Origin: Candidatus Babeliales bacterium
GTDB taxonomy: Bacteria > Babelota > Babeliae > Babelales > JBFXEV01
Length of the DNA stretch: 64,000 bases
Reading direction: 5' to 3'
Assembly: GCA_050179755.1 (NCBI GenBank)
Contig: JBFXEV010000001.1
Location: forward strand, 41,994 to 105,993
Shown: one piece after another, positions 1 through 64,000 of the stretch
Layout: each line of letters opens with the position of its first letter
Numbering within the stretch: the stretch's first letter is position 1
The notes under the pieces: generated by a model
What the model was told of the DNA's origin: nothing
What the model saw: only the letters and a program-made list of their open reading frames with translations
Databases searched by the model: none
Position numbers and translations under genes: made by a program

Positions 1-1
1 A

Positions 2-463
2 TTTCGCTTAGTACATATCCATAATCCAAAAACTCGTTTGGAACTTATTGGTGACGGCGCATTGCGACCTGCCATTGAAGATTGGATTCAAGCTCATCAA
101 TTAACAGAAGTAATCACCTTGCATGGCTGGCAAGATAACGTGGCGGCTATCATGAGCTCGTGGCATGCTTTTGTATTAAGTTCATTGTGGGAAGGAATCT
201 GTATGGCAATAGTAGAAGCGCGTCTGCTTAAATTACCAATACTATCCTATAATACTGGTGGCATTAAAGACGTTGTAATACATGGTAAAAATGGTTTTTT
301 ATATCCTCAAAAACAATGGCAACAACTTTCACATGGCATGCTTGCACTAAGCACAAATGCTTTATTACATACCAAATTACAATCTCATGCTGATAACCTT
401 AATGAATTTTATATTGAAGATATGATTGATCGACATCGAAAACTATATCAATTAATAAAATAA
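2..463 (+). CDS. Glycosyltransferase family 4 (GT-B), 5'-truncated by window edge
   Basis: Frame is open from base 2. The GT4 motif FVLSSLWEGICMAIVEA...TGGIKDVVIHGKNG is present. Confidence 0.85.
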   Translation, partial: FRLVHIHNPKTRLELIGDGALRPAIEDWIQAHQLTEVITLHGWQDNVAAIMSSWHAFVLSSLWEGICMAIVEARLLKLPILSYNTGGIKDVVIHGKNGFLYPQKQWQQLSHGMLALSTNALLHTKLQSHADNLNEFYIEDMIDRHRKLYQLIK

Positions 464-551
464 GCTTATAAAAATAAGTGACAAATCACTGATTTTTTTG
501 CTATCTTAATACTGATATCAATTTTTTGATAATAATCATTACGAGGCGACA

Positions 552-1526
552 ATGCAAAACACTACCATTCAAGAAATCAACAAGAAAACACCCAGTACTC
601 ATCACGAACCAATACACTATAAAACTCTTCTTGAATCCATTGGGAATACGCCATTGGTAAAATTGAATGTTGACGTACCATGCACCGTTCTTGCAAAACT
701 CGAATTCTTGAATCCCGGTGGTAGTTTAAAACCACGATGCGCACTCTACATGATAGAACAAGCTGAAAAAAATGGTTCTCTTCTACCAGGTGGCACTATT
801 GTTGAAGCATCATCAGGTAATCAAGGTATTGCGGCAGCCATGATAGGAGCTTTAAAGGGTTATAACGTAATTATTACCGTGTCTCAAAAAATTAGTGCTG
901 AAAAATTAGCCACCATTAAAGCTTTTGGCGCACAAGTGCTTATGTTTCCACCAGCACCAACGCTTGAACACCCTGATAGCTATCAAAGTAAAGCATGGGA
1001 AATTCATAGAAACACGCCAAACTCCATTATGCTTAATCAATATTATAATCCGGTAAATGCAGATGGCCATTACTGGTCACTTGGGCCCGAACTGTGGCAT
1101 GGCACACATGGTCAGATTACACATTATTTTGGTGCAGCAGGATCAGGTGGTCACGTAAGTGGCGTAGGCAGGTATTTAAAAGAACAAAATCCACTTGTAA
1201 AAGTTATTGCATTAGATGCTGCAAATTCATGGTATTCAACAAAAGGCAATCCAAAACCATATAAGATTGAAGGCCTTGGCATTGACGCTGATTCTCCGGT
1301 ACTTGATAAAAAAACGATTGATCAAATTATTCCGGTAACTGATGAAAATGGGCTTGCCATGACTAAACGTCTTGCACGAGAATTTGGTATTCTTGTAGGG
1401 CCTAGTTCTGGCGCTGTTGCTCACGGCGCATTTGAATACGCAAAAAATCTCTTACCACATGACGTTCTTGTTATGGTTTTTGGTGATGCTGGCCAAGCGT
1501 ATTTGAGCAAGGGTTTTTACGATTAA
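552..1526 (+). CDS. PLP-dependent cysteine synthase / cystathionine beta-synthase family protein
   Basis: IGNTPLV, KLEFLNPGGSLK (PLP lysine), SSGN, NQYYN and GPSSG motifs. Confidence 0.85.
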   Translation: MQNTTIQEINKKTPSTHHEPIHYKTLLESIGNTPLVKLNVDVPCTVLAKLEFLNPGGSLKPRCALYMIEQAEKNGSLLPGGTIVEASSGNQGIAAAMIGALKGYNVIITVSQKISAEKLATIKAFGAQVLMFPPAPTLEHPDSYQSKAWEIHRNTPNSIMLNQYYNPVNADGHYWSLGPELWHGTHGQITHYFGAAGSGGHVSGVGRYLKEQNPLVKVIALDAANSWYSTKGNPKPYKIEGLGIDADSPVLDKKTIDQIIPVTDENGLAMTKRLAREFGILVGPSSGAVAHGAFEYAKNLLPHDVLVMVFGDAGQAYLSKGFYD

Positions 1527-1527
1527 T

Positions 1528-2559
1528 ATGCACGCCCGGTTAAGCTCACTACTCTACATTATGTTCTGTGGAATGCTCTGCCCAATATATTCTTGCAAGC
1601 CTATGGAGCATAGCGTAAATCAACCACAAACAAATGCGAGCAGTTCAAGTATACAAAAATCTCTTACGTATATTAAAAGTGAGGCAGTTAAAGCAGCATT
1701 TCTCGCGGGTGCACCGATCAGACATGAGGATGGCACAGAGACGACTCCTTTAATGCGCGCTGCTTCTCTTAATGATCCTGCTTTAACTGAATGGCTCCTT
1801 GCACACCCTATTGCAATTGACTGTAGCGACAGTCATTTTGCATCACCTCTGCACGCTCTTTTTGGTATTAGGCGATTTGAAATGGGTGATAATAATACAC
1901 TTTTAGAAAAAATAATAGCTTTATATCGCGCTCGTTTTCCCTTTTCACAAGAAATACTAATAGTCGAACTCCTTGCAGGCAAGATGCCTCTGCTCGTCGC
2001 TGCTAAGACTGATAATGAAAAATTGGCAAGAACATGCCTTGCATATGGTCTTTCTCCGAATGCCAAAGACACAAAAAGCAGAACGGCACTCATGTTTGCA
2101 ATACAAAATAATGCATATGGCGTTATAAATGCACTATTGGAATTTGGAGTAGACACACAAGCAATAGATGATGCCGCACGCACTCCTCTGGATTATGCAA
2201 GAAATGGATTCCCTGCTGACTTACAAAAAACTATCACACAATCTCTCGGATTTAGCTCGAATAAAATACCATTACAGTATAGGGAATCAACAGCAGATGA
2301 TGAAGCGTTAGCAAATAACTTTCTCATAGAGTGTACCCAAATTCTTGCAAAAGAGTCTGCACCGCCGGAATTTGTACAAACATCAAAAAAAATTCAACCA
2401 CAAAGAAAATCTGGATCAAGGAAAAAGGTACATCTAGAATATACTGAAAGCGATAATATTTCTTGGGAGGAGCCACTTCCTGAAGTTATATCAATAACAG
2501 GTTTTAATAGACCAAATCTATTATCTCCTACAAAAAAAACCAAAGTTAAAAAACGCTAA
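1528..2559 (+). CDS. Ankyrin-repeat protein with signal peptide and basic C-terminus
   Basis: TPLMRAA, TALMFA and TPLDYA ankyrin motifs; hydrophobic N-terminus. Confidence 0.8.
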   Translation: MHARLSSLLYIMFCGMLCPIYSCKPMEHSVNQPQTNASSSSIQKSLTYIKSEAVKAAFLAGAPIRHEDGTETTPLMRAASLNDPALTEWLLAHPIAIDCSDSHFASPLHALFGIRRFEMGDNNTLLEKIIALYRARFPFSQEILIVELLAGKMPLLVAAKTDNEKLARTCLAYGLSPNAKDTKSRTALMFAIQNNAYGVINALLEFGVDTQAIDDAARTPLDYARNGFPADLQKTITQSLGFSSNKIPLQYRESTADDEALANNFLIECTQILAKESAPPEFVQTSKKIQPQRKSGSRKKVHLEYTESDNISWEEPLPEVISITGFNRPNLLSPTKKTKVKKR

Positions 2560-3524
2560 ATGCGTTGGCCAACTTTAGCGATAATAAGATGTTCAAGTGC
2601 AAGCCCTGCTTTCTGCCAAGCTTCTTGCAAATGCTCAAGTGGCGTTGCAAAATGATCAACCCCAAAATGAAATGTGCCCCAATGCATAGGGATCATGCGC
2701 TTTGCTTTTAAATCCTTAAATGCCTGTACCGTATGCTGCGCACTCATATGCACATGCTCCATCCAACGCTTTGGCTCACACGGCCCAATAGGCAATAAGG
2801 CTGTATGGATATTAGGAAAATGTTCGCTAATTTCTTTAAAATGTCCTGCATATGACGTATCACCTGCAAAATAAATAGAATGATCTTTAAAGGTTAAAAG
2901 CCAACTGCCCCATAACGTTTTATTGCGATCAAAAAGATTTCGTTGTGACCAATGCCATGAGGGTAAAAATGTAAACGTTATAGGTTCGCCCTCTTGCCTT
3001 GAAGGTATCGAATACGATTGCCACCAATCATGCTCGTGCACAGCTTTATATCCTCGAGAGCTAAACCAATTGCCAAGCTTTAAAGGCACAAGCACTCGCG
3101 GCTGTCTTTTCTTAAGAGCGCGCAAACAAGAAGCACTCATGTGATCAGGATGGTTATGAGAAATCAAAAGCACATCTGGCTTAGGCAATTTTTTAAGAGC
3201 TATGCCAGGCGGCAAAATTCTTCTAAATAAGAGTGACGGACTAGAGAATAGAGGATCAGTGAGAATGTTAATACCGCCAATTTGTATCAAAAATGTTGCA
3301 TGGCCGATCCAGGTAATTACCGGCTGATCGCTACGCTCAAGCGGCGATTGCTTGATAACCCAATCTTCTTTTTTTATCTTAGGCCCAAACCACCTGCGTA
3401 TCCAAGAACCTGCATACATTAATGCGGAAGGTAGCAAAACATGATGCACATATTCATTAGGCTTATTATAAAACCTATCATTATGCACGTGAGGACGAGT
3501 TTTAGGCTTATTCTGCATTTGCAA
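2556..3524 (-). CDS. MBL-fold metallo-hydrolase (NAPE-PLD/RomA-like)
   Basis: TWIGHATF, SHNHPDH, FAGDT and PMHWGTF motifs. Confidence 0.85.
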   Translation of the reverse strand: MQMQNKPKTRPHVHNDRFYNKPNEYVHHVLLPSALMYAGSWIRRWFGPKIKKEDWVIKQSPLERSDQPVITWIGHATFLIQIGGINILTDPLFSSPSLLFRRILPPGIALKKLPKPDVLLISHNHPDHMSASCLRALKKRQPRVLVPLKLGNWFSSRGYKAVHEHDWWQSYSIPSRQEGEPITFTFLPSWHWSQRNLFDRNKTLWGSWLLTFKDHSIYFAGDTSYAGHFKEISEHFPNIHTALLPIGPCEPKRWMEHVHMSAQHTVQAFKDLKAKRMIPMHWGTFHFGVDHFATPLEHLQEAWQKAGLALEHLIIAKVGQRI

Positions 3525-3747
3525 ACTTTGAGTTTGGTACTAAAAAGTAACCCCTATCCAGACAGAAAGTCAAGGACAGGGGAAATGGAGGTTATCTTGT
3601 ATAAAGAACTTACTTTATTTTGCAAGTTCATTATGAAGTTTACAGGAGGTAATCAGAAAAAGCAACTAGTTTCATATGTTTATTTTTTTATAGCATACTA
3701 GAAATTTTTTACATCACCCTAAGCCATAAAGTTGCCAACAAGAAACC

Positions 3748-5991
3748 CTACAATTGCGCAAGTTCTACTGCCACCTGCTTTTTTAAGGCAGCAGATAAAT
3801 CTGGCAATGCTTGGGCCGTTAATAAAGCCTCCCGTGCCTTCACTTTATTGCCAAGCGCGTCATGGCAACTTGCAAGGCGCAAGAACAAGTTAGACCCCTT
3901 AAAGCCAGTTTCTTGTGCCTTGATCAAATAAGTAACGCCCTTTTCATACGCTTCTAATTGATAGGCAGACTCGCCAGCATTAAACCAATACTTACATTCA
4001 CCTGGATTTGCCTGAGCAAGAGACTCAAAAAGAGTAAGTGATTTATCATATTGCTTATCGAGTAAATACGCTTGGCCAAGCTGCGCCTTATATTCCAAGC
4101 TATTAGGGCAAAAATAGCACAACTTAGAGAGGGCTAAAATTGCTTCTGGCCAGTTTTGTAGCTTATAGGCCACTTGCGCGTAAATTTTAAATCCGGCCTC
4201 ATTATCCATATCAGCCTCTAAACACGCTTTTTTAAAGTATGGTAACGATTCTTCAAGCTTATCCTGCTGCAAATAGAGCTTTCCGTAATTAAAATAGGCT
4301 TTGCCATAATGTTTGCGCAGTTTAAGCGCAATCTTAATCATCTTTTCAGCCTCATCGTATTCTTTTTTCTGCAGTAAAAAGGAAGCCATATTATTATAAG
4401 CTTCTGGATAATAGGGCTGAATTCTAATCGTTTGCTTCATTGCTTCAATTGCGCCATCAAGATCACCAAGCAAAGAATAGATAACTGCCAGGTTATTCCA
4501 AGGATCTGGATACTTGCCATCCATTTGAACGGCTTTCTTATAAAACGGAATCGACTCTCGATATTTCTTTTGATCAGAAAGCGCTACGGCAAAATTATTA
4601 TATGCGCGCGCCTTGCCTGGAGCATTTTGCATAACGTTGCCCCAAAAATCAAGCCCTGAGCGCCACACCTTATTACGTTCATGCGTGGCAAATCCTGTGA
4701 GTAATAATATACACGCAAGGCTTGCATAGGTAACCGGCATGGATGCTTTGGTTGATTTTATTTTTGCAATAAAAAACTGTACTAGCCATACAAGCGCACA
4801 TGCAAGAACAAATAACATTCCCATGGAAGCAAGATATGTTTTATAATCAACCAACAATTCAGATGATGGAATAATGCTGCTACGTGGAAGAACTGCAACA
4901 AAAAACCATGCAAACCCGAATGCTATAACATTGGCACTATTTTTTTTAAGCGCATACGCCAGACAACTCCACAATGTAGCAAGCGCCATAAAAGGCAGAA
5001 AACAATCAGCAGCAAAAAAACTTGTTGATAACATCCAATCGTATTCTACACTAATATTAAATGGCCACACGAACATAACCATATAATGAAGCATCACTTT
5101 AAATTGTGAGATTGCAAAATGAACCGGATAAATTTTGGATTGCGGATCTTGTGTTAATTGATTACCTATATTGTTACGCGATTCAAGCTGAAATGTGGCA
5201 GCCTTAAGCATAAAATCTGCTTTAAAATATATATAGGTTGCAAGAATTGCAGCCCACACTGTTGCATGATGCAGCCAACGCTTTTTAATCTCATTAACAT
5301 CACCTTGTGCAATAAAAAACCAATCTGTTAGTAGCACAAGTACGGGCGCCACAACAGTAATTTCTTTTGCACCAATAGAAAGTGCACATATAAATATTAA
5401 TAACGCACCAAGTCCGTACTTACCAAAAGTTGTTTTAGCTTGTAGCCATTTAACAAAACAAAGGACAATGCCGATAGTCAAAACTCCTGCCAAGCCTTCA
5501 AGTTGACCTTGAATGACATACGAAACAGTTTGTGTTTGCACCGGATGCAATAAAAATAACCCAGCAGTTGTCGCTGCAATTAACAAGCTATTACGCTTAA
5601 AGAAACTATCTTTGCGCAATCCAGAAAGCAATGTGTAGAGTAAATAAAAAACTAAAATTCCACCTACCGAATGTATGATAACATTGCCAATGCGATAAAG
5701 CATAGGATTAAATTGTACATGGCTATAATAAATGGTATTGAGCCATTGACTAATCCAACGCGGTCGCTGGAAAAATAATTTTGCAAAAGTATCATGACGA
5801 ATATCAAACATCTTTTTAATGTTTGCAATATCGTCAAACTGAAATCCATAACTAAGTGATGAAAAGTAACTGGCAACAGTTGCCGCAACAAGCCCTAAAG
5901 GGATACTACTAATTTGCCACCAAGAGTACACGGATTCTTGACGAATCTCAGATGATGACGGTTCGTTCAATTTTTGTTTCATAATAATCAA
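3748..5991 (-). CDS. Multi-TM protein with C-terminal TPRs (TMTC-like putative GT-C glycosyltransferase)
   Basis: N-terminal FDD, FLLHPVQTQTVSY, AKE and RNKVW motifs as in TMTC-like proteins, followed by many TPR repeats. Confidence 0.75.
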   Translation of the reverse strand: MIIMKQKLNEPSSSEIRQESVYSWWQISSIPLGLVAATVASYFSSLSYGFQFDDIANIKKMFDIRHDTFAKLFFQRPRWISQWLNTIYYSHVQFNPMLYRIGNVIIHSVGGILVFYLLYTLLSGLRKDSFFKRNSLLIAATTAGLFLLHPVQTQTVSYVIQGQLEGLAGVLTIGIVLCFVKWLQAKTTFGKYGLGALLIFICALSIGAKEITVVAPVLVLLTDWFFIAQGDVNEIKKRWLHHATVWAAILATYIYFKADFMLKAATFQLESRNNIGNQLTQDPQSKIYPVHFAISQFKVMLHYMVMFVWPFNISVEYDWMLSTSFFAADCFLPFMALATLWSCLAYALKKNSANVIAFGFAWFFVAVLPRSSIIPSSELLVDYKTYLASMGMLFVLACALVWLVQFFIAKIKSTKASMPVTYASLACILLLTGFATHERNKVWRSGLDFWGNVMQNAPGKARAYNNFAVALSDQKKYRESIPFYKKAVQMDGKYPDPWNNLAVIYSLLGDLDGAIEAMKQTIRIQPYYPEAYNNMASFLLQKKEYDEAEKMIKIALKLRKHYGKAYFNYGKLYLQQDKLEESLPYFKKACLEADMDNEAGFKIYAQVAYKLQNWPEAILALSKLCYFCPNSLEYKAQLGQAYLLDKQYDKSLTLFESLAQANPGECKYWFNAGESAYQLEAYEKGVTYLIKAQETGFKGSNLFLRLASCHDALGNKVKAREALLTAQALPDLSAALKKQVAVELAQL

Positions 5992-6014
5992 TCTCCTTCG
6001 TAAGTTACGTATTG

Positions 6015-7121
6015 TTATATCATTAATCGCTTATAGAGCTCTTTATATGCGGTTGCCATAGCTGTGAGCGAATAATGCTCACGCACCAAAGCTTGTGCAC
6101 ATGCTGCGAAAGCCTTACCTTGATCTTTGAGTAACATAAATTCTTTAAGAGCATAAAAAACCGCTTCTACGCTCGGTTTCTGAATTAAAATACCTGTGCT
6201 TTCTGTGCTTATTATTTCATGCCGGCCATGATTACCCGTTGTTATACACGGCACACCACAAGAAACTGCCTCAAGCAATGCTATCGAAAGTCCTTCATAA
6301 TGAGAGGATAATACAAATGCGTTCATCAGTGAATAGTAACCATATGCTGTCTTTCCTACTACAAATTGTACAACATCTTTAATACCAAGTTCTTGCGCAT
6401 GCACGCGCAATGCCTCTTCTTGCGAACCGCTGCCCACAAGAAGTAACCTTGTATGTGGATAGAGAGCGTTTAAACTTGCAAACGCTTCCAATAACGTGTG
6501 ATAGTTTTTCTGTTCTTCAAACCTGCCTACGCTACCAAATACAATTTCTTTATCTGTCCAACCAAATTGTTCTCGAGACTGCTGTTGGCTGTGTGCACGC
6601 TTTTGAATAGCATCCACGTCAATGCCATTAGGGATGCATTCCATCTTTTTTTCATCATAGGGAAAGCGCTTTCCGCTAGAAACCACTACCGATCCTATGC
6701 CTACTACCGCATCTGCAAGCGGTAATGACACAAAATCAATCGTATTTCTGAACGCACCTTGAAACATTAATTTATTATGAATGGTATTGACCGCGGGAAT
6801 GCCAAGCAACTTACCAATAATACGCGCTGATAAATTTGCCGCCCATAAGTGTGCATGAATAAGATCCGGTTTGATTGCCTTAATACAGGTAAATAAACGC
6901 ACCCAAAATACGGGATCACACAACATAATAGCGCCTTTAATGTGATATACAGGAATGCCTCGTTCTTGTATGCGCGTAACACTTGGTCCGCTATGAAAAT
7001 ATATCACGTGATGCTCAAAGTCTTTATCACCAAGCTGATCAATTAAACTGGCAAGCACCGATTCTGCACCACCAAGTTGCAAAATAGAAATAATATGCAC
7101 TAACTTAATCTTTTTTGTCAT
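6015..7121 (-). CDS. Glycosyltransferase family 4
   Basis: GGAE, IPNGID, VGRFEEQKN and SSHYEGLSIALLEA motifs. Confidence 0.88.
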   Translation of the reverse strand: MTKKIKLVHIISILQLGGAESVLASLIDQLGDKDFEHHVIYFHSGPSVTRIQERGIPVYHIKGAIMLCDPVFWVRLFTCIKAIKPDLIHAHLWAANLSARIIGKLLGIPAVNTIHNKLMFQGAFRNTIDFVSLPLADAVVGIGSVVVSSGKRFPYDEKKMECIPNGIDVDAIQKRAHSQQQSREQFGWTDKEIVFGSVGRFEEQKNYHTLLEAFASLNALYPHTRLLLVGSGSQEEALRVHAQELGIKDVVQFVVGKTAYGYYSLMNAFVLSSHYEGLSIALLEAVSCGVPCITTGNHGRHEIISTESTGILIQKPSVEAVFYALKEFMLLKDQGKAFAACAQALVREHYSLTAMATAYKELYKRLMI

Positions 7122-8652
7122 GCTCTGCCCTTAATTGCTTCTTATCAATTTTTCCCATTGCGGTTATTGGCAATGCGCTTTTGACTATAAACATACGTGG
7201 TATTTTATAGGTTGCAAGTTGTTGTGCACAAAGTGCATGTAATTCAGCTTGTGCATCTTTTAACACATGTTTGAGAGTGACGTATGCCACGGGAATTTCA
7301 TCACTACCACCATCTTTTACACCAATGACTGCAGCCATCAGCACGCTCGGATGAGATAGTAGCACGTTCTCAATTTCTTGTGGATAAATTTTAAAGCCTT
7401 TGTTACTTATCAAATCTTTTTCACGACCAACTATATGCAAGCGACCCGCACTATCAAATTGCGCCAAATCACCCGTATTTAACCAGCCATCTTTGAGAAT
7501 AGCGTGCGTTGCTTCTTGAGCATTATAATAGCCAAGCATTACATTATCACCTTTAACCCAGAGCACGCCAACCTCACCTTGTGCTACTTCTTGATCATCT
7601 TTGCGTAGAGAACATTGCATACCAAGTACCGGATCACCAACGGTATCGGCACTCACTCGTTCATCAATTACATGCGCTGCAATGAGTGGTGATGTTTCTG
7701 TCATACCATACCCATTACAAATTTTTCGTCCATAGATCAAGGCAAACGCAGCACGTATCTTATCAGGCAATGCATCCCCACCAGAAATGAAATAACGCAC
7801 GTTCTTAAATGGTGCTGTTTTCATTAAACAAAAAATAGCATACAATGATGGGACTGCAAGAATTACCGTAGGATTATGCTTAAGCCCGTCAAGCAATGCA
7901 CGCCGATCTATTTTAGGCACCACAACACAAGACGCACCCATGAATATAGTTGACCATACAGCTGCATTTTGCGCCAAGCTATGAAACAACGGCACCGGCA
8001 CGTAGCAACGATCTTGTGGTGATAATTTTAACAATGAAATAGCCTGGACCACGTTCATTAAAAGGTTACGTGAACTAAGCATCACTCCTTTCGGCATGCC
8101 CGTGGTTCCCGAAGTATATAACAATACCGCAAGAGCATCAGGATCTTTTTTTGCAATGTCACAACGGCTGGGCCCTGGCAGTTCGCGCGTATTTTCAATA
8201 TATGCTTGATCAATACGTAGAGGCAAGTTATTCTTAATTGCATCATCTAATTTTGCAAGAAGTTGATCAGAAATAATAACTACTTTTGGACGGGCGTCGG
8301 TAATAATATGCTCAAATTCACGTGGATGTAAAAAAACGTTAAGGGCAGCAACAACGGCACCTGTATGCCACACGCCATAATAAGCTATAAAAAACTCTAT
8401 TGAATTTTCATACCAAATAAGCACTTTTTCTTCAGACCCCACACCAAGAGCACGTAATTGATTACTCACCAAGCATGCACGTCTAAATAATTCTCGATAA
8501 GTGATACTTTCATCACCACATATATAGGCAATACGCTTGGGCCATTGCTTTGCAGCACGCTCAAGCAACTTACCGGCAAACATGAGCGTGCCATCTTGAT
8601 GCAGTGACTGCCAATAGGCATTAAACCGTTCTTGTTCTTGTGCTGAAATCAT
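7105..8652 (-). CDS. Long-chain acyl-CoA ligase (AMP-binding, FadD-like)
   Basis: YTSGTTGMPKG, GYGMTE, TGD, GREKD and GKIDK motifs. Confidence 0.88.
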   Translation of the reverse strand: MISAQEQERFNAYWQSLHQDGTLMFAGKLLERAAKQWPKRIAYICGDESITYRELFRRACLVSNQLRALGVGSEEKVLIWYENSIEFFIAYYGVWHTGAVVAALNVFLHPREFEHIITDARPKVVIISDQLLAKLDDAIKNNLPLRIDQAYIENTRELPGPSRCDIAKKDPDALAVLLYTSGTTGMPKGVMLSSRNLLMNVVQAISLLKLSPQDRCYVPVPLFHSLAQNAAVWSTIFMGASCVVVPKIDRRALLDGLKHNPTVILAVPSLYAIFCLMKTAPFKNVRYFISGGDALPDKIRAAFALIYGRKICNGYGMTETSPLIAAHVIDERVSADTVGDPVLGMQCSLRKDDQEVAQGEVGVLWVKGDNVMLGYYNAQEATHAILKDGWLNTGDLAQFDSAGRLHIVGREKDLISNKGFKIYPQEIENVLLSHPSVLMAAVIGVKDGGSDEIPVAYVTLKHVLKDAQAELHALCAQQLATYKIPRMFIVKSALPITAMGKIDKKQLRAEHDKKD

Positions 8653-8744
8653 GCGACCTCATCCTTTTTTTCTATATCATTCGTTTAAAATTAGATATAC
8701 TAGATGCTAATTATATTACCACAAAATCTAGGTACTCATAACAC

Positions 8745-9401
8745 ATGCAACAATCACGTGGATTTCTGGTTGCCTTTGAAGGCATTGATGGTTCTGGCAA
8801 AAGTTCACTTATACAAACAGTGGCGCAAGCACTTTCACAAAAATACATACCCGTTGTACTCACCAAAGAACCAGGGGGATCGCAACTGGGCAAAACATTA
8901 CGTGCTTTACTGCAAGAACAACCAGTTCCAATTGACCATCGTGCTGAATTTTTATTGTTTGCAGCAGATCGCGCACAACACATGCAAGAAATTATTAAAC
9001 CAGCGCTTGCACAAGGAAAGTTAGTTCTTTCTGACCGCCTTGCCGATTCTTCTATTGTCTATCAAGGATACGGCCGAGGTCTTGACATTACTATGATTAA
9101 ATCAGTGAACGCGTGGGCGCTTGATGGCGTTGCACCCGATCTTACTATTTATGTCTATATTGACGGACAAACTGCTACTGAACGTGTTATAGAGCGTGGC
9201 AAAGAATTAACCGCTTTTGAAAAAGAAGCACAGGATTTTTTTAATAAATTAATTAATGGCTATACTATGCTCTATAAAGATCGCAGCGATGTACTCGTGA
9301 TCGATGGTAGACAACCGCGTGAAGTAATGGCACAACAAGTTTATGATGCATTATTTACCTTATATATAGCCGGCTCAAGTACAAACGATACGTATGCATA
9401 A
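8745..9401 (+). CDS. tmk: Thymidylate kinase
   Basis: FEGIDGSGKS P-loop, KEPGG, DR...SSIVYQG. Confidence 0.95.
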   Translation: MQQSRGFLVAFEGIDGSGKSSLIQTVAQALSQKYIPVVLTKEPGGSQLGKTLRALLQEQPVPIDHRAEFLLFAADRAQHMQEIIKPALAQGKLVLSDRLADSSIVYQGYGRGLDITMIKSVNAWALDGVAPDLTIYVYIDGQTATERVIERGKELTAFEKEAQDFFNKLINGYTMLYKDRSDVLVIDGRQPREVMAQQVYDALFTLYIAGSSTNDTYA

Positions 9402-10122
9402 TCATCTACACCCTGCTCAGTTGTGGTTAGGCTCGCATGAACAACTTGCTTTAGAAACACTCAGTTATTTACAACAACAATTCTGCATGCAAAATGGTTG
9501 TGGGCTATGCACACCGTGCACGCAGGTATATGATAAACAGCATCATGGTCTTTTATGGTTAGAACCAGAAAAAAATTATACGCTAGAATCACTTGAACCA
9601 ATTAAAACAGCATGTGCTTATACACTTGAAGCTAATGAACATTTCTATTTTGTACTCAATAAAGCAGAACTATTATCAGTTGTTTGCCAAAATAGTTTAC
9701 TCAAAATTATAGAAGAACCGCCAACAGGTTATCATTTTATTTTACTTGCTACACACAAAGATGCAATTTTACCCACCATACAGTCACGTTGTATTCTTAA
9801 ATATGTCTCTTCTACCGGCGATACGTCAACTCATCCACTTGTTACTTTTTTTAAAGCAAGTATCAAACAAGATCCCAGCATATTATTAAAATTACTTGAA
9901 GAGCATAAACCTTCCGAACAAGAAAGCAATGCGCTTGTAAATCAATTACTTAACTTTTGGCTTAAAGAATTTAAACATACTGCTTCTCTACAAGAATCTC
10001 CACGGTACAATCAAGCTCAGCGCTTTATTATGATCTTAAATGAATGTCTTTTGAACCCACCAATGCCTGGTGGTACTGCTTTATTTTGGAAAAATGTATA
10101 TTTACAATTTTATACCTCATAA
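9394..10122 (+). CDS. holB: DNA polymerase III delta' subunit (short)
   Basis: CGLCTPC zinc motif, NSLLKIIEEPP, LPTIQSRC; directly follows tmk. Confidence 0.85.
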   Translation: MHNHLHPAQLWLGSHEQLALETLSYLQQQFCMQNGCGLCTPCTQVYDKQHHGLLWLEPEKNYTLESLEPIKTACAYTLEANEHFYFVLNKAELLSVVCQNSLLKIIEEPPTGYHFILLATHKDAILPTIQSRCILKYVSSTGDTSTHPLVTFFKASIKQDPSILLKLLEEHKPSEQESNALVNQLLNFWLKEFKHTASLQESPRYNQAQRFIMILNECLLNPPMPGGTALFWKNVYLQFYTS

Positions 10123-10328
10123 TAAAACATTTTTCCCTTTTTTTTCGGCTTATTGGCAGCATCTTTTTTAAGCCATTGACATATAGCTTACACCTCTTTA
10201 GAATTGACTGTAGTCATCTATGGTAAAAAAGAAAGGAGCGTCTTGATATCTTATACTTGATTCACACGATTCAAAAATCTCAAATAATTTTAAAACTAAT
10301 CTCATAATTTCTTTAAAGGAAAACGTAT

Positions 10329-12332
10329 ATGAAAAGCCCCATTACTTTGAGTATAATGCTTTTAAGCATGTCGCTCGTGGCAACTCCACTTTTTGCAAAG
10401 TCTGATACAAACAAATTTACTTGCTGTCCAAAAATAAAACACGAACATAAATGTAAATCAGTTATTAACATTACAGCACACGATATTAATGAAGCTTCAA
10501 AGCATAGCGCTGAGGGTTTAGTTCTTCGCCATCCTGGTAACTATAAAGTTTGTGAGAATGTAAGATGGAAAACAAAAAGATCAGAAAGTTATGCAATAAC
10601 GATTAAGGCTGATAACGTATCGCTTGATCTAGATGGACATTTTATTAAACAACACGATACAACGCTTGCAAATAATTACGCAATACAAGTTACTGGTGAT
10701 ACACAATATACCCTTATCCACAATGGTACATTACAGCAAATTTCCGGTGGCGGTGTGATCGTGCAAGGGGGTGCGCGTGGCATAACTATTGATCAAATAG
10801 AGTGCAATAGATGCTGCTATGCGGGCCAACTTAATAATGACATATTCCCTATTCCATTCTTATCAGCAATAACTCTTTTTGGAACTTCAACTGCACCAAT
10901 TCAAAATGCTGTGATCACAAATTGTAATGTTACTGATAATGGAATCATTGGCATAGAACCAGTATGGTTCCAAGCAACAATAGCAGGCACTACTTTAACA
11001 CTGACTGAACCTCCGCTCTATCCACTTACTCCAGGTTTTGAGCTAAGACTTTCTGATGGCACAACTTCAGTTGGTATGGTTATCGCCAACATTGTTGAAC
11101 AACTCTCTCCAACTACATTTACCATTACGCCAACAGCACCCATTGGAGTTCCTACCACTATGACGGTAACGGATCCGAATGGCGCATTTGTTCCAGCATT
11201 ACCAATTGTTTCACCATTTGGACCTACATTCACTGGGTATACGTTTGCCATTAGTACACTCGGCACTTCAAATGTTTCGGTAGAACATAACATTGTAAAT
11301 AAGAGCTTTGGCTATACAGCATCATATGCACTGACATTCGTTGGTAGCCGTGGACTTGTTGTATCAAATAATCTTGTACACAATCTCACCACCTTTGGTT
11401 TAACAAAAGGTCTTTTCTTGGTATTTATGCAAGATTGTTTAGTAGAAGATTTGGCAGTAGATAATCTGGTTTGCAACGCCATACCACTTTTCTCAGACAC
11501 TTCAATTGGCCATGGAGCTGAAGGAACAAAAGTATCTGGAGTATCCAATACAATCTTGCGCAGAGTTACTTATGATGGAAGCACAGTGCAAACTGAAATA
11601 CCTACAACGCTCACTCACCCTACAGCATACTATGATTGTGTTGGATTAATCACTGATTTTATTGGATTATCTGATCTTTTAATTGAAGATTGTGTTGCTA
11701 AAAATATGATAAATGATGGTGGCCGAGTGGCAAGCAATCCATCATACACTGCAGGTTTTAACGCAGCAACATTCTTTGGCAATATTCAAAACTTGCACTA
11801 TTCACGTTGCACTGCCTTTAATATTACTGCCTCAGCAGGATATGCATGGGGCTTTGGTTGCAATCCAGGAGCACAGGCACTTGGCGATCCAAGCAATCTT
11901 ACATATTCAGATTGCGTGGTTCACAATGTAAGAACCATAAATGATGGTATCTACGCTGCAGGATTCTTAATTAATGGTACTGAAAACCAAGTGGTGCGAT
12001 GCTCTGCAAACCAAGTTGTAGGAAGCTCAGCTTATGGCATTCTTCTAGGTTCTACAAATTCTAGCCAAGGTACTCGTTGTATTATTGCCAATAACAGAGT
12101 AACTCATTGTGACACCTACGGGATCGTTGATGCTACAAATTGGAATGTTTCACATAACATTTTCAATAGCAACTATGCATACTTAAATGGCATTGCTGGC
12201 AACAATAATTACCAAATTAATTTTACAGTCAACCCAGTTCGTGCTTGGAGTACTACTGGTGCCCCAGACCCGGTAGATCAGTTTGGTATTCTTGATCCAG
12301 AACTTGATAACCTCGATATTCGTAGTTCCTAA
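10329..12332 (+). CDS. Secreted right-handed parallel beta-helix protein
   Basis: Signal peptide, AITIKADNVSLDLDGH cap and repeated I-x-NC/DC strands. Confidence 0.75.
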   Translation: MKSPITLSIMLLSMSLVATPLFAKSDTNKFTCCPKIKHEHKCKSVINITAHDINEASKHSAEGLVLRHPGNYKVCENVRWKTKRSESYAITIKADNVSLDLDGHFIKQHDTTLANNYAIQVTGDTQYTLIHNGTLQQISGGGVIVQGGARGITIDQIECNRCCYAGQLNNDIFPIPFLSAITLFGTSTAPIQNAVITNCNVTDNGIIGIEPVWFQATIAGTTLTLTEPPLYPLTPGFELRLSDGTTSVGMVIANIVEQLSPTTFTITPTAPIGVPTTMTVTDPNGAFVPALPIVSPFGPTFTGYTFAISTLGTSNVSVEHNIVNKSFGYTASYALTFVGSRGLVVSNNLVHNLTTFGLTKGLFLVFMQDCLVEDLAVDNLVCNAIPLFSDTSIGHGAEGTKVSGVSNTILRRVTYDGSTVQTEIPTTLTHPTAYYDCVGLITDFIGLSDLLIEDCVAKNMINDGGRVASNPSYTAGFNAATFFGNIQNLHYSRCTAFNITASAGYAWGFGCNPGAQALGDPSNLTYSDCVVHNVRTINDGIYAAGFLINGTENQVVRCSANQVVGSSAYGILLGSTNSSQGTRCIIANNRVTHCDTYGIVDATNWNVSHNIFNSNYAYLNGIAGNNNYQINFTVNPVRAWSTTGAPDPVDQFGILDPELDNLDIRSS

Positions 12333-12348
12333 AGACTATTTTTACAAG

Positions 12349-12374
12349 ATGGGCCACTCACACGAGTGGCCCAT
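12349..12374. terminator. Intergenic hairpin between beta-helix paralogues
   Basis: Perfect 11-bp stem ATGGGCCACTC/GAGTGGCCCAT with no U-tail on the + strand, so it may be a stabilising or processing hairpin. Confidence 0.45.
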
Positions 12375-12390
12375 ACACTAAAGGGAAACT

Positions 12391-14385
12391 ATGAAAAATT
12401 TGTTATATCTGGCCATGTTGTTTTTTAGCGCATCATTAATCAATGAACAAATATTTGCAGAAACTCTAAACAGAAACAACAATCGATTATGTTGTCCAAA
12501 TAAAAAACAATGTAAAACATTCATCAACATTACTGCGCACGATATTAACCAAGCATCACAAGACAGCGCACAAGGATTGGTACTTGATAAGCCAAATACT
12601 AATTATAAGCTGTGCGAAAATGTAAACTGGACAACTTCAAGACCTAATAGTTTTGCTATTACCATTGCTGCTGATAACGTAACTCTTGATCTTAACGGTC
12701 ATACTATAAAACAACAAGATATAACCCAAGCTGCCAGCTTTGCCATTAACGTATTAGGCACCACAAATTTTACGATTATACAAAATGGAACTTTACAACA
12801 AATTTCTGGTGGCGGGATTCTTGTGAATGCCGGAGCACATTGTCTTACTATTGACGCAATCACCTGTAATCAGTGTTGCTACAATGGTCAAACTGCGGTG
12901 GTTCCTCCGCTTCCTGGACTAGATAATGCTGCTTCGGCACTGTTATTTAATGGATCTCCAGATGCCCTGATAGAAGACGTTATTATTACTAATTGCAGAT
13001 TCTGTGATAATGGAATAATTGGTACGGCTCCCGTATGGTTCACAGGAACAGTTTCTAATAGCACTACGTTAACTTTAACAGAGCCTCCGTTATATCCTGT
13101 GACGCCCGGCTTTATTCTTTCAAGCGGTGGAACTATACTTGGCACAATTGTTTCACAAGAATCACCAACAACATTTACTATTTCTCCAACGTCAGATATC
13201 GGGCCAGTGGCCATGACCGTAACTGATCCAAATGGTGCCTTTATTCCGTTTGGCAATGTTTCATTTATGTATGTAGCTTTTGCATCAAATATTACCGTTG
13301 AAAACTGCATTGGCTCTGGTAACTTTGGTTATTTTTTCTCGTTTGCTTTATTCTTTGTAAAATCTGAATTTATCAACATCTCTAATGTAAAAATAAATAG
13401 CCCAACTACTTTTGTACTATGCAAGGGTATGGAATTCGCGGGTTGCAATAATGTCATTGCACAAGACATAGATATAACTAATCTAACTATGAATTTTACA
13501 CCTGACGCAGATAACTTTGCTATTGGCCATGGCGCAGAAGGTATCAAATGTGGATCGAGCTTTGATTGTATTTTCCGCCGCATCAACTTTAGCCGTAGTC
13601 GCGTACAAACACAGGTGCCAACTGCCTTGACAGCGCCGACTGCTTATGTAGATTGCTGCGGCATATTTTATGATGTGCTTTCCGGCCTTGGTCCTATTAG
13701 AAATATCGTTGTAGAAGATTGTACAGCAGTAGATATGCGCAGTGATGGTGGCAAAGTCGCAAGTAATGTCTCGTATACTGCCGGCTTTAATAATAGCTCA
13801 GCAATTCTCTTTGGAACTATCCAAGAAGAAATGAATAATTTACGTTATGAAGGTTGTTCAGCTTCAGGCATTTTTGCAGAAGTTGGTTGGGCTTATGGAT
13901 TTGGTTCTTCACCAGAACCAAACTTTATTGCAATTGAAAACGATATTTCGTATGTAAATTGCATGGCGGAGGATATTACTATTACAGGTTCAGGCATTTT
14001 CGCAGCAGGATATATTCTTACAGCTGAAAGAAATATTATACGCGATTGCTCAGCAAATCGTATTTTGGATGAACGACCAAATCCTGCAGCGTATGGTGTT
14101 TTACTCGATAATTTAGGTGATGGCAACCAAGCAAGAGCGTGTATCATTGCAGAAAATACTATCACTAATTGTTCGACAACTGGAATTTTGGACATTAGTA
14201 CCTTAAATAACAATATCGTAAACAGTAATTATGCAGCATTGAACGGATTTTTAGGAGCTGGACCAAACTATGTTGGCCTTGCGCCAAGCAGTGCAGCCTT
14301 AATTCAAGATTGGCCACTAAATGGCGTGCCTGCAGCTCCGCCGGTGGGTGGGCCCGTATTGGCAAACGTTTCTGTACATAACTAA
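12391..14385 (+). CDS. Secreted right-handed parallel beta-helix protein (paralogue of 10329..12332)
   Basis: Shares INITAHDIN, DNVxLDLxGH, LTEPPLYP, TDPNGAF, IGHGAEG and SYTAGFN blocks. Confidence 0.75.
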   Translation: MKNLLYLAMLFFSASLINEQIFAETLNRNNNRLCCPNKKQCKTFINITAHDINQASQDSAQGLVLDKPNTNYKLCENVNWTTSRPNSFAITIAADNVTLDLNGHTIKQQDITQAASFAINVLGTTNFTIIQNGTLQQISGGGILVNAGAHCLTIDAITCNQCCYNGQTAVVPPLPGLDNAASALLFNGSPDALIEDVIITNCRFCDNGIIGTAPVWFTGTVSNSTTLTLTEPPLYPVTPGFILSSGGTILGTIVSQESPTTFTISPTSDIGPVAMTVTDPNGAFIPFGNVSFMYVAFASNITVENCIGSGNFGYFFSFALFFVKSEFINISNVKINSPTTFVLCKGMEFAGCNNVIAQDIDITNLTMNFTPDADNFAIGHGAEGIKCGSSFDCIFRRINFSRSRVQTQVPTALTAPTAYVDCCGIFYDVLSGLGPIRNIVVEDCTAVDMRSDGGKVASNVSYTAGFNNSSAILFGTIQEEMNNLRYEGCSASGIFAEVGWAYGFGSSPEPNFIAIENDISYVNCMAEDITITGSGIFAAGYILTAERNIIRDCSANRILDERPNPAAYGVLLDNLGDGNQARACIIAENTITNCSTTGILDISTLNNNIVNSNYAALNGFLGAGPNYVGLAPSSAALIQDWPLNGVPAAPPVGGPVLANVSVHN

Positions 14386-14404
14386 TGTAATACAAAATCC
14401 TTAC

Positions 14405-14439
14405 AAAGAAAGGCCACATTGCTGTGGCCTTTCTTTTTT
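14405..14439 (+). terminator. Rho-independent terminator
   Basis: AAAGAAAGGCCACA/TGTGGCCTTTCTTT stem followed by a T-run after the CDS. Confidence 0.75.
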
Positions 14440-14535
14440 AACTGGCATCTTAATACTTTAAGTACTTGTAGTACACATAGAGTTACAGTATACTACGAGC
14501 ACCTAGATATTATTAATTAAGAGCTCGTAGATATT

Positions 14536-16086
14536 ATGAACATACACCTCAAAAAAAATATATTTTTCCCTTTTCTTCTTAGTTTTACTCTCGTATGCCT
14601 TGCCCACGTCTATACACAAAAAAATGAAGCATCCTCCAAAATTATATACATTACCGAAACTGAAATTAACGCAGCTTCATTACAGAACGCTCATGGCTAT
14701 GTTATTAACAAGCCTGGCATATATATTTTGGAGAATGTTAATTGGAATGTAGCAAAGCCTGACAATTTTGCTTTAACCATTGCAACAGACAATGTACAGC
14801 TCGATGGTACAAATACACGTATTAAACAAATGGATTCTTTAATTAAACACGCTATTGCTATTCAAATACAAGAAAATTGTAAGAATATACAAATTAGTAA
14901 CGTTGTTTTTGATTCTCTTTCCGGTGGCGGCATATGGTGCCGTGGCAACAACACAAATATTATCATTAAAAACTGCAAATTTACTAATTGCGGCTATTTT
15001 GGCAACACACAACTAGATTCAAAAAATTTACCTTTTAATGCACCACGAGCGTGCACGCAAGGCATATTATTTGATGGAGGCCATGGCAAGCCAATTGTTA
15101 ATGCACAGGTAGTTGATTGCCTTTTTGCAGAATCCGGCATTCTGCGTACAGGTCAACAAGTTTTTGAATCAGATTGTGGTGCAGTACTTGCTTACCATGT
15201 ACATGACCTAACGATTAAAGGTTGCACTATTGATGGCTGTGTAGGCAAAAACACAGCCTATGCTATAAGCCTCATTGATATATCAAACGCATTAGTTTCC
15301 GATATATTTATCACTGATATTTTTTCAAGTGGCCATGCAGAAGGAATTTTTGCCTATGATGTTGATGGGCAAGTTATTGATGCATCGCAAACTGCTATTT
15401 TGTCTGGTTTGCCAGCGCATAAATATAGTTACATGCTTGATACGCATGACAGTTATAAGGAATTTGTGCTTCCTGATCCAAATTACCAGATAGAAGCCAA
15501 TCATCTAAAAGGTATAATACCCAAACATACGCAAATGATTGAAACCTTATTCAATGAACATAAATGGCGTGAATTTAGAACGCTTGGCAGATTAGTATGC
15601 CATCATGCAGATAAACGATCTGAAACTACAAGAATTTATGGAAAATGGGTAGAGCTTTTATGTGAACGAGTTCTTAATGTAAAAGTAAAAGTAGTGGGAG
15701 CATTTGCTAATTTATATGAAAACGGCAACATCCCGTTACCAGCACATCGTGACCAATATAAAAAATGGATTATTGGTTTAAGTTTTGGAGGTCCGAGAAC
15801 ATTAGAATTTGTGCCTGATGATCCTAGAGCTCAAATTGCATCGTTTGTAATGGATTCAGGTGACGTATTTATTTTTTCACCTGATGTAAATAATCGTTAT
15901 CAACATAGAATGCAAGAAGAACCAAGCAGCACTAGCCGCCGCATTAATCTCACCTATTTTATAGATATTTTACCAGGTCAAAATGCAAACAACTTAGTAC
16001 ACGCACCAAATATCAACGCTTCAATTATTCCTACCTATGAAGAAGCAGAAACTCTTTACAATCTACAAAAAGGAGCTGTTATATAA
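14536..16086 (+). CDS. Beta-helix N-terminal domain fused to an AlkB-like 2OG-Fe(II) dioxygenase
   Basis: N-terminal half resembles the upstream paralogues. C-terminal half has NLYENG..PAHRD, LSFGGPR, GDVFIF, YQH and RRINLT. Confidence 0.75.
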   Translation: MNIHLKKNIFFPFLLSFTLVCLAHVYTQKNEASSKIIYITETEINAASLQNAHGYVINKPGIYILENVNWNVAKPDNFALTIATDNVQLDGTNTRIKQMDSLIKHAIAIQIQENCKNIQISNVVFDSLSGGGIWCRGNNTNIIIKNCKFTNCGYFGNTQLDSKNLPFNAPRACTQGILFDGGHGKPIVNAQVVDCLFAESGILRTGQQVFESDCGAVLAYHVHDLTIKGCTIDGCVGKNTAYAISLIDISNALVSDIFITDIFSSGHAEGIFAYDVDGQVIDASQTAILSGLPAHKYSYMLDTHDSYKEFVLPDPNYQIEANHLKGIIPKHTQMIETLFNEHKWREFRTLGRLVCHHADKRSETTRIYGKWVELLCERVLNVKVKVVGAFANLYENGNIPLPAHRDQYKKWIIGLSFGGPRTLEFVPDDPRAQIASFVMDSGDVFIFSPDVNNRYQHRMQEEPSSTSRRINLTYFIDILPGQNANNLVHAPNINASIIPTYEEAETLYNLQKGAVI

Positions 16087-16156
16087 AAATAATTGTAACT
16101 CTTGCATTTAAGTGCCTCTTCTTGGCATACTACAAACAACAAAGCAAGAGGCTCCA

Positions 16157-17590
16157 ATGCAGCATCACCTCACTCTCTGCATCTTCACCATCACCATGCC
16201 AATCTTTACGATGGAACCTTTTCTCTTAACAGATCAAGTACCTCAACTTCACGAACTGTGCATGCGCCATATTGTAAAAGCCATAAGCTCTCATAAACCA
16301 GAATTTTGCCGTGACCGCGAGTTCCACATAGGCAAACTGCAACAAGAAAATGCTACACTTCTTGAACAAGAAACCTGTGAAGATCTTAGAATAAAACTTA
16401 AAACACTTATACTTGAATGTTACCATGCATACCTTGAAGGTTGCCCCTGGCAAGAAGTAAAACCAACGCTAACCCCGACAGCTTCTCTTCTTAATGATCC
16501 AACGTTTTGCTATGATTATGCACCAGACCAAAAACTGCTTGCAGCTTTTATTAAAACACAAAAACAAAAATCTCTTCTACAGCTCTTTAGTCTTAAAAAG
16601 AAAGCTTTAATCTCGTTAGTAAGCATGGATCTAAGTACGTATAATAATGTACATAGTATTAAATTTAGCCCTCGTGGATCATATGTAGCAGTAGCTTATG
16701 GTGAACCTAACCATCGCCTTGAACATGTACTTATTCCCATTATACAATGCGCTCCAGGCTACATGCAAAAACGGCGTTTCCACATGCCTTCACTAAAAAA
16801 AGTACATGTCTATTCTGTGCATTTCAGCCCTGATGAGAGATATTTAATTACTCGTTCACTCCATAAAGTAACAATCAGCGATTTATTAAGTGACCAAATG
16901 AAACACTCTGAGATTGTGCCAATTACTGGCACCATCAAAAAAGATTATGCGTATGTGATGATAAGCCCTACCAGTTACCATCTTGCAGCACGTCAATATG
17001 GAGGCACTATTGATATTTATTCATATGCCAATGGCACACCTTATTTAATCTCCAGATTTGTATCTAATTTTCTTAATAATAGATTTCATTGGATGCCTTG
17101 TGGCACCAAATTGCTTATACAAGAAGCAAATACCAATCTTTATTGGAGCCCCTACACAGATACTATGCAAAATCTCACCACGCGCTTTCCACTTATTCAT
17201 GATCATGTGATGGCGCACAGCCCATGCCAAAAATATCTTGCATATAGTTCGCCAGTTGGAACAGTAATACTTGATAGCAAACTAAATAAATATTGGATTC
17301 TTAGTAAATTTCTTCCAAGCAGAATGACCTTTGATAAGCAGAGCAACCTGAGCATATTGCAATCAGATGGCACTACTACCACCCATGCACCATATGAATA
17401 TGGTGCAATGTCATTACCACAACTTCTATCAGTATGTTGGCTTGCAAAAAGTGTGCTTAATCCACATAAAAATACCAGTGCATTAGATAGCCACCATGCT
17501 GCCCATTGTATTACTGCCACAGAGGGGTTTCAATCTTTGCCAAGGCCAATACAGCTAGTGTTTATAAAGCGGATTAAAGGAAAACTATAA
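16157..17590 (+). CDS. WD40/beta-propeller-like secreted protein with BC-box-like motif
   Basis: IKFSPRG, VHFSPDE, ISPTS and HSPCQ blade motifs. ATG at 16157 follows GAGG. Confidence 0.6.
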   Translation: MQHHLTLCIFTITMPIFTMEPFLLTDQVPQLHELCMRHIVKAISSHKPEFCRDREFHIGKLQQENATLLEQETCEDLRIKLKTLILECYHAYLEGCPWQEVKPTLTPTASLLNDPTFCYDYAPDQKLLAAFIKTQKQKSLLQLFSLKKKALISLVSMDLSTYNNVHSIKFSPRGSYVAVAYGEPNHRLEHVLIPIIQCAPGYMQKRRFHMPSLKKVHVYSVHFSPDERYLITRSLHKVTISDLLSDQMKHSEIVPITGTIKKDYAYVMISPTSYHLAARQYGGTIDIYSYANGTPYLISRFVSNFLNNRFHWMPCGTKLLIQEANTNLYWSPYTDTMQNLTTRFPLIHDHVMAHSPCQKYLAYSSPVGTVILDSKLNKYWILSKFLPSRMTFDKQSNLSILQSDGTTTTHAPYEYGAMSLPQLLSVCWLAKSVLNPHKNTSALDSHHAAHCITATEGFQSLPRPIQLVFIKRIKGKL

Positions 17591-18124
17591 TATATATTTT
17601 TTTAATACGCGATGCTGCGCGCCTTCAGCAGTAAGTTTAGACTCTTTTAGCACAAAAGAATTTATCTTAAAAGTGCATGAAGGAATATCAATACGTTCAA
17701 GTCTTTCTAAAAACTTAATTTGATCTTTAATAAATTTCACACGCGCAATGGTAATATGACTTAAAAAAGCACGATCTTCCACCACAGCATATTCTTTTGC
17801 AATGGATTGAATGTGCGCCACAAGCTCAAGCAATTCCTGGCCAAGTAAATCAATATACACTATTCTTAAGTCTTTATTTTGTGGCAAAATGCCTAATTGC
17901 CCTAATCTGACAGTAAAAGGGCTAAACTTAATTGCATCTAATGCAAGTCGTAGCGCACTAACTTTATTCTCAGGAACTTCGCCAAAAAAGTGCAACGTAA
18001 GATGCAACTGATCCCGTAGCACCAAGCGCAAATCACCACAACCAAGGTCTAATATTTTTCTTTGAATAGCAACTAATATATCTTTAACTTGCTCAGGAAA
18101 TTCCAGTGCAACAAAGATGCGCAT
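17585..18124 (-). CDS. thpR: RNA 2',3'-cyclic phosphodiesterase (2H family)
   Basis: MRIFVA start, HLTLHF and HITIAR 2H motifs. Confidence 0.9.
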   Translation of the reverse strand: MRIFVALEFPEQVKDILVAIQRKILDLGCGDLRLVLRDQLHLTLHFFGEVPENKVSALRLALDAIKFSPFTVRLGQLGILPQNKDLRIVYIDLLGQELLELVAHIQSIAKEYAVVEDRAFLSHITIARVKFIKDQIKFLERLERIDIPSCTFKINSFVLKESKLTAEGAQHRVLKKYIL

Positions 18125-19582
18125 TTACCCACCTTTAATTACTGCTAAAGGTGTCAAGCGCACAACTTTGCGCGCAATTTTAGATTTTTGCACCACATCA
18201 ACCACATCTTCTACGTCTTTATAAGCAATAGGTGCCTCTTCAGAAAGGCCTGCATCTGAATCACAACGAATTAGAATGCCATGCGCTTCAAGGTCTTTAC
18301 GTAATTCTGTACCACGAATAGTTTTTTTAGCTTTTGCCCGCGAAAGCCTACGCCCTGCTCCATGGCATGATGATCCAAATGCAACTTGCATACCTTCTTC
18401 TGTACCCACAAGTACATATGAAGACGTGCCCATGGTTCCAGGAATAAGAACTGGATGGCCGTATGCACGGTATTGCTCCGGAACCTCAGGATGCCCTGCT
18501 GGGAATGCACGCGTTGCGCCCTTGCGATGCACTAATAATTTTGTTGGTTTATCATTCAGAATATGTGTTTCTAATTTGCCCATGTTATGTGAAAGATCAT
18601 ACACCATAGACACTTTAGCATCTTTGCCCACTGTAGCCTCAAATGCTTCGCGCACCCAATGGCCAATCAAGTGCCGATTTGCCCATGCAAAATTTGCAGC
18701 GCCTTTCATAGCACTAAAATACTCTTGCGCTTCACGCGTTTGAAAGGGCGCACATACAAGCTCTCGGTCAGGTAATTCAATACCCCATTCTTTTACTTTT
18801 GGCATCATCAAACGCACATAGTCAGTGCATACTTGATGACCAAGTCCACGGGAGCCACAATGAATCATCACAACGACTTGATTGAGCTTTAAGCCAAAGG
18901 CTTGTGCAATTTTTGCATCAAAAATTTCATCAACACGTTGTACTTCAAGAAAGTGATTACCTGAACCTAAAGTTCCAAGTTGATCAGACCCTCTTTTTTT
19001 TGCTTGCTCAGAAATAGAACGCGGATCAGCATCAGGCATGCACCCATTTTCTTCACAACGGTCAATATCACCGAGCTGGCCATACCCTTGCGTAAGCATA
19101 TATGGCGCACCACCTTTAATAACGTTATCAAGCTCACCAAGAGATAATTTAACTTTGCCTCCTTGCCCCACGCCAGAGGGCACGCGTGCAAAAAGTTCAT
19201 CAGCAAGTTTGGGCAAATACGGTTTGAGTTCATCAGCATTCATATTTACCGCAAGCAAGCGAACGCCACAATTAATATCATAGCCAATGCCACCAGGAGA
19301 AATAACACCACCTTGATCAACAATTGTTGCTGCTACGCCGCCAATTGGAAAACCATATCCTTGATGAATATCTGGCATGGCCAGTGCACGCTTTGCAATA
19401 CCAGGAAGCGTTGCTACATTTGCAAGCTGCCATAATGAACGATCTTCTAAAATATCATCTATTATTGCTTCACTTGCAAATAAACGCGCGGGAACTTGCA
19501 TATCTGCTCTGAATTCTCTTGGAATTTCATAAACAGTTTCATCAAGTTTTATTAAATCTTTTTTCTTTACTTCTTGTTCCAT
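18125..19582 (-). CDS. rtcB: RtcB 3'-phosphate RNA ligase (long, archaeal/eukaryote-like type)
   Basis: MPDIHQGYGFPIG, YDINCG, GSGNHF, HCGSRG, HRKGAT, CHGAGR and EEAPIAYK. Confidence 0.95.
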   Translation of the reverse strand: MEQEVKKKDLIKLDETVYEIPREFRADMQVPARLFASEAIIDDILEDRSLWQLANVATLPGIAKRALAMPDIHQGYGFPIGGVAATIVDQGGVISPGGIGYDINCGVRLLAVNMNADELKPYLPKLADELFARVPSGVGQGGKVKLSLGELDNVIKGGAPYMLTQGYGQLGDIDRCEENGCMPDADPRSISEQAKKRGSDQLGTLGSGNHFLEVQRVDEIFDAKIAQAFGLKLNQVVVMIHCGSRGLGHQVCTDYVRLMMPKVKEWGIELPDRELVCAPFQTREAQEYFSAMKGAANFAWANRHLIGHWVREAFEATVGKDAKVSMVYDLSHNMGKLETHILNDKPTKLLVHRKGATRAFPAGHPEVPEQYRAYGHPVLIPGTMGTSSYVLVGTEEGMQVAFGSSCHGAGRRLSRAKAKKTIRGTELRKDLEAHGILIRCDSDAGLSEEAPIAYKDVEDVVDVVQKSKIARKVVRLTPLAVIKGG

Positions 19583-19590
19583 TTTAAAAC

Positions 19591-20028
19591 CTATATATCA
19601 AACACAATATCTACTTGATACCCATCATTAGTTTTAAGTATTTTAAGATCGTGATAAGTAACCGCTTTAATTTCAATGCCAAACCGTTTAACTGGCACAC
19701 CCTTAATCGTTGCTTCTAATGCGCGTTCATTAAATATGTGTACATCAACCGCAAGATAAGCCTCATTATGCACATCACTTAAATATAACGCTTCAGATAA
19801 AAAATCAATAAGGAGCAAATCAACTTCAGATGAAGCTATTTTAATAGTGTGATGCGCAGGTAATAATTGGCAAACCACTCGCTCATCTATAATCTTACAT
19901 TGAGGAACAACGGGCTCAATAGATTGGAACATACCAATAAGAGCATTAGAAAATAATTCAGACAATGATGCCCCATAAACCCGAATTTTTAAATCGGCTG
20001 TATGGGGCAACGCTTCAAAATCTCTCAT
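19591..20028 (-). CDS. Archease (RtcB activator)
   Basis: HTAD N-terminal motif, EIKAVTYH and terminal VFDI. Confidence 0.92.
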   Translation of the reverse strand: MRDFEALPHTADLKIRVYGASLSELFSNALIGMFQSIEPVVPQCKIIDERVVCQLLPAHHTIKIASSEVDLLLIDFLSEALYLSDVHNEAYLAVDVHIFNERALEATIKGVPVKRFGIEIKAVTYHDLKILKTNDGYQVDIVFDI

Positions 20029-20039
20029 GAATATCTTAT

Positions 20040-20600
20040 CTAGTAATTACCACAACCACTTGACCAACACGATGCACCGCAAGCCTCAGCAACTACTCTT
20101 TTTGGAACTTTAACAAGAACTGTTTTCCAATAACCTGGAAATATAATTTCTTCTGTTCTTATCTCATATTCATCTTCTTGAGGTCGAGTTGAAGCTCCTT
20201 CTGCCGTTGGCTTTTCTGCTACCATTACTCTTGCAGCAGCATTTAATTGTTCTTGAGATGCTACTCGAGCCACGCCAATAGCCGCAACCCTTGCCACTAA
20301 TCCTGAGCTGCCCGCATCCATTCTTTCTTGAGGTGCAGTGGCGACATGGTCTGTAGCATCTGTCATCGCAACAGCTGACGGTGCTTGAGCATGCAGATTG
20401 GTAATATCTTTAAGCGGAACTTTATTACTATCGGAAGAAGAAGAAAGCTGCGTACGGCCTTGGTCTGGTAAATCTGCCAATTCTTGTCTTGATGGTATTC
20501 TAGTAACAGTACCAGGAATAGCTACGCTGGGCAGCATTCCTTGTGCCACATCAAAAAATCCGAAAAAAACCAACCCGAAAAAAAACGAACGTTTGAGCAT
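20040..20600 (-). CDS. Hypothetical secreted low-complexity protein
   Basis: Signal-peptide-like N-terminus, Ala/Ser-rich body, Cys-rich tail. Confidence 0.6.
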   Translation of the reverse strand: MLKRSFFFGLVFFGFFDVAQGMLPSVAIPGTVTRIPSRQELADLPDQGRTQLSSSSDSNKVPLKDITNLHAQAPSAVAMTDATDHVATAPQERMDAGSSGLVARVAAIGVARVASQEQLNAAARVMVAEKPTAEGASTRPQEDEYEIRTEEIIFPGYWKTVLVKVPKRVVAEACGASCWSSGCGNY

Positions 20601-20773
20601 AAAACATCCTTGTTTGAAAATAATATTAATTTTATTGCATATGCCGCATAAAACTCTTGATTAGTGTAGCAGATCTTATGTGCGTGTCGAACGATTTTTT
20701 TAAAAAAGACCATTTGTTAATTACCTAAATCTGGAGTACACCTAGTATAAGTTATTTTTAAAAAGGGATTTTT

Positions 20774-22234
20774 ATGAACAAATTTTGCTCTTTCATGTAC
20801 CTTATGCTTATATTTGCTTCACTAAACGCACACGAAAATAAACTACCCAGAGCGCGTTCAAAAGAACTGGCGTATGAACGCCACTTACTAAGTTCTTTTT
20901 GTTTTGACCAAACAATGGACCCAATTGTTTTTAAATATCTATTTTCAAATAATCTCCAGTATGCTCAAGATTTTGCAGATCGTCTTAATGCTATCATTAA
21001 AGTTTTTTTTAATCTCGTAAGCGCAGATATTTGTATGCGCACGCACGCATGCCTTATCTTTACCAAACTTCAGATTGAAGAACCCTATAATGGTACGCTG
21101 CAAAAAGTAATTAATGAACTTATCCCTCTCTATTTTGATTCCCATGGTTGCCTTGTGCATCTTGACGCACAAGACACAAAAACACGTAATTTTTGCATTG
21201 CACAGTTATTAAAAAATGGCATAGATAATGATACTTATAAAAAGCTTCTTCATATCTTTAATTTCAATGATGTGGCGTGCTATGAAGAAAAAACAAGCTC
21301 ATATATAAGTGAAAACCTCTATCATTTTGCTACAGGCGGCTGGCTGCCATCTATTACCTGGTACCCACATAACATTAAACAACGTATTGCTGAGCACGCG
21401 CACAATCGGCACATTGAAGAATTACTTACTTTATGCGTAGACACTGACTTTATTGTTGCTCATAGTTTTATTACTACGCATTCACACCCAGTATTACGCG
21501 AGCTTTTTACTGAAAGTTATAAAGACTATACGCAAAAATACTGTAATGCCTGCGGCATTATCAAAGAATATGAAGATGATCCTTATTGGGCATCGCTCTC
21601 ACCCGAAGATCAAGCGCACTATAGCAATGATTTAGAAAAAATTATGGCGCTAAATACGACATTAAAAAAGCGATCCGAACAAAAAAGGAAACTCCAAGAA
21701 AATTGGGCAATAGATGAACATGCACCTACCTATGTGCATGCAACGCTTTTTGAACTCCTTGAATTTCTTGAAACAACCAGTTATTGTATAGGCCATATAT
21801 TTGAAATCATGCAAAAATATTCCGCTGACGAACAGCAAGAATTGCAAAAAGCTCTCTTTCTCAAAAACGGGATCCTTAAACAATTTGCTCTTTTTAGCGA
21901 TTCTTCACGTTATTCTTTCCCGCAGCAACTTTTTTCTGAACCAGATATGCTTCTTGAAATAAATAAACTTTTCTATCTTCAGCATATGCATCAAAATTCA
22001 TATGAAGGTATTATTGCTCGTATTACCTTAGATCAACTGCATGCATTCTATGATCCGCAACTTAACAAAATGCCCAAATTGATTGATTATGATTTAGAGA
22101 CGATGCAAAATCCCAGCTTTTTTACACGCATGCAATCAAGAATAGAGAAAATTACAAATCGCATGCCATATTACACAACAACCTATACTTCGATTAAGAA
22201 GGCAATTGCATATATCATAAGTAATTTTTCTTAA
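20774..22234 (+). CDS. Secreted protein homologous to the central domain of the downstream toxin (no toxin domain)
   Basis: Signal peptide; colinear blocks RTHACLIF, ELIPxYFD, LKNGI, ATGxWLPSxTWYP and ALFLxNGILK shared with 22299..25130. Confidence 0.8.
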   Translation: MNKFCSFMYLMLIFASLNAHENKLPRARSKELAYERHLLSSFCFDQTMDPIVFKYLFSNNLQYAQDFADRLNAIIKVFFNLVSADICMRTHACLIFTKLQIEEPYNGTLQKVINELIPLYFDSHGCLVHLDAQDTKTRNFCIAQLLKNGIDNDTYKKLLHIFNFNDVACYEEKTSSYISENLYHFATGGWLPSITWYPHNIKQRIAEHAHNRHIEELLTLCVDTDFIVAHSFITTHSHPVLRELFTESYKDYTQKYCNACGIIKEYEDDPYWASLSPEDQAHYSNDLEKIMALNTTLKKRSEQKRKLQENWAIDEHAPTYVHATLFELLEFLETTSYCIGHIFEIMQKYSADEQQELQKALFLKNGILKQFALFSDSSRYSFPQQLFSEPDMLLEINKLFYLQHMHQNSYEGIIARITLDQLHAFYDPQLNKMPKLIDYDLETMQNPSFFTRMQSRIEKITNRMPYYTTTYTSIKKAIAYIISNFS

Positions 22235-22298
22235 CCATTGCTTAAATAAGAAAACTATAGTACAAATAGTAGGTCGGTATGTACATCACAGGAGCCAT

Positions 22299-25130
22299 AT
22301 GCTACAAAGACCTCGATTACGAAAATTAGCTTTATGTTTATTGATATTAATTCTATTCGATGAAATAGTTATACAAAAATGTAAACCAATTGCTCCTGCT
22401 GTGGCGTTAGCACCAATAGCCTATGAAACAATCTTACTCAGTGCTGCTGCAGCAACTTCAATTTATAGTGCATACTTGTTAACACAAATTTCAGACCCTG
22501 TCTTGCGCACTCATAGTCAAACATTGCCAACTATAGCTCAAGAACTAAAAGAAATTTTCCCAAGCACACCTTCTCATGTCCCTCACTCGCCAGATTTTAT
22601 CGCACAGGCTTTAGAAGAATCTGTTGGTCAGGCTTCCTATAAAAAAGCTTATAAAAGCCAATTCACTAAAATCCAAGAGCAATCTTTAATAAACACAATC
22701 AATACAAATATAGTCCATCCTGCTATCGCACGTAATAAGCATATTAACTCAATACCTTCACAACAATTAAGTACAACGCCACTTACACCCTCATTACCAA
22801 GTTCACCAATACAATTTACCTATCAACCAAATGCAATCCATTTTGAAGTCCCACATATCAATACATATGGATCAATAGCGGTAACTGAGGAAAGACCACT
22901 ATCCTCAGTTCGTCAACAAATCATTAACAATTGCCATGAACATGCACTAGATGAATTTCTTTTCAATGAACGGTGCAAACATATTCCAGGTTATCTGGCT
23001 AATTTTACCGAGCAGCTTAACGAGATCATCTTAGTTTTTCATGATTTAGTAAGTGAGGATATCTATAAACGCACACATGCTTGCCTTATTTTTCCTCATA
23101 TAAGTATTGAAGGGCCATTTAACTATACGCTGCAAAATGTAATTCATGAGCTCATTCCCTTCTACTTTGACACTGAAGGAAAATTGGAAAGGCTGTTTCC
23201 GCATAACAAAGTAACTCATGATTTTATTATCGCAAAATTTCTTAAAAATGGTATCAATAGATCCACGTACCTACAACTTCTTAAAACCTTCAATTTTAAG
23301 GAAGTCCTTGAACATGAAGAAAACCTCGGGTCTTATCTTTGGAATGGGGTCAAACATACGGCAACTGGGGCTTGGTTGCCAAGCCTCACTTGGTATCCTC
23401 GCGATATTAAAAAATTAATCAGCCACAACAACTTTAATCATGGGCTTGAACAAATTTTAACGCTCTGTAGTAAAAATAAATTTGTAGAAGCACAAAATAT
23501 TGTTAACTCCGCGGGGCTTGAAGTTCTTGCGTGGCAAGAACTCTACCAACAATGTTATCATGCATTCAAAAGTAAATACTGTGATAGTTATGGCATATTA
23601 ATCGAGTATCTAAGCGATCCTCTCTGGGCGAATGCCACTAACGAAGCTAAAGCTGAACTTGCAAGAAACATAATGGATGTCACTACCTTTAATAATGCGC
23701 TTGCAGTTCGCTCAATTCAAAAAAAGTCTATAGAAAAGTCTTGGGGCATAGCATCAGACGCACCTACGTGTGTGCATAACGCGGTCTATTGTCTTATAGA
23801 CCTTCTAGGAACAGGTACCGAATTTATTGATAAAGTTCATGAATTAATCGCACAAGAAGATAAATTTAAACGAGATGCATTAATTGAAGCGCTTTTTTTA
23901 CCAAACGGTATCTTAAAAGATTTTAGCCATTTTTCTGCAATTGATACGTATCATTTTCCAAAAGATATTCTTACTCAACCAAAATTGCTAAAGAAAATAA
24001 ATACGTTATTTTATCAGCAACATATATTTGCTGGAAGTGAGCAGGGAACTAATGCTGCTATTAAATTAAATACACTTCAAGCGATATATGATACTAGATT
24101 CTCAAGTAACATTCCACAAGCAAAAACTAGCGAATACTGGCCATTTGACCAAGAGAATACAAACTTTAAGGAACAAATACTCAAACGAGCCCTTGCAGTG
24201 AGTCACTACCTTGCTGATTATTCTAATACAATGTATAAATCAGTGCGCAATGCTATTCTGGATATTGCACCCTCTTTATTCCTTGCAAATGAAAATACTG
24301 AACCAACGCCACAGAATGAGCCGCCGCCTGGCGAACAAGTTCCTTTTGAGGAAGATGCACCAACGCCTGAAACAAAGCCAGATTCAGAAGAAGAGGTAAT
24401 TGCTCCAGAAGTAGTTTTTGAACCAACTAAGCCAAGTAAATCGACCCCTTCAAGCTCTGGAAGTAATTTATTAGATCCAAGCAATGGAACTCCACCTCTT
24501 GAAAATGAACCCTCAATATATTATATTCCACGTGAACTACCTAATGATCCTGAGGATTGGGCCAAAGAGAAGAATGGAATAAAACCTTGGGTTCCACCTT
24601 CAAGTAATTGGAAGTCTGAACAAGCAAAGGCTTATTTGCAATTTCTTGGGCAAGGATTTTTGCGCACGGGCTTGGCAGCAATGGGTATTCCCTTTGAAGA
24701 CTTTGAATACGCTTTAGAAATATTTAAAAATATTCCTGGTTTCTTATCCAACAATAGTGCATTCCAACAAATCATACGCTATTGCTATAGACAGCCAATT
24801 AAAAACTGGCATCAAATTAAAGGTTTTATTTATGAAATTCAGACGGCATTACGGGTTGACACAAATCGAGAGCAAATAATTGAGTTTGGTAGAAAAGTGC
24901 CAAGCGGGGAAATTGATATTATTACAACGACACGTTTTATTGAATGTAAAAATATTAAATGGGAAAATAATATTGACGCAATTAATGATTGTAAGAATAC
25001 TATTGGAAAACAAATAAAACATATTCATGAAGAATTAGGCAAAAGGCTTACAGTCTTTTCAAAAGAACCGCTACCACAAGAATTAAAAAATTGGTTTATT
25101 AAAAAAAATATAGAATATTTCGAGGGTTAA
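22299..25130 (+). CDS. Putative polymorphic toxin: signal/TM, carrier domain, Pro/Glu linker, C-terminal restriction-endonuclease-fold nuclease
   Basis: C-terminal KGFIYE...GEIDII...FIECKNIKW fits the PD-(D/E)xK pattern, and a small gene abuts the stop codon. Confidence 0.7.
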   Translation: MLQRPRLRKLALCLLILILFDEIVIQKCKPIAPAVALAPIAYETILLSAAAATSIYSAYLLTQISDPVLRTHSQTLPTIAQELKEIFPSTPSHVPHSPDFIAQALEESVGQASYKKAYKSQFTKIQEQSLINTINTNIVHPAIARNKHINSIPSQQLSTTPLTPSLPSSPIQFTYQPNAIHFEVPHINTYGSIAVTEERPLSSVRQQIINNCHEHALDEFLFNERCKHIPGYLANFTEQLNEIILVFHDLVSEDIYKRTHACLIFPHISIEGPFNYTLQNVIHELIPFYFDTEGKLERLFPHNKVTHDFIIAKFLKNGINRSTYLQLLKTFNFKEVLEHEENLGSYLWNGVKHTATGAWLPSLTWYPRDIKKLISHNNFNHGLEQILTLCSKNKFVEAQNIVNSAGLEVLAWQELYQQCYHAFKSKYCDSYGILIEYLSDPLWANATNEAKAELARNIMDVTTFNNALAVRSIQKKSIEKSWGIASDAPTCVHNAVYCLIDLLGTGTEFIDKVHELIAQEDKFKRDALIEALFLPNGILKDFSHFSAIDTYHFPKDILTQPKLLKKINTLFYQQHIFAGSEQGTNAAIKLNTLQAIYDTRFSSNIPQAKTSEYWPFDQENTNFKEQILKRALAVSHYLADYSNTMYKSVRNAILDIAPSLFLANENTEPTPQNEPPPGEQVPFEEDAPTPETKPDSEEEVIAPEVVFEPTKPSKSTPSSSGSNLLDPSNGTPPLENEPSIYYIPRELPNDPEDWAKEKNGIKPWVPPSSNWKSEQAKAYLQFLGQGFLRTGLAAMGIPFEDFEYALEIFKNIPGFLSNNSAFQQIIRYCYRQPIKNWHQIKGFIYEIQTALRVDTNREQIIEFGRKVPSGEIDIITTTRFIECKNIKWENNIDAINDCKNTIGKQIKHIHEELGKRLTVFSKEPLPQELKNWFIKKNIEYFEG

Positions 25131-25556
25131 ATGGGAATCATGCATAGCGTGAAAATTAAAGTTCATGCCTTCTTTCAAGAAAACTCAATTGAATTAATAC
25201 TACAGCAAGCCGTAGACGCTCGGTATAAACTGTATATTGCAGAAGATTATGAATATTTCAAGCCTGAAAAAAATTCAATAATTTCGCCTCGAACTGCTAC
25301 AAAAACAATTTTCAAAATATATCAGGAAACTAACTATGGTGGCCCGATTATTGCAAAACTTGATGAAACGGAAGTTCTTTTATCTTTTAATTTCGAAAAT
25401 CCATACCTTATAGTTAAAATAACACTTTTTTCAAATGACTGGGAAAAGGAATTCCCAAATGGCGAAAGTCAAAAAGATTTTGCCCGTTACATTTCCTTTT
25501 TGCTCAAAATCACACAGGATTTCCCAATAAGCAATTTGGAAATTAAATACCTTTAA
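25131..25556 (+). CDS. Putative cognate immunity protein (paralogue 1)
   Basis: Starts immediately after the toxin stop; 141 aa; family motif NGESQKDFARYISxLLxITQDFP. Confidence 0.7.
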   Translation: MGIMHSVKIKVHAFFQENSIELILQQAVDARYKLYIAEDYEYFKPEKNSIISPRTATKTIFKIYQETNYGGPIIAKLDETEVLLSFNFENPYLIVKITLFSNDWEKEFPNGESQKDFARYISFLLKITQDFPISNLEIKYL

Positions 25557-25579
25557 GCTTAATTATATTTGAGGGCTAA

Positions 25580-26005
25580 ATGGGAATCATGCACACAATT
25601 AAGATAGTCCTTAAAGATTACCTAAAAGAAGAATCTGTTGAATCAATATTAAAGAGAGCAATTGAAGCTAATTGCGGTATATATATATCAGAAGATTACA
25701 TATTTTTTGAAGATGAAAAAAATCATGCTATTTCTGCTGATATAGCCACTAAAAAAATTTTTAAAACAAACCACGAAACGGATGATGTTAAAGGGATTAT
25801 TATTAAAATTAACAATACAGAAATTGCTTTATCATTTAATCATGATGATTCAAATCTTGTTGCGTATTTAACTCCATTAGTATCCCGCTCAGAAAGAGAT
25901 TTTCTCAATGGCGAATCTCAAAAAGATTTTGCCCGCTATATTTCTTTGTTGCTGACTATCACTCAAGATTTTCCATTAATAGATATAGAAATACTGTACC
26001 AATAA
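25580..26005 (+). CDS. Putative immunity paralogue 2
   Basis: MGIMH start and NGESQKDFARYISLLLTITQDFP. Confidence 0.7.
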   Translation: MGIMHTIKIVLKDYLKEESVESILKRAIEANCGIYISEDYIFFEDEKNHAISADIATKKIFKTNHETDDVKGIIIKINNTEIALSFNHDDSNLVAYLTPLVSRSERDFLNGESQKDFARYISLLLTITQDFPLIDIEILYQ

Positions 26006-26059
26006 ATTAATTTATAATGTTTAAAACTTAAAACATAATACTTACTAAATAGAAACACT

Positions 26060-26464
26060 ATGGAAAAAATACCTACTGCTAGAATCATCCTTAATGATTA
26101 CTTAGTAAAAGAATCAGTTGAATTAATATTAAAAAGAGCACTAGAAGATCACTGTACATTATATATCTTAGAAGAACAGAATAACCACCTTGCTTCTGCA
26201 CAAATAGCAACTCAGTTTATTTTTAAAATGCACAACGAAACTAATCAAGGAGGCACAATCATTGTAAAAGTTGAAAATACCACGATGCTATTATCCTTTA
26301 AATCTAATTTACCAGATCTGCTAGTCGATATAACACCCCTTTCTAATCATTGGAAAAAAACATTCTTGAATGGCGAATATCAAATTGACCTTGCACGATA
26401 TCTTTCGTTGCTATTATTAATTACTCAAGATTTTCCCATTATTAATATAGAAATTTTACACTAA
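26060..26464 (+). CDS. Putative immunity paralogue 3
   Basis: DYLVKESVELILKRA and NGEYQIDLARYLSLLLLITQDFP. Confidence 0.7.
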   Translation: MEKIPTARIILNDYLVKESVELILKRALEDHCTLYILEEQNNHLASAQIATQFIFKMHNETNQGGTIIVKVENTTMLLSFKSNLPDLLVDITPLSNHWKKTFLNGEYQIDLARYLSLLLLITQDFPIINIEILH

Positions 26465-26514
26465 CCCCAACCTTCGGATGATATTAAAATGAGCAAGCTA
26501 CTTATGAGGGCTAA

Positions 26515-26927
26515 ATGGGCTTAGATCGCATAATCAAATTAACATTCACAGAACCATTAGAAAAAAATCACATTAGAAGTATTGTTACAAAACCATAGAC
26601 TTAGGTTCTGTATTTTATAATTATCCAGAAGAAGAATTTGCATGTAATCTTCTTTCTACAACGGATATTGTAGAACACTTCTATCAAAAAAATAACAACG
26701 GGGACTTTGGTGGAGGCCTTTTTGTGTATATTGATTCTAGTTATTTTATGCTCTCCATATATCAACAAAAAAACAAAAAAGCTACATTGAGTATATTCCT
26801 TGAAGTAGATTATTGGGAACATCCCCAATTTGAGTATGATTGTGACTACGAAAGATATATTAGATTTTTACTTAAAATTATTCAGCAAGTGCCATTGCAC
26901 ACTATCTCAATTGAATTCGAAATGTAA
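26515..26927 (+). pseudogene. Putative immunity paralogue 4, single frameshift
   Basis: ATG at 26515 gives MGLDRIIKL...RSIVTK. One extra A in the run at 26589-26592 joins it to TIDLGSVFY...DYERYIRFLLKIIQQVP, ending at 26927. Confidence 0.65.
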
Positions 26928-26931
26928 TAAG

Positions 26932-27408
26932 ATGCATAATATACCATTAATACAAATACAATTAGCATGTAGCTTCAGTGAAGAATATATTACACTTATT
27001 TTAAAACGTCTTCATAACGTAAATTGCTTCTTTTTTCATCTTTCTGAGAAAGAGAAAAGCCCTGAAATAAGAAATAAAATTTCATTAGAAACTGCTGCAG
27101 AATATCTCAGTAATCCATTAAACCGGGAGCCCAATATCCTGGGTATTTTAGTAAATATCAAAACTTATTATTTTGTACTTACTATTTATAGCAATGATTC
27201 ATTAGCAAGCGCTTTATGCTTAGGCATTTCACCTTTGGAAGCAACTACAGACATTAGTCCTTGGGTTTTATCATTATTAAATATTGTTCAGGGCGCGCCT
27301 ATTGAATCTATAAGCACCATCAATAAGGGATCGTCATCTTATTGGGAGTATGGTCGAATTGCTGAATCCAAAAGATTACGCGAAGAAGAAACAAACAAAT
27401 CTTCTTGA
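26932..27408 (+). CDS. Putative immunity paralogue 5 (most diverged)
   Basis: MHNIPLIQI..EEYITLILKR..NC aligns with paralogue 3 (MEKIPTARI..ESVELILKR..HC). DISPWVLSLLNIVQGAP matches DFARYISLLxITQDFP. Confidence 0.55.
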   Translation: MHNIPLIQIQLACSFSEEYITLILKRLHNVNCFFFHLSEKEKSPEIRNKISLETAAEYLSNPLNREPNILGILVNIKTYYFVLTIYSNDSLASALCLGISPLEATTDISPWVLSLLNIVQGAPIESISTINKGSSSYWEYGRIAESKRLREEETNKSS

Positions 27409-27439
27409 TAGATGCAATAAGTCACTATACGCTATATGC

Positions 27440-27892
27440 ATGGCTACATCACTCAAAGACTTATTACAAAATATAGTCCCACATCAAACTTCATGGAAAA
27501 CTGAGCTACAACAAAACTGGCACCATATTGTGGGCCATTTGGCCACTCATGTACAATTACTCAAAGTATATGAGAACGCATTACTCCTTGGTGTAAAAGA
27601 TTCAAGTTGGTTGCAAGAGATGTACCTGTTGTCCCCGCTTTTAATTGAGACAATTAATAAAAGTCTTGATAAACCCTACATTAATAAGCTACATTTTAAG
27701 AATGTAGGGGATGGTGAACAAACACAACAGACACGGGCTCCCCAGCCTAAAGAGAAAAAACCGCTGCCACCACAACTCATAAAAAAACATGTAACAAAGT
27801 TCCAGCAAGAAACGCTCGAACGAGTTGAGGATCCGGAATTACGTGAATCTCTTAAACAACTGTTGCTTACTTGCCGCGAGGAGCCAGAATGA
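27440..27892 (+). CDS. dciA: DciA/DUF721 family protein
   Basis: W..IVG.LA.H, LLLGVKDSSWLQEMYL and I..IN pattern typical of DUF721. Confidence 0.7.
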   Translation: MATSLKDLLQNIVPHQTSWKTELQQNWHHIVGHLATHVQLLKVYENALLLGVKDSSWLQEMYLLSPLLIETINKSLDKPYINKLHFKNVGDGEQTQQTRAPQPKEKKPLPPQLIKKHVTKFQQETLERVEDPELRESLKQLLLTCREEPE

Positions 27893-28680
27893 AGCGAGTA
27901 TATATACTTCTACTTGCAGGGGAATTTGCAGCCTATGCTAACCCAGAAGCACTAACTCCTGCAGACATAAAAAAAGAAGCCGATGAAGTAAATCATTATC
28001 ATTGGTCATTATGGGGCAACTATCAATATAGGCAAGGCAACATTAAACAAGCTGCCAATTGGTATTCTAAAATACTTGGCGATAATCCCACGCCCTATGC
28101 ACTGCATGGCTATGTAACAGCACTCTATAAATCTCATAATTATCCTGCCATATTAAACGTATTACCTGCTCTTGATGAACAATTTGCAAATGATCGTGAC
28201 ATGCAATTAATTTTTGCGCAAGCACTCCTTTATACCAAAAACTTTAAAGACGCTCACGCCAAATTTTCAAGCATATATGAAAAAAATAAAACACATGCAG
28301 AATCTGCATATTTTGCAGCAGAATCGTATTCACGACTTCAAGAATATACCAAAGCAATGGATGTTATTGATACGTATTTAAAACATTCAACCCAACAGCA
28401 CACTGACTTTCTATTTTATTTTTTAAAAGCACAAATATTTGCCGTGCAACATTATCTTGAAAAAGCACGTGAATTTGCTCTCAAAACATTGGAAATGAAT
28501 CCACGCTTTGAGCAAGCGGCAGTGTTTTTGCAACTTCTTGATAATATAGAGCGTGAAATACTCAAAAGTGGGGCAAAGAATATGACCCAATCTGCCTTGC
28601 GTAAATTTATACCGCAAGTGCAAAAACAATCAAATAATTTTTATCAAACAGAAAAAACGATATACTTTAGTAGATTATAA
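27889..28680 (+). CDS. Tetratricopeptide repeat protein
   Basis: Helical TPR-like repeats (ALKTLEMNP) and an N-terminal signal. Confidence 0.7.
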   Translation: MKRVYILLLAGEFAAYANPEALTPADIKKEADEVNHYHWSLWGNYQYRQGNIKQAANWYSKILGDNPTPYALHGYVTALYKSHNYPAILNVLPALDEQFANDRDMQLIFAQALLYTKNFKDAHAKFSSIYEKNKTHAESAYFAAESYSRLQEYTKAMDVIDTYLKHSTQQHTDFLFYFLKAQIFAVQHYLEKAREFALKTLEMNPRFEQAAVFLQLLDNIEREILKSGAKNMTQSALRKFIPQVQKQSNNFYQTEKTIYFSRL

Positions 28681-28689
28681 CCCCACTCT

Positions 28690-28727
28690 CCCTGAGTGTT
28701 TTTTCGTAGAAAAAATGTATCGAAGGG
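28690..28727. repeat. Palindromic REP-like element (CCTGAG...TCGAAGG family)
   Basis: CCCTGAGTGTTTTTTCGTAGAAAAAATGTATCGAAGGG; shares arms with copies at 34206, 34471, 56967 and 57144. Confidence 0.65.
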
Positions 28728-28748
28728 TTGTAGTATAAAAGAACTCTT

Positions 28749-29768
28749 ATGATAAACACCTATTGCTTTGTAGCTGCCAAATCTGCAGGCCACATTTTAC
28801 CCGCTCTTGCTCTTGCAAGACAGACCAAACAGGCTAACCCAAACGCTGAAATAATTTTTATTTCTACAAACACTCTGCTTGATCAGAAATTATTAAACCG
28901 TAATCAAGATATTACGAGGCATATCCCTTTTATGCTCCCTAATATCCCGTATTACAAACCTTGGCGTTTACCAATATTTTTGTGGCAACTAATAAAATGC
29001 ACATATCAAAATTATATGTTACTCAAAAGTATACGCCCTAAATCCATTGTTTCCACCGGTGGCCTTATTGCATTACCAACCTGTCTTGCAGGTTGGTGGC
29101 TCAATATTCCCATTGATTTATATGAGCTTAATGCTGAACCTGGCATGGCAATTAATTGGCTTTCAAAACTTGCAACTCATGTATATTATTGTTTTGACGA
29201 AACGGCACATGCGCTGCCAGCTAAAAAAAGACGCAAAGCACATTACCCGCTCTATATTTCATTAAATACTGCGGCAAAATCATATGCCGATCTTAATTTT
29301 GATAAGAATAAAAAAACTATTTTTCTTTTAGGTGGTTCACAAGGATCCGAAAAACTTAATCAAGCCCTCAAAAATATACTTTCACATAATAAACAACTTG
29401 CAGGATCCGTAAATATAATACACCAAATTGGTGGGCATGAAACTAACCTTGAAACTTGGCGTTCATGGTATAAAGAACATCATATTCCGGCGTATCTATT
29501 TACCTATGAACCAACATGTGTACCATATTATAAATTAGCTGATGTGGTCATTTGTAGATCCGGTGCAGGAACGCTTTTTGAACTTGAAGCACTCCAAAAG
29601 CAGTATATCACTATTCCGCTTGAAACCAAATCAACGCAGCACCAAGTGACAAATGCTGTGGCAATGGAACGCAAGTACCCAAAACTTGTAAAAGTAGTGC
29701 GCCAAAAAGATAATACTCACCATGCTGCCCTTGCGAAAGAAATACAGGCAATATTAGAATCACTATAA
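28749..29768 (+). CDS. murG: UDP-GlcNAc:lipid I GlcNAc transferase
   Basis: SAGHILPALA, STGG, ELNAEPG, GGSQGS, RSGAGT and HQVTNA. Confidence 0.88.
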   Translation: MINTYCFVAAKSAGHILPALALARQTKQANPNAEIIFISTNTLLDQKLLNRNQDITRHIPFMLPNIPYYKPWRLPIFLWQLIKCTYQNYMLLKSIRPKSIVSTGGLIALPTCLAGWWLNIPIDLYELNAEPGMAINWLSKLATHVYYCFDETAHALPAKKRRKAHYPLYISLNTAAKSYADLNFDKNKKTIFLLGGSQGSEKLNQALKNILSHNKQLAGSVNIIHQIGGHETNLETWRSWYKEHHIPAYLFTYEPTCVPYYKLADVVICRSGAGTLFELEALQKQYITIPLETKSTQHQVTNAVAMERKYPKLVKVVRQKDNTHHAALAKEIQAILESL

Positions 29769-29780
29769 AAAAGAGAAGCT

Positions 29781-31301
29781 ATGAACAATCGAATAGCATA
29801 TGCCAAAGATATGCAAAAACAAGTTAAACACGCAGGCAACATACTTTTACTTGGATGCGGCGCGATCGCTCGAGCATCATTGCCATTACTTTTTCAACTT
29901 ATTGATTTTGACCCCAAGAAGCTCACCATAATTGATTTTGCAGACACCAGAAACACGATAACTGACTATTTAAACCAAGGCGTGATTTTTAAACAAGAAA
30001 AAATAACCCCAGAAAATTATAAAAGTATACTGTCACGAACTCTTACTAAAGGCGATTTGCTTCTAGACTTATCCTGGAACATTGATACGTGTGATCTACT
30101 AACATATTGCCATGAGCATGGAATTCTTTATGTAAATACGAGCATTGAAGAATGGAATCCTTACCAACAATTTGCAACGCTCCATGAATCAACGCTCTAC
30201 TATCGCCATCAAGTCATCCGTAAATTGCTTGGAAATTGGCACAACACTATAAGCCAACCAACCGCTATTCTTGATCACGGCGCAAATCCCGGCATGATAT
30301 CTCATTTGGTCAAAAAAGGACTCTGTGACATTGTTACGCAAAAACTTATTCCATCAGAAAAGCTTGTGGATCACGAAAAAGATTCAATGCTGTCTTACAT
30401 TAAAAATAATCAGTTTAATCTGTTGGCGCAAAAAATTGGTTTAAAAGTAGTTCATATTTCTGAGCGCGATACACAAATTTCCAATGATCCCAAAAAACCT
30501 GATGAGTTTGTAAACACGTGGTCTGTTGAAGGCTTGATTGAAGAAGGCTTAGCGCCGGCAGAACTTGGTTGGGGAACTCATGAAAAAGCATTACCACCGG
30601 ACGCATTTACGCATCCAAAGGGCAACAGAAATCAAATCTTTTTAAAATCACGCGGCATGAATACCCTAATGAAAAGTTGGATCAAAAGTGGTCCTATTAT
30701 TGGCATGCTGATCAGACATGGTGAATCATACAGTATTAGTGATCGACTGGCCGTTTTTCCTGACGAACAACAGACAAGTTATATACATCATCCTTTACGG
30801 CATCATGACCGCAAACTGCAAGCACTCTATCGCCCTACCGTGCATTATGTGTATTGCCCCAGCGATAGCGCACTCGCATCTTTACACGAATTTAGAATGC
30901 ATAATTATGAACGGCAAAAAAAACAACGAATTTTATATAATGACATTATATCAGGCACTGATGAATTAGGTTGTCTCTTAATGGGTGATTTTGGTGTGTG
31001 GTGGGTAGGTAGCTTATTGAGTATTGAAGAAGCGCGTGCCATTATTGACCCTAAAAAAAATAAAATTAATGCAACTTCGTTGCAAGTTGCGTCAAGTTTT
31101 GTAGCTTCTGCAATTTATGCGTTGCGCCATCCCAATGTAGGTATTTGTATGGCTGATGATATTGACCATCGAGAAATCTTGGAACTTGCAAGTCCTTTTT
31201 GGGGAGAGATTTGGAGTGGGGAGATTAAACTATCGCCCGATGAAGCACAGAAGATCCGTGAATATCAATTTGAAGACTTCCACGTAACTGAACAACAATG
31301 A
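29781..31301 (+). CDS. hss: Homospermidine synthase
   Basis: GCGAI Rossmann loop, HGANPG, HISERDTQ, EFVNTWSVEG, PAELGWGTHE, YRPTVHY and NATSLQV. Confidence 0.9.
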   Translation: MNNRIAYAKDMQKQVKHAGNILLLGCGAIARASLPLLFQLIDFDPKKLTIIDFADTRNTITDYLNQGVIFKQEKITPENYKSILSRTLTKGDLLLDLSWNIDTCDLLTYCHEHGILYVNTSIEEWNPYQQFATLHESTLYYRHQVIRKLLGNWHNTISQPTAILDHGANPGMISHLVKKGLCDIVTQKLIPSEKLVDHEKDSMLSYIKNNQFNLLAQKIGLKVVHISERDTQISNDPKKPDEFVNTWSVEGLIEEGLAPAELGWGTHEKALPPDAFTHPKGNRNQIFLKSRGMNTLMKSWIKSGPIIGMLIRHGESYSISDRLAVFPDEQQTSYIHHPLRHHDRKLQALYRPTVHYVYCPSDSALASLHEFRMHNYERQKKQRILYNDIISGTDELGCLLMGDFGVWWVGSLLSIEEARAIIDPKKNKINATSLQVASSFVASAIYALRHPNVGICMADDIDHREILELASPFWGEIWSGEIKLSPDEAQKIREYQFEDFHVTEQQ

Positions 31302-31306
31302 AAATA

Positions 31307-33241
31307 TCAAGAAACAATACCATTTGTTGATTGTGCAAATCCATTTTTTGGGACCAAGATAGTCATTGCACCCGGCGCATTCTGTGCAACTTCCATGCCA
31401 GTTTTTGCATCAACTGTCATCGCTTTAAGTGAATGATCAAACGTAAATCGCTTGCTGTTACATGGAACATCTTTGTGTAAACCAAACCAAATAGGGAACG
31501 CCATGCGCGATGCATAGCAGTTTACACCCATTGGCCGGTTATCATCGCAGCCAATGTATATTGCAGTGGTTAATTCTGGTGTTGCTCCTGCAAACCACGT
31601 AGTGCGCCAATCGTTAGTTGTCCCTGTTTTGCCGATCGCTTCACTATCAATCCATTCTTTGCGTCGTTTCTTACCACGTTCCATACTGGCTTGCAAAACA
31701 CTATTAACTTGATCGGCAACATGCGGCTTTACTACCATCTTTTGTTCAGGCAATGACTTATATATTTTTTTACCCAATGCATCTTTTATCCACACAATAT
31801 AATGCGGTTTTGTATATACGCCATGATTGGCAAAAATATTAAATGTACATGCAACATCAATTAATGTGCGATCAATACAACCAAGCGCAAGCGAAGGATA
31901 AGCAGGCACCAAGCCTAATTGGCCTTTTTCTATAATCTCTGCAGCTTTTTCTGGCCCTACGGTAAGCAATGCTTTAATGCTCACAATATTATTAGAACGA
32001 GATAATGCATGTGCAAGCGTCATCTGACCATCAAATGTTAATGTGTTATTACGCGGCTGCCATACCGTGCCACCAGAAGTAAGCGATAACGGTTCATCAA
32101 TAAACGTATCATCAAAGCGCAATCCTCCCTCGATTGCTGCAGCATAAATGAGTGGTTTCAATATGGAACCCATTTGCCGTTGCGCTTGCATTGCACGATT
32201 AAATTTAGATTTTGTAAAATCAAAACCACCCACAAGTGCACGAACTGCACCAGATGCCACATCAAGAGTCACCAATGCACCATCAATATCTGAGCAAATT
32301 TCTTTATGCATCAAACGCATATGCTCTGCAAAAGCACGAGACGCACAGCGTTGAATATTTATGTCAAGTGTAGTTTGAATGCGATATCCTTCTGAATATA
32401 ACGCACTCTTGCCCACTAAAGCTTCTACTTCTTGCCTAATTGCTTCCTGCAAATGCGGCGCTAAGAATTCTTGCTGATGCTCCACTATACCAAGCGGTTG
32501 TTGTTGACATGTAGCACATACTTTTTTATCAATAAAATTAAGTTCTCGCATTGATCTGAGCACTACATTGCGACGCTGCTCACTTGATAATGGGCATAAC
32601 AATGGCGAATAAAGCCCCGGTGATTTTACAACGGCTGCAAGAGTAGCAGCCTGTTCAATAGAAAGTTGTTGTGCAGATATTCCCCAAAACCGTTGGCTTG
32701 CAGCTTCCACGCCATAAATTCCACACCCAAAATAAACATGATTTAAATAGGTTTGCAGAATTTGCTCTTTGCTAAATTGCCGCTCAATAAGAAGTGCCAT
32801 CAGCTGTTCTTTAAACTTGCGGGTAAATGTTTTGGAAGCACCCACATAGAGCAATTTAATAAGTTGCTGCGTGATAGTACTTGCGCCTTGTTTTTTGCGA
32901 CCATGGTATATATTCACCAATGTGGAACGCACAATCCCTTTAATAGAAATACCTGGATGATGAAAAAAATCATGGTCCTCTGCTGCAATAAACGCTTGTA
33001 TCAAATGTTGTGGCATTTCATTAAGTGAGATAGGTTTTCGTTTATCGCGTGCAAATCTTGCCCATTCAACACCATGGCAATCAAGCAAGACTGAAGGTGT
33101 TCCTGGCTCATAATGCTCTAAAACAGAAAGATCTACAATGTGATAGTGAGAAACAAAAAAAAGTCCCCCCATGCAAGCTGCTATGCTACATAATAAAAGT
33201 ATAATAACATAGGTAAAATTAATTCTCTTGAATATATACAC
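31307..33241 (-). CDS. Class A penicillin-binding protein (PBP1A family)
   Basis: Transglycosylase motifs EDHDF, GASTITQQ and RKFKE; transpeptidase motifs SILK, SNN and KTG. Confidence 0.92.
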   Translation of the reverse strand: MYIFKRINFTYVIILLLCSIAACMGGLFFVSHYHIVDLSVLEHYEPGTPSVLLDCHGVEWARFARDKRKPISLNEMPQHLIQAFIAAEDHDFFHHPGISIKGIVRSTLVNIYHGRKKQGASTITQQLIKLLYVGASKTFTRKFKEQLMALLIERQFSKEQILQTYLNHVYFGCGIYGVEAASQRFWGISAQQLSIEQAATLAAVVKSPGLYSPLLCPLSSEQRRNVVLRSMRELNFIDKKVCATCQQQPLGIVEHQQEFLAPHLQEAIRQEVEALVGKSALYSEGYRIQTTLDINIQRCASRAFAEHMRLMHKEICSDIDGALVTLDVASGAVRALVGGFDFTKSKFNRAMQAQRQMGSILKPLIYAAAIEGGLRFDDTFIDEPLSLTSGGTVWQPRNNTLTFDGQMTLAHALSRSNNIVSIKALLTVGPEKAAEIIEKGQLGLVPAYPSLALGCIDRTLIDVACTFNIFANHGVYTKPHYIVWIKDALGKKIYKSLPEQKMVVKPHVADQVNSVLQASMERGKKRRKEWIDSEAIGKTGTTNDWRTTWFAGATPELTTAIYIGCDDNRPMGVNCYASRMAFPIWFGLHKDVPCNSKRFTFDHSLKAMTVDAKTGMEVAQNAPGAMTILVPKNGFAQSTNGIVS

Positions 33242-33530
33242 GCCAATCGTCTATTTCGGCTTCTGTATCTATTCCCACTAACCCTTGCATCCAAGGACAG
33301 TATTTTAATGATAAGCCAATCGTAATAGCAACAGCAAGAAGAGCAAGTTCCTTTTTATAATGTACAACAAACGTTGCTATTTCTTCTTGCGTAGCAGCAA
33401 ATGAAATGCCATTTTTTTGCAGTAAACTTTTAGAAAAAGTAACTGAATTATTTATTGGCACGTGCGTATGAGATAACAACGTGCTCCATACTAGCGAAGC
33501 TGTAAAAACTGACGTAAAAATTTTTTTCAT
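33219..33530 (-). CDS. Hypothetical small membrane protein
   Basis: RBS (AAGGAG), signal-like start and one TM segment. Confidence 0.55.
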   Translation of the reverse strand: MKKIFTSVFTASLVWSTLLSHTHVPINNSVTFSKSLLQKNGISFAATQEEIATFVVHYKKELALLAVAITIGLSLKYCPWMQGLVGIDTEAEIDDWRVYIQEN

Positions 33531-33608
33531 AGTACTCCTTGCAATTTTGGGTACACTATTGTTATAGAAGACATCTTACTTAACCACTTAAAATTGTCAA
33601 TTTACTGC

Positions 33609-34055
33609 ATGCAAAGCTGGCATTATTATCTGATTATCACCTTGGTTTTCTTTCTAAATAATACGCTGCATACTTTATTTGGAATACCTAGCGCATTATT
33701 ATTAGGCGTAACTACGTTTATCTTAGTACAACCTCAAAACTCTGCTATGCTTAAAATATATGCCATTGCACTTGTTTGCTTTGATTATTTCGTTTGGCTT
33801 GACCAACTTGGCCCCCCTCTGCTTTATTTAGCCCCTCTTTATCTACTTGCCCCTGCCCTTAATCAACTATTAATGCCCAGGGCAAGAAGCCTGCTACCTT
33901 ACGCTTTTTTTTCTAGTGCCTATTTGGTACAGATTTATACCCTGGAACCCTTAACTACCGGGGTTTTACCACCTTTTGCCTGTACAATTTGGCCTTTTTG
34001 TGCTATAGTACTAGGGATATATAGCTTTGAAATATATAGATCAACAGCAGTTTAG
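33609..34055 (+). CDS. Hypothetical polytopic membrane protein (possibly MreD-like)
   Basis: Uniformly hydrophobic ~150-aa ORF; its 3' end overlaps the rnpB 5' stem. Confidence 0.45.
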   Translation: MQSWHYYLIITLVFFLNNTLHTLFGIPSALLLGVTTFILVQPQNSAMLKIYAIALVCFDYFVWLDQLGPPLLYLAPLYLLAPALNQLLMPRARSLLPYAFFSSAYLVQIYTLEPLTTGVLPPFACTIWPFCAIVLGIYSFEIYRSTAV

Positions 34056-34450
34056 GTAATCGCTTTCTCTTTTAAAAATTGAGAGAAAGAGGAAAGTCCG
34101 GACTCCAAATAAACACGGTACCATGCAAGAACTTGTTTCAAGCATGGGCAGGGTAAAAAAACACTATCCTGACGGCAAGTGCCACAGAAAATAACCACCT
34201 TAACCCGCTCATCCTGCGCTTGTCGAAGGATTTGAGCGGATCAGGTAAGGGTGAAAATGTGCGGTAAGAGCGCACAAAACAAAGCAGCAATGTTTTGTTT
34301 GGGCAAACCCTCCGGGAGCAAGACAAACAGTGCGTTCGGTTGTTTATTCCGATTTAAAACGTGCGGGTACGTTGCATAGATAAATGGTTACCATATTACG
34401 CATCGCAAGATGTGCAATAACAGAATCCGGCTTATTAATTGTTGTTGATC
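34039..34450 (+). ncRNA. rnpB: RNase P RNA (type A)
   Basis: GAGGAAAGTCCGG, AGTGCCACAGAAA, AAGGGTGAAA..GCGGTAAGAGCGCAC, GGCAAACCC..GAGCAAG, AGATAAATG and ACAGAATCCGGCTTAT. The terminal stem is GATCAACAGCAG/TTGTTGTTGATC. Confidence 0.95.
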
Positions 34451-34521
34451 CTCCTACGCTTATCCGGGCACGCTCATCCTGAGCTTGTCGAAGGACGGGC
34501 TCGGCAAGCTACGGGGACAGG
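34450..34521. repeat. Nested palindromic repeat downstream of rnpB
   Basis: The arms TACGCTTATCCGGGC and GGCTCGGCAAGCTACG are identical to the element at 50344-50379 (reverse strand). The loop contains CGCTCATCCTGAGCTTGTCGAAGGA. Confidence 0.75.
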
Positions 34522-34540
34522 CCTTTTAAATTTTCAGTAC

Positions 34541-35266
34541 ATGAAATTCATACCTTCGATGAAACTAACAAACTTCCTCTGGGCATTACCCTTCATTTGT
34601 TTTATAAGCACTTATACTATTCTCACGCTTATTTTTACCGCACCTCCAATTCCAGCACCATCACTTATTGGCAAACAATTGCCAGAAGCGTTTACCATTC
34701 TTTCGCACCATAATTTAAATCCACGCATCTTACATGAGCAAGTTGATAATGATGTGCCTGCTGGTACCATTTTGAGCCAAACCCCGCTTGCTGGCCAAAA
34801 AATTAAACCTTATCAACAGCTTTTTTTAACGGTTAGCAAAAAAGCAGAAAAAACTATTGCACCATCCGTGCAAGGCAAAACATATGAACAAGTTGTGGAA
34901 CAACTTACCAAAGCTCATATAAAACATAAACGATATGATCTTGCAAGCAAAAAACCAATGGGTACTATTATTGCACAATTGCCTGCAGCAGGCGCACCTC
35001 TTGAACAAAACAGCATGATTCTTTATGTATCGCAAGGAAATAATAAGCCAATTTTATGCCCCCAATTTATTGGCAAAACGGTTAAAGAGGTAACCCAATT
35101 TTTAGAAACATATAATATAGCACCCGAAGTATATCATGCACATACAATGTATGATAATCATTCATGTGCAAACTGCGTAGTACTCAATCAACAACCCCTT
35201 GCAGGAACTATTATTGACCTTCATCAAGGTTTGACTGTACAGTTGAAGGTGACTCACTGCATGTAA
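34541..35266 (+). CDS. PASTA domain protein
   Basis: N-terminal TM and three repeats of the type PSLIGK...GTILSQTP.AG. Confidence 0.85.
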   Translation: MKFIPSMKLTNFLWALPFICFISTYTILTLIFTAPPIPAPSLIGKQLPEAFTILSHHNLNPRILHEQVDNDVPAGTILSQTPLAGQKIKPYQQLFLTVSKKAEKTIAPSVQGKTYEQVVEQLTKAHIKHKRYDLASKKPMGTIIAQLPAAGAPLEQNSMILYVSQGNNKPILCPQFIGKTVKEVTQFLETYNIAPEVYHAHTMYDNHSCANCVVLNQQPLAGTIIDLHQGLTVQLKVTHCM

Positions 35267-36104
35267 GCATGCCATCTTGATACGCATACGTATTTCTAAA
35301 AGTAACTAATCTATTTATAGACGCAATAATATCAGGCACATAAAGCTTAATTTGTGTAGGATTAAGCAATCTTGCCCGCTCATCATGCGCATAATAAAGT
35401 TCCTCCAGAGCCTCAGGAGTCATCTCTTCATTATCTTGTGCCGTCAACGCACGAGATACTACATCTAATTTTTCAGACACTAATGCATTAATGGCGTTAA
35501 GCTCATCTTCTTTTGGAAAATAGAACGGTGGCAATAAACAATAACTTGCAATAATTTTACAGACGTCTGTTACCAACCTCCGTGGGTTTTCTGGACGTTT
35601 AAAACACAGCATTATGATAAATCCACTATTTTTTAACCGTCGCAAATTAATTGAACTGTACGGCACATATGTTAATAATCCTTTAACAAATTCACGGCTC
35701 TTTGACGCACTCAAATGCATCGTATTATGTTGATTACTATCACATGCAGAGAGATCGGCTCCATGATCAAGTAAAAGAGCTGCTAGTTTAAAATCTGTTG
35801 GTATGGTATCCCAAACCATTGAAAGAAGTGGTGTTTTATATTGTTTATTACGCGCATCAACTGGTACCTTATGTTGCAAAAGATAGGCCGCTATAATAGG
35901 ATTAGGAGCTACATGTAGCAAAGTATTACCATCACTATCACGGCATTGCAAAAATAGCTCTGAATTACATGCTGTACTAAATGTTTGTCTAAGCTCGGGT
36001 AAATTGCCCTTTCTGACTAATGCAAACAAATCAGTTTGCATCGCAATGACATTAAAAAAACCCAAAAATAAGAGAAGCACATAACAACAAAAAGAATATG
36101 CCAC
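35211..36104 (-). CDS. Ankyrin-repeat protein with signal peptide
   Basis: GNTLLH, TPL and LLDHGAD motifs. Confidence 0.8.
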   Translation of the reverse strand: MAYSFCCYVLLLFLGFFNVIAMQTDLFALVRKGNLPELRQTFSTACNSELFLQCRDSDGNTLLHVAPNPIIAAYLLQHKVPVDARNKQYKTPLLSMVWDTIPTDFKLAALLLDHGADLSACDSNQHNTMHLSASKSREFVKGLLTYVPYSSINLRRLKNSGFIIMLCFKRPENPRRLVTDVCKIIASYCLLPPFYFPKEDELNAINALVSEKLDVVSRALTAQDNEEMTPEALEELYYAHDERARLLNPTQIKLYVPDIIASINRLVTFRNTYAYQDGMLTCSESPSTVQSNLDEGQ

Positions 36105-36182
36105 TCCAGCTCCTTTTTACCATACCTTCATACTTTAGGTATACCAAAAAAGAGACTGCTAAATCAATGAAATAAAGCAAGA

Positions 36183-36872
36183 TTATGCGCCGAAATTGCG
36201 CGTGACTTCTTCAAAATAACCTAATGCTGTATCAAGATCATTTTCTTGTATATCAGGCCATAGACAATCAAGAAAGTAAAGTTCACTATAGGCTGCCTGA
36301 AAGAGCAAGAAATTGCTCAAACGATTTCTGCCGCCAGTGCGAATGATAAGTTCTGGCTCGGGGATAGCGCCAGTCCATAAATAAGAATTAACTAATGTAT
36401 CATTAATTTGATCTAGTTTTATAATACCTGCCTGCACATCTTGTGCAATTGCCTTACATGCATGCGCAATTTCTTGTTGACCACCATAGCAAAAAAGCAA
36501 ATTAACTTGCAAAGTGTCTAAATGTTTTGTTTCATGCTCAACCTCTTCAATGGTAGACTGCACGCTGGCTGGGAATAATGATCTATCTCCAATAAAGCAA
36601 ATGCGTATACCCTTGATAATTAGTTCAGATAATCGCTTATGAGCTTCATGCGCCAAGATCTCAAACAAAAAACTTTTCTCTTCAGGGCTGCGATTAAAAT
36701 TTTCAAGTGAGAACGTATACAGTGAAAGATATTTAATCTGTTTATTTAGACAATAGTTAAGTACTTTTTGTGCCGCCTGCACGCCTTCTTGATGCCCCTT
36801 CCAAGGAGTAAGCAAGCGTTTTTTTGCCCAACGGCGATTTCCATCCATTATCAATGCTAGATGTTTGATCAT
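36183..36872 (-). CDS. uppS: Undecaprenyl diphosphate synthase
   Basis: HLALIMDGNRRWA, FSLENFNR and IRTGG..RLSNFLLFQ. Confidence 0.95.
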   Translation of the reverse strand: MIKHLALIMDGNRRWAKKRLLTPWKGHQEGVQAAQKVLNYCLNKQIKYLSLYTFSLENFNRSPEEKSFLFEILAHEAHKRLSELIIKGIRICFIGDRSLFPASVQSTIEEVEHETKHLDTLQVNLLFCYGGQQEIAHACKAIAQDVQAGIIKLDQINDTLVNSYLWTGAIPEPELIIRTGGRNRLSNFLLFQAAYSELYFLDCLWPDIQENDLDTALGYFEEVTRNFGA

Positions 36873-37318
36873 AAACTGAGATCTTCGGGCGTATATTCTG
36901 CTGCAGTGCACATAACCGGAAACAATTCATCAATATCATGACATATTTCTTCTGCAATATCACCATCAAATACTTGCCCGGTCATGCCATATACTGCTAC
37001 AAGCTCCAAGCAACCAACATAATCTTCCTGAGATAAAATATGTTTTTGGAATGCAGCTTCAAAAATCATGCCCGCGGAAGTTTCTGGTTGCTCAAATTCA
37101 TAAATCATGCCAACTCGCTCTGCCATATAACTACAGAGCGCATGAAAAGCTACTTCAAAAGCACGCACCGCTGAAAGGCGCACATGCGGATAGGTTGGAG
37201 ACGTTTGATAAGCTTGATTCAATTTTGTTAGTGCCGCATGCAATGCATCTAAATGTTTAATAACAATCTGATGCTTTTTTTTAATAATTTCTTTGCGTTC
37301 GCTCGGTATTTGCAACAT
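36869..37318 (-). CDS. HEPN / nucleotidyltransferase substrate-binding (HI0074-like) protein, degenerate
   Basis: AVRAFEVAFHAL resembles IQRFEFTFELAW; also FEAAF..IL and IAEEI. The Rx4H motif is absent. Confidence 0.55.
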   Translation of the reverse strand: MLQIPSERKEIIKKKHQIVIKHLDALHAALTKLNQAYQTSPTYPHVRLSAVRAFEVAFHALCSYMAERVGMIYEFEQPETSAGMIFEAAFQKHILSQEDYVGCLELVAVYGMTGQVFDGDIAEEICHDIDELFPVMCTAAEYTPEDLSL

Positions 37319-37320
37319 AG

Positions 37321-37971
37321 TTATATCTTGGAAACCTGCTGTTTTGCTCCATAAAGCACTCTCACATCAACAGCCTGTATAAAGGCCACACCATGCATTA
37401 TTATAACCATGCCTAATGCACATACTAATCGCTCAACCGCCACAAAAGGTAGCAACCCTGACCAGATTGCAGCAGTAGTTGGCATTATATAAAGCCATAG
37501 CACAGAGCCTACTGCATGTTGCACAAATGTGGCGCCAAGCGCGGTGGTAAATTGCGTTTGTTGCGTGTAATATAGCACCACTGGAATCAACCAGTAGCAG
37601 GCATAGAACCAGGCTTGACCGCCTACCGGATGCGCTATAAAAAGGACCATACACAAAAGAGGCGTTGCCACACGAATCCAAAAGGAAGTTGATCTAAAAT
37701 AGAGTGCTGCCGCAAAAGTGGGCAAATACAATGAGAAAGGAGACAATAAACTTGTTCCCATAAAAACGCAATGCACCATACGGCGCAGCAAAAAAAGACC
37801 TGCTCCAAAGCCCATGCCTGTATAGAGACTTACTAATGGACCACCAAGAGAGAATCCCGAAAAAACTGCGGTTTTTGCTCCTAAAAGCACATTTATTTTT
37901 AATAAACTAAGTAATTCTAGGATACTAAAGCCTACCACCACAGTAATAATGCTTGCTAATCTACGATTCAT
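37321..37971 (-). CDS. Hypothetical polytopic membrane protein (possibly ECF S-component-like)
   Basis: About 6 hydrophobic helices in 216 aa. Confidence 0.55.
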   Translation of the reverse strand: MNRRLASIITVVVGFSILELLSLLKINVLLGAKTAVFSGFSLGGPLVSLYTGMGFGAGLFLLRRMVHCVFMGTSLLSPFSLYLPTFAAALYFRSTSFWIRVATPLLCMVLFIAHPVGGQAWFYACYWLIPVVLYYTQQTQFTTALGATFVQHAVGSVLWLYIMPTTAAIWSGLLPFVAVERLVCALGMVIIMHGVAFIQAVDVRVLYGAKQQVSKI

Positions 37972-38147
37972 TGTAAGTCACCCTTTAAAGACTGCTTATG
38001 AACAAAATATATTTGTAGTAATAAGAATACAGCAAAGTAAGAAAAAAGGGAAAGATTACTTAGGCCGACCCATCGGTTTACAATAGAGTAGATGTCTTTA
38101 ATAGAAGTTCACTAAATATTTTCAAGCAATTATCTCTGGCGCCGCTT

Positions 38148-38226
38148 CCTCCGCGGCAAGCGCACCCTTTTTGGTGCATCCTACTTGGCAAAGGCTTAAA
38201 AAGGACACGGAAAGGGTGCAAAAAGT
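38148..38226. repeat. Palindromic repeat (CCTCCGGCG...TTTTT/AAAAA family) with inner hairpin
   Basis: GCACCCTTT/AAAGGGTGC stem preceded by CCTCCGCGG; resembles 49902-49956 and the reverse complement of 50170-50215. Confidence 0.5.
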
Positions 38227-38421
38227 AATTAAGGGCATGCTATCCCTTAATAATCCCATACCTTATTTTGTTGCTGCTGAAATATTAAAATACTTCTACA
38301 ATAAACTTAATAATGGAGTTAATTAACTAATTTCTGCTTAAATCTTTAGGATTCAACTTAACTATTGTGTACATTAAATGATGTGAGAAAATAGATCTTA
38401 AATTTTATTAACCAAGACCAA

Positions 38422-39219
38422 ATGGTTACCAAATATAAAAGATGATTGAGCGTTGCCGTAGTGCTTTGCTCATTAATCTCAACCTCAATTGGTGCAACAA
38501 ACAAATAGGATTGCTGTTGCCCCGTTATAAAAGAACATTACAAACCAGAACATCATAATTCTAAATTTCGCAAAGAAGGTGCAAACATAACCCAACTCGA
38601 TCTCACTCCCGTAAATATTACCGTAGCTGAAAACTATCCTGATAATGGCCAAACCATTAATCTTATTGCAAAAATTGCAAGTCAAAATACTAGCGGGAAA
38701 AACGTGCTCTTTCTACACGGATTTCCACACTGTCACTCGTTATGGAGCACAACTGAGACCTGGATCTAAGTTACGCACTAAACATAACTTATACACATTA
38801 GATTTTCGTGGTCAAGGTGAATCTGATAAACCTGCACCTTCTGCGCCACCTGCGCCAGATGGTACTGACACTGTTTACCGCCCATGGCAAAATTATGCCA
38901 ATGATATTCATCAAGCAATTCTACGATTGGGCCTTACAGATCTTAATAAACCTGTGTTCGTTGCACATTCAGCTGGCGCATTTTTCCTCAATGATTACTT
39001 ACGCATGAATGATCCTGTATGGGCAGCTGTAACAGTGCCTACATGAGTAATTCATGGCGTAAATGATCATGTATATTATTTGCCGCAAAAGAACATCTTG
39101 CTCTCGTAATTCCAAAAGCAAAATTAAAAGCATTCAAGCCGGGTAGTCACTTTCCACCATTACAAAATACAAAGAAATTCAATAAAGTGTTATTAAAGTT
39201 TCTTAAATATTATAACTAG
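38422..39219 (+). pseudogene. Decayed secreted alpha/beta hydrolase
   Basis: VLFLHGFP, DFRGQGESDKP, AHSAG, VIHGVND and SHFP motifs are spread over different frames, with three in-frame stops and two frameshifts. Confidence 0.8.
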
Positions 39220-39220
39220 T

Positions 39221-39255
39221 AAAAAGGGGGGGTGGTTGACGCCCGACCCCTTTTT
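39221..39255 (+). terminator. Likely bidirectional intrinsic terminator
   Basis: AAAAAGGGG...CCCCTTTTT stem. Confidence 0.6.
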
Positions 39256-39317
39256 ACGTAACATGTGAGCTAATATCATTAAATCTCATGAATCTTTTGT
39301 AAAAGCACGAAATTAAT

Positions 39318-40676
39318 ATGGTACTTATTGTATTTATAACATTTATTGTGTGCTATCTATGCATTGGTATATGGAATAGCCGGCATGTAAAAACACTCAA
39401 TGATTTTTTTATACGATCACGCTCACTATCGCTGATTGAAACCACTGCAAGTCTAGTAGTTACTCAACTCGGGAGTAACATGATTCTAGATACTTCGCGA
39501 AAAGGATTTGAGTACGGAGTATACGGAATATTCTATCCTCTTGGCATCTCAGTAGGATTATTGCTACTTACAAGTACACTAGCAGAAAGATGGCGCACGT
39601 TGAACATCAATACTACTGCAGAGCTCTTTATAAATCGCTTTAAAAGTGTCTATTTACATAAATTGGCAGGATGCATAGGTCTGATAAGCCTGTTTGGCAT
39701 TCTTGTGGCACAAGTTGCCGCCTTGCGGTTTGTTATTTGCCCCTATTTATCAATTGCCAACATGTGTCTTTTTATAGCCACATGGCTCTGTATAGTCTTC
39801 TACACCATGCTTGGTGGACTATCGTCCGTTATCAACACTGGTTTTTTGCAAGGCATTCTTTTATACGGTTTTTTTGGATTATTTATTGTCACCGTTCTGA
39901 TCACAACACCTTTTTCTATTGCTGAATTAGCTGCTGAAGCTGTCAGGCGTCCAATCGTACCCAAAGAACTTACCTTTACTCAAACCCTTTCATTATTTAT
40001 TCTACCTGGACTCTATGTTATTATTTCACAAACAATTATTCAATTCATAATTAAAGCTAAAACAGTAAAAGTTGCAAAAGCTGCAACCTCACTTTCCTCA
40101 TTCTTACTAATAGGCTTCACTTTTGTACCATTTATGGGCGGGCTTATCGCAAAAAAAATGACTCCTCATATTGATGCATCTACTCACGTAATCGTTGCGG
40201 TGATGAGAGCATTAACACCAACATGGATGCTTGCTCTTGGTATAGCGGCAATCAGCGCCGCAATCATATCAACTGCAGACGCCCTACTTTTGGGTGCAAG
40301 TTCTTTTATTATTCACGATATAATGCCAAAATATAAGTATAACTTTCTTATAACTCGATTGCTTATTGCACTCACCGGATTGATGAGCCTTGTGGCTTCG
40401 TATTATGTTGAAGAGAGAGTTGTATTTCTTATACTGCATAGTTATGAATTGGCACTGAGCGTATTATTTATACCGAGTATTATATGCTTATATTTTCCCG
40501 AGGTACCCGTATCAACAAATTGTGCATGGGCATCTTGCATTATAGGCGGTTGTAGTTATCTGCTTGGTGCATTCTTGCTGCCTTCTACTGTGCCCCATAT
40601 TTTAATTACTTTCGGTCTTGCAAGCCTACCTTTTGTAGTTTACAAATTTAAAATGCAGAAACTTCAAGTTAAGTAA
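39318..40676 (+). CDS. Sodium:solute symporter family protein
   Basis: About 13 TM segments; DFF, YTMLGGL and SAAIISTAD motifs. Confidence 0.85.
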   Translation: MVLIVFITFIVCYLCIGIWNSRHVKTLNDFFIRSRSLSLIETTASLVVTQLGSNMILDTSRKGFEYGVYGIFYPLGISVGLLLLTSTLAERWRTLNINTTAELFINRFKSVYLHKLAGCIGLISLFGILVAQVAALRFVICPYLSIANMCLFIATWLCIVFYTMLGGLSSVINTGFLQGILLYGFFGLFIVTVLITTPFSIAELAAEAVRRPIVPKELTFTQTLSLFILPGLYVIISQTIIQFIIKAKTVKVAKAATSLSSFLLIGFTFVPFMGGLIAKKMTPHIDASTHVIVAVMRALTPTWMLALGIAAISAAIISTADALLLGASSFIIHDIMPKYKYNFLITRLLIALTGLMSLVASYYVEERVVFLILHSYELALSVLFIPSIICLYFPEVPVSTNCAWASCIIGGCSYLLGAFLLPSTVPHILITFGLASLPFVVYKFKMQKLQVK

Positions 40677-40758
40677 TTACGATCGATTTTTTTTAGGTAA
40701 ACAATACTGCAGCGCACTTGAATGAGAACTATTCTTTAGATACTGTATAAAATTTATT

Positions 40759-41394
40759 CTACGTATGAATCTGCTTAGTAACTAATCTAATCACTTCATC
40801 AAGATCGTCTGTCATCACAAATAAATTCTTAAATTCGGCGTCAATAAAACCATGCGTAAATGCCACGTCTACCCACTCACTAAAACTTGCCCAAAATGAA
40901 GTTCCTACTAACACAACAGGAGACCGCCTTATTTGTTTCATTTTAATGAGGTTCATAATATCACCTAGTTCATCGAACGTGCCAACACCTCCGGGAAAAA
41001 TCACATATGCATCAGAATAATACATCAATAGCCATTTGCGCGCAGAAAAATTGCTTAAAAATATAGTAGTACGTTCGCAGCGAGACGAAGCCGGCTCATC
41101 TATACCAATCACGTTAATGCCAAAGCCAAACGGTTTTTTGCCAGTACTTACTGCTCCACATAATACCGCTTCCATAATGCCCATGCCACCGCCAGTAATC
41201 ACCGCTTGATCAGCATCTGCAAGTTTTTTGCCTAACTCAAAAGCTATTTTATAAAAATGGGAATTATAATCTGCATGATGGCCGCCAAACACGGTAACGA
41301 TTGGCTTTTTTAAGCGATATAAATGCCATAGTCCGCGTACAAATTGAGGCCATTGCCAAAGATACTGTGCTGCATGCCTTGTTTTTCCGTACAT
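40759..41394 (-). CDS. LOG family (TIGR00730) nucleotide phosphoribohydrolase
   Basis: TGGGMGIME, RK and PGGVGTFDE. Confidence 0.88.
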   Translation of the reverse strand: MYGKTRHAAQYLWQWPQFVRGLWHLYRLKKPIVTVFGGHHADYNSHFYKIAFELGKKLADADQAVITGGGMGIMEAVLCGAVSTGKKPFGFGINVIGIDEPASSRCERTTIFLSNFSARKWLLMYYSDAYVIFPGGVGTFDELGDIMNLIKMKQIRRSPVVLVGTSFWASFSEWVDVAFTHGFIDAEFKNLFVMTDDLDEVIRLVTKQIHT

Positions 41395-42107
41395 TACTCA
41401 TCCCTTTTCTTTAATTTTTCGACTGGCATATTGCACGTTTGGCAGCGCTCTTTAAGCAATAAAAGTGCTTCATCAATATCGTCAGTCACATGGATTAAAT
41501 TAATATCGTCGTTAGTAATGAGCCCCTCATGCAAAGCGCTTTTATGCATCCATTCTATAAAATGCTTCCAATAGTCTTTGCCAAACAGCACAACCGGTAC
41601 ACCAGGCAGTTTTTTTGTATGAATTAGCGTAATAACTTCCGCAAACTCATCTAAGGTGCCAAATCCCCCAGGAAACACAGCAAATGCCACTGAGTAATTA
41701 ATCATAAGCCATTTGCGCGCAAAAAATTCAGGCATAATAAAGTATTCTTGGGCACATTCCTGCGCCATCTTTTCTCCCAAACCTTCCACAGTAATACCAA
41801 TAGAACGGGCTGTTATACCCTCTCGTATTTGATGCGTTGCACCACATCCTGCTGCGCGCATGATGCCTGGTCCTCCCCCCGTAATAACGGAAATATTTTC
41901 TTGAATTAATCTATGAGCAAGTTGATGTGCAAGCTGAGCGTACGTACTGTTATGCGGCAAAAGGTGACCTCCAAATATGGTCACGACCGGCCTTGGAAGT
42001 TTACCTAATCTCCAAGCGCCTCTGAGCATTTGCACAAAAACAGTACCTAATTGCCAGGTAACTTTCAAGCAAAAACCAATACGTTTAAAAATAGATAACA
42101 TTGCCAA
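41394..42107 (-). CDS. LOG family (TIGR00730) nucleotide phosphoribohydrolase
   Basis: TGGGPGIM, FFARK and PGGFGTLDE. Confidence 0.88.
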   Translation of the reverse strand: MAMLSIFKRIGFCLKVTWQLGTVFVQMLRGAWRLGKLPRPVVTIFGGHLLPHNSTYAQLAHQLAHRLIQENISVITGGGPGIMRAAGCGATHQIREGITARSIGITVEGLGEKMAQECAQEYFIMPEFFARKWLMINYSVAFAVFPGGFGTLDEFAEVITLIHTKKLPGVPVVLFGKDYWKHFIEWMHKSALHEGLITNDDINLIHVTDDIDEALLLLKERCQTCNMPVEKLKKRDE

Positions 42108-42160
42108 GAACTCCTTTTGTTCATCGCAGCTATTTTTAGAAATTATAGAGTCAAATAAGT

Positions 42161-42583
42161 TTATAGCACCATGAACCCCATGCCCATAAGCAAGAGTACT
42201 GAACCGATAATAGATTTCCAGGTTACTGCTTCACCCAAAAAAACCATAGCCAAATATATGATAAAAACAATTGAAAGTTGATCAAGAGATGCTGCACGAG
42301 AAGCTGAAGCATTGCTTACTACCAGGTAATATGAAGCATAATATATTGCTGCAAACAGCGAGCTTGCCACAATATAAGGTACTACTTGCATATCAATGGT
42401 AGAGAATGTAGAAAGCTTATTAGAATAAAAGAGCATGCCCACGAGGACTGCTAGCGTTGCAGATGTTTGTATGACCCCTACCAACGTACTGTCAATGTAA
42501 CGGGTTCCCATTTTATCACAGATTACAACCATTGCTGAACTAAATGCAGAAACTATACCAAGTGGTATCCACACGTCCTTCAT
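42161..42583 (-). CDS. Single-domain EamA/DMT family transporter
   Basis: Five TM segments; ASRAASLDQLS and FLGE motifs. Confidence 0.75.
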   Translation of the reverse strand: MKDVWIPLGIVSAFSSAMVVICDKMGTRYIDSTLVGVIQTSATLAVLVGMLFYSNKLSTFSTIDMQVVPYIVASSLFAAIYYASYYLVVSNASASRAASLDQLSIVFIIYLAMVFLGEAVTWKSIIGSVLLLMGMGFMVL

Positions 42584-42969
42584 ATGCGCCCCCTAATTAT
42601 TGATTGTCTACTTCGCATAAAATCCTAGGTTAAAGTGAACTATTTTTTATTCACAATACTCTATTTAAAAAATAGTGCAATAATATTCTGTCTCATCTGT
42701 CTATCAAATGACCGGACTAGTCTTTTACCTTAAAAGAGGACAGAGTATTTGTTGTTTTTTAAGCTATCTTTGTGTCTTAGATTTTTTGCCACTGCTCTCT
42801 TCATATTAACCTTACTCTTTTATGAGCATTAAAATAAACATATTGATAAAGTTTGCATCAATATGTGAATATGCTACCCTTAAACTGCCTGATATTAAAG
42901 CCATAAGCCCCAAGAAATAACCTGACTTGCAAACCATTGGAGCAAGTACATTCTAGTAGAAAATACGTA

Positions 42970-43794
42970 ATGAACATGAAGCACTTTTTGTATCTTTCTT
43001 TTTTAATCAGCACTCTGCTATCTATCATACCAATTAATGGCCGCGCTCCTGCAGTGCATCTAAACTTCAATATAGGTAGACGGGTTGTTCCGATAAAAGG
43101 AGCTGTTATTGTAGAGGAGGAACTTGAAACTACCGTACGCGATGATGGATCGGGCATTCTCTGGCGAAACACTGCTCTTTATGGCATTAGTGAACATTTG
43201 GGCTTGCGCTTATTTATCCCAGTCTTTTTAAAACGAAAAGTGGGCAATGATATTGCTCGCGGATTAAGTGATATTAGTTTAGAAGCGCTTCTTATTAAAT
43301 TCTTACAACCATACAATGCGGGTATACTTGGTCTTGGTTTTTTTGCTCCAACCGGTAGCATTAAGTCTCGCCCAAATCTTGGCACGGGTAATTACAATCT
43401 TATTTTTACTGCACAATGGATCCATTCCTCTCCCCATTGGTATTGTTCCTTTTTCTTAAGGCCTGTGGGCGCGATTAAACGCCATGGCAGATATGCAGGC
43501 TCAATACTTAACTTTGAATATTTATTTGGTCCCAAATTTATCTTAGGAAACTCAAAGTTGCCGCTTGCAACACTTTTGATATTAGATGGGGCCTACCGAA
43601 AACCCGCAAAAATTAATGGACTGACCGTGCCTAACACTGGAGGCACCGTAGTAATTCTTGGTCCGTTTATTTCAGTGCGCACTGGCCGCATGATAGTTCA
43701 AGGGCGCGTACAATTTCCTATTTTGCAACGCTATAGAGGCACGCAGGAAAAACTTAATTACATAGCAGCAGCTACCGTGCAATATTATTTCTAG
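42970..43794 (+). CDS. Outer-membrane beta-barrel, transporter/MetA-pathway-like (paralogue 1)
   Basis: Signal peptide, YGISE, RGLSDI, APTG, PNTGG and terminal Phe. Confidence 0.6.
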   Translation: MNMKHFLYLSFLISTLLSIIPINGRAPAVHLNFNIGRRVVPIKGAVIVEEELETTVRDDGSGILWRNTALYGISEHLGLRLFIPVFLKRKVGNDIARGLSDISLEALLIKFLQPYNAGILGLGFFAPTGSIKSRPNLGTGNYNLIFTAQWIHSSPHWYCSFFLRPVGAIKRHGRYAGSILNFEYLFGPKFILGNSKLPLATLLILDGAYRKPAKINGLTVPNTGGTVVILGPFISVRTGRMIVQGRVQFPILQRYRGTQEKLNYIAAATVQYYF

Positions 43795-43804
43795 AGAACA
43801 CGTG

Positions 43805-44632
43805 ATGAAAACAGTATCAATTTTTTTAGTTTTGCTTTTTAAAATTCTTACGCTATTTGCGCATGCTGCGGCACATGAACCGATTCCCATCAACGGTAAA
43901 TTCAGCATTGGCAGAGAAACCATCACAAGTAAAGGTTACGGTTCTTATGTTACCGGCTCGCTCATGTTTATAGGTCATGAAGCAAACTTACTATTTTATT
44001 TTAATGCATTTTCTTATGGTATTTCAGAACGTGTAGGTTGCACATTTACCGTGCCTATAGTTTTACATTTCAGAGAAAATAAAGACGTGTCTCGTGGTCT
44101 TTTTGATCTTCGTTTTAACATGCAATGGCATTTGTATAGAAGTGAAAATGAAATTGTAGTACTCAAAACGGGCATGTGGTTTCCTACTGGCGATATATTG
44201 GCTCGACCGCCACTCAGCTTTGGCTCATTTAATCCAACAGTTTATTTGATTGCAGCACATTCTTCTGAACGCTTGTACGCTAATGCGACAGTTGGTAGCG
44301 TTATTACTACCACACGTAAGCACCGTAACACAGGCGGCTTTATTGATTATCATCTAAGCGTAGGGCCCAAATTTCCATTGGACACAAAAAACCATAGCCA
44401 GTTATATGCCTTTTTAGAACTTCAAGGATATTATTTTTTTGCAGCAAAATTTAGAAATGTGCGCGTGCCTAACACCGGTGAGCATTTATTATTTTTAGGC
44501 CCCAGCGTTTCTTATGATAGCGACTTCTTCCAAATACTTGCAAGTATTGGTGTGACCGTACTTGATCATCGCAAAGGCATACAACCGCGTACAGACTTTC
44601 TTGCTCAAATTTGGTTTGGGAGAAGATTTTGA
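43805..44632 (+). CDS. Outer-membrane beta-barrel (paralogue 2)
   Basis: YGISE, RGLFD, FPTGD, GPKFP, PNTG and terminal Phe. Confidence 0.6.
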   Translation: MKTVSIFLVLLFKILTLFAHAAAHEPIPINGKFSIGRETITSKGYGSYVTGSLMFIGHEANLLFYFNAFSYGISERVGCTFTVPIVLHFRENKDVSRGLFDLRFNMQWHLYRSENEIVVLKTGMWFPTGDILARPPLSFGSFNPTVYLIAAHSSERLYANATVGSVITTTRKHRNTGGFIDYHLSVGPKFPLDTKNHSQLYAFLELQGYYFFAAKFRNVRVPNTGEHLLFLGPSVSYDSDFFQILASIGVTVLDHRKGIQPRTDFLAQIWFGRRF

Positions 44633-45459
44633 AAAACCACTTTATTATACATTTTTTTGCACTCTTTTTTGCTGCAATGCTACCGTGCATACTGCATGGC
44701 CGCGATCCCTTCCCCATGAACAGAAAATTTAATATTGGTCAAGATATTATAACCAGTGATGGCTATGGTCTTCTTAATTTAGATAACCCCTATCTTATGC
44801 AACAAAATAATAAAGCTGACATTGGTTTAAGCTGTAGCATATCCTATGGCATCAACAGGTTTCTCGGTATAACATTCTCCGTTCCATTTTTTCTACAACA
44901 TGCAGACAATCCTTACACTTCTCGGGGACTAGGTGACATTTCAACTTTTATGCAATTTCACATGCACCGTACAGAGAATGTTCTGGTGCTATTCAAAGCT
45001 GGCATGCAATTTCCCACCGGAGACACCAACACACGCCCAGCGCTTGGTTCTGGCTCTTTTAACCCACTTGTTAATTTTGAAGCATATTATTCGCCTGATC
45101 GCTTTTTTGCAAGCCTTATTCTTGCAAGCACTATCACCACAACCCGTAACCATAAAAAAGCAGGAACTATTCTTGATTATGAAATTACTCTGGGGCCAAA
45201 ATTCCCCTTGCGCTTTGTAAAAGATTCTTATTTTTATGTATTTCTCGAACTTCAAGGCTTTCATCTTTTTAAGAGTAAGGCATACGGTGAATCAATTCCA
45301 AAAAGTGACGGCCATTTATTATTATTTGGCCCAATTCTTTCCTATGATATAGCAGACTGCCAATATTTACTCAGAATCCAATTTCCTATTGCTCACCGTA
45401 AGTTCGGTACTCATAAAATTGATTATCTTGTTTCCTTATCATTCCAAAAAGACATTTAA
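44629..45459 (+). CDS. Outer-membrane beta-barrel (paralogue 3)
   Basis: YGIN, RGLGD, FPTGD and GPKFP. A TTG start after GGAGA overlaps the previous stop codon. Confidence 0.6.
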   Translation: MKNHFIIHFFALFFAAMLPCILHGRDPFPMNRKFNIGQDIITSDGYGLLNLDNPYLMQQNNKADIGLSCSISYGINRFLGITFSVPFFLQHADNPYTSRGLGDISTFMQFHMHRTENVLVLFKAGMQFPTGDTNTRPALGSGSFNPLVNFEAYYSPDRFFASLILASTITTTRNHKKAGTILDYEITLGPKFPLRFVKDSYFYVFLELQGFHLFKSKAYGESIPKSDGHLLLFGPILSYDIADCQYLLRIQFPIAHRKFGTHKIDYLVSLSFQKDI

Positions 45460-45571
45460 AAAAAGTCGATAAAGATACGGCACTGTTCCCTGTACTGTAT
45501 ACTTTCTAGCACTGAAAACGGTATACTAAATAAGAGAGAAATAGTTACAGAACAGCTCTCCATCAAATTTT

Positions 45572-45614
45572 GCAGGGGTATGAAGCTACTTTTAATATTA
45601 CTTCATACCCCTGC
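45572..45614. repeat. Perfect 14-bp inverted repeat
   Basis: GCAGGGGTATGAAG, a 15-nt spacer, then CTTCATACCCCTGC. Confidence 0.7.
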
Positions 45615-45710
45615 CTCCCCCTGTTCATCTGCGCGAGACTTGTCGTACTTAGGTAATAAAATACCCTAAAATGCCACCATCCTTCATCTCTTGATAATTC
45701 CCGCCAGACC

Positions 45711-45740
45711 CCCTGCCCTCCGAAGCTTTAGCGTAGTGGG
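45711..45740 (-). repeat. Short palindromic repeat (CTACGCTAAAGCTTCGG family)
   Basis: Its reverse complement matches 50285-50314 at 23 of 30 nt. Confidence 0.6.
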
Positions 45741-45822
45741 GCACTAGTTATTGCTCTTAACTTTTATCTCCTGCTACTCTAATATCAATAGGGATGTTGA
45801 CTATCTAAAAAAGGAGAATGTC

Positions 45823-46233
45823 ATGGCAAGCCATTTAAATGAAGAATTAATTGCAATTTTAAACGATTGTATCGCAACGACCGAAGGCTGCATTGATGCG
45901 TGCCAAGTGTTAACTGAAAAATGCAGCACAACCGACATTGTAGAATGTGGTGAACAACTTGGTGAATGCCAAGAAGCATGCCAAAACACCATTGATTCTT
46001 GTCATGCAGCTATTGAAGAATGTTCTGATCATATGGGCATCTGCGATGAAGACGATTGTGAAGAGAAATGCTTAGCAGTCATTGAAGCAGCAGAAGAATG
46101 TATTGAATCATGTGAGGAGCTTCTTGAAGCGTGTGATGCTGAATATGAAGATTGCATGGACACGAGCTTTAAAACAATGACCGCGTGTGAAAACTGTGCA
46201 CAAGCTTGTAACGATTGTTTACAAGAAGATTAA
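45823..46233 (+). CDS. Cys-rich acidic four-helix-bundle protein (Csp/DUF326-like metal storage)
   Basis: AAGGAG RBS; 20 Cys in 136 aa, with repeated Cx3C/Cx2C helical spacing (CENCAQACNDC). Confidence 0.7.
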   Translation: MASHLNEELIAILNDCIATTEGCIDACQVLTEKCSTTDIVECGEQLGECQEACQNTIDSCHAAIEECSDHMGICDEDDCEEKCLAVIEAAEECIESCEELLEACDAEYEDCMDTSFKTMTACENCAQACNDCLQED

Positions 46234-46263
46234 AATTGAATATCTCAACAAAAAGGAGATCCT

Positions 46264-46668
46264 ATGATGCATAATTGTAAAAACCTCTATACCGCGTGGT
46301 ATTTGCTATATATTACGTATGGCGTGCTGGCAATTGCAGCAGGGGCGGACAAATTTTTTGATATGCTTGTGTATTGGCCAATATATTTAAACCCTAAAAT
46401 TCCTGCTTTATTTAACATGTCAGCACAACAATTTATGTATGGCGTAGGTATTATTGAAATTCTTGCAGGCCTTCTGGTTTTTGCACGGCCATTTTACGGT
46501 GGTCTTTTAATTGCCGCATGGTTTGGACTGATTATACTCAACTTACTAAGCACCGGCCAATACTTTGATATTGCAGTGCGCGATGTAGGCCTTGTCGTTG
46601 GTGCGCTCGTGTTATCACTTTTAACATTAGAGCTTGCACACCGAGAACATGATCTTTCCCGCAGATAA
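46264..46668 (+). CDS. DoxX-like membrane protein
   Basis: AGADKF, VGIIEILAG and DIAVRD motifs. Confidence 0.75.
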   Translation: MMHNCKNLYTAWYLLYITYGVLAIAAGADKFFDMLVYWPIYLNPKIPALFNMSAQQFMYGVGIIEILAGLLVFARPFYGGLLIAAWFGLIILNLLSTGQYFDIAVRDVGLVVGALVLSLLTLELAHREHDLSRR

Positions 46669-46685
46669 AAATAGAAATAATCTTC

Positions 46686-46715
46686 AAGGCAAGCATAATT
46701 ATGCTTGCCTTTTTT
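46686..46715 (+). terminator. Rho-independent terminator
   Basis: AAGGCAAGCAT/ATGCTTGCCTT stem with T-tail. Confidence 0.75.
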
Positions 46716-46859
46716 ATACACCTCTCTACTCTAATACAGCTCAAATAGCACATTTTTTTATTAATTAATCTGCAAAAATCTTAACTTAACGCTATAAATG
46801 GCGGTATACTAACAGTGTATTCTGATTCAAAAGGCAAAAAACAGCATCAAGAGGCGCTC

Positions 46860-48107
46860 ATGCTCATTCGTACACGCTTTGTGTACCTATGGTTTATTAT
46901 TATATGTTGGGCACCCTGGAAGGCTCTCGCCCATCCTACACCTTGCAATGAGCAACCATGGATCACCATTTTTGTACATGGCATCATTAGCGTAAAACCT
47001 TTTCTTTCGCCCTATAATATTTATATTTTAATGCGAGATGATATTCACGGATCAGTATATGCGCACACTATTTGCCATGCTCGCAAAGATCCTTTTTTTG
47101 AACATTATCATGCTATGCAACAAATAGGTCTTAAAAAAATAGATCTTAATGTTATAGAAAAATCTCGTGCAGCAACTGCTTTTGCTCGTTCATATGACTG
47201 TGTTGCACACTCAATTTCATCGCATGAACACAACACATATTATACTTATGGCTGGTCGGCATTACTCAGCAAAAAATTGTGGAAAGATGAAGGTGAATTA
47301 TTTTACAAAGCATTGTTACAAGAAATTGAAACCTACCGCGCACAAGGAATTCAGCCAAAAATTCGCATTATAGGCTACAGTCATGGTGGCACTATTGCTG
47401 CACATCTTGCCAATGCGTATAACGAAGAAAATACCGCATTTTACGTTGATGAACTCATTTTGCTTGGCATGCCCGGCGTACCTGAAGCCAAAGAATTAAT
47501 ACAAAGCCCACTTTTTAAAAAAATATATCAAATTTATTCACATGGTGATCGCGTGCAAACGCTTGATTTTTTTTCTCTCAATGTAGTCTTTAGCAGAAAA
47601 ACCTTTTTTGGTGGTAAAAACTTACCCGATAATTTTCATCAAATCGGCATAAAATTATACCGCCTTTCATCATCATGTACTGCAAAATGTAAGTATGGCC
47701 ATGCGTGGCCAGCGCCACCACGCCACGTGCGCCCTGCACACCCCGGCCATACAGAATTATGGTCATTTGGATGGGCTGGCGGCTATCGCCAATATTATCC
47801 CTTATACCCATTGCCAATAGGCGTCTTTATACCCTGGTTCATTGAGCTTTCAAAACAATGTAGCGATTGCTCACGCCATATTTCTATCGCCATGCATCCA
47901 TATGCTGAGCATACACAAATCAAATGCCATGATACGCATATAACCTATGATCTACCCGGCTTTGATACAAGTCTTATTGAGCAGATGAAAGAAGACGCAT
48001 TGCAATTCTGCCCTTATGAATACGGAGCGTTAGCCTATGAACAGCATTTAAAAATTGCCATACGCAAAGCAAATGAAGAATTAAAACATCAAGACAAAGC
48101 CGTTTGA
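46860..48107 (+). CDS. Secreted alpha/beta-hydrolase-like protein
   Basis: IFVHG, GYSHGG nucleophile elbow, YSHGD and GHTELW. Confidence 0.6.
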   Translation: MLIRTRFVYLWFIIICWAPWKALAHPTPCNEQPWITIFVHGIISVKPFLSPYNIYILMRDDIHGSVYAHTICHARKDPFFEHYHAMQQIGLKKIDLNVIEKSRAATAFARSYDCVAHSISSHEHNTYYTYGWSALLSKKLWKDEGELFYKALLQEIETYRAQGIQPKIRIIGYSHGGTIAAHLANAYNEENTAFYVDELILLGMPGVPEAKELIQSPLFKKIYQIYSHGDRVQTLDFFSLNVVFSRKTFFGGKNLPDNFHQIGIKLYRLSSSCTAKCKYGHAWPAPPRHVRPAHPGHTELWSFGWAGGYRQYYPLYPLPIGVFIPWFIELSKQCSDCSRHISIAMHPYAEHTQIKCHDTHITYDLPGFDTSLIEQMKEDALQFCPYEYGALAYEQHLKIAIRKANEELKHQDKAV

Positions 48108-48886
48108 TATCTATCCAAACGGTTAAAAAATCCTGGTAACCATTGTTTTTCATGAGCCTTGTCAACAGGAGCATGTGACACACGATTTGTTAACACTGCT
48201 TTAGCCGCTTGCACAAACTGCGCAACAGCATCTTCTTTATGAGTAGTTTCCATTGTTTGTAACACTTGCAATAAACCCCATGCCACGTTATTATACCGTT
48301 CTTTAGGATCAATACCCGCACCTTTAAAATTCAAGTAATCAAGCAATGCAAAGATTCCTTGTGGTGATTGCATAAGTAAGGTGTAATTTGCAGTTATCTT
48401 TTGTTGCTCTGATGCAAGAGCTTGCTTTTGTATATCAGGCCACATACGTTCAAATCGATCAATAATAAAATCTACTTGCACATGCATAGTGCTATACATC
48501 AGTGCCTTAAGCTCCTCAATTTGTTGTTGATGCTCAGGCTTTAAAAACTCTGCTCGTGTTGACCACGGAGCATAATGCGCATTTTGCAACCAAGCAGGCA
48601 TATGAACTAAATTTTTTTTAAAATACTGCAATAATTCGGGAAAAGTTTGTGTGTATTGTTCTTTACAATTTTCTGGAAACCAAATAAAGTGGCATATGCC
48701 AAGTGAGGGGAAATTTTCATTCTGATTCCAAAAAACCAATTTGTCATAATGTCCACTTGCCTCATTAAACCAAATGCGCTCAGCAATTTCCTTTTTCTGT
48801 GCTGGAGTAAGATTAATCTGCAAGGTCTGACTGGCAGTGCAATAAAAAAATAACATACACCATACGTAATATTTTAAAGTATTCAT
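48089..48886 (-). CDS. Conserved hypothetical secreted protein (possibly lysozyme-like)
   Basis: IWFNE, WNQNENFPSLGICHFIWFP, DYLNFKG, WGLLQVL and WLPG blocks. Confidence 0.6.
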   Translation of the reverse strand: MNTLKYYVWCMLFFYCTASQTLQINLTPAQKKEIAERIWFNEASGHYDKLVFWNQNENFPSLGICHFIWFPENCKEQYTQTFPELLQYFKKNLVHMPAWLQNAHYAPWSTRAEFLKPEHQQQIEELKALMYSTMHVQVDFIIDRFERMWPDIQKQALASEQQKITANYTLLMQSPQGIFALLDYLNFKGAGIDPKERYNNVAWGLLQVLQTMETTHKEDAVAQFVQAAKAVLTNRVSHAPVDKAHEKQWLPGFFNRLDRYQTALS

Positions 48887-48960
48887 AGCATCTCCCCTAA
48901 TATGACTAATCATATGTACAGAGTACTATAAATTGAGAACTGTATACAACCAACGAGTAA

Positions 48961-49743
48961 TTAGTGGGAAAGTTGTGACCATATTTTCAAAAAATCACCC
49001 ATTGCAAGTTGCTGTGCGCGCTTGCCAAGCAACTCATCATCAAAGCGTGAAAGATCATAATGCGTTTGCGCTAAATTATTGCGCAAAGTTCTCCTTGGCT
49101 GGCGAAAGCACACCTTTATAAATTTCCAAAATTGTTCCTCATTTGGAATTTCCACCAAGTCAGTTTTAGGCTTAAAATAAATTAAGCGAGAGAATACTTT
49201 TGGTGCAGGATAAAAAGCTGAAGGAGGAATCTTAGTAAGTAACTTAAGCTCAAAAAAGTATTGAAAATAAAGCGATATAAAGCCATACCCTTTGCCAGAC
49301 TTTTTAACAAGCTTTTGCGCAACTTCCTCTTGAAGCATCACCACACCTTCTTTTAAAAGATGTCTGCTTTCTTGGAACTTATGTAAAATAGGAAACGTTA
49401 CGTTATACGGCAAATTAGCAAGTACCGTCCAAGGAGCATGAGGCTCTAAACGCGCCATATCAAGATCTAAAAAGTTTTCCTGATAAACCGTTAGACGCTG
49501 ATCTTTGAATTTATTGCGCACAAAACCCGCCCATTCAGGGTCAATTTCAAATACCCATAAACGGGCTATAGGAGTTTGCAAGATTGCTTGCGTTAAAAAG
49601 CCGTCACCACAGCCGATCTCAAAAACAGACGTGTTTTTATCTATTGCTACGGCATCTAGCATTACATTGAGGACCGCTTGATCACGCAAGAAATGTTGGC
49701 CGTATTGTTTTTTAATGACTATGTTGTGGGAGGTTTTTACCAT
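48961..49743 (-). CDS. rsmA: 16S rRNA m6,2A dimethyltransferase
   Basis: KKQYGQHFL, EIGCGDG, ANLPYN and PAPKVFS. Confidence 0.95.
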   Translation of the reverse strand: MVKTSHNIVIKKQYGQHFLRDQAVLNVMLDAVAIDKNTSVFEIGCGDGFLTQAILQTPIARLWVFEIDPEWAGFVRNKFKDQRLTVYQENFLDLDMARLEPHAPWTVLANLPYNVTFPILHKFQESRHLLKEGVVMLQEEVAQKLVKKSGKGYGFISLYFQYFFELKLLTKIPPSAFYPAPKVFSRLIYFKPKTDLVEIPNEEQFWKFIKVCFRQPRRTLRNNLAQTHYDLSRFDDELLGKRAQQLAMGDFLKIWSQLSH

Positions 49744-49901
49744 GAAAGGGTATTTTTTCGTTATTTTAAGGCTTAAAAGTAATATTTTTATTGTAACTGT
49801 CATTCAAGGTGATGGCAAATTTAGTTTAAAGTTGAAAGAGATAGTTCTTTCCTTCGTTCCTTCTCGGCCGCTTATTCATGGATTATCGCTTACGCTGCGC
49901 G

Positions 49902-50390
49902 CCTACCCGGCGGGGGCAAACTGTTTTTCTTGTCAAAAACAGTTTAACCAAAAGGACAAATAAGGGGTTTAGGCAACCCCTGTATTTAACCCCGCCTTAT
50001 GCTTAAGACAGCTATTATAACATACATTAAGCAATACCTTCTTTCAGTCCTTAACTTACGAAATAAACCGTTCCCAGTTTCGGGTTTTGACACACCGCCT
50101 CTCAAATAGCTAAACAAATTGGGACATACCTAAAATCTATTGGAATAACTCCTTGGCCATTTAGCCCGGACTCTTAGCATCTTTTTTGCATTCCAAAAAA
50201 GTGCGCCGGAGGAGGATCTAAATGCCGGATACATAAGACTGGAAGTCTTATGTGCCCTTTTAATTCAAAAACCTTTTTGGCAATCCTCCTACGCCAAGGC
50301 TCCGGCGGACAGGGAAAAAAACTAAAGTGCGGCGACAGCCCGACGTAGCTTGCCGAGCCTGGAGGCCCGGATAAGCGTAAGCGGGGCAGC
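49902..50390. repeat. Cluster of palindromic repeats (MITE/BIME-like) between rsmA and mreB
   Basis: Related hairpins in opposite orientation at 49902-49956 and 50170-50215, plus further elements at 50231-50253, 50285-50314 and 50344-50379. Confidence 0.6.
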
Positions 50391-50511
50391 GCCTCAAAGT
50401 AAACAATTGGAATATGAGTGTACGACTTGTCCAGGAAAATCTTAAGTACGACAACAAAAAAGCGCCTCTCGTTAAAGAAGCGCTCTTACGAAAAATATCT
50501 AAATCAAAAAT

Positions 50512-51576
<1,065 letters not shown>

Positions 51577-51595
51577 TCAGTTAAAATGACCCATA

Positions 51596-52876
51596 CTAAA
51601 ACGTAAATTCTATCCCAAGAGCAATATTATTTGTCTGCACCACATTCTCAGCAATGAGATAACATACCGGAATATCCCATGAAAGAGAAACAAGTGGTAA
51701 GAATCTATTACATCCTTCTACTTTAGAGAAATCATAGAAAAAGTTAAGAGTCACTTCTTCTGCTGCCCAATTTGAATTTTTAAACAATAGTCCAGTATCT
51801 ACTGGTGGAATTCTATTTAATAAAGGTCGCCTATCTTTCCATTCATCATTATCATGCCACACTAAAGTATAATTCACCATCACTCCTAACCCATCGCGTA
51901 TTCCTTCTAATCGCAAATATGGCGCAAATACAAATGTTATACCAGGGTTTACTTTAAATGGCGCCACGAGCGCACCAAATAATTCGTTTTCCCCTGCTAC
52001 TGGTACGCGGTGCAACGCAGTCTTTGGAATGCGCTTAATAAGGCGAGAAATAAGACCGACTTTAAGATCTTCTTTCAGTTCAAATTGACCATCTAAGCCA
52101 ACGTAAAATCCATAGTGGCCGTTCCCACCAAAAGGAACTGAAGCAGGATTTGCAAGATCCTTTGTTACACCCGTTGGGAACAATGTTCCAAATTTAACCC
52201 CAGCATCAACGCGGCGACATTTCAGAATGTAATTCCATACGTTACCAAAGCGAATATACGCATCAACGTCAGTAATACCTGAATGCCTCCATGTAGTCGA
52301 CGCAAGGCCAAGTTCTCGATTAAATGCTCTGCGGACTTCATCTTCCATTCTGCCAGCCGTTGTTTCTGCCAGCAAGAATTTTAAGGCAGTGTTCATATGC
52401 AAAAATGAAAATGAAACCCCGCACGCAAGCCAATCAAGTAGCTGTTGATCGTAAGCAAAGGAAATACCCTGACCTTCAAGTTTACCGCGGCCAGGCAACT
52501 TTGTGCCCTCAAAAAGCGGTGAAATCCGTGATGGATTTACGCGATTTAATGCGTTATTAATGCTAGTAAGACTAAAATCACCAAAAATTTCAGGAAACCC
52601 AACATCGCCATGCCTGCCGCATGCATTATTTGCCGTGAGAAAGAAAAAATCATTCCTATAGCGTGATTCACCCCAGTGGCCTGATTCTGCATCGCAATTT
52701 GGATCATAAAAAAAACGTTCGCGAGAATAAGGTACTTCTAAAATTCTAAAAAACCGATTGTCATAAATATAGGCACTAAGCTGCTGCCCTGTTAAAAAAA
52801 CTAAAGTAAAGAGAGCAAGCAGACGACGTGTCATGATTGGCATAAAAAATCCTGTGTTGTATATGAAAGTCATCAA
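51596..52876 (-). CDS. Hypothetical outer-membrane beta-barrel protein
   Basis: Signal peptide, amphipathic strands, FPTG and terminal IEFTF. The start codon is uncertain. Confidence 0.6.
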   Translation of the reverse strand: MMTFIYNTGFFMPIMTRRLLALFTLVFLTGQQLSAYIYDNRFFRILEVPYSRERFFYDPNCDAESGHWGESRYRNDFFFLTANNACGRHGDVGFPEIFGDFSLTSINNALNRVNPSRISPLFEGTKLPGRGKLEGQGISFAYDQQLLDWLACGVSFSFLHMNTALKFLLAETTAGRMEDEVRRAFNRELGLASTTWRHSGITDVDAYIRFGNVWNYILKCRRVDAGVKFGTLFPTGVTKDLANPASVPFGGNGHYGFYVGLDGQFELKEDLKVGLISRLIKRIPKTALHRVPVAGENELFGALVAPFKVNPGITFVFAPYLRLEGIRDGLGVMVNYTLVWHDNDEWKDRRPLLNRIPPVDTGLLFKNSNWAAEEVTLNFFYDFSKVEGCNRFLPLVSLSWDIPVCYLIAENVVQTNNIALGIEFTF

Positions 52877-53076
52877 ATGATAGCTTCTAAGATACTGTAT
52901 TCTCCATTTTTTTAAAGTTTTTTAGTACAACTAATTGACAATAAGCGCTCGCTCGGAATAAGCTTGTAGGGAATCCATCGGTATTAATCGCACTATTCAA
53001 ACAAAGAGAATACATGCGAAATTAAGCCAATGATCAACCATATTAAATCTCTCGAAGCACTAAAAAGGAGATTGTC

Positions 53077-54621
53077 ATGATACAAAAAAAATTAATTATT
53101 GCAGGCGCTTTAATTGCAAGTTTTGCTCACATAGAAAATACTCGGGGTAGCATAATGTCAAAAATATCATTACAAGGTGTTGTACTTGCAGCAGGAAAAT
53201 CTACACGATTTAAAACTGAAAAAAGTAAGTTGGTTACCAAAATTTGTGGCCAAGAGATGATTCTCTATTGTACTAAACTTCTTGAATCATTAGAAATTCC
53301 CACAACGCTGGTAGTGGGTTATCAAAGAGAACAAGTTGAACAGGTAGTAAAGTATGCACATGGCGATACAGTGAATTTTGCTTTACAAGCACCGCAAAAA
53401 GGCACTGGTCATGCGGTGCAATGCTCTAAAGAATTCTGGCATAAAGATCACGTACTTATTTTAAATGGCGATGGCCCCTTAGTTACCAGAGATATTATTG
53501 AAAATTTAGCAAAAGTGCACCAAGAATCAGATGCTGCTATTTCATTTGTTACCGCACACAATCCTGACCCGAGCGTGGTTGGTTATGGCAGAGTCATTAC
53601 TACTGGCAATAGCGTTAAAATTGTAGAACAAAAACATTTTACCGGTGATCCACAAGAACATTGCTGTTTAAATGCAGGAATTTATATTGTACGCACAGAT
53701 TTTTTACGGGAAGTTATTGACACTATCCCTGAAAATGAAGTAACACACGAATGGTATTTAACCGATTTAGTGCATTTGGCGTGCGCGCAAGGCCGCATTG
53801 TAAAAACAGTTGATGCCCCTTTTGACCGTATTCGTGGTGTAAATACACTCAAAGAATTGTGGACGCTTGAACAAATTATTCGTTATGATGTTATTTCTGA
53901 ACATATGGCCAATGGCGTACGTTTTAGTGCACCACAAACTATGCACATTGATCTTGACGTTCAAATTGGCGCAGGCACCGTAATTGGATGTAGCGTACAT
54001 TTACTTAATGGCACACGCATTGGCAAAAACTGCAGAATTGAATCTGGCAGCACGCTTAAAGATGCGCATATTGGCGATACTGTAACTATTTTTCAAAATA
54101 GCATTGTGGATAATTCTGATATTGAAAGTGGCGCATTGATTGGGCCTTTTGCACATATTAGAAAAGAATCTAAAATTGCACAAAATGCTCAGATTGGTAA
54201 CTTTGTGGAAGTATCTAAAAGTACTATTGGCCAAGGCTCCAAAGCAAAACATTTGGCATATTTAGGCAATGCAATAATTGGTAGTAACGTAAATATTGGT
54301 GCCGGTACCATCACTTGTAATTACGATGGCACGCATAAACATGTAACCACTATTGAAGATGGCGCTTTTATTGGCAGCAATAACACATTAATTGCGCCAG
54401 TTACCGTGCACAAAGGCGCATATACGGCTGCAGGTTCAGTGATCACAAATGACGTGCCCGCAGGAGCACTTGCCATTGCACGTGAACGTCAAACAAATAA
54501 AGAAAATTATGTAGAACAATTAATAAATCGTGATCTAAAAAATGAGAGCGATGAAACTCCAGAAAAACCCACGGCTTTTATGGGCGCGTTTAAAGATACC
54601 AATCATCATCACTTTCAATAG
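53077..54621 (+). CDS. glmU: Bifunctional GlcNAc-1-P uridyltransferase/acetyltransferase
   Basis: LAAGKSTR, GTGHAV, YLTD, GPFAH, GNFVE, HLAYLG and NYDG. Confidence 0.95.
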   Translation: MIQKKLIIAGALIASFAHIENTRGSIMSKISLQGVVLAAGKSTRFKTEKSKLVTKICGQEMILYCTKLLESLEIPTTLVVGYQREQVEQVVKYAHGDTVNFALQAPQKGTGHAVQCSKEFWHKDHVLILNGDGPLVTRDIIENLAKVHQESDAAISFVTAHNPDPSVVGYGRVITTGNSVKIVEQKHFTGDPQEHCCLNAGIYIVRTDFLREVIDTIPENEVTHEWYLTDLVHLACAQGRIVKTVDAPFDRIRGVNTLKELWTLEQIIRYDVISEHMANGVRFSAPQTMHIDLDVQIGAGTVIGCSVHLLNGTRIGKNCRIESGSTLKDAHIGDTVTIFQNSIVDNSDIESGALIGPFAHIRKESKIAQNAQIGNFVEVSKSTIGQGSKAKHLAYLGNAIIGSNVNIGAGTITCNYDGTHKHVTTIEDGAFIGSNNTLIAPVTVHKGAYTAAGSVITNDVPAGALAIARERQTNKENYVEQLINRDLKNESDETPEKPTAFMGAFKDTNHHHFQ

Positions 54622-54623
54622 AT

Positions 54624-55865
54624 ATGGCAATAACATTTATCCACACGGCCGACATCCATTTTGGTATGGAAAATTATGGTCGGCTCGACCCAAAAACGGG
54701 CATACACACGCGCTTGCTTGATTTCAAACGAGCGCTTGATGCCTGTATTGATCACGCAATTGAACAACAAGTTGATTTCTTTTTGTTTGCAGGCGACGCA
54801 TATAAAACAGCACATCCAAGCCCCACGCAACAACGATTATTATTCCAATGTTTGCTCAGATTATTTAAAGCAGATATTCCGGTGATACTCGTAATTGGCA
54901 ATCATGATAACCCATTAAGTTTCGGCAAAGCTCACGCACTTGATATTTTTGATGAATTACCTATTACTGGGTTTCACGTGATTGCAAAGCCCACAGTACT
55001 CAATCTTAAAACTAAGCACGGCCCAGTCAATATTGTGGGCATCCCCTGGCCATCACGCACAAACATTGCCATTGATGATACATATAAGCACGCAAGTTCT
55101 ACTGAACTCACGCAACACATATCAAAACAGGTAAGTGGTCTTATTGCACATTATGCACGCGAACTTGATCAAAATATTCCTGCAGTTCTTGCAGGGCATT
55201 TAACGGTAAGTAACGGCATATTTTCTGGTTCAGAGAAACGAGCAATCTATGGCACCGATCCATTATTTATGCCATCCCAACTTGCAATCGCCCCCTTTGA
55301 TTATGTGGCATTAGGTCACTTGCACCGTTACCAAAATCTCAACCCAAACGGTTATCCTGCCATCGTTTATGCTGGCTCCATTGAACGTGTTGATTTTGGT
55401 GAACGTAAAGAAGATAAAGGGTTTTGCCTCGTCACAATTCATGAGAAAAATAGTACCACGCATGAATTTATTAAGGGGCCAATGCGGCCGTTCTTGCAAA
55501 TAACGTGCAAACTTGCGCTTGAAGGCGATCAAACCGAGCAAGTGATCAAAGCTATTAGTGAACATGATATTACCGACGCGGTGGTAAAAATTGTGTACCA
55601 TGTACCGATTGAGCGGCGTGACATGGTTGATCTGCAAGCAGTCCAACGTGCGTGCGAAAAAGCACTCTATGTAGTGGGCATTATTCCGGTGATGCAATTT
55701 AAAGTGCGCGAGCGCAGGCCAGCAATAAAAGTGGATATGGATTTAAAAACATTACTTGCCACGTATTTTAAAGATAAACCAGAATTATGCGAGCGTTCGA
55801 GTGAATTGATTGAAAAGGCATTGATGCTACAGCAAGAGATTCAGCAAGAAGAAATCGAAGGATAA
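54624..55865 (+). CDS. sbcD: SbcD/Mre11 nuclease
   Basis: HTADIHFG, AGD, GNHD and ALGHLH. Confidence 0.9.
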   Translation: MAITFIHTADIHFGMENYGRLDPKTGIHTRLLDFKRALDACIDHAIEQQVDFFLFAGDAYKTAHPSPTQQRLLFQCLLRLFKADIPVILVIGNHDNPLSFGKAHALDIFDELPITGFHVIAKPTVLNLKTKHGPVNIVGIPWPSRTNIAIDDTYKHASSTELTQHISKQVSGLIAHYARELDQNIPAVLAGHLTVSNGIFSGSEKRAIYGTDPLFMPSQLAIAPFDYVALGHLHRYQNLNPNGYPAIVYAGSIERVDFGERKEDKGFCLVTIHEKNSTTHEFIKGPMRPFLQITCKLALEGDQTEQVIKAISEHDITDAVVKIVYHVPIERRDMVDLQAVQRACEKALYVVGIIPVMQFKVRERRPAIKVDMDLKTLLATYFKDKPELCERSSELIEKALMLQQEIQQEEIEG

Positions 55866-56009
55866 GCAATTCCATCGCTTATCCTTATGCTCTTCGTAAT
55901 TTTAATGAAGTAGAAATCAATTTAAAAAAAATAGCTAAAGCCGTTCTAGCTGATATAAAAAAAACTATCCAACTAAGAATAGCCATTTGTTTATAAAAAT
56001 TTAATTAGT

Positions 56010-56939
56010 CTATGCAGCAACAGCCGGCACAAACTCTATGACTGTTGCGTCTTTAAATATTTGTTCTTTATATTCTGCAAGCAACTGATTATACCGTGGA
56101 GCTCTCAGCTCATCTTCAATAAGTTTATAACGCTTTTCCAGTGAAACAATGCGCTCTGGCACAAACTCTTTTAGGCGGTATACTTCAAAACCGTCATTAA
56201 CAAATTGCGGCGCTGAAATATCACCAGGCTTCATATTTTTTACGAACGCAATGTTTGGCGCAATATCAGATTCCTTAAGCCAAATGCACGCTCGCCAATC
56301 AAGCTGAGCTGACTGCCCTTTGTTAATCTTTTCTTGTACACGCTGCGCTTGCTTTTCCACAGGTTCATCAGGATTTAACGCAATATGCGCAATTTCAATC
56401 TGATATTTAGCATCTTTGCGTTCAGGATGATCATTATAATATTTCAAAATATCATCACGTGGCACAATCAAACGAGACGTTACTTTATGCTCAAGCATTG
56501 AATTTGCAGCATGCATTAATTTTAACTGCTCACGCCCTTCTTCATAGGAATACCCTGAACTTCTGAATATACCTTTAATATCATCAAGCGTTAAATTATG
56601 CTCTTGGCGTAAGGATGAAATGTATTTATCGATCACGGTATCATCCATAGGGATCTTATAACGAATCGTTTCTTGGAATAATAATTCTTCAAAAACTACA
56701 TCTTCCACCGTTCTTTTGCGACCATCAATACTCATGCGCTCAACTTCTGATCTGCAAATCACGCGCGTTCGTTCAGGGCCGTAGGCGGTCACCATAATTT
56801 CATCAATAATAAATTGACCTGGCTCCAAGGTACTTACCAACGTATCTGTTACTTGTTTGGTTTGCATAATTGCTAAGACCTGACGGTCTTGCGAAATAAC
56901 AATTAATAATAGAAGTGATAAAAAAACTTTCTTAAACAT
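56010..56939 (-). CDS. SurA-like chaperone/PPIase
   Basis: SurA N-domain-like region and MKPGDISAP parvulin remnant. Confidence 0.7.
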   Translation of the reverse strand: MFKKVFLSLLLLIVISQDRQVLAIMQTKQVTDTLVSTLEPGQFIIDEIMVTAYGPERTRVICRSEVERMSIDGRKRTVEDVVFEELLFQETIRYKIPMDDTVIDKYISSLRQEHNLTLDDIKGIFRSSGYSYEEGREQLKLMHAANSMLEHKVTSRLIVPRDDILKYYNDHPERKDAKYQIEIAHIALNPDEPVEKQAQRVQEKINKGQSAQLDWRACIWLKESDIAPNIAFVKNMKPGDISAPQFVNDGFEVYRLKEFVPERIVSLEKRYKLIEDELRAPRYNQLLAEYKEQIFKDATVIEFVPAVAA

Positions 56940-56966
56940 ATATCCCCTGCTAATAATTACTGAAAC

Positions 56967-57201
56967 CGCTCATCTCGAGTGTTCTTCGAGCCTTTTAGGC
57001 GATGAAGAATATATCGAGAGACAGCATACAAAGCTTAATAATTCAAAATTGTTACTCAAAGCTCAACACCTCTTACCTTAAAAACTTTTATAAAAACTCC
57101 CCGATTCATTGCTAGTTACTTTATAAGTGTTTGATTTTTAACTGCTGTCCCTCGATACATTCTATTTTCGCTAACGCTCTATAAAACACTCGGGATGAGC
57201 G
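56967..57201. repeat. Inverted pair of REP-like elements
   Basis: CGCTCATCTCGAGTGTT...TATCGAGAGACAGC at 56967-57025 and the reverse copy CGCTCATCCCGAGTGTT...TATCGAGGGACAGC at 57144-57201. Confidence 0.75.
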
Positions 57202-57297
57202 ATGATTAAAATTTTTCTTTAATTAATGTTGTAGAACAAACTTCATCCCACGCACTCGAGTTTTTTGAAAAAATGAGGGCTATTGTAAGCCATAATC

Positions 57298-57336
57298 AAA
57301 AAAGGGACGTACTTTTAAGCACATCCCTTTTTTTTT
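57298..57336 (-). terminator. Intrinsic terminator
   Basis: AAAAAAGGGA...TCCCTTTTTT stem downstream of the foldase gene. Confidence 0.6.
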
Positions 57337-57350
57337 AATTAACGTCTTAC

Positions 57351-58394
57351 TTAAGCAGCTTTGGCAGCTGGAGCAACTTCTTCAGCTTTTACATCGCTTT
57401 GTGCTACTGCAACTTCTTTATCTGCTTCTTGTGCTGCAGCAAGCTTTTCAGCTTCTTGTTGCACTGCTTCTTGAGCAAGTTTTATTTTTGCATCAAAATA
57501 GCCAGAATTAATATCTACATCATACTCTTTTTTAAGCTTCTCTAGTTCAGCTTGGATGATCTCAGTTTGCTTTTGTTGTTTAAGCATATTTTCAAGACCT
57601 TCTCTTACTTCATCAAAAGCAACGTATACTGCTTCTGTTTTTTCAATGCCTTTCACTACCCATGCAGTTTTACCAGCTTCTACAAGCTCAGTGCGAGGGA
57701 GCGATTCCATTGCAAGAAGAGACTTGCGTACTTGCATATCTAAGTTAAAGCTACGGTTGTTAACATCTTTATATTCTTCTACTTTAAGATTAGAAGCTTT
57801 TGCAAGTTTATCAAAATCTGCACCAGGTGCTTTTGCTTTTGCAAGGAAATCATTTGCTTTATCGCGCGATTCAAACTTTACTGCCTTTGCATGCACACCG
57901 CCAAGTGATTGAGAAAGCCCTGGCATTTTACCTTTATTATCTTCATAGAACGCAAGCAAATCAGCTTCTGTTACCGTTACTGGGTGTTTTTCTTGGAAAT
58001 GTTTAACACTTAAATTTTGTTTTGCAAAATCAACAATAAGCGCTAAATCTTTTTGATATTCAGCAGAATCATTAATATTATTCTTTTCTACCCATGCTTG
58101 TAAGACTTTTTGATTTACCATATTTTCATACAAGTTTTGATCAATTTTGACGCGTTCTGGTTCTGGCATCATTGCCATCATTTGTTTATATTGAGGTTGA
58201 ATTTCAAGAATCTTAGCTTTATATTCTTCAAATTCAGCAACAGTTACCGCAGGTTTACCATTAATGCGTAATAATACGTCATTATCAGCACTATGGCCAT
58301 GACCATCATCGTGTTTGCATGAATCGGCACAACCTGCAAGCGCAAGCAAGGCAAAAACTGCTACTGAGAGACTAAGAGACTGTTTTACGTTCAT
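57351..58394 (-). CDS. PrsA/PpiC-type foldase lipoprotein
   Basis: LAGC lipobox, INGKPAVT, DFDKLAK and FDEVR. Confidence 0.75.
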   Translation of the reverse strand: MNVKQSLSLSVAVFALLALAGCADSCKHDDGHGHSADNDVLLRINGKPAVTVAEFEEYKAKILEIQPQYKQMMAMMPEPERVKIDQNLYENMVNQKVLQAWVEKNNINDSAEYQKDLALIVDFAKQNLSVKHFQEKHPVTVTEADLLAFYEDNKGKMPGLSQSLGGVHAKAVKFESRDKANDFLAKAKAPGADFDKLAKASNLKVEEYKDVNNRSFNLDMQVRKSLLAMESLPRTELVEAGKTAWVVKGIEKTEAVYVAFDEVREGLENMLKQQKQTEIIQAELEKLKKEYDVDINSGYFDAKIKLAQEAVQQEAEKLAAAQEADKEVAVAQSDVKAEEVAPAAKAA

Positions 58395-58479
58395 TGTGAT
58401 CCTTTACAATTTATATACAATACTGTTACTTTCCTTACCATAGAGGTATGATAGCACAACTTGCAAGTTCTTGCAAAGT

Positions 58480-59142
58480 CTAGACTACTCTACCACCTAC
58501 TGCTGCTTTAATACTCTCTGGCTTACATTTTACAATAAGTCGGGCTGCCGCTTGCAAGGTGGCACCAGAAGTCATTAAGTCATCCACCAAAAGCACTCGT
58601 TTACCGCGAATAAGCTCTTTATATTCAGCATGCAACTTAAATGCAACTTTAACGTTTTTTCTACGCTCCTCCCCTGATAAGCTTGATTGAAATACCGTAG
58701 ATTGTATTCGTTCTAATGCCAGATATGTAGGCTTGCCACTCAACCCACTTAATTCTTTTGCCATAAGTTCAGCTTGATTATACCCGCGCTGTGCAAAACG
58801 CCGCCAATGCAACGGAATGGGCACAATAAGATCAAAAGGTATATGCGGCAACGTGGTGTTATGCCATAAAAGCTTGCCAAGCACTACGCTTGCACGTTCA
58901 TCATGCCATGCTTTTGCTAAAACAAGCCGCTTTAACGTGCCCTGATATGCGCTTACAGCATAGACTTGCATGATTACATTAGCCGTCACTTCTAAAGGCA
59001 CTGATACTACCGGCGTAATAGCGCGCGCACATTGTATGCACAATAGTTCATCATTGCGTAAAAATAGCTTGCAACTGGCACATAAATTGGGCCAAAACAA
59101 ATATTTAAATTCAGCATATATGCGCGGCAAAGCCTGAAGCAT
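58480..59142 (-). CDS. comF: ComF family phosphoribosyltransferase
   Basis: Double CxxC, PIPLH..R..RGYNQA and LVDDLMTSGAT. Confidence 0.9.
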   Translation of the reverse strand: MLQALPRIYAEFKYLFWPNLCASCKLFLRNDELLCIQCARAITPVVSVPLEVTANVIMQVYAVSAYQGTLKRLVLAKAWHDERASVVLGKLLWHNTTLPHIPFDLIVPIPLHWRRFAQRGYNQAELMAKELSGLSGKPTYLALERIQSTVFQSSLSGEERRKNVKVAFKLHAEYKELIRGKRVLLVDDLMTSGATLQAAARLIVKCKPESIKAAVGGRVV

Positions 59143-59622
59143 TTAAAATCTACCTACACAAACGATAGGTACCAAGAATTTCAATAATATCAGAGCAAGC
59201 AACCCTGCAGCCACGTCATCAGCAAGCACGCCCCAGGCGCCAGGCAATTTCTCAAACGCGCGAACGCCAAATAATTTGGAAATATCAAATAACCTAAAAA
59301 GCAAAAATCCAACCACTATAGAAAATGCTGAAACTGGTATTGTCCAAAAAGTAATAAGCATACCAAGGCATTCGTCAAGCACAATTTCTTTAGGGTCATG
59401 CATATCAAATGCTGGTAACACTTTTTGTATAATCATATAACTTGCAAGAGCAAGCCCCCCTATCAAAAGTGCATACACGCTCGCAGACACTTCAAAATGA
59501 TAAAGCGCAAGCACCACCGGTAGCATAAGCGCAGAAGCAACGCTCCCTGGAGCCGACGAGTACCGAACGTCACCCAGCGTTGCAAGAGAAAGCCACCAGG
59601 ATTCTTGCAAATTATTCTTCAT
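59143..59622 (-). CDS. pgpA: Phosphatidylglycerophosphatase A
   Basis: APGS, DPKEIVLDE, FRLFDISK and GVLADD. Confidence 0.9.
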   Translation of the reverse strand: MKNNLQESWWLSLATLGDVRYSSAPGSVASALMLPVVLALYHFEVSASVYALLIGGLALASYMIIQKVLPAFDMHDPKEIVLDECLGMLITFWTIPVSAFSIVVGFLLFRLFDISKLFGVRAFEKLPGAWGVLADDVAAGLLALILLKFLVPIVCVGRF

Positions 59623-60070
59623 AGTATCCCTTTATACACATTACAAGTAGCCCAACAACTATAAGCATGTCTGCCAAATTAAACGCAGGCCACGTCCAGC
59701 CACCATATGAAATCTCTATATAATCAACTACGCCACCATACCACACGCGATCTACTAAATTAGAAAATGCGCCCGCAAGTACCACCGTTTCGGCAACAAT
59801 ATCATAACCATCACGCCATCTGCGATAAGCATAGTGCAATAAAACAAGCCATAGCAGACTCACTACCAACGAAACAACAACGTAATAATAGTTGGAGTGA
59901 AACGAAAGCAAACTAAATGAAATACCTCTATTAAGTGATTGCGTAAATGCAAACCATGATGAAAGCTCAAAGCCATGATATCCAGCACTCATGACCCACC
60001 ATTTTATTAAGCGATCACACAGCACTGTTGAAACAAATAGTAACAGATACGTACGCCATGTTCGCTTCAT
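59612..60070 (-). CDS. lspA: Lipoprotein signal peptidase II
   Basis: NRGISF, GAFSNLVDR, GVVDY and FNLAD. Confidence 0.92.
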   Translation of the reverse strand: MKRTWRTYLLLFVSTVLCDRLIKWWVMSAGYHGFELSSWFAFTQSLNRGISFSLLSFHSNYYYVVVSLVVSLLWLVLLHYAYRRWRDGYDIVAETVVLAGAFSNLVDRVWYGGVVDYIEISYGGWTWPAFNLADMLIVVGLLVMCIKGYYEE

Positions 60071-62406
60071 CGTACTGTTGCTCCCAAGGTTGCAAGCTCA
60101 CGCATGACTGCCTGGCCAATTGCATCAATATCATCTTTTTGCAATGTTTTAACCGCGTCGCGCGCAGAAAAACGTAGAGTAATTGACCGCTTATTGCCCC
60201 ACTCAGGCCTTTCAAAATAATCAACTAATGCAACATTAAATATACGCGCATCTGCCTGACGCACAACCTTTTCAAGTTGTGCAACTGTTACCGTGTTCGG
60301 CACAAAAAAACTAACATCACGAGAGCTATCTTGATAAACAGGCAATGGCACGTAACGCTTTTCCTTCGTTTTTGCAGAAGTAATAAAGTCACCATCTAAT
60401 TCAAAAACAAGCGCATGACCTTGTGCAACAGTAGCCAGCATGGTTGGATGCGCAATGCCCATCATACCTATAATATAGGTGCCACAATGAAGCGTTGCTG
60501 TTTGATGAGGGTGATACCAAGGAAGCTCAGGTTTAGTTTTGTTAAACACAACATCAAAACCTAAAAATTTATACATTTGCTGCAACTGATTCTTAATTTC
60601 GTAGAAATTAATCAGATTATGCTGATCATATACAATTCCTGCAAGCATTTTTCGCTCAAGTACGTTACCCGTTTGGTCCAAATGCCATTGTCTGCCCCAT
60701 TCAAAAAAACGTAACTGAGTTGTGCCCACCGCGTTCTCTTGAATACAATGGAATAAATGCGGCGCCAGAGAAGTAACCATGCGGTACCAATTATCAGATA
60801 ATGGGTTTTTAATGGTTACGGCCCCTTTATCTGGCTGATACCCAAGTTGTTTTAAAAATTGCTCATCAAATACAGGATATTTTTTAACTTCATGAGCGCG
60901 AAGATTACTTGCAAGATACTGCGTTACAGCGCGTCGACGATCAACAGGCGTAAGATCACTTGGCATCATCGTGAACAATGGCAATTCAAGTGGAATATTA
61001 CCATAGCCATAAAACCTGCCAATTTCTTCCACAATGTCTTGCGGATGTGCAAATTCTTTTGTTGCTCTAAATGAAGGAACTATTACTTTGTAAGCAAGCT
61101 TACCTTCAAGTTGCTCACTATAAACCGTAAAATCTAATGGTGTAAGAATCTGTATTATTTGCTCTGAGGCAAGCTTTACTCCGAGCATGCGTTCAATATA
61201 GTCATGCGTAAGCATTATAGTTATTGGAGCTGGTTTCTTACCAAGCGAAATAATATCACTTGCCGCAACCAGTGAAATTTTTTGATCTTCAAATAGCTTA
61301 ATAAATCTTTGTATGCCAAGTACGTTCAATTGCGTATCAAGAGATTTTTCAAACCGCACTGATGCTTCTGTGCGCAATTTATGGCGTTGCGATGATTTAC
61401 GTATAGTTGCAGCTTCAAAAGTTGCTCCCTGCACTATTATTGAACGTGTTTGATGTGAGATAGCAGAACTTTTACCACCCATAATACCTGCAAGATCAAG
61501 TGGCTTGATGCCATTGGATATTACTAAATCATCAGAAGATAGTTCTATTGTTTGACCATCAAGAAGCGTTAATGGAGTGCCCTGTTTTGCAGTACGAACA
61601 ACAAGTTGTTTAGTTGCAACCACATCAGCATCAAATGCATGCAGTGGTTGCCCTATATCAAGCATCACATAGTTGGTAGCATCAACAATGCCATCAATTG
61701 GCCGCGCATCAACGCGGCATAACCTACTTACCATCCATACCCACGATGCATAATGACCTATGCCAGGTATACTTATGCCAGCAATACTTTTGCAGCGCGT
61801 TGGATCTTGAATTTCAAGCGTAAACGAATTTCCTTGAGTAGAGGAAGCATACCCATTATGCTCTTGCACATGATGTTGGGCAAAAAAATGATCTTCTGAT
61901 TTTAAAGATACGTCAAGGATTGCAGCAATTTCTCGCGCAAATCCACGGTGCGACCATAAATCAGGGCGATGAGTGATACTTGAATTATCAACATCCAGAA
62001 TATAATCGTGCGCATCAATTTCTTTTTGCCATGCACCTTCAAACTCTTTCTGTGAGCAGGTAATTGCAGGCATTAGACCATCTTTATTCGCATGGAAATC
62101 TAGGAGCGTAGACCATCTATAGGTAGCTTTTGCTTCCTTAGTTACAAAGTAAACTGCATCTTCAATAATATCTGAGCGCCTTGGCAATACTATATCAGTA
62201 TCAAATTGACCACAGGTAAGCGTAACTGATTCATCTGTTAAACTAGTTACACGCGCCAAGGTAAAATTATTTGCATTAAAAGTAATACGAGTAACGCCAT
62301 CAATTTCTGCGGTAGTGAGCGCTAACTTATGCACCAAATCATTAATATCATAATCGGTCATTGAAGCTGCAATATGGTCAAAAATCCAAGCAAGAGATAG
62401 TTTCAT
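60067..62406 (-). CDS. pheT: Phenylalanine--tRNA ligase beta subunit
   Basis: MKLSLAWI, HRPDL..HRG.ARE, VDATNYVM, RFEK, EEIGRFYGY and RDVSF. Confidence 0.93.
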   Translation of the reverse strand: MKLSLAWIFDHIAASMTDYDINDLVHKLALTTAEIDGVTRITFNANNFTLARVTSLTDESVTLTCGQFDTDIVLPRRSDIIEDAVYFVTKEAKATYRWSTLLDFHANKDGLMPAITCSQKEFEGAWQKEIDAHDYILDVDNSSITHRPDLWSHRGFAREIAAILDVSLKSEDHFFAQHHVQEHNGYASSTQGNSFTLEIQDPTRCKSIAGISIPGIGHYASWVWMVSRLCRVDARPIDGIVDATNYVMLDIGQPLHAFDADVVATKQLVVRTAKQGTPLTLLDGQTIELSSDDLVISNGIKPLDLAGIMGGKSSAISHQTRSIIVQGATFEAATIRKSSQRHKLRTEASVRFEKSLDTQLNVLGIQRFIKLFEDQKISLVAASDIISLGKKPAPITIMLTHDYIERMLGVKLASEQIIQILTPLDFTVYSEQLEGKLAYKVIVPSFRATKEFAHPQDIVEEIGRFYGYGNIPLELPLFTMMPSDLTPVDRRRAVTQYLASNLRAHEVKKYPVFDEQFLKQLGYQPDKGAVTIKNPLSDNWYRMVTSLAPHLFHCIQENAVGTTQLRFFEWGRQWHLDQTGNVLERKMLAGIVYDQHNLINFYEIKNQLQQMYKFLGFDVVFNKTKPELPWYHPHQTATLHCGTYIIGMMGIAHPTMLATVAQGHALVFELDGDFITSAKTKEKRYVPLPVYQDSSRDVSFFVPNTVTVAQLEKVVRQADARIFNVALVDYFERPEWGNKRSITLRFSARDAVKTLQKDDIDAIGQAVMRELATLGATVR

Positions 62407-62557
62407 AAAAAAGCTGCACTTTTTAAGTAAGTTTAAAAAAAGATAGTGATAGTTTACGCCAAAAGTAATGTTCAAGCAAACTTAACGGTTCCTCAACAAA
62501 ACCTTTGACTCTCCTAATGCCGCTATGCAATACTAATATCAAAGGGAGGGTTTTAAT

Positions 62558-62992
62558 ATGTACAAAAAAAAATATTTTATATTACTCGCACTCGTATTTC
62601 CACAATATCTTTCTGCCATGAACGCCACTAAAAATTATTCAGCAACAATTGAAAACCCAGGCACTGCATTGATAGTGATTCACGCACTACACACAAGCCA
62701 AGAAAAAGCATACATAAAAGTTCAAACCTGGCCGCACGATACAATTGAAATTCACGCGGAAGTAAATACTGCAGATATAGAGCTGCAAGAACGATACTAT
62801 GCTGAAGTCATATTTTATCCATGGCTGCAGGATCAAACCCAAGAAACCATTACCATAAGGCCTACGGTACCTGGAAATTACACTATATATGTGCCAAAAG
62901 GCTCTCTTCTACAAACGCTCAAAGGCCCAGCAATTTTTGAAATATCTGCCGCCCTACGCAAAGCGAGATCTTGCTCAAATTTGAATAAATAG
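62558..62992 (+). CDS. Hypothetical secreted protein
   Basis: GGAGG RBS, signal peptide and beta-rich sequence (YTIYVPK). Confidence 0.6.
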   Translation: MYKKKYFILLALVFPQYLSAMNATKNYSATIENPGTALIVIHALHTSQEKAYIKVQTWPHDTIEIHAEVNTADIELQERYYAEVIFYPWLQDQTQETITIRPTVPGNYTIYVPKGSLLQTLKGPAIFEISAALRKARSCSNLNK

Positions 62993-63054
62993 CCCTTTAA
63001 TGCTATTCTTATAGAGTCTCTTTAGGCTTTTACACAGCACTTTTAAGGATTTTT

Positions 63055-63975
63055 ATGGGCAAAATTTTAATATACTACAAATATACTGATATAGAAGATC
63101 CACACGCCATTATGCAGTGGCAACAAACACTTTGCAAAGAATTAGGCATAACAGGCCGAATCTTATTGGCCAAAGAGGGTATTAATGGCACCGTAGGCGG
63201 CACTGATGAAGCCACAGAGTCCTATAAAAAAGCCATGGCCGAACACCCGCTATTTGCTGATATGCCCATTAAGTCAAGCGAGGGTGGCGCCCATCATTTT
63301 CCTAAATTACGAGTTGCTGTCCGTAATGAAATTGTTACCTTGGGCCTTTCCCCTGATGAAATTAAAGCGACTGGTGAGCGCACGCACCTTTCTCCCGAGC
63401 AAGTACACGAACTTTTAAACAACAAACCAGAAGATTTAGTGATTCTGGATGCTCGCAACACGTATGAGTCTGCGATCGGCGCATTTAAAGACGCAGTGAT
63501 TCCTGATATAGAAAATTTTAGAGACTTTCCTCAATACATTAAAGACAATCTTGATAAGTTCAAAGATAAGCAAGTACTTATGTATTGTACTTCCGGTGTA
63601 CGTTGTGAACGCGCAACTGCCGTTCTTGAGCGAGAAAATGTAGCAAAATCCGTGCATCAAATTACTGGTGGCGTGCAATGTTATGCAGATAAATTTCCCG
63701 AAGGTCATTTCCGTGGTAAAAACTACGTGTTTGACGGCCGAATTGCCATGAAAGTAAATGAGGATGTACTTGGTTCTTGCTATATCTGCGCAAAACCATG
63801 GGACGATTATACCAATTGCCTCAACGTACTCTGTAACCGCCAACATTTAAGCTGCCCAACATGCATTGCAAAGCTTGAAAATACGTGCAGCAAAGAATGC
63901 CAAGAACTGGTAAAAAACGGTCTTGTAGAAATACGCGTAAGTCGCGCTCGAACAGAGCTTAAACATGACACTTAA
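63055..63975 (+). CDS. trhO: Rhodanese-related tRNA U34 hydroxylase (UPF0176)
   Basis: GRILLAKEGINGT, LDARN.YE..IG.F, YCTSGVRCE and YVFDGR. Confidence 0.9.
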   Translation: MGKILIYYKYTDIEDPHAIMQWQQTLCKELGITGRILLAKEGINGTVGGTDEATESYKKAMAEHPLFADMPIKSSEGGAHHFPKLRVAVRNEIVTLGLSPDEIKATGERTHLSPEQVHELLNNKPEDLVILDARNTYESAIGAFKDAVIPDIENFRDFPQYIKDNLDKFKDKQVLMYCTSGVRCERATAVLERENVAKSVHQITGGVQCYADKFPEGHFRGKNYVFDGRIAMKVNEDVLGSCYICAKPWDDYTNCLNVLCNRQHLSCPTCIAKLENTCSKECQELVKNGLVEIRVSRARTELKHDT

Positions 63976-64000
63976 TACTCAGACCGGTAAAACAAATTCC

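What the first reader, a model, noticed from the sequence alone, without database searches (positions are those of the whole stretch)
20774..27408. Candidate new polymorphic toxin system: toxin-less carrier, REase-fold toxin and a five-member immunity array
Seen in sequence: the 943-aa ORF has a hydrophobic N-terminus, a ~430-aa central domain, a Pro/Glu/Ser-rich linker (~24285-24560) and a C-terminal KGFIYE..EID..FIECK domain. Five short paralogues follow with no gap after the stop. Established: E-x-D...E-x-K is the PD-(D/E)xK nuclease pattern, and carrier-linker-toxin followed by a small gene is the hallmark of polymorphic toxins. Inference: the central domain shows no RHS, CDI, LXG, PAAR or MuF signature that I can recognise, so this may be an undescribed signal-peptide-exported toxin class. 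It could act in interbacterial competition in a host-associated lineage.
Basis: partly seen in the sequence, partly recalled or inferred. Interest (0 to 1): 0.85.

Follow-up and report, generated by a model that had tools for sequence, protein, structure and literature searches.

The report
Secreted nuclease toxin with immunity array
A small-genome bacterium that probably lives inside protists carries a large exported protein ending in a DNA/RNA-cutting toxin domain, followed by five copies of a likely antidote gene; this is a new lineage-specific version of a known kind of bacterial weapon.

Summary
ORFs, paralogy and motifs are as described, except that the fourth small gene is frameshifted.

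- **Toxin:** the last ~145 aa of the 943-aa protein form a PD-(D/E)xK nuclease. The model has pLDDT 88 with an alpha-beta-beta-beta-alpha-beta core. E846/D873/E882/K884 are near-invariant in 143 relatives. The best fold hits are Card1, NucS, Can2 and a CdiA-CT toxin.
- **Spread:** 188 cluster representatives carry the domain, almost always at the extreme C-terminus (137 of 146). Carriers vary and mostly have signal-peptide-like N-termini.
- **Immunity:** in 5 of 6 bacterial loci a homologue of the small genes directly follows the toxin, always with two or more copies or domains.
- **Host lineage:** relatives and synteny point to Candidatus Babeliales (Dependentiae).

Not shown: different toxin families on this carrier, the export route, the target, or binding (the complex predictor never ran).

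Sec-exported polymorphic toxins with lineage-specific N-domains, REase toxins and polyimmunity loci were described in 2012. I rate this a new variant of a known kind: the carrier, the immunity family and the phylum are new. Interest is moderate.

The parts
20774..22234 (+). 486-aa paralogue of the carrier: a signal-peptide-like N-terminus followed by the central domain only, with no linker and no toxin
   Evidence: ORF; 38% identity over 455 aa to residues 199-653 of the 943-aa protein, E 1e-97; hydrophobic 10-mer at residues 8-17, KD 2.22. No Pfam or NCBIfam family. Only itself in the 5.8-billion protein collection.
22299..22865 (+). N-terminal region of the 943-aa protein (aa 1-189): basic n-region, strongly hydrophobic stretch, then a second conserved Ala-rich hydrophobic stretch
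   Evidence: hydropathy. Conserved in only three relatives: P0003 47%, P0028 65%, P0071 39%. Whether it is a cleaved signal peptide or a membrane anchor was not resolved.
22866..24278 (+). Central 'carrier' domain (aa 190-660), no known family
   Evidence: Only sub-threshold Pfam DUF1548 (E 0.0027-0.0067, 17-18.5 bits against a cutoff of 22.7). The Atlas gave nothing usable. An iterated profile finds it in 14 toxin-domain representatives of the 151 sequences in the search file, in both window genes, and weakly in L001.
24279..24560 (+). Pro/Glu/Ser-rich linker (aa 661-754)
   Evidence: 20 P, 16 E, 9 S of 94. It is the least conserved part against the orthologue P0003 (37%).
24561..24800 (+). 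Helical pre-toxin part of the C-terminal module (aa 755-834)
   Evidence: Model helices at residues 19-29, 33-40, 45-55 and 67-76 of the 189-aa piece. 70% identical in P0003 and also present in P0071, which ends right after it. Most relatives align from about residue 46 of the piece onward.
24801..25130 (+). PD-(D/E)xK nuclease core (aa 835-943) plus stop. Catalytic codons: E846 24834-24836, D873 24915-24917, E882 24942-24944, K884 24948-24950
   Evidence: alpha-beta-beta-beta-alpha-beta core, pLDDT mostly above 90. E 138/139, D 143/143, E 142/143, K 143/143; fold hits are PD-(D/E)xK nucleases; codon coordinates.
25131..25556 (+). Immunity candidate 1 (141 aa). Its ATG directly abuts the toxin stop, so it is the likely cognate
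   Evidence: Homologues directly follow the toxin gene in L001, L002, L003, L004 and L006. Model pLDDT 91.1. No hydrophobic N-terminus.
25580..26005 (+). Immunity paralogue 2 (141 aa)
   Evidence: 50% identical to copy 1. HMM E 1.9e-41.
26060..26464 (+). Immunity paralogue 3 (134 aa)
   Evidence: 46-51% identical to copies 1 and 2. HMM E 3.7e-41.
26515..26927 (+). Immunity paralogue 4, a pseudogene: the reading frame shifts between 26577 and 26596
   Evidence: The C-terminal piece matches the family HMM at E 1.1e-12.
26932..27408 (+). Immunity paralogue 5 (158 aa from ATG 26932), divergent, with a charged tail that overlaps the start of the DciA ORF
   Evidence: BLASTP E 1.4e-4 to copy 4 and 0.002 to copy 2. 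(E 6.6e-10 to an HMM built without it). (the next ORF is DciA).

Best explanation
The locus is a toxin-immunity system of the polymorphic-toxin kind in a Babeliales (Dependentiae) bacterium.

The 943-aa protein is targeted to the Sec machinery by its hydrophobic N-terminus. It carries a lineage-specific helical central domain and a disordered Pro/Glu-rich linker. It ends in a ~145-aa module: a short helical pre-toxin part plus a metal-dependent PD-(D/E)xK nuclease with catalytic residues E846, D873, E882 and K884.

The gene that starts at the toxin's stop codon encodes a cytoplasmic alpha+beta protein. This protein most likely binds and blocks the nuclease, both in the producer and in kin. The four further paralogues (one decayed) form a homogeneous polyimmunity array that broadens protection to variant toxins of the same family made by related strains.

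The most likely use is conflict between related bacteria sharing a protist host cell or vacuole. The 486-aa paralogue is an exported copy of the carrier domain alone. It may help or compete at the step that the carrier domain serves, such as surface retention, receptor binding or entry.

**Shown:** fold, catalytic residues, extreme C-terminal position, many carriers, conserved toxin-immunity adjacency, arrays, and lineage.

**Inferred:** nuclease activity and its substrate (DNA or RNA), binding by the immunity protein, Sec export, the role of the central domain, and the target organism.
For: **Fold**
- The AlphaFold2 model of the last 189 aa has pLDDT 88.0 and pTM 0.82, with helix 83-101, strands 106-113, 116-122 and 125-130, helix 138-157 and strand 162-167.
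- Foldseek's best PDB hits are PD-(D/E)xK nucleases: Card1 6wxw (E 5.3e-3), NucS 2vld, Cdn1, Can2, VC1899, the CdiA-CT toxin 4g6v_A (E 0.028) and EndoMS.
- The best PDB sequence-profile hit is the Cdn1 CARF nuclease, aligned over the E/D/ExK motifs (E 0.12).

**Catalytic set**
- Across 143 relatives: E92 138/139, D119 143/143, E128 142/143, K130 143/143.

**Toxin-module behaviour**
- 188 representatives at E<=1e-3. The 150 listed are 74-1375 aa long.
- In 137 of 146 full domain hits the domain ends within 5 aa of the protein's end.
- 74 proteins have at least 150 aa upstream of the domain. These N-regions fall into 18 single-linkage groups.
- 2 of 60 long relatives carry a pretoxin HINT domain, and 1 of 60 reaches 24.8 bits on Tox-REase-3 against a cutoff of 25.
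- 8 of 35 short relatives hit Tox-REase-3 at E<=0.1, best 2.3e-5.

**Export**
- 41 of 68 N-termini have a strongly hydrophobic 10-mer in the first 40 aa, against 5 of 68 in a control stretch. The window's two proteins do too.
- In Chromulinavorax, 44% of CDS have signal peptides and a Sec system is the proposed route (PMC6561590, passages).

**Immunity**
- A homologue directly follows the toxin in 5 of the 6 bacterial loci fetched: L001, L002, L003, L004 and L006.
- Copy numbers per locus are: L001 four (one frameshifted), L002 two, L003 one fused two-domain protein, L004 two or more, L006 four.
- The toxin stop and the first immunity ATG abut.
- The immunity proteins have no hydrophobic N-terminus.
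- The best fold hit of the immunity model is PA0821/7DRG (E 5.3e-3, TMq 0.40). PMC9635880 calls this an immunity protein related to TsiV3, which blocks a PD-(D/E)xK-type T6SS nuclease (passage).

**Mosaicism**
- P0028 is 65% identical in the N-region but 41% in the nuclease core. The orthologue P0003 shows the reverse pattern, 47% against 61-70%.

**Composition**
- The toxin C-terminal module and immunity genes have GC 0.29-0.33, against 0.387 for the window.
Against: - No Foldseek hit reaches E<=1e-3 for either model, and TM-scores are 0.36-0.49. The fold assignment therefore leans on topology plus motif.
- The window's own domain gets no Tox-REase hit in Pfam, only UPF0102 at E 0.036.
- No homologue of the central domain with a different toxin family was found. 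The defining 'polymorphism' is seen only as divergent alleles of one family.
- The orthologue P0003 has a better-conserved C-terminus than carrier, which is not what diversifying selection predicts at that distance.
- One bacterial locus (L005) has the toxin without a detectable immunity gene.
- The N-terminus of the 943-aa protein has two hydrophobic stretches. It could be a membrane hairpin that leaves the bulk of the protein in the cytoplasm.
- Obligate intracellular bacteria are said usually to aim such toxins at the host (PMC3482391).
- Toxin-immunity identities co-vary only weakly: Spearman 0.57 over 15 non-independent pairs, and 0.47 (p 0.09) without the closest pair.
Confidence: 0.6

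Rival explanations
1. Host-directed effector. The nuclease is exported to degrade or manipulate the protist host's DNA or RNA, for example to scavenge nucleotides. The downstream protein is only a self-protecting inhibitor, in the manner of barnase-barstar. The extra copies cover the genome's own several toxin paralogues.
For: - The lineage is an intracellular parasite of protists with many signal-peptide-bearing nucleases proposed to break down the host (PMC6561590 passages).
- Zhang et al. state that intracellular bacteria mostly aim such toxins at hosts.
- One MAG, MFD02553, has two toxin loci (L002 and L004), so a genome can hold several toxins.
- L005's toxin has no adjacent immunity gene.
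Against: - The same paper takes adjacent immunity genes in endosymbionts (Odyssella, Simkania, Rickettsia bellii URI toxins) as the sign of intraspecific conflict.
- Arrays of 2-5 divergent immunity domains sit next to a single toxin in all five immunity-bearing loci.
- One self-inhibitor would suffice for self-protection. No second toxin copy lies in this 64-kb window.
Confidence: 0.25
2. Not a weapon. The protein is a membrane-anchored or periplasmic housekeeping nuclease, for example for DNA uptake, nutrient acquisition or defence against foreign DNA. The small genes are unrelated lineage-specific paralogues.
For: - Two hydrophobic N-terminal stretches could anchor the protein.
- PD-(D/E)xK domains serve many non-toxin roles. 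The best fold hits are CRISPR-ancillary and repair nucleases.
Against: - The small-gene family is tied to the toxin domain across five loci with different carriers.
- The domain sits at the extreme C-terminus on many unrelated carriers.
- Two relatives carry PT-HINT.
- No PADLOC defence model matches the toxin or the immunity protein.
Confidence: 0.08
3. A decaying remnant. The locus is a relic of a once-active system, and the toxin or its export is no longer functional.
For: - One of the five immunity copies is frameshifted.
- Relatives show a deleted central domain (P0028) or a missing nuclease core (P0071).
- L001 also has a frameshifted immunity copy.
Against: - The 943-aa ORF is intact and all four catalytic residues are kept.
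- The orthologue P0003 conserves the C-terminal module at 61-70%.
- Immunity copies 1-3 are intact.
Confidence: 0.05

Closest known systems
Sec/T2SS-exported polymorphic toxins with lineage-specific N-terminal domains (Neisseria MafB with MAFB-N, Microscilla-N toxins, Amoebophilus APD1/APD2 proteins), as defined in Zhang et al. 2012 (PMC3482391, passages read)
   Same: - Signal-peptide-like N-terminus, then a lineage-restricted globular domain, a linker and a C-terminal toxin, with an immunity gene directly downstream.
- An accessory gene upstream. MafA lies upstream of MafB; here a carrier paralogue lies upstream.
- Found in a host-associated bacterium.
   Different: - The central domain matches none of those families in Pfam.
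- The upstream gene is a paralogue of the carrier itself, not a lipoprotein partner.
- Variation of toxin families on this carrier was not found.
- The phylum is Dependentiae. No paper in the library holds both 'Dependentiae' and 'polymorphic toxin' (0 papers).
Tox-REase-3 (Pfam PF15647), a restriction-endonuclease-fold polymorphic-toxin domain
   Same: - PD-(D/E)xK fold at the C-terminus.
- The [KR]ExD motif given for Tox-REase-3 matches this family's consensus: R/K 87 of 143, E/D 136 of 143, D 143 of 143.
- 8 of 35 short and 1 of 60 long relatives give sub-threshold hits.
   Different: - The window's protein gives no hit at E<=10 and has G-E-I-D rather than [KR]ExD.
- The last motif is E-C-K, not ExQxK.
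- Partner immunity proteins are not Imm-SUKH or Imm7: no Pfam family in 4 window and 13 locus immunity proteins.
- The listed taxa for Tox-REase-3 are proteobacteria and firmicutes.
CdiA-CT/CdiI of Burkholderia pseudomallei (PDB 4g6v) and T6SS VRR-Nuc effectors TseV/TsiV (PMC9635880)
   Same: - C-terminal PD-(D/E)xK-type toxin domains neutralised by a protein encoded immediately downstream.
- 4g6v_A is a fold hit of the toxin model (E 0.028, TMt 0.47).
- The TsiV3-like immunity protein PA0821 is the best fold hit of the immunity model.
   Different: - Delivery there is by T5SS or T6SS. No TPS, FHA, PAAR, Rhs or VgrG signature is present here.
- Fold similarities are weak (E above 1e-3, TM below 0.5).
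- There is no detectable sequence similarity.
Homogeneous polyimmunity loci (Zhang et al. 2012, section read)
   Same: - Tandem, same-strand, closely spaced paralogous immunity genes, some only distantly related.
- One relative has a fused two-domain 'polyimmunity protein' (L003).
   Different: - The array here is attached directly to a full-length toxin gene rather than standing alone.
- The immunity family is not one of those listed.
- That paper reports extended arrays (four or more genes) only from proteobacteria, bacteroidetes, firmicutes and actinobacteria.

Membership tests
PD-(D/E)xK (restriction endonuclease-like) nuclease superfamily | Core alpha-beta-beta-beta-alpha-beta fold | tested here: met
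   AlphaFold2 model with pLDDT 88, showing helix 83-101, three strands 106-130, helix 138-157 and strand 162-167.
PD-(D/E)xK (restriction endonuclease-like) nuclease superfamily | Acidic residue in the first helix, D at the second strand, (D/E)xK in the third strand | tested here: met
   E846, D873 and E882-x-K884 are present and conserved in 138/139, 143/143, 142/143 and 143/143 relatives.
PD-(D/E)xK (restriction endonuclease-like) nuclease superfamily | Structural similarity to solved members | tested here: inconclusive
   The top hits are all superfamily members (Card1, NucS, Cdn1, Can2, CdiA-CT, EndoMS). However, the best E is 5.3e-3, TMq is 0.36-0.49, and there are 0 hits at E<=1e-3.
PD-(D/E)xK (restriction endonuclease-like) nuclease superfamily | Metal-dependent nuclease activity | not testable with these tools
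   This needs an enzyme assay. Whether the substrate is DNA or RNA remains open.
Pfam Tox-REase-3 (PF15647) | Score at or above the gathering cutoff (25 bits) | tested here: not met
   The window domain gives no hit at E<=10. The best relative, P0011, scores 24.8 bits. 8 of 35 short relatives hit at E<=0.1.
Pfam Tox-REase-3 (PF15647) | Motifs [KR]ExD, K, ExQxK (from PMC3482391) | tested here: inconclusive
   The first motif fits the family consensus but not the window protein, which has GEID. The last motif here is ECK, not ExQxK.
Pfam Tox-REase-3 (PF15647) | Partner immunity of the Imm-SUKH or Imm7 type | tested here: not met
   No Pfam family for the window's small proteins (E<=1) or for 13 locus immunity proteins (E<=0.01).
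Polymorphic toxin systems (sensu Zhang et al. 2012) | Toxin domain at the extreme C-terminus of a multidomain exported protein | tested here: met
   The domain ends within 5 aa of the C-terminus in 137 of 146 full domain hits. Hydrophobic N-termini occur in 41 of 68 proteins against 5 of 68 in the control (a heuristic only).
Polymorphic toxin systems (sensu Zhang et al. 2012) | Immunity gene immediately downstream | tested here: met
   Stop and start codons abut. The adjacency is conserved in 5 of 6 bacterial loci. Binding itself was not tested.
Polymorphic toxin systems (sensu Zhang et al. 2012) | Conserved N-terminal part with different toxin domains at the C-terminus among homologues | tested here: inconclusive
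   Only one toxin family was seen on this carrier. P0003 has the same C-terminus. P0028 has a divergent allele (N-region 65% against core 41%). P0071 ends before the core, and the 486-aa paralogue has no toxin. The homologue set was found mainly through the toxin domain, so it is biased.
Polymorphic toxin systems (sensu Zhang et al. 2012) | Orphan toxin cassettes downstream for recombination | tested here: not met
   No second toxin-domain match in the window or downstream in the loci (toxin HMM on six-frame translations; tblastn).
CDI (T5SS), Rhs/PAAR (T6SS), LXG/WXG (T7SS), MuF toxins | Signature N-terminal or repeat domains | tested here: not met
   None appears in the 943-aa protein or in 60 long relatives. 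Those 60 were scanned out of 67 representatives of 400 aa or more; the other 7 were left out for the size limit.

The most novel reading that the evidence does not exclude
Babeliales, obligate intracellular parasites of protists with no known contact-dependent secretion system, fight each other inside host cells with a large, lineage-wide family of Sec-exported nuclease toxins. The uncharacterised helical central domain would be a new self-contained delivery module for receptor binding and entry into a rival cell, in the way colicin domains work. The toxin-less 486-aa paralogue would be a secreted helper or decoy for that step. The attached 2-5-member immunity arrays would record an arms race within the host cell.
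Probability: 0.25. Interest if true: 0.75.

Novelty: new variant of a known kind. Interest (0 to 1): 0.52.

Why it matters
- Dependentiae are known almost only from genomes, and their proteins are mostly unannotated. One relative in NCBI is labelled 'hypothetical protein [Candidatus Babeliales bacterium]'.
- This locus gives a function to a family of at least 188 protein clusters: a C-terminal nuclease toxin. It also names its partner, a new immunity family.
- It suggests that intracellular parasites of protists compete with their own kind. The 2012 survey regarded this as a rare exception among intracellular bacteria.
- It offers a compact, well-modelled toxin-immunity pair and a carrier domain of unknown fold for experiments on how a Sec-exported toxin reaches its target.

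Tried and rejected
**Toxin-immunity complex prediction.** Nothing was folded, so binding is untested.

**Central domain**
- Pfam and NCBIfam gave only sub-threshold DUF1548. I treat it as chance, because the three close relatives do not hit it.
- Two Atlas searches gave no usable hit. The Atlas's own models are poor, with pLDDT 0.37-0.38.
- Two word-indexed searches found only one homologue plus self. That collection missed P0071, so it is not exhaustive.
- I did not model the central domain.

**Immunity protein.** The word-indexed search found only itself.

**Other sequence searches**
- PDB sequence searches with the toxin domain gave nothing significant.
- PADLOC matched neither toxin nor immunity. 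The 486-aa protein gave a weak CARF_PDDEXK hit (E 3e-4), which I left as unexplained.
- Plasmid and phage collections hold no match to the toxin domain.
- Promoter and terminator scans were at or near shuffle level and not informative.
- An iterated search with the N-terminal 190 aa found only the three close relatives, so there is no wider shared leader motif.

**Errors and corrections**
- The first related-loci call failed because the alignment was too diverse. It was repeated with 12 closer sequences.
- In some searches my query for the fifth small gene was translated one base out of frame, so those runs say nothing about it. This was corrected.
- One search failed for the same frame slip, and for a badly formed search term.

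**Not checked.** The window's own genome was not among the genome-contig hits.
Full report
**What is there**

The region holds seven same-strand reading frames.
- 20774-22234 encodes a 486-aa protein.
- 22299-25130 encodes a 943-aa protein.
- Five small genes follow, at 25131-25556, 25580-26005, 26060-26464, 26515-26927 and 26932-27408.

The 486-aa protein is a paralogue of residues 199-653 of the long protein: 38% identity over 455 aa, E 1e-97. It ends where the long protein's linker begins.

The long protein has five parts.
- A strongly hydrophobic N-terminus, followed by a second, weaker hydrophobic stretch.
- A central domain at residues 190-660.
- A linker at residues 661-754 with 20 Pro and 16 Glu in 94 residues.
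- A helical pre-toxin part at residues 755-834.
- A nuclease core at residues 835-943.

The toxin's TAA is followed at once by the ATG of the first small gene.

Small genes 1-3 are 46-51% identical to each other. The fourth is broken by a frameshift between 26577 and 26596. The fifth is divergent. Both the fourth and the fifth match an HMM built from the other members (E 1.1e-12 and 6.6e-10).

**The C-terminal domain is a PD-(D/E)xK nuclease**

Pfam gives the window's domain only a sub-threshold match to UPF0102 (E 0.036).

A full HMMER scan of 1.84 billion representatives found 188 proteins at E<=1e-3 and 61 at E<=1e-10.

An alignment of 35 short members (A2) gave an AlphaFold2 model with pLDDT 88.0 and pTM 0.82. 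Its order of elements is helix 83-101, strands 106-113, 116-122 and 125-130, helix 138-157, then strand 162-167. This is the canonical core.

The catalytic positions fall where expected. They are nearly invariant in 143 relatives: E 138/139, D 143/143, E 142/143 and K 143/143. In the window protein they are E846, D873, E882 and K884.

Foldseek's best PDB hits are all members of this superfamily: Card1, NucS/EndoMS, Cdn1, Can2, VC1899, AF1548 and the CdiA-CT toxin of Burkholderia pseudomallei. E-values are only 5e-3 to 3e-2, and none is below 1e-3. The best sequence-profile hit in the PDB is the Cdn1 nuclease at E 0.12, aligned across the motifs.

Because toxins of this fold include RNases as well as DNases, the substrate is open.

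**It behaves as a portable toxin module**
- In 137 of 146 full domain hits the domain ends within 5 residues of the protein's end.
- The proteins listed range from 74 to 1375 aa.
- Of 74 proteins with at least 150 aa upstream of the domain, the upstream parts fall into 18 single-linkage BLAST groups. One loose group holds 50.
- Of 60 long relatives scanned in Pfam (60 of the 67 that are 400 aa or longer), 55 have no family at E<=1e-3. Two have a pretoxin HINT domain, and one reaches 24.8 bits on Tox-REase-3 against a cutoff of 25. None has RHS, PAAR, LXG, TPS or MuF.
- Eight of 35 short relatives hit Tox-REase-3 at E<=0.1, best 2.3e-5.
- A crude hydrophobicity test finds a signal-peptide-like stretch in 41 of 68 N-termini, against 5 of 68 in a control stretch.

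**The small genes are the toxin's conserved partners**

A scan of one genome per species returned seven loci. Four are titled Candidatus Babeliales, two 'uncultured bacterium' and one Methanophagales archaeon. The archaeal match is only partial.

In five of the six bacterial loci, the gene starting at or overlapping the toxin's stop is a homologue of the window's small genes. In every one of those five there are two or more immunity domains.

| Locus | Immunity content downstream of the toxin |
|---|---|
| L001 | four copies, one frameshifted |
| L002 | two copies |
| L003 | one fused two-domain protein of 289 aa |
| L004 | two copies before the contig ends |
| L006 | four copies |
| L005 | none detectable |

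The carriers in these loci do not resemble the window's carrier, apart from a weak match in L001. The pairing therefore follows the toxin domain, not the carrier.

The family has no Pfam match. It also had no hit in the word-indexed protein collection other than itself.

Its model (pLDDT 91.1) is an alpha+beta fold with no PDB match at E<=1e-3. The best hit is PA0821/7DRG (E 5.3e-3, TMq 0.40). A passage of PMC9635880 describes PA0821 as an immunity protein related to TsiV3, which blocks a PD-(D/E)xK-type T6SS nuclease. That is a lead, not a match.

The small proteins lack hydrophobic N-termini, as expected for cytoplasmic inhibitors.

Toxin and first-immunity identities co-vary weakly: Spearman 0.57 over 15 non-independent pairs, and 0.47 without the closest pair.

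**The carrier**

The central domain has no known family. The evidence is a sub-threshold DUF1548 hit only and no usable Atlas result. Word-indexed searches found one orthologue, P0003: 897 aa, 47% identity, same architecture.

Among the toxin-domain representatives, an iterated profile finds the central domain in 14 proteins.

Three close relatives show mosaicism.
- P0003 keeps the C-terminal module better (61-70%) than the carrier (47-49%).
- P0028 keeps the N-region at 65%, has lost most of the central domain, and carries a 41%-identical nuclease core.
- P0071 has the carrier and the pre-toxin part but ends before the core.

I found no central-domain protein with a different toxin family. 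My homologue set came mostly through the toxin domain, so that question stays open.

**Organism**

The window is chromosomal, with housekeeping genes plus ankyrin, TPR and WD40 proteins. Its own proteins occur on a contig of 1.53 Mb.

It is collinear with the Babeliales MAG locus L005. Eight ORFs match in order at 30-58% identity, including Tmk, HolB, RtcB and archease. One toxin-domain relative is annotated in NCBI as a hypothetical protein of Candidatus Babeliales. I therefore place the window in Babeliales (Dependentiae), by inference.

**How it most likely works**

The 943-aa protein enters the Sec pathway and is exported or surface-retained through its lineage-specific domains. The C-terminal nuclease is the killing part. 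The product of the abutting gene blocks it in the producer. The further paralogues extend protection to variant toxins from related strains.

The arrays attached to single toxins in all five immunity-bearing loci are the main reason to prefer conflict between related bacteria over a purely host-directed role. Zhang et al. use the same logic for Odyssella, Simkania and Rickettsia bellii (passage).

The host-directed reading remains a serious rival. These bacteria live inside protists and are thought to secrete nucleases (passages of PMC6561590). L005 also lacks an adjacent immunity gene.

Still inferred: export, entry into a target, substrate and binding. The complex predictor never ran.

**Comparison with what is known**

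Zhang et al. 2012 was read as passages. It already describes:
- Sec/T2SS-exported polymorphic toxins with lineage-specific N-terminal domains;
- ten or so Tox-REase families, including Tox-REase-3 with motifs [KR]ExD and ExQxK and partners Imm-SUKH and Imm7;
- homogeneous polyimmunity loci and polyimmunity proteins.

This locus fits that frame. It differs in four ways.
- The carrier domain is new.
- The immunity family is new.
- The nuclease subfamily only grazes Tox-REase-3. The window protein does not hit the model, and its last motif is ECK.
- The phylum is new for such systems.

No paper in the library holds both 'Dependentiae' and 'polymorphic toxin' (0 papers). The six papers holding 'Babeliales' and 'toxin' are, by their titles in the search listing, microbiome surveys.

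That review also states that extended polyimmunity arrays were seen only in four other phyla, and that intracellular bacteria mostly lack immunity genes. Attached arrays in Babeliales therefore extend the picture.

**Verdict**

This is a real and well-supported toxin-immunity locus. The claim of an undescribed class is too strong. I rate it a new variant of a known kind, with moderate interest.

Noticed in passing
window 10329-12332 and 12391-14385 (+): Two tandem paralogues of 667 and 664 aa, 46% identical, with signal-peptide-like N-termini and no Pfam family. They may be surface or secreted proteins of the same variable region.
   Followed up: partly
window 17585-20028 (-); L005 11654-13855: LigT, RtcB and archease (RNA repair genes) lie directly upstream of the toxin locus. 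The syntenic Babeliales locus L005 has its own short toxin between HolB and RtcB. Whether RNA repair next to a possible RNase toxin is meaningful or only conserved gene order was not tested.
   Followed up: no
L001 4251-5624; L003 3-1412 and 6052-6837: AAA ATPases with signal-peptide-like N-termini sit directly upstream of the toxin genes in two loci. They are 36% identical to each other. They are absent from the window.
   Followed up: partly
L005 8419-11593 (-): Six tandem small paralogues with nearly identical signal peptides occupy the place where other loci have immunity genes. They do not match the immunity HMM.
   Followed up: partly
L007 5043-8360: A 1105-aa protein of a Methanophagales archaeon, with CarboxypepD_reg and Ig-like domains, has a partial match to the toxin domain near its C-terminus (HMM positions 29-121, E 1.2e-10). 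No immunity homologue lies nearby.
   Followed up: partly
window 20774-22234: The 486-aa carrier paralogue gives a weak PADLOC hit to a CARF-PD-(D/E)xK model (E 3e-4, 18.2 bits, residues 108-197). This is unexplained and may be chance.
   Followed up: no
window 24561-27408: The toxin module and the immunity genes are the most AT-rich part of the window: GC 0.29-0.33 against 0.387 overall and 0.43 for RtcB. This is in line with a mobile or fast-evolving cassette.
   Followed up: partly
window 25443-26454: The 3' ~86 nt of immunity genes 1-3 are 74-79% identical at the DNA level, while the rest has diverged further. The conserved C-terminal part holds the family's one invariant Asp (D116 of copy 1).
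   Followed up: no
window 1528-2559, 14536-16086, 16112-17590, 35211-36104: Ankyrin-repeat, 2OG-Fe(II) oxygenase and WD40-like proteins, typical of host-associated bacteria.
   Followed up: no
window 34044-34449 (+): Bacterial RNase P RNA class A, 199 bits. It is the only Rfam match in the window.
   Followed up: no
window 20040-20600 (-): A 186-aa ORF with a signal-peptide-like N-terminus and no family lies between archease and the toxin locus.
   Followed up: no
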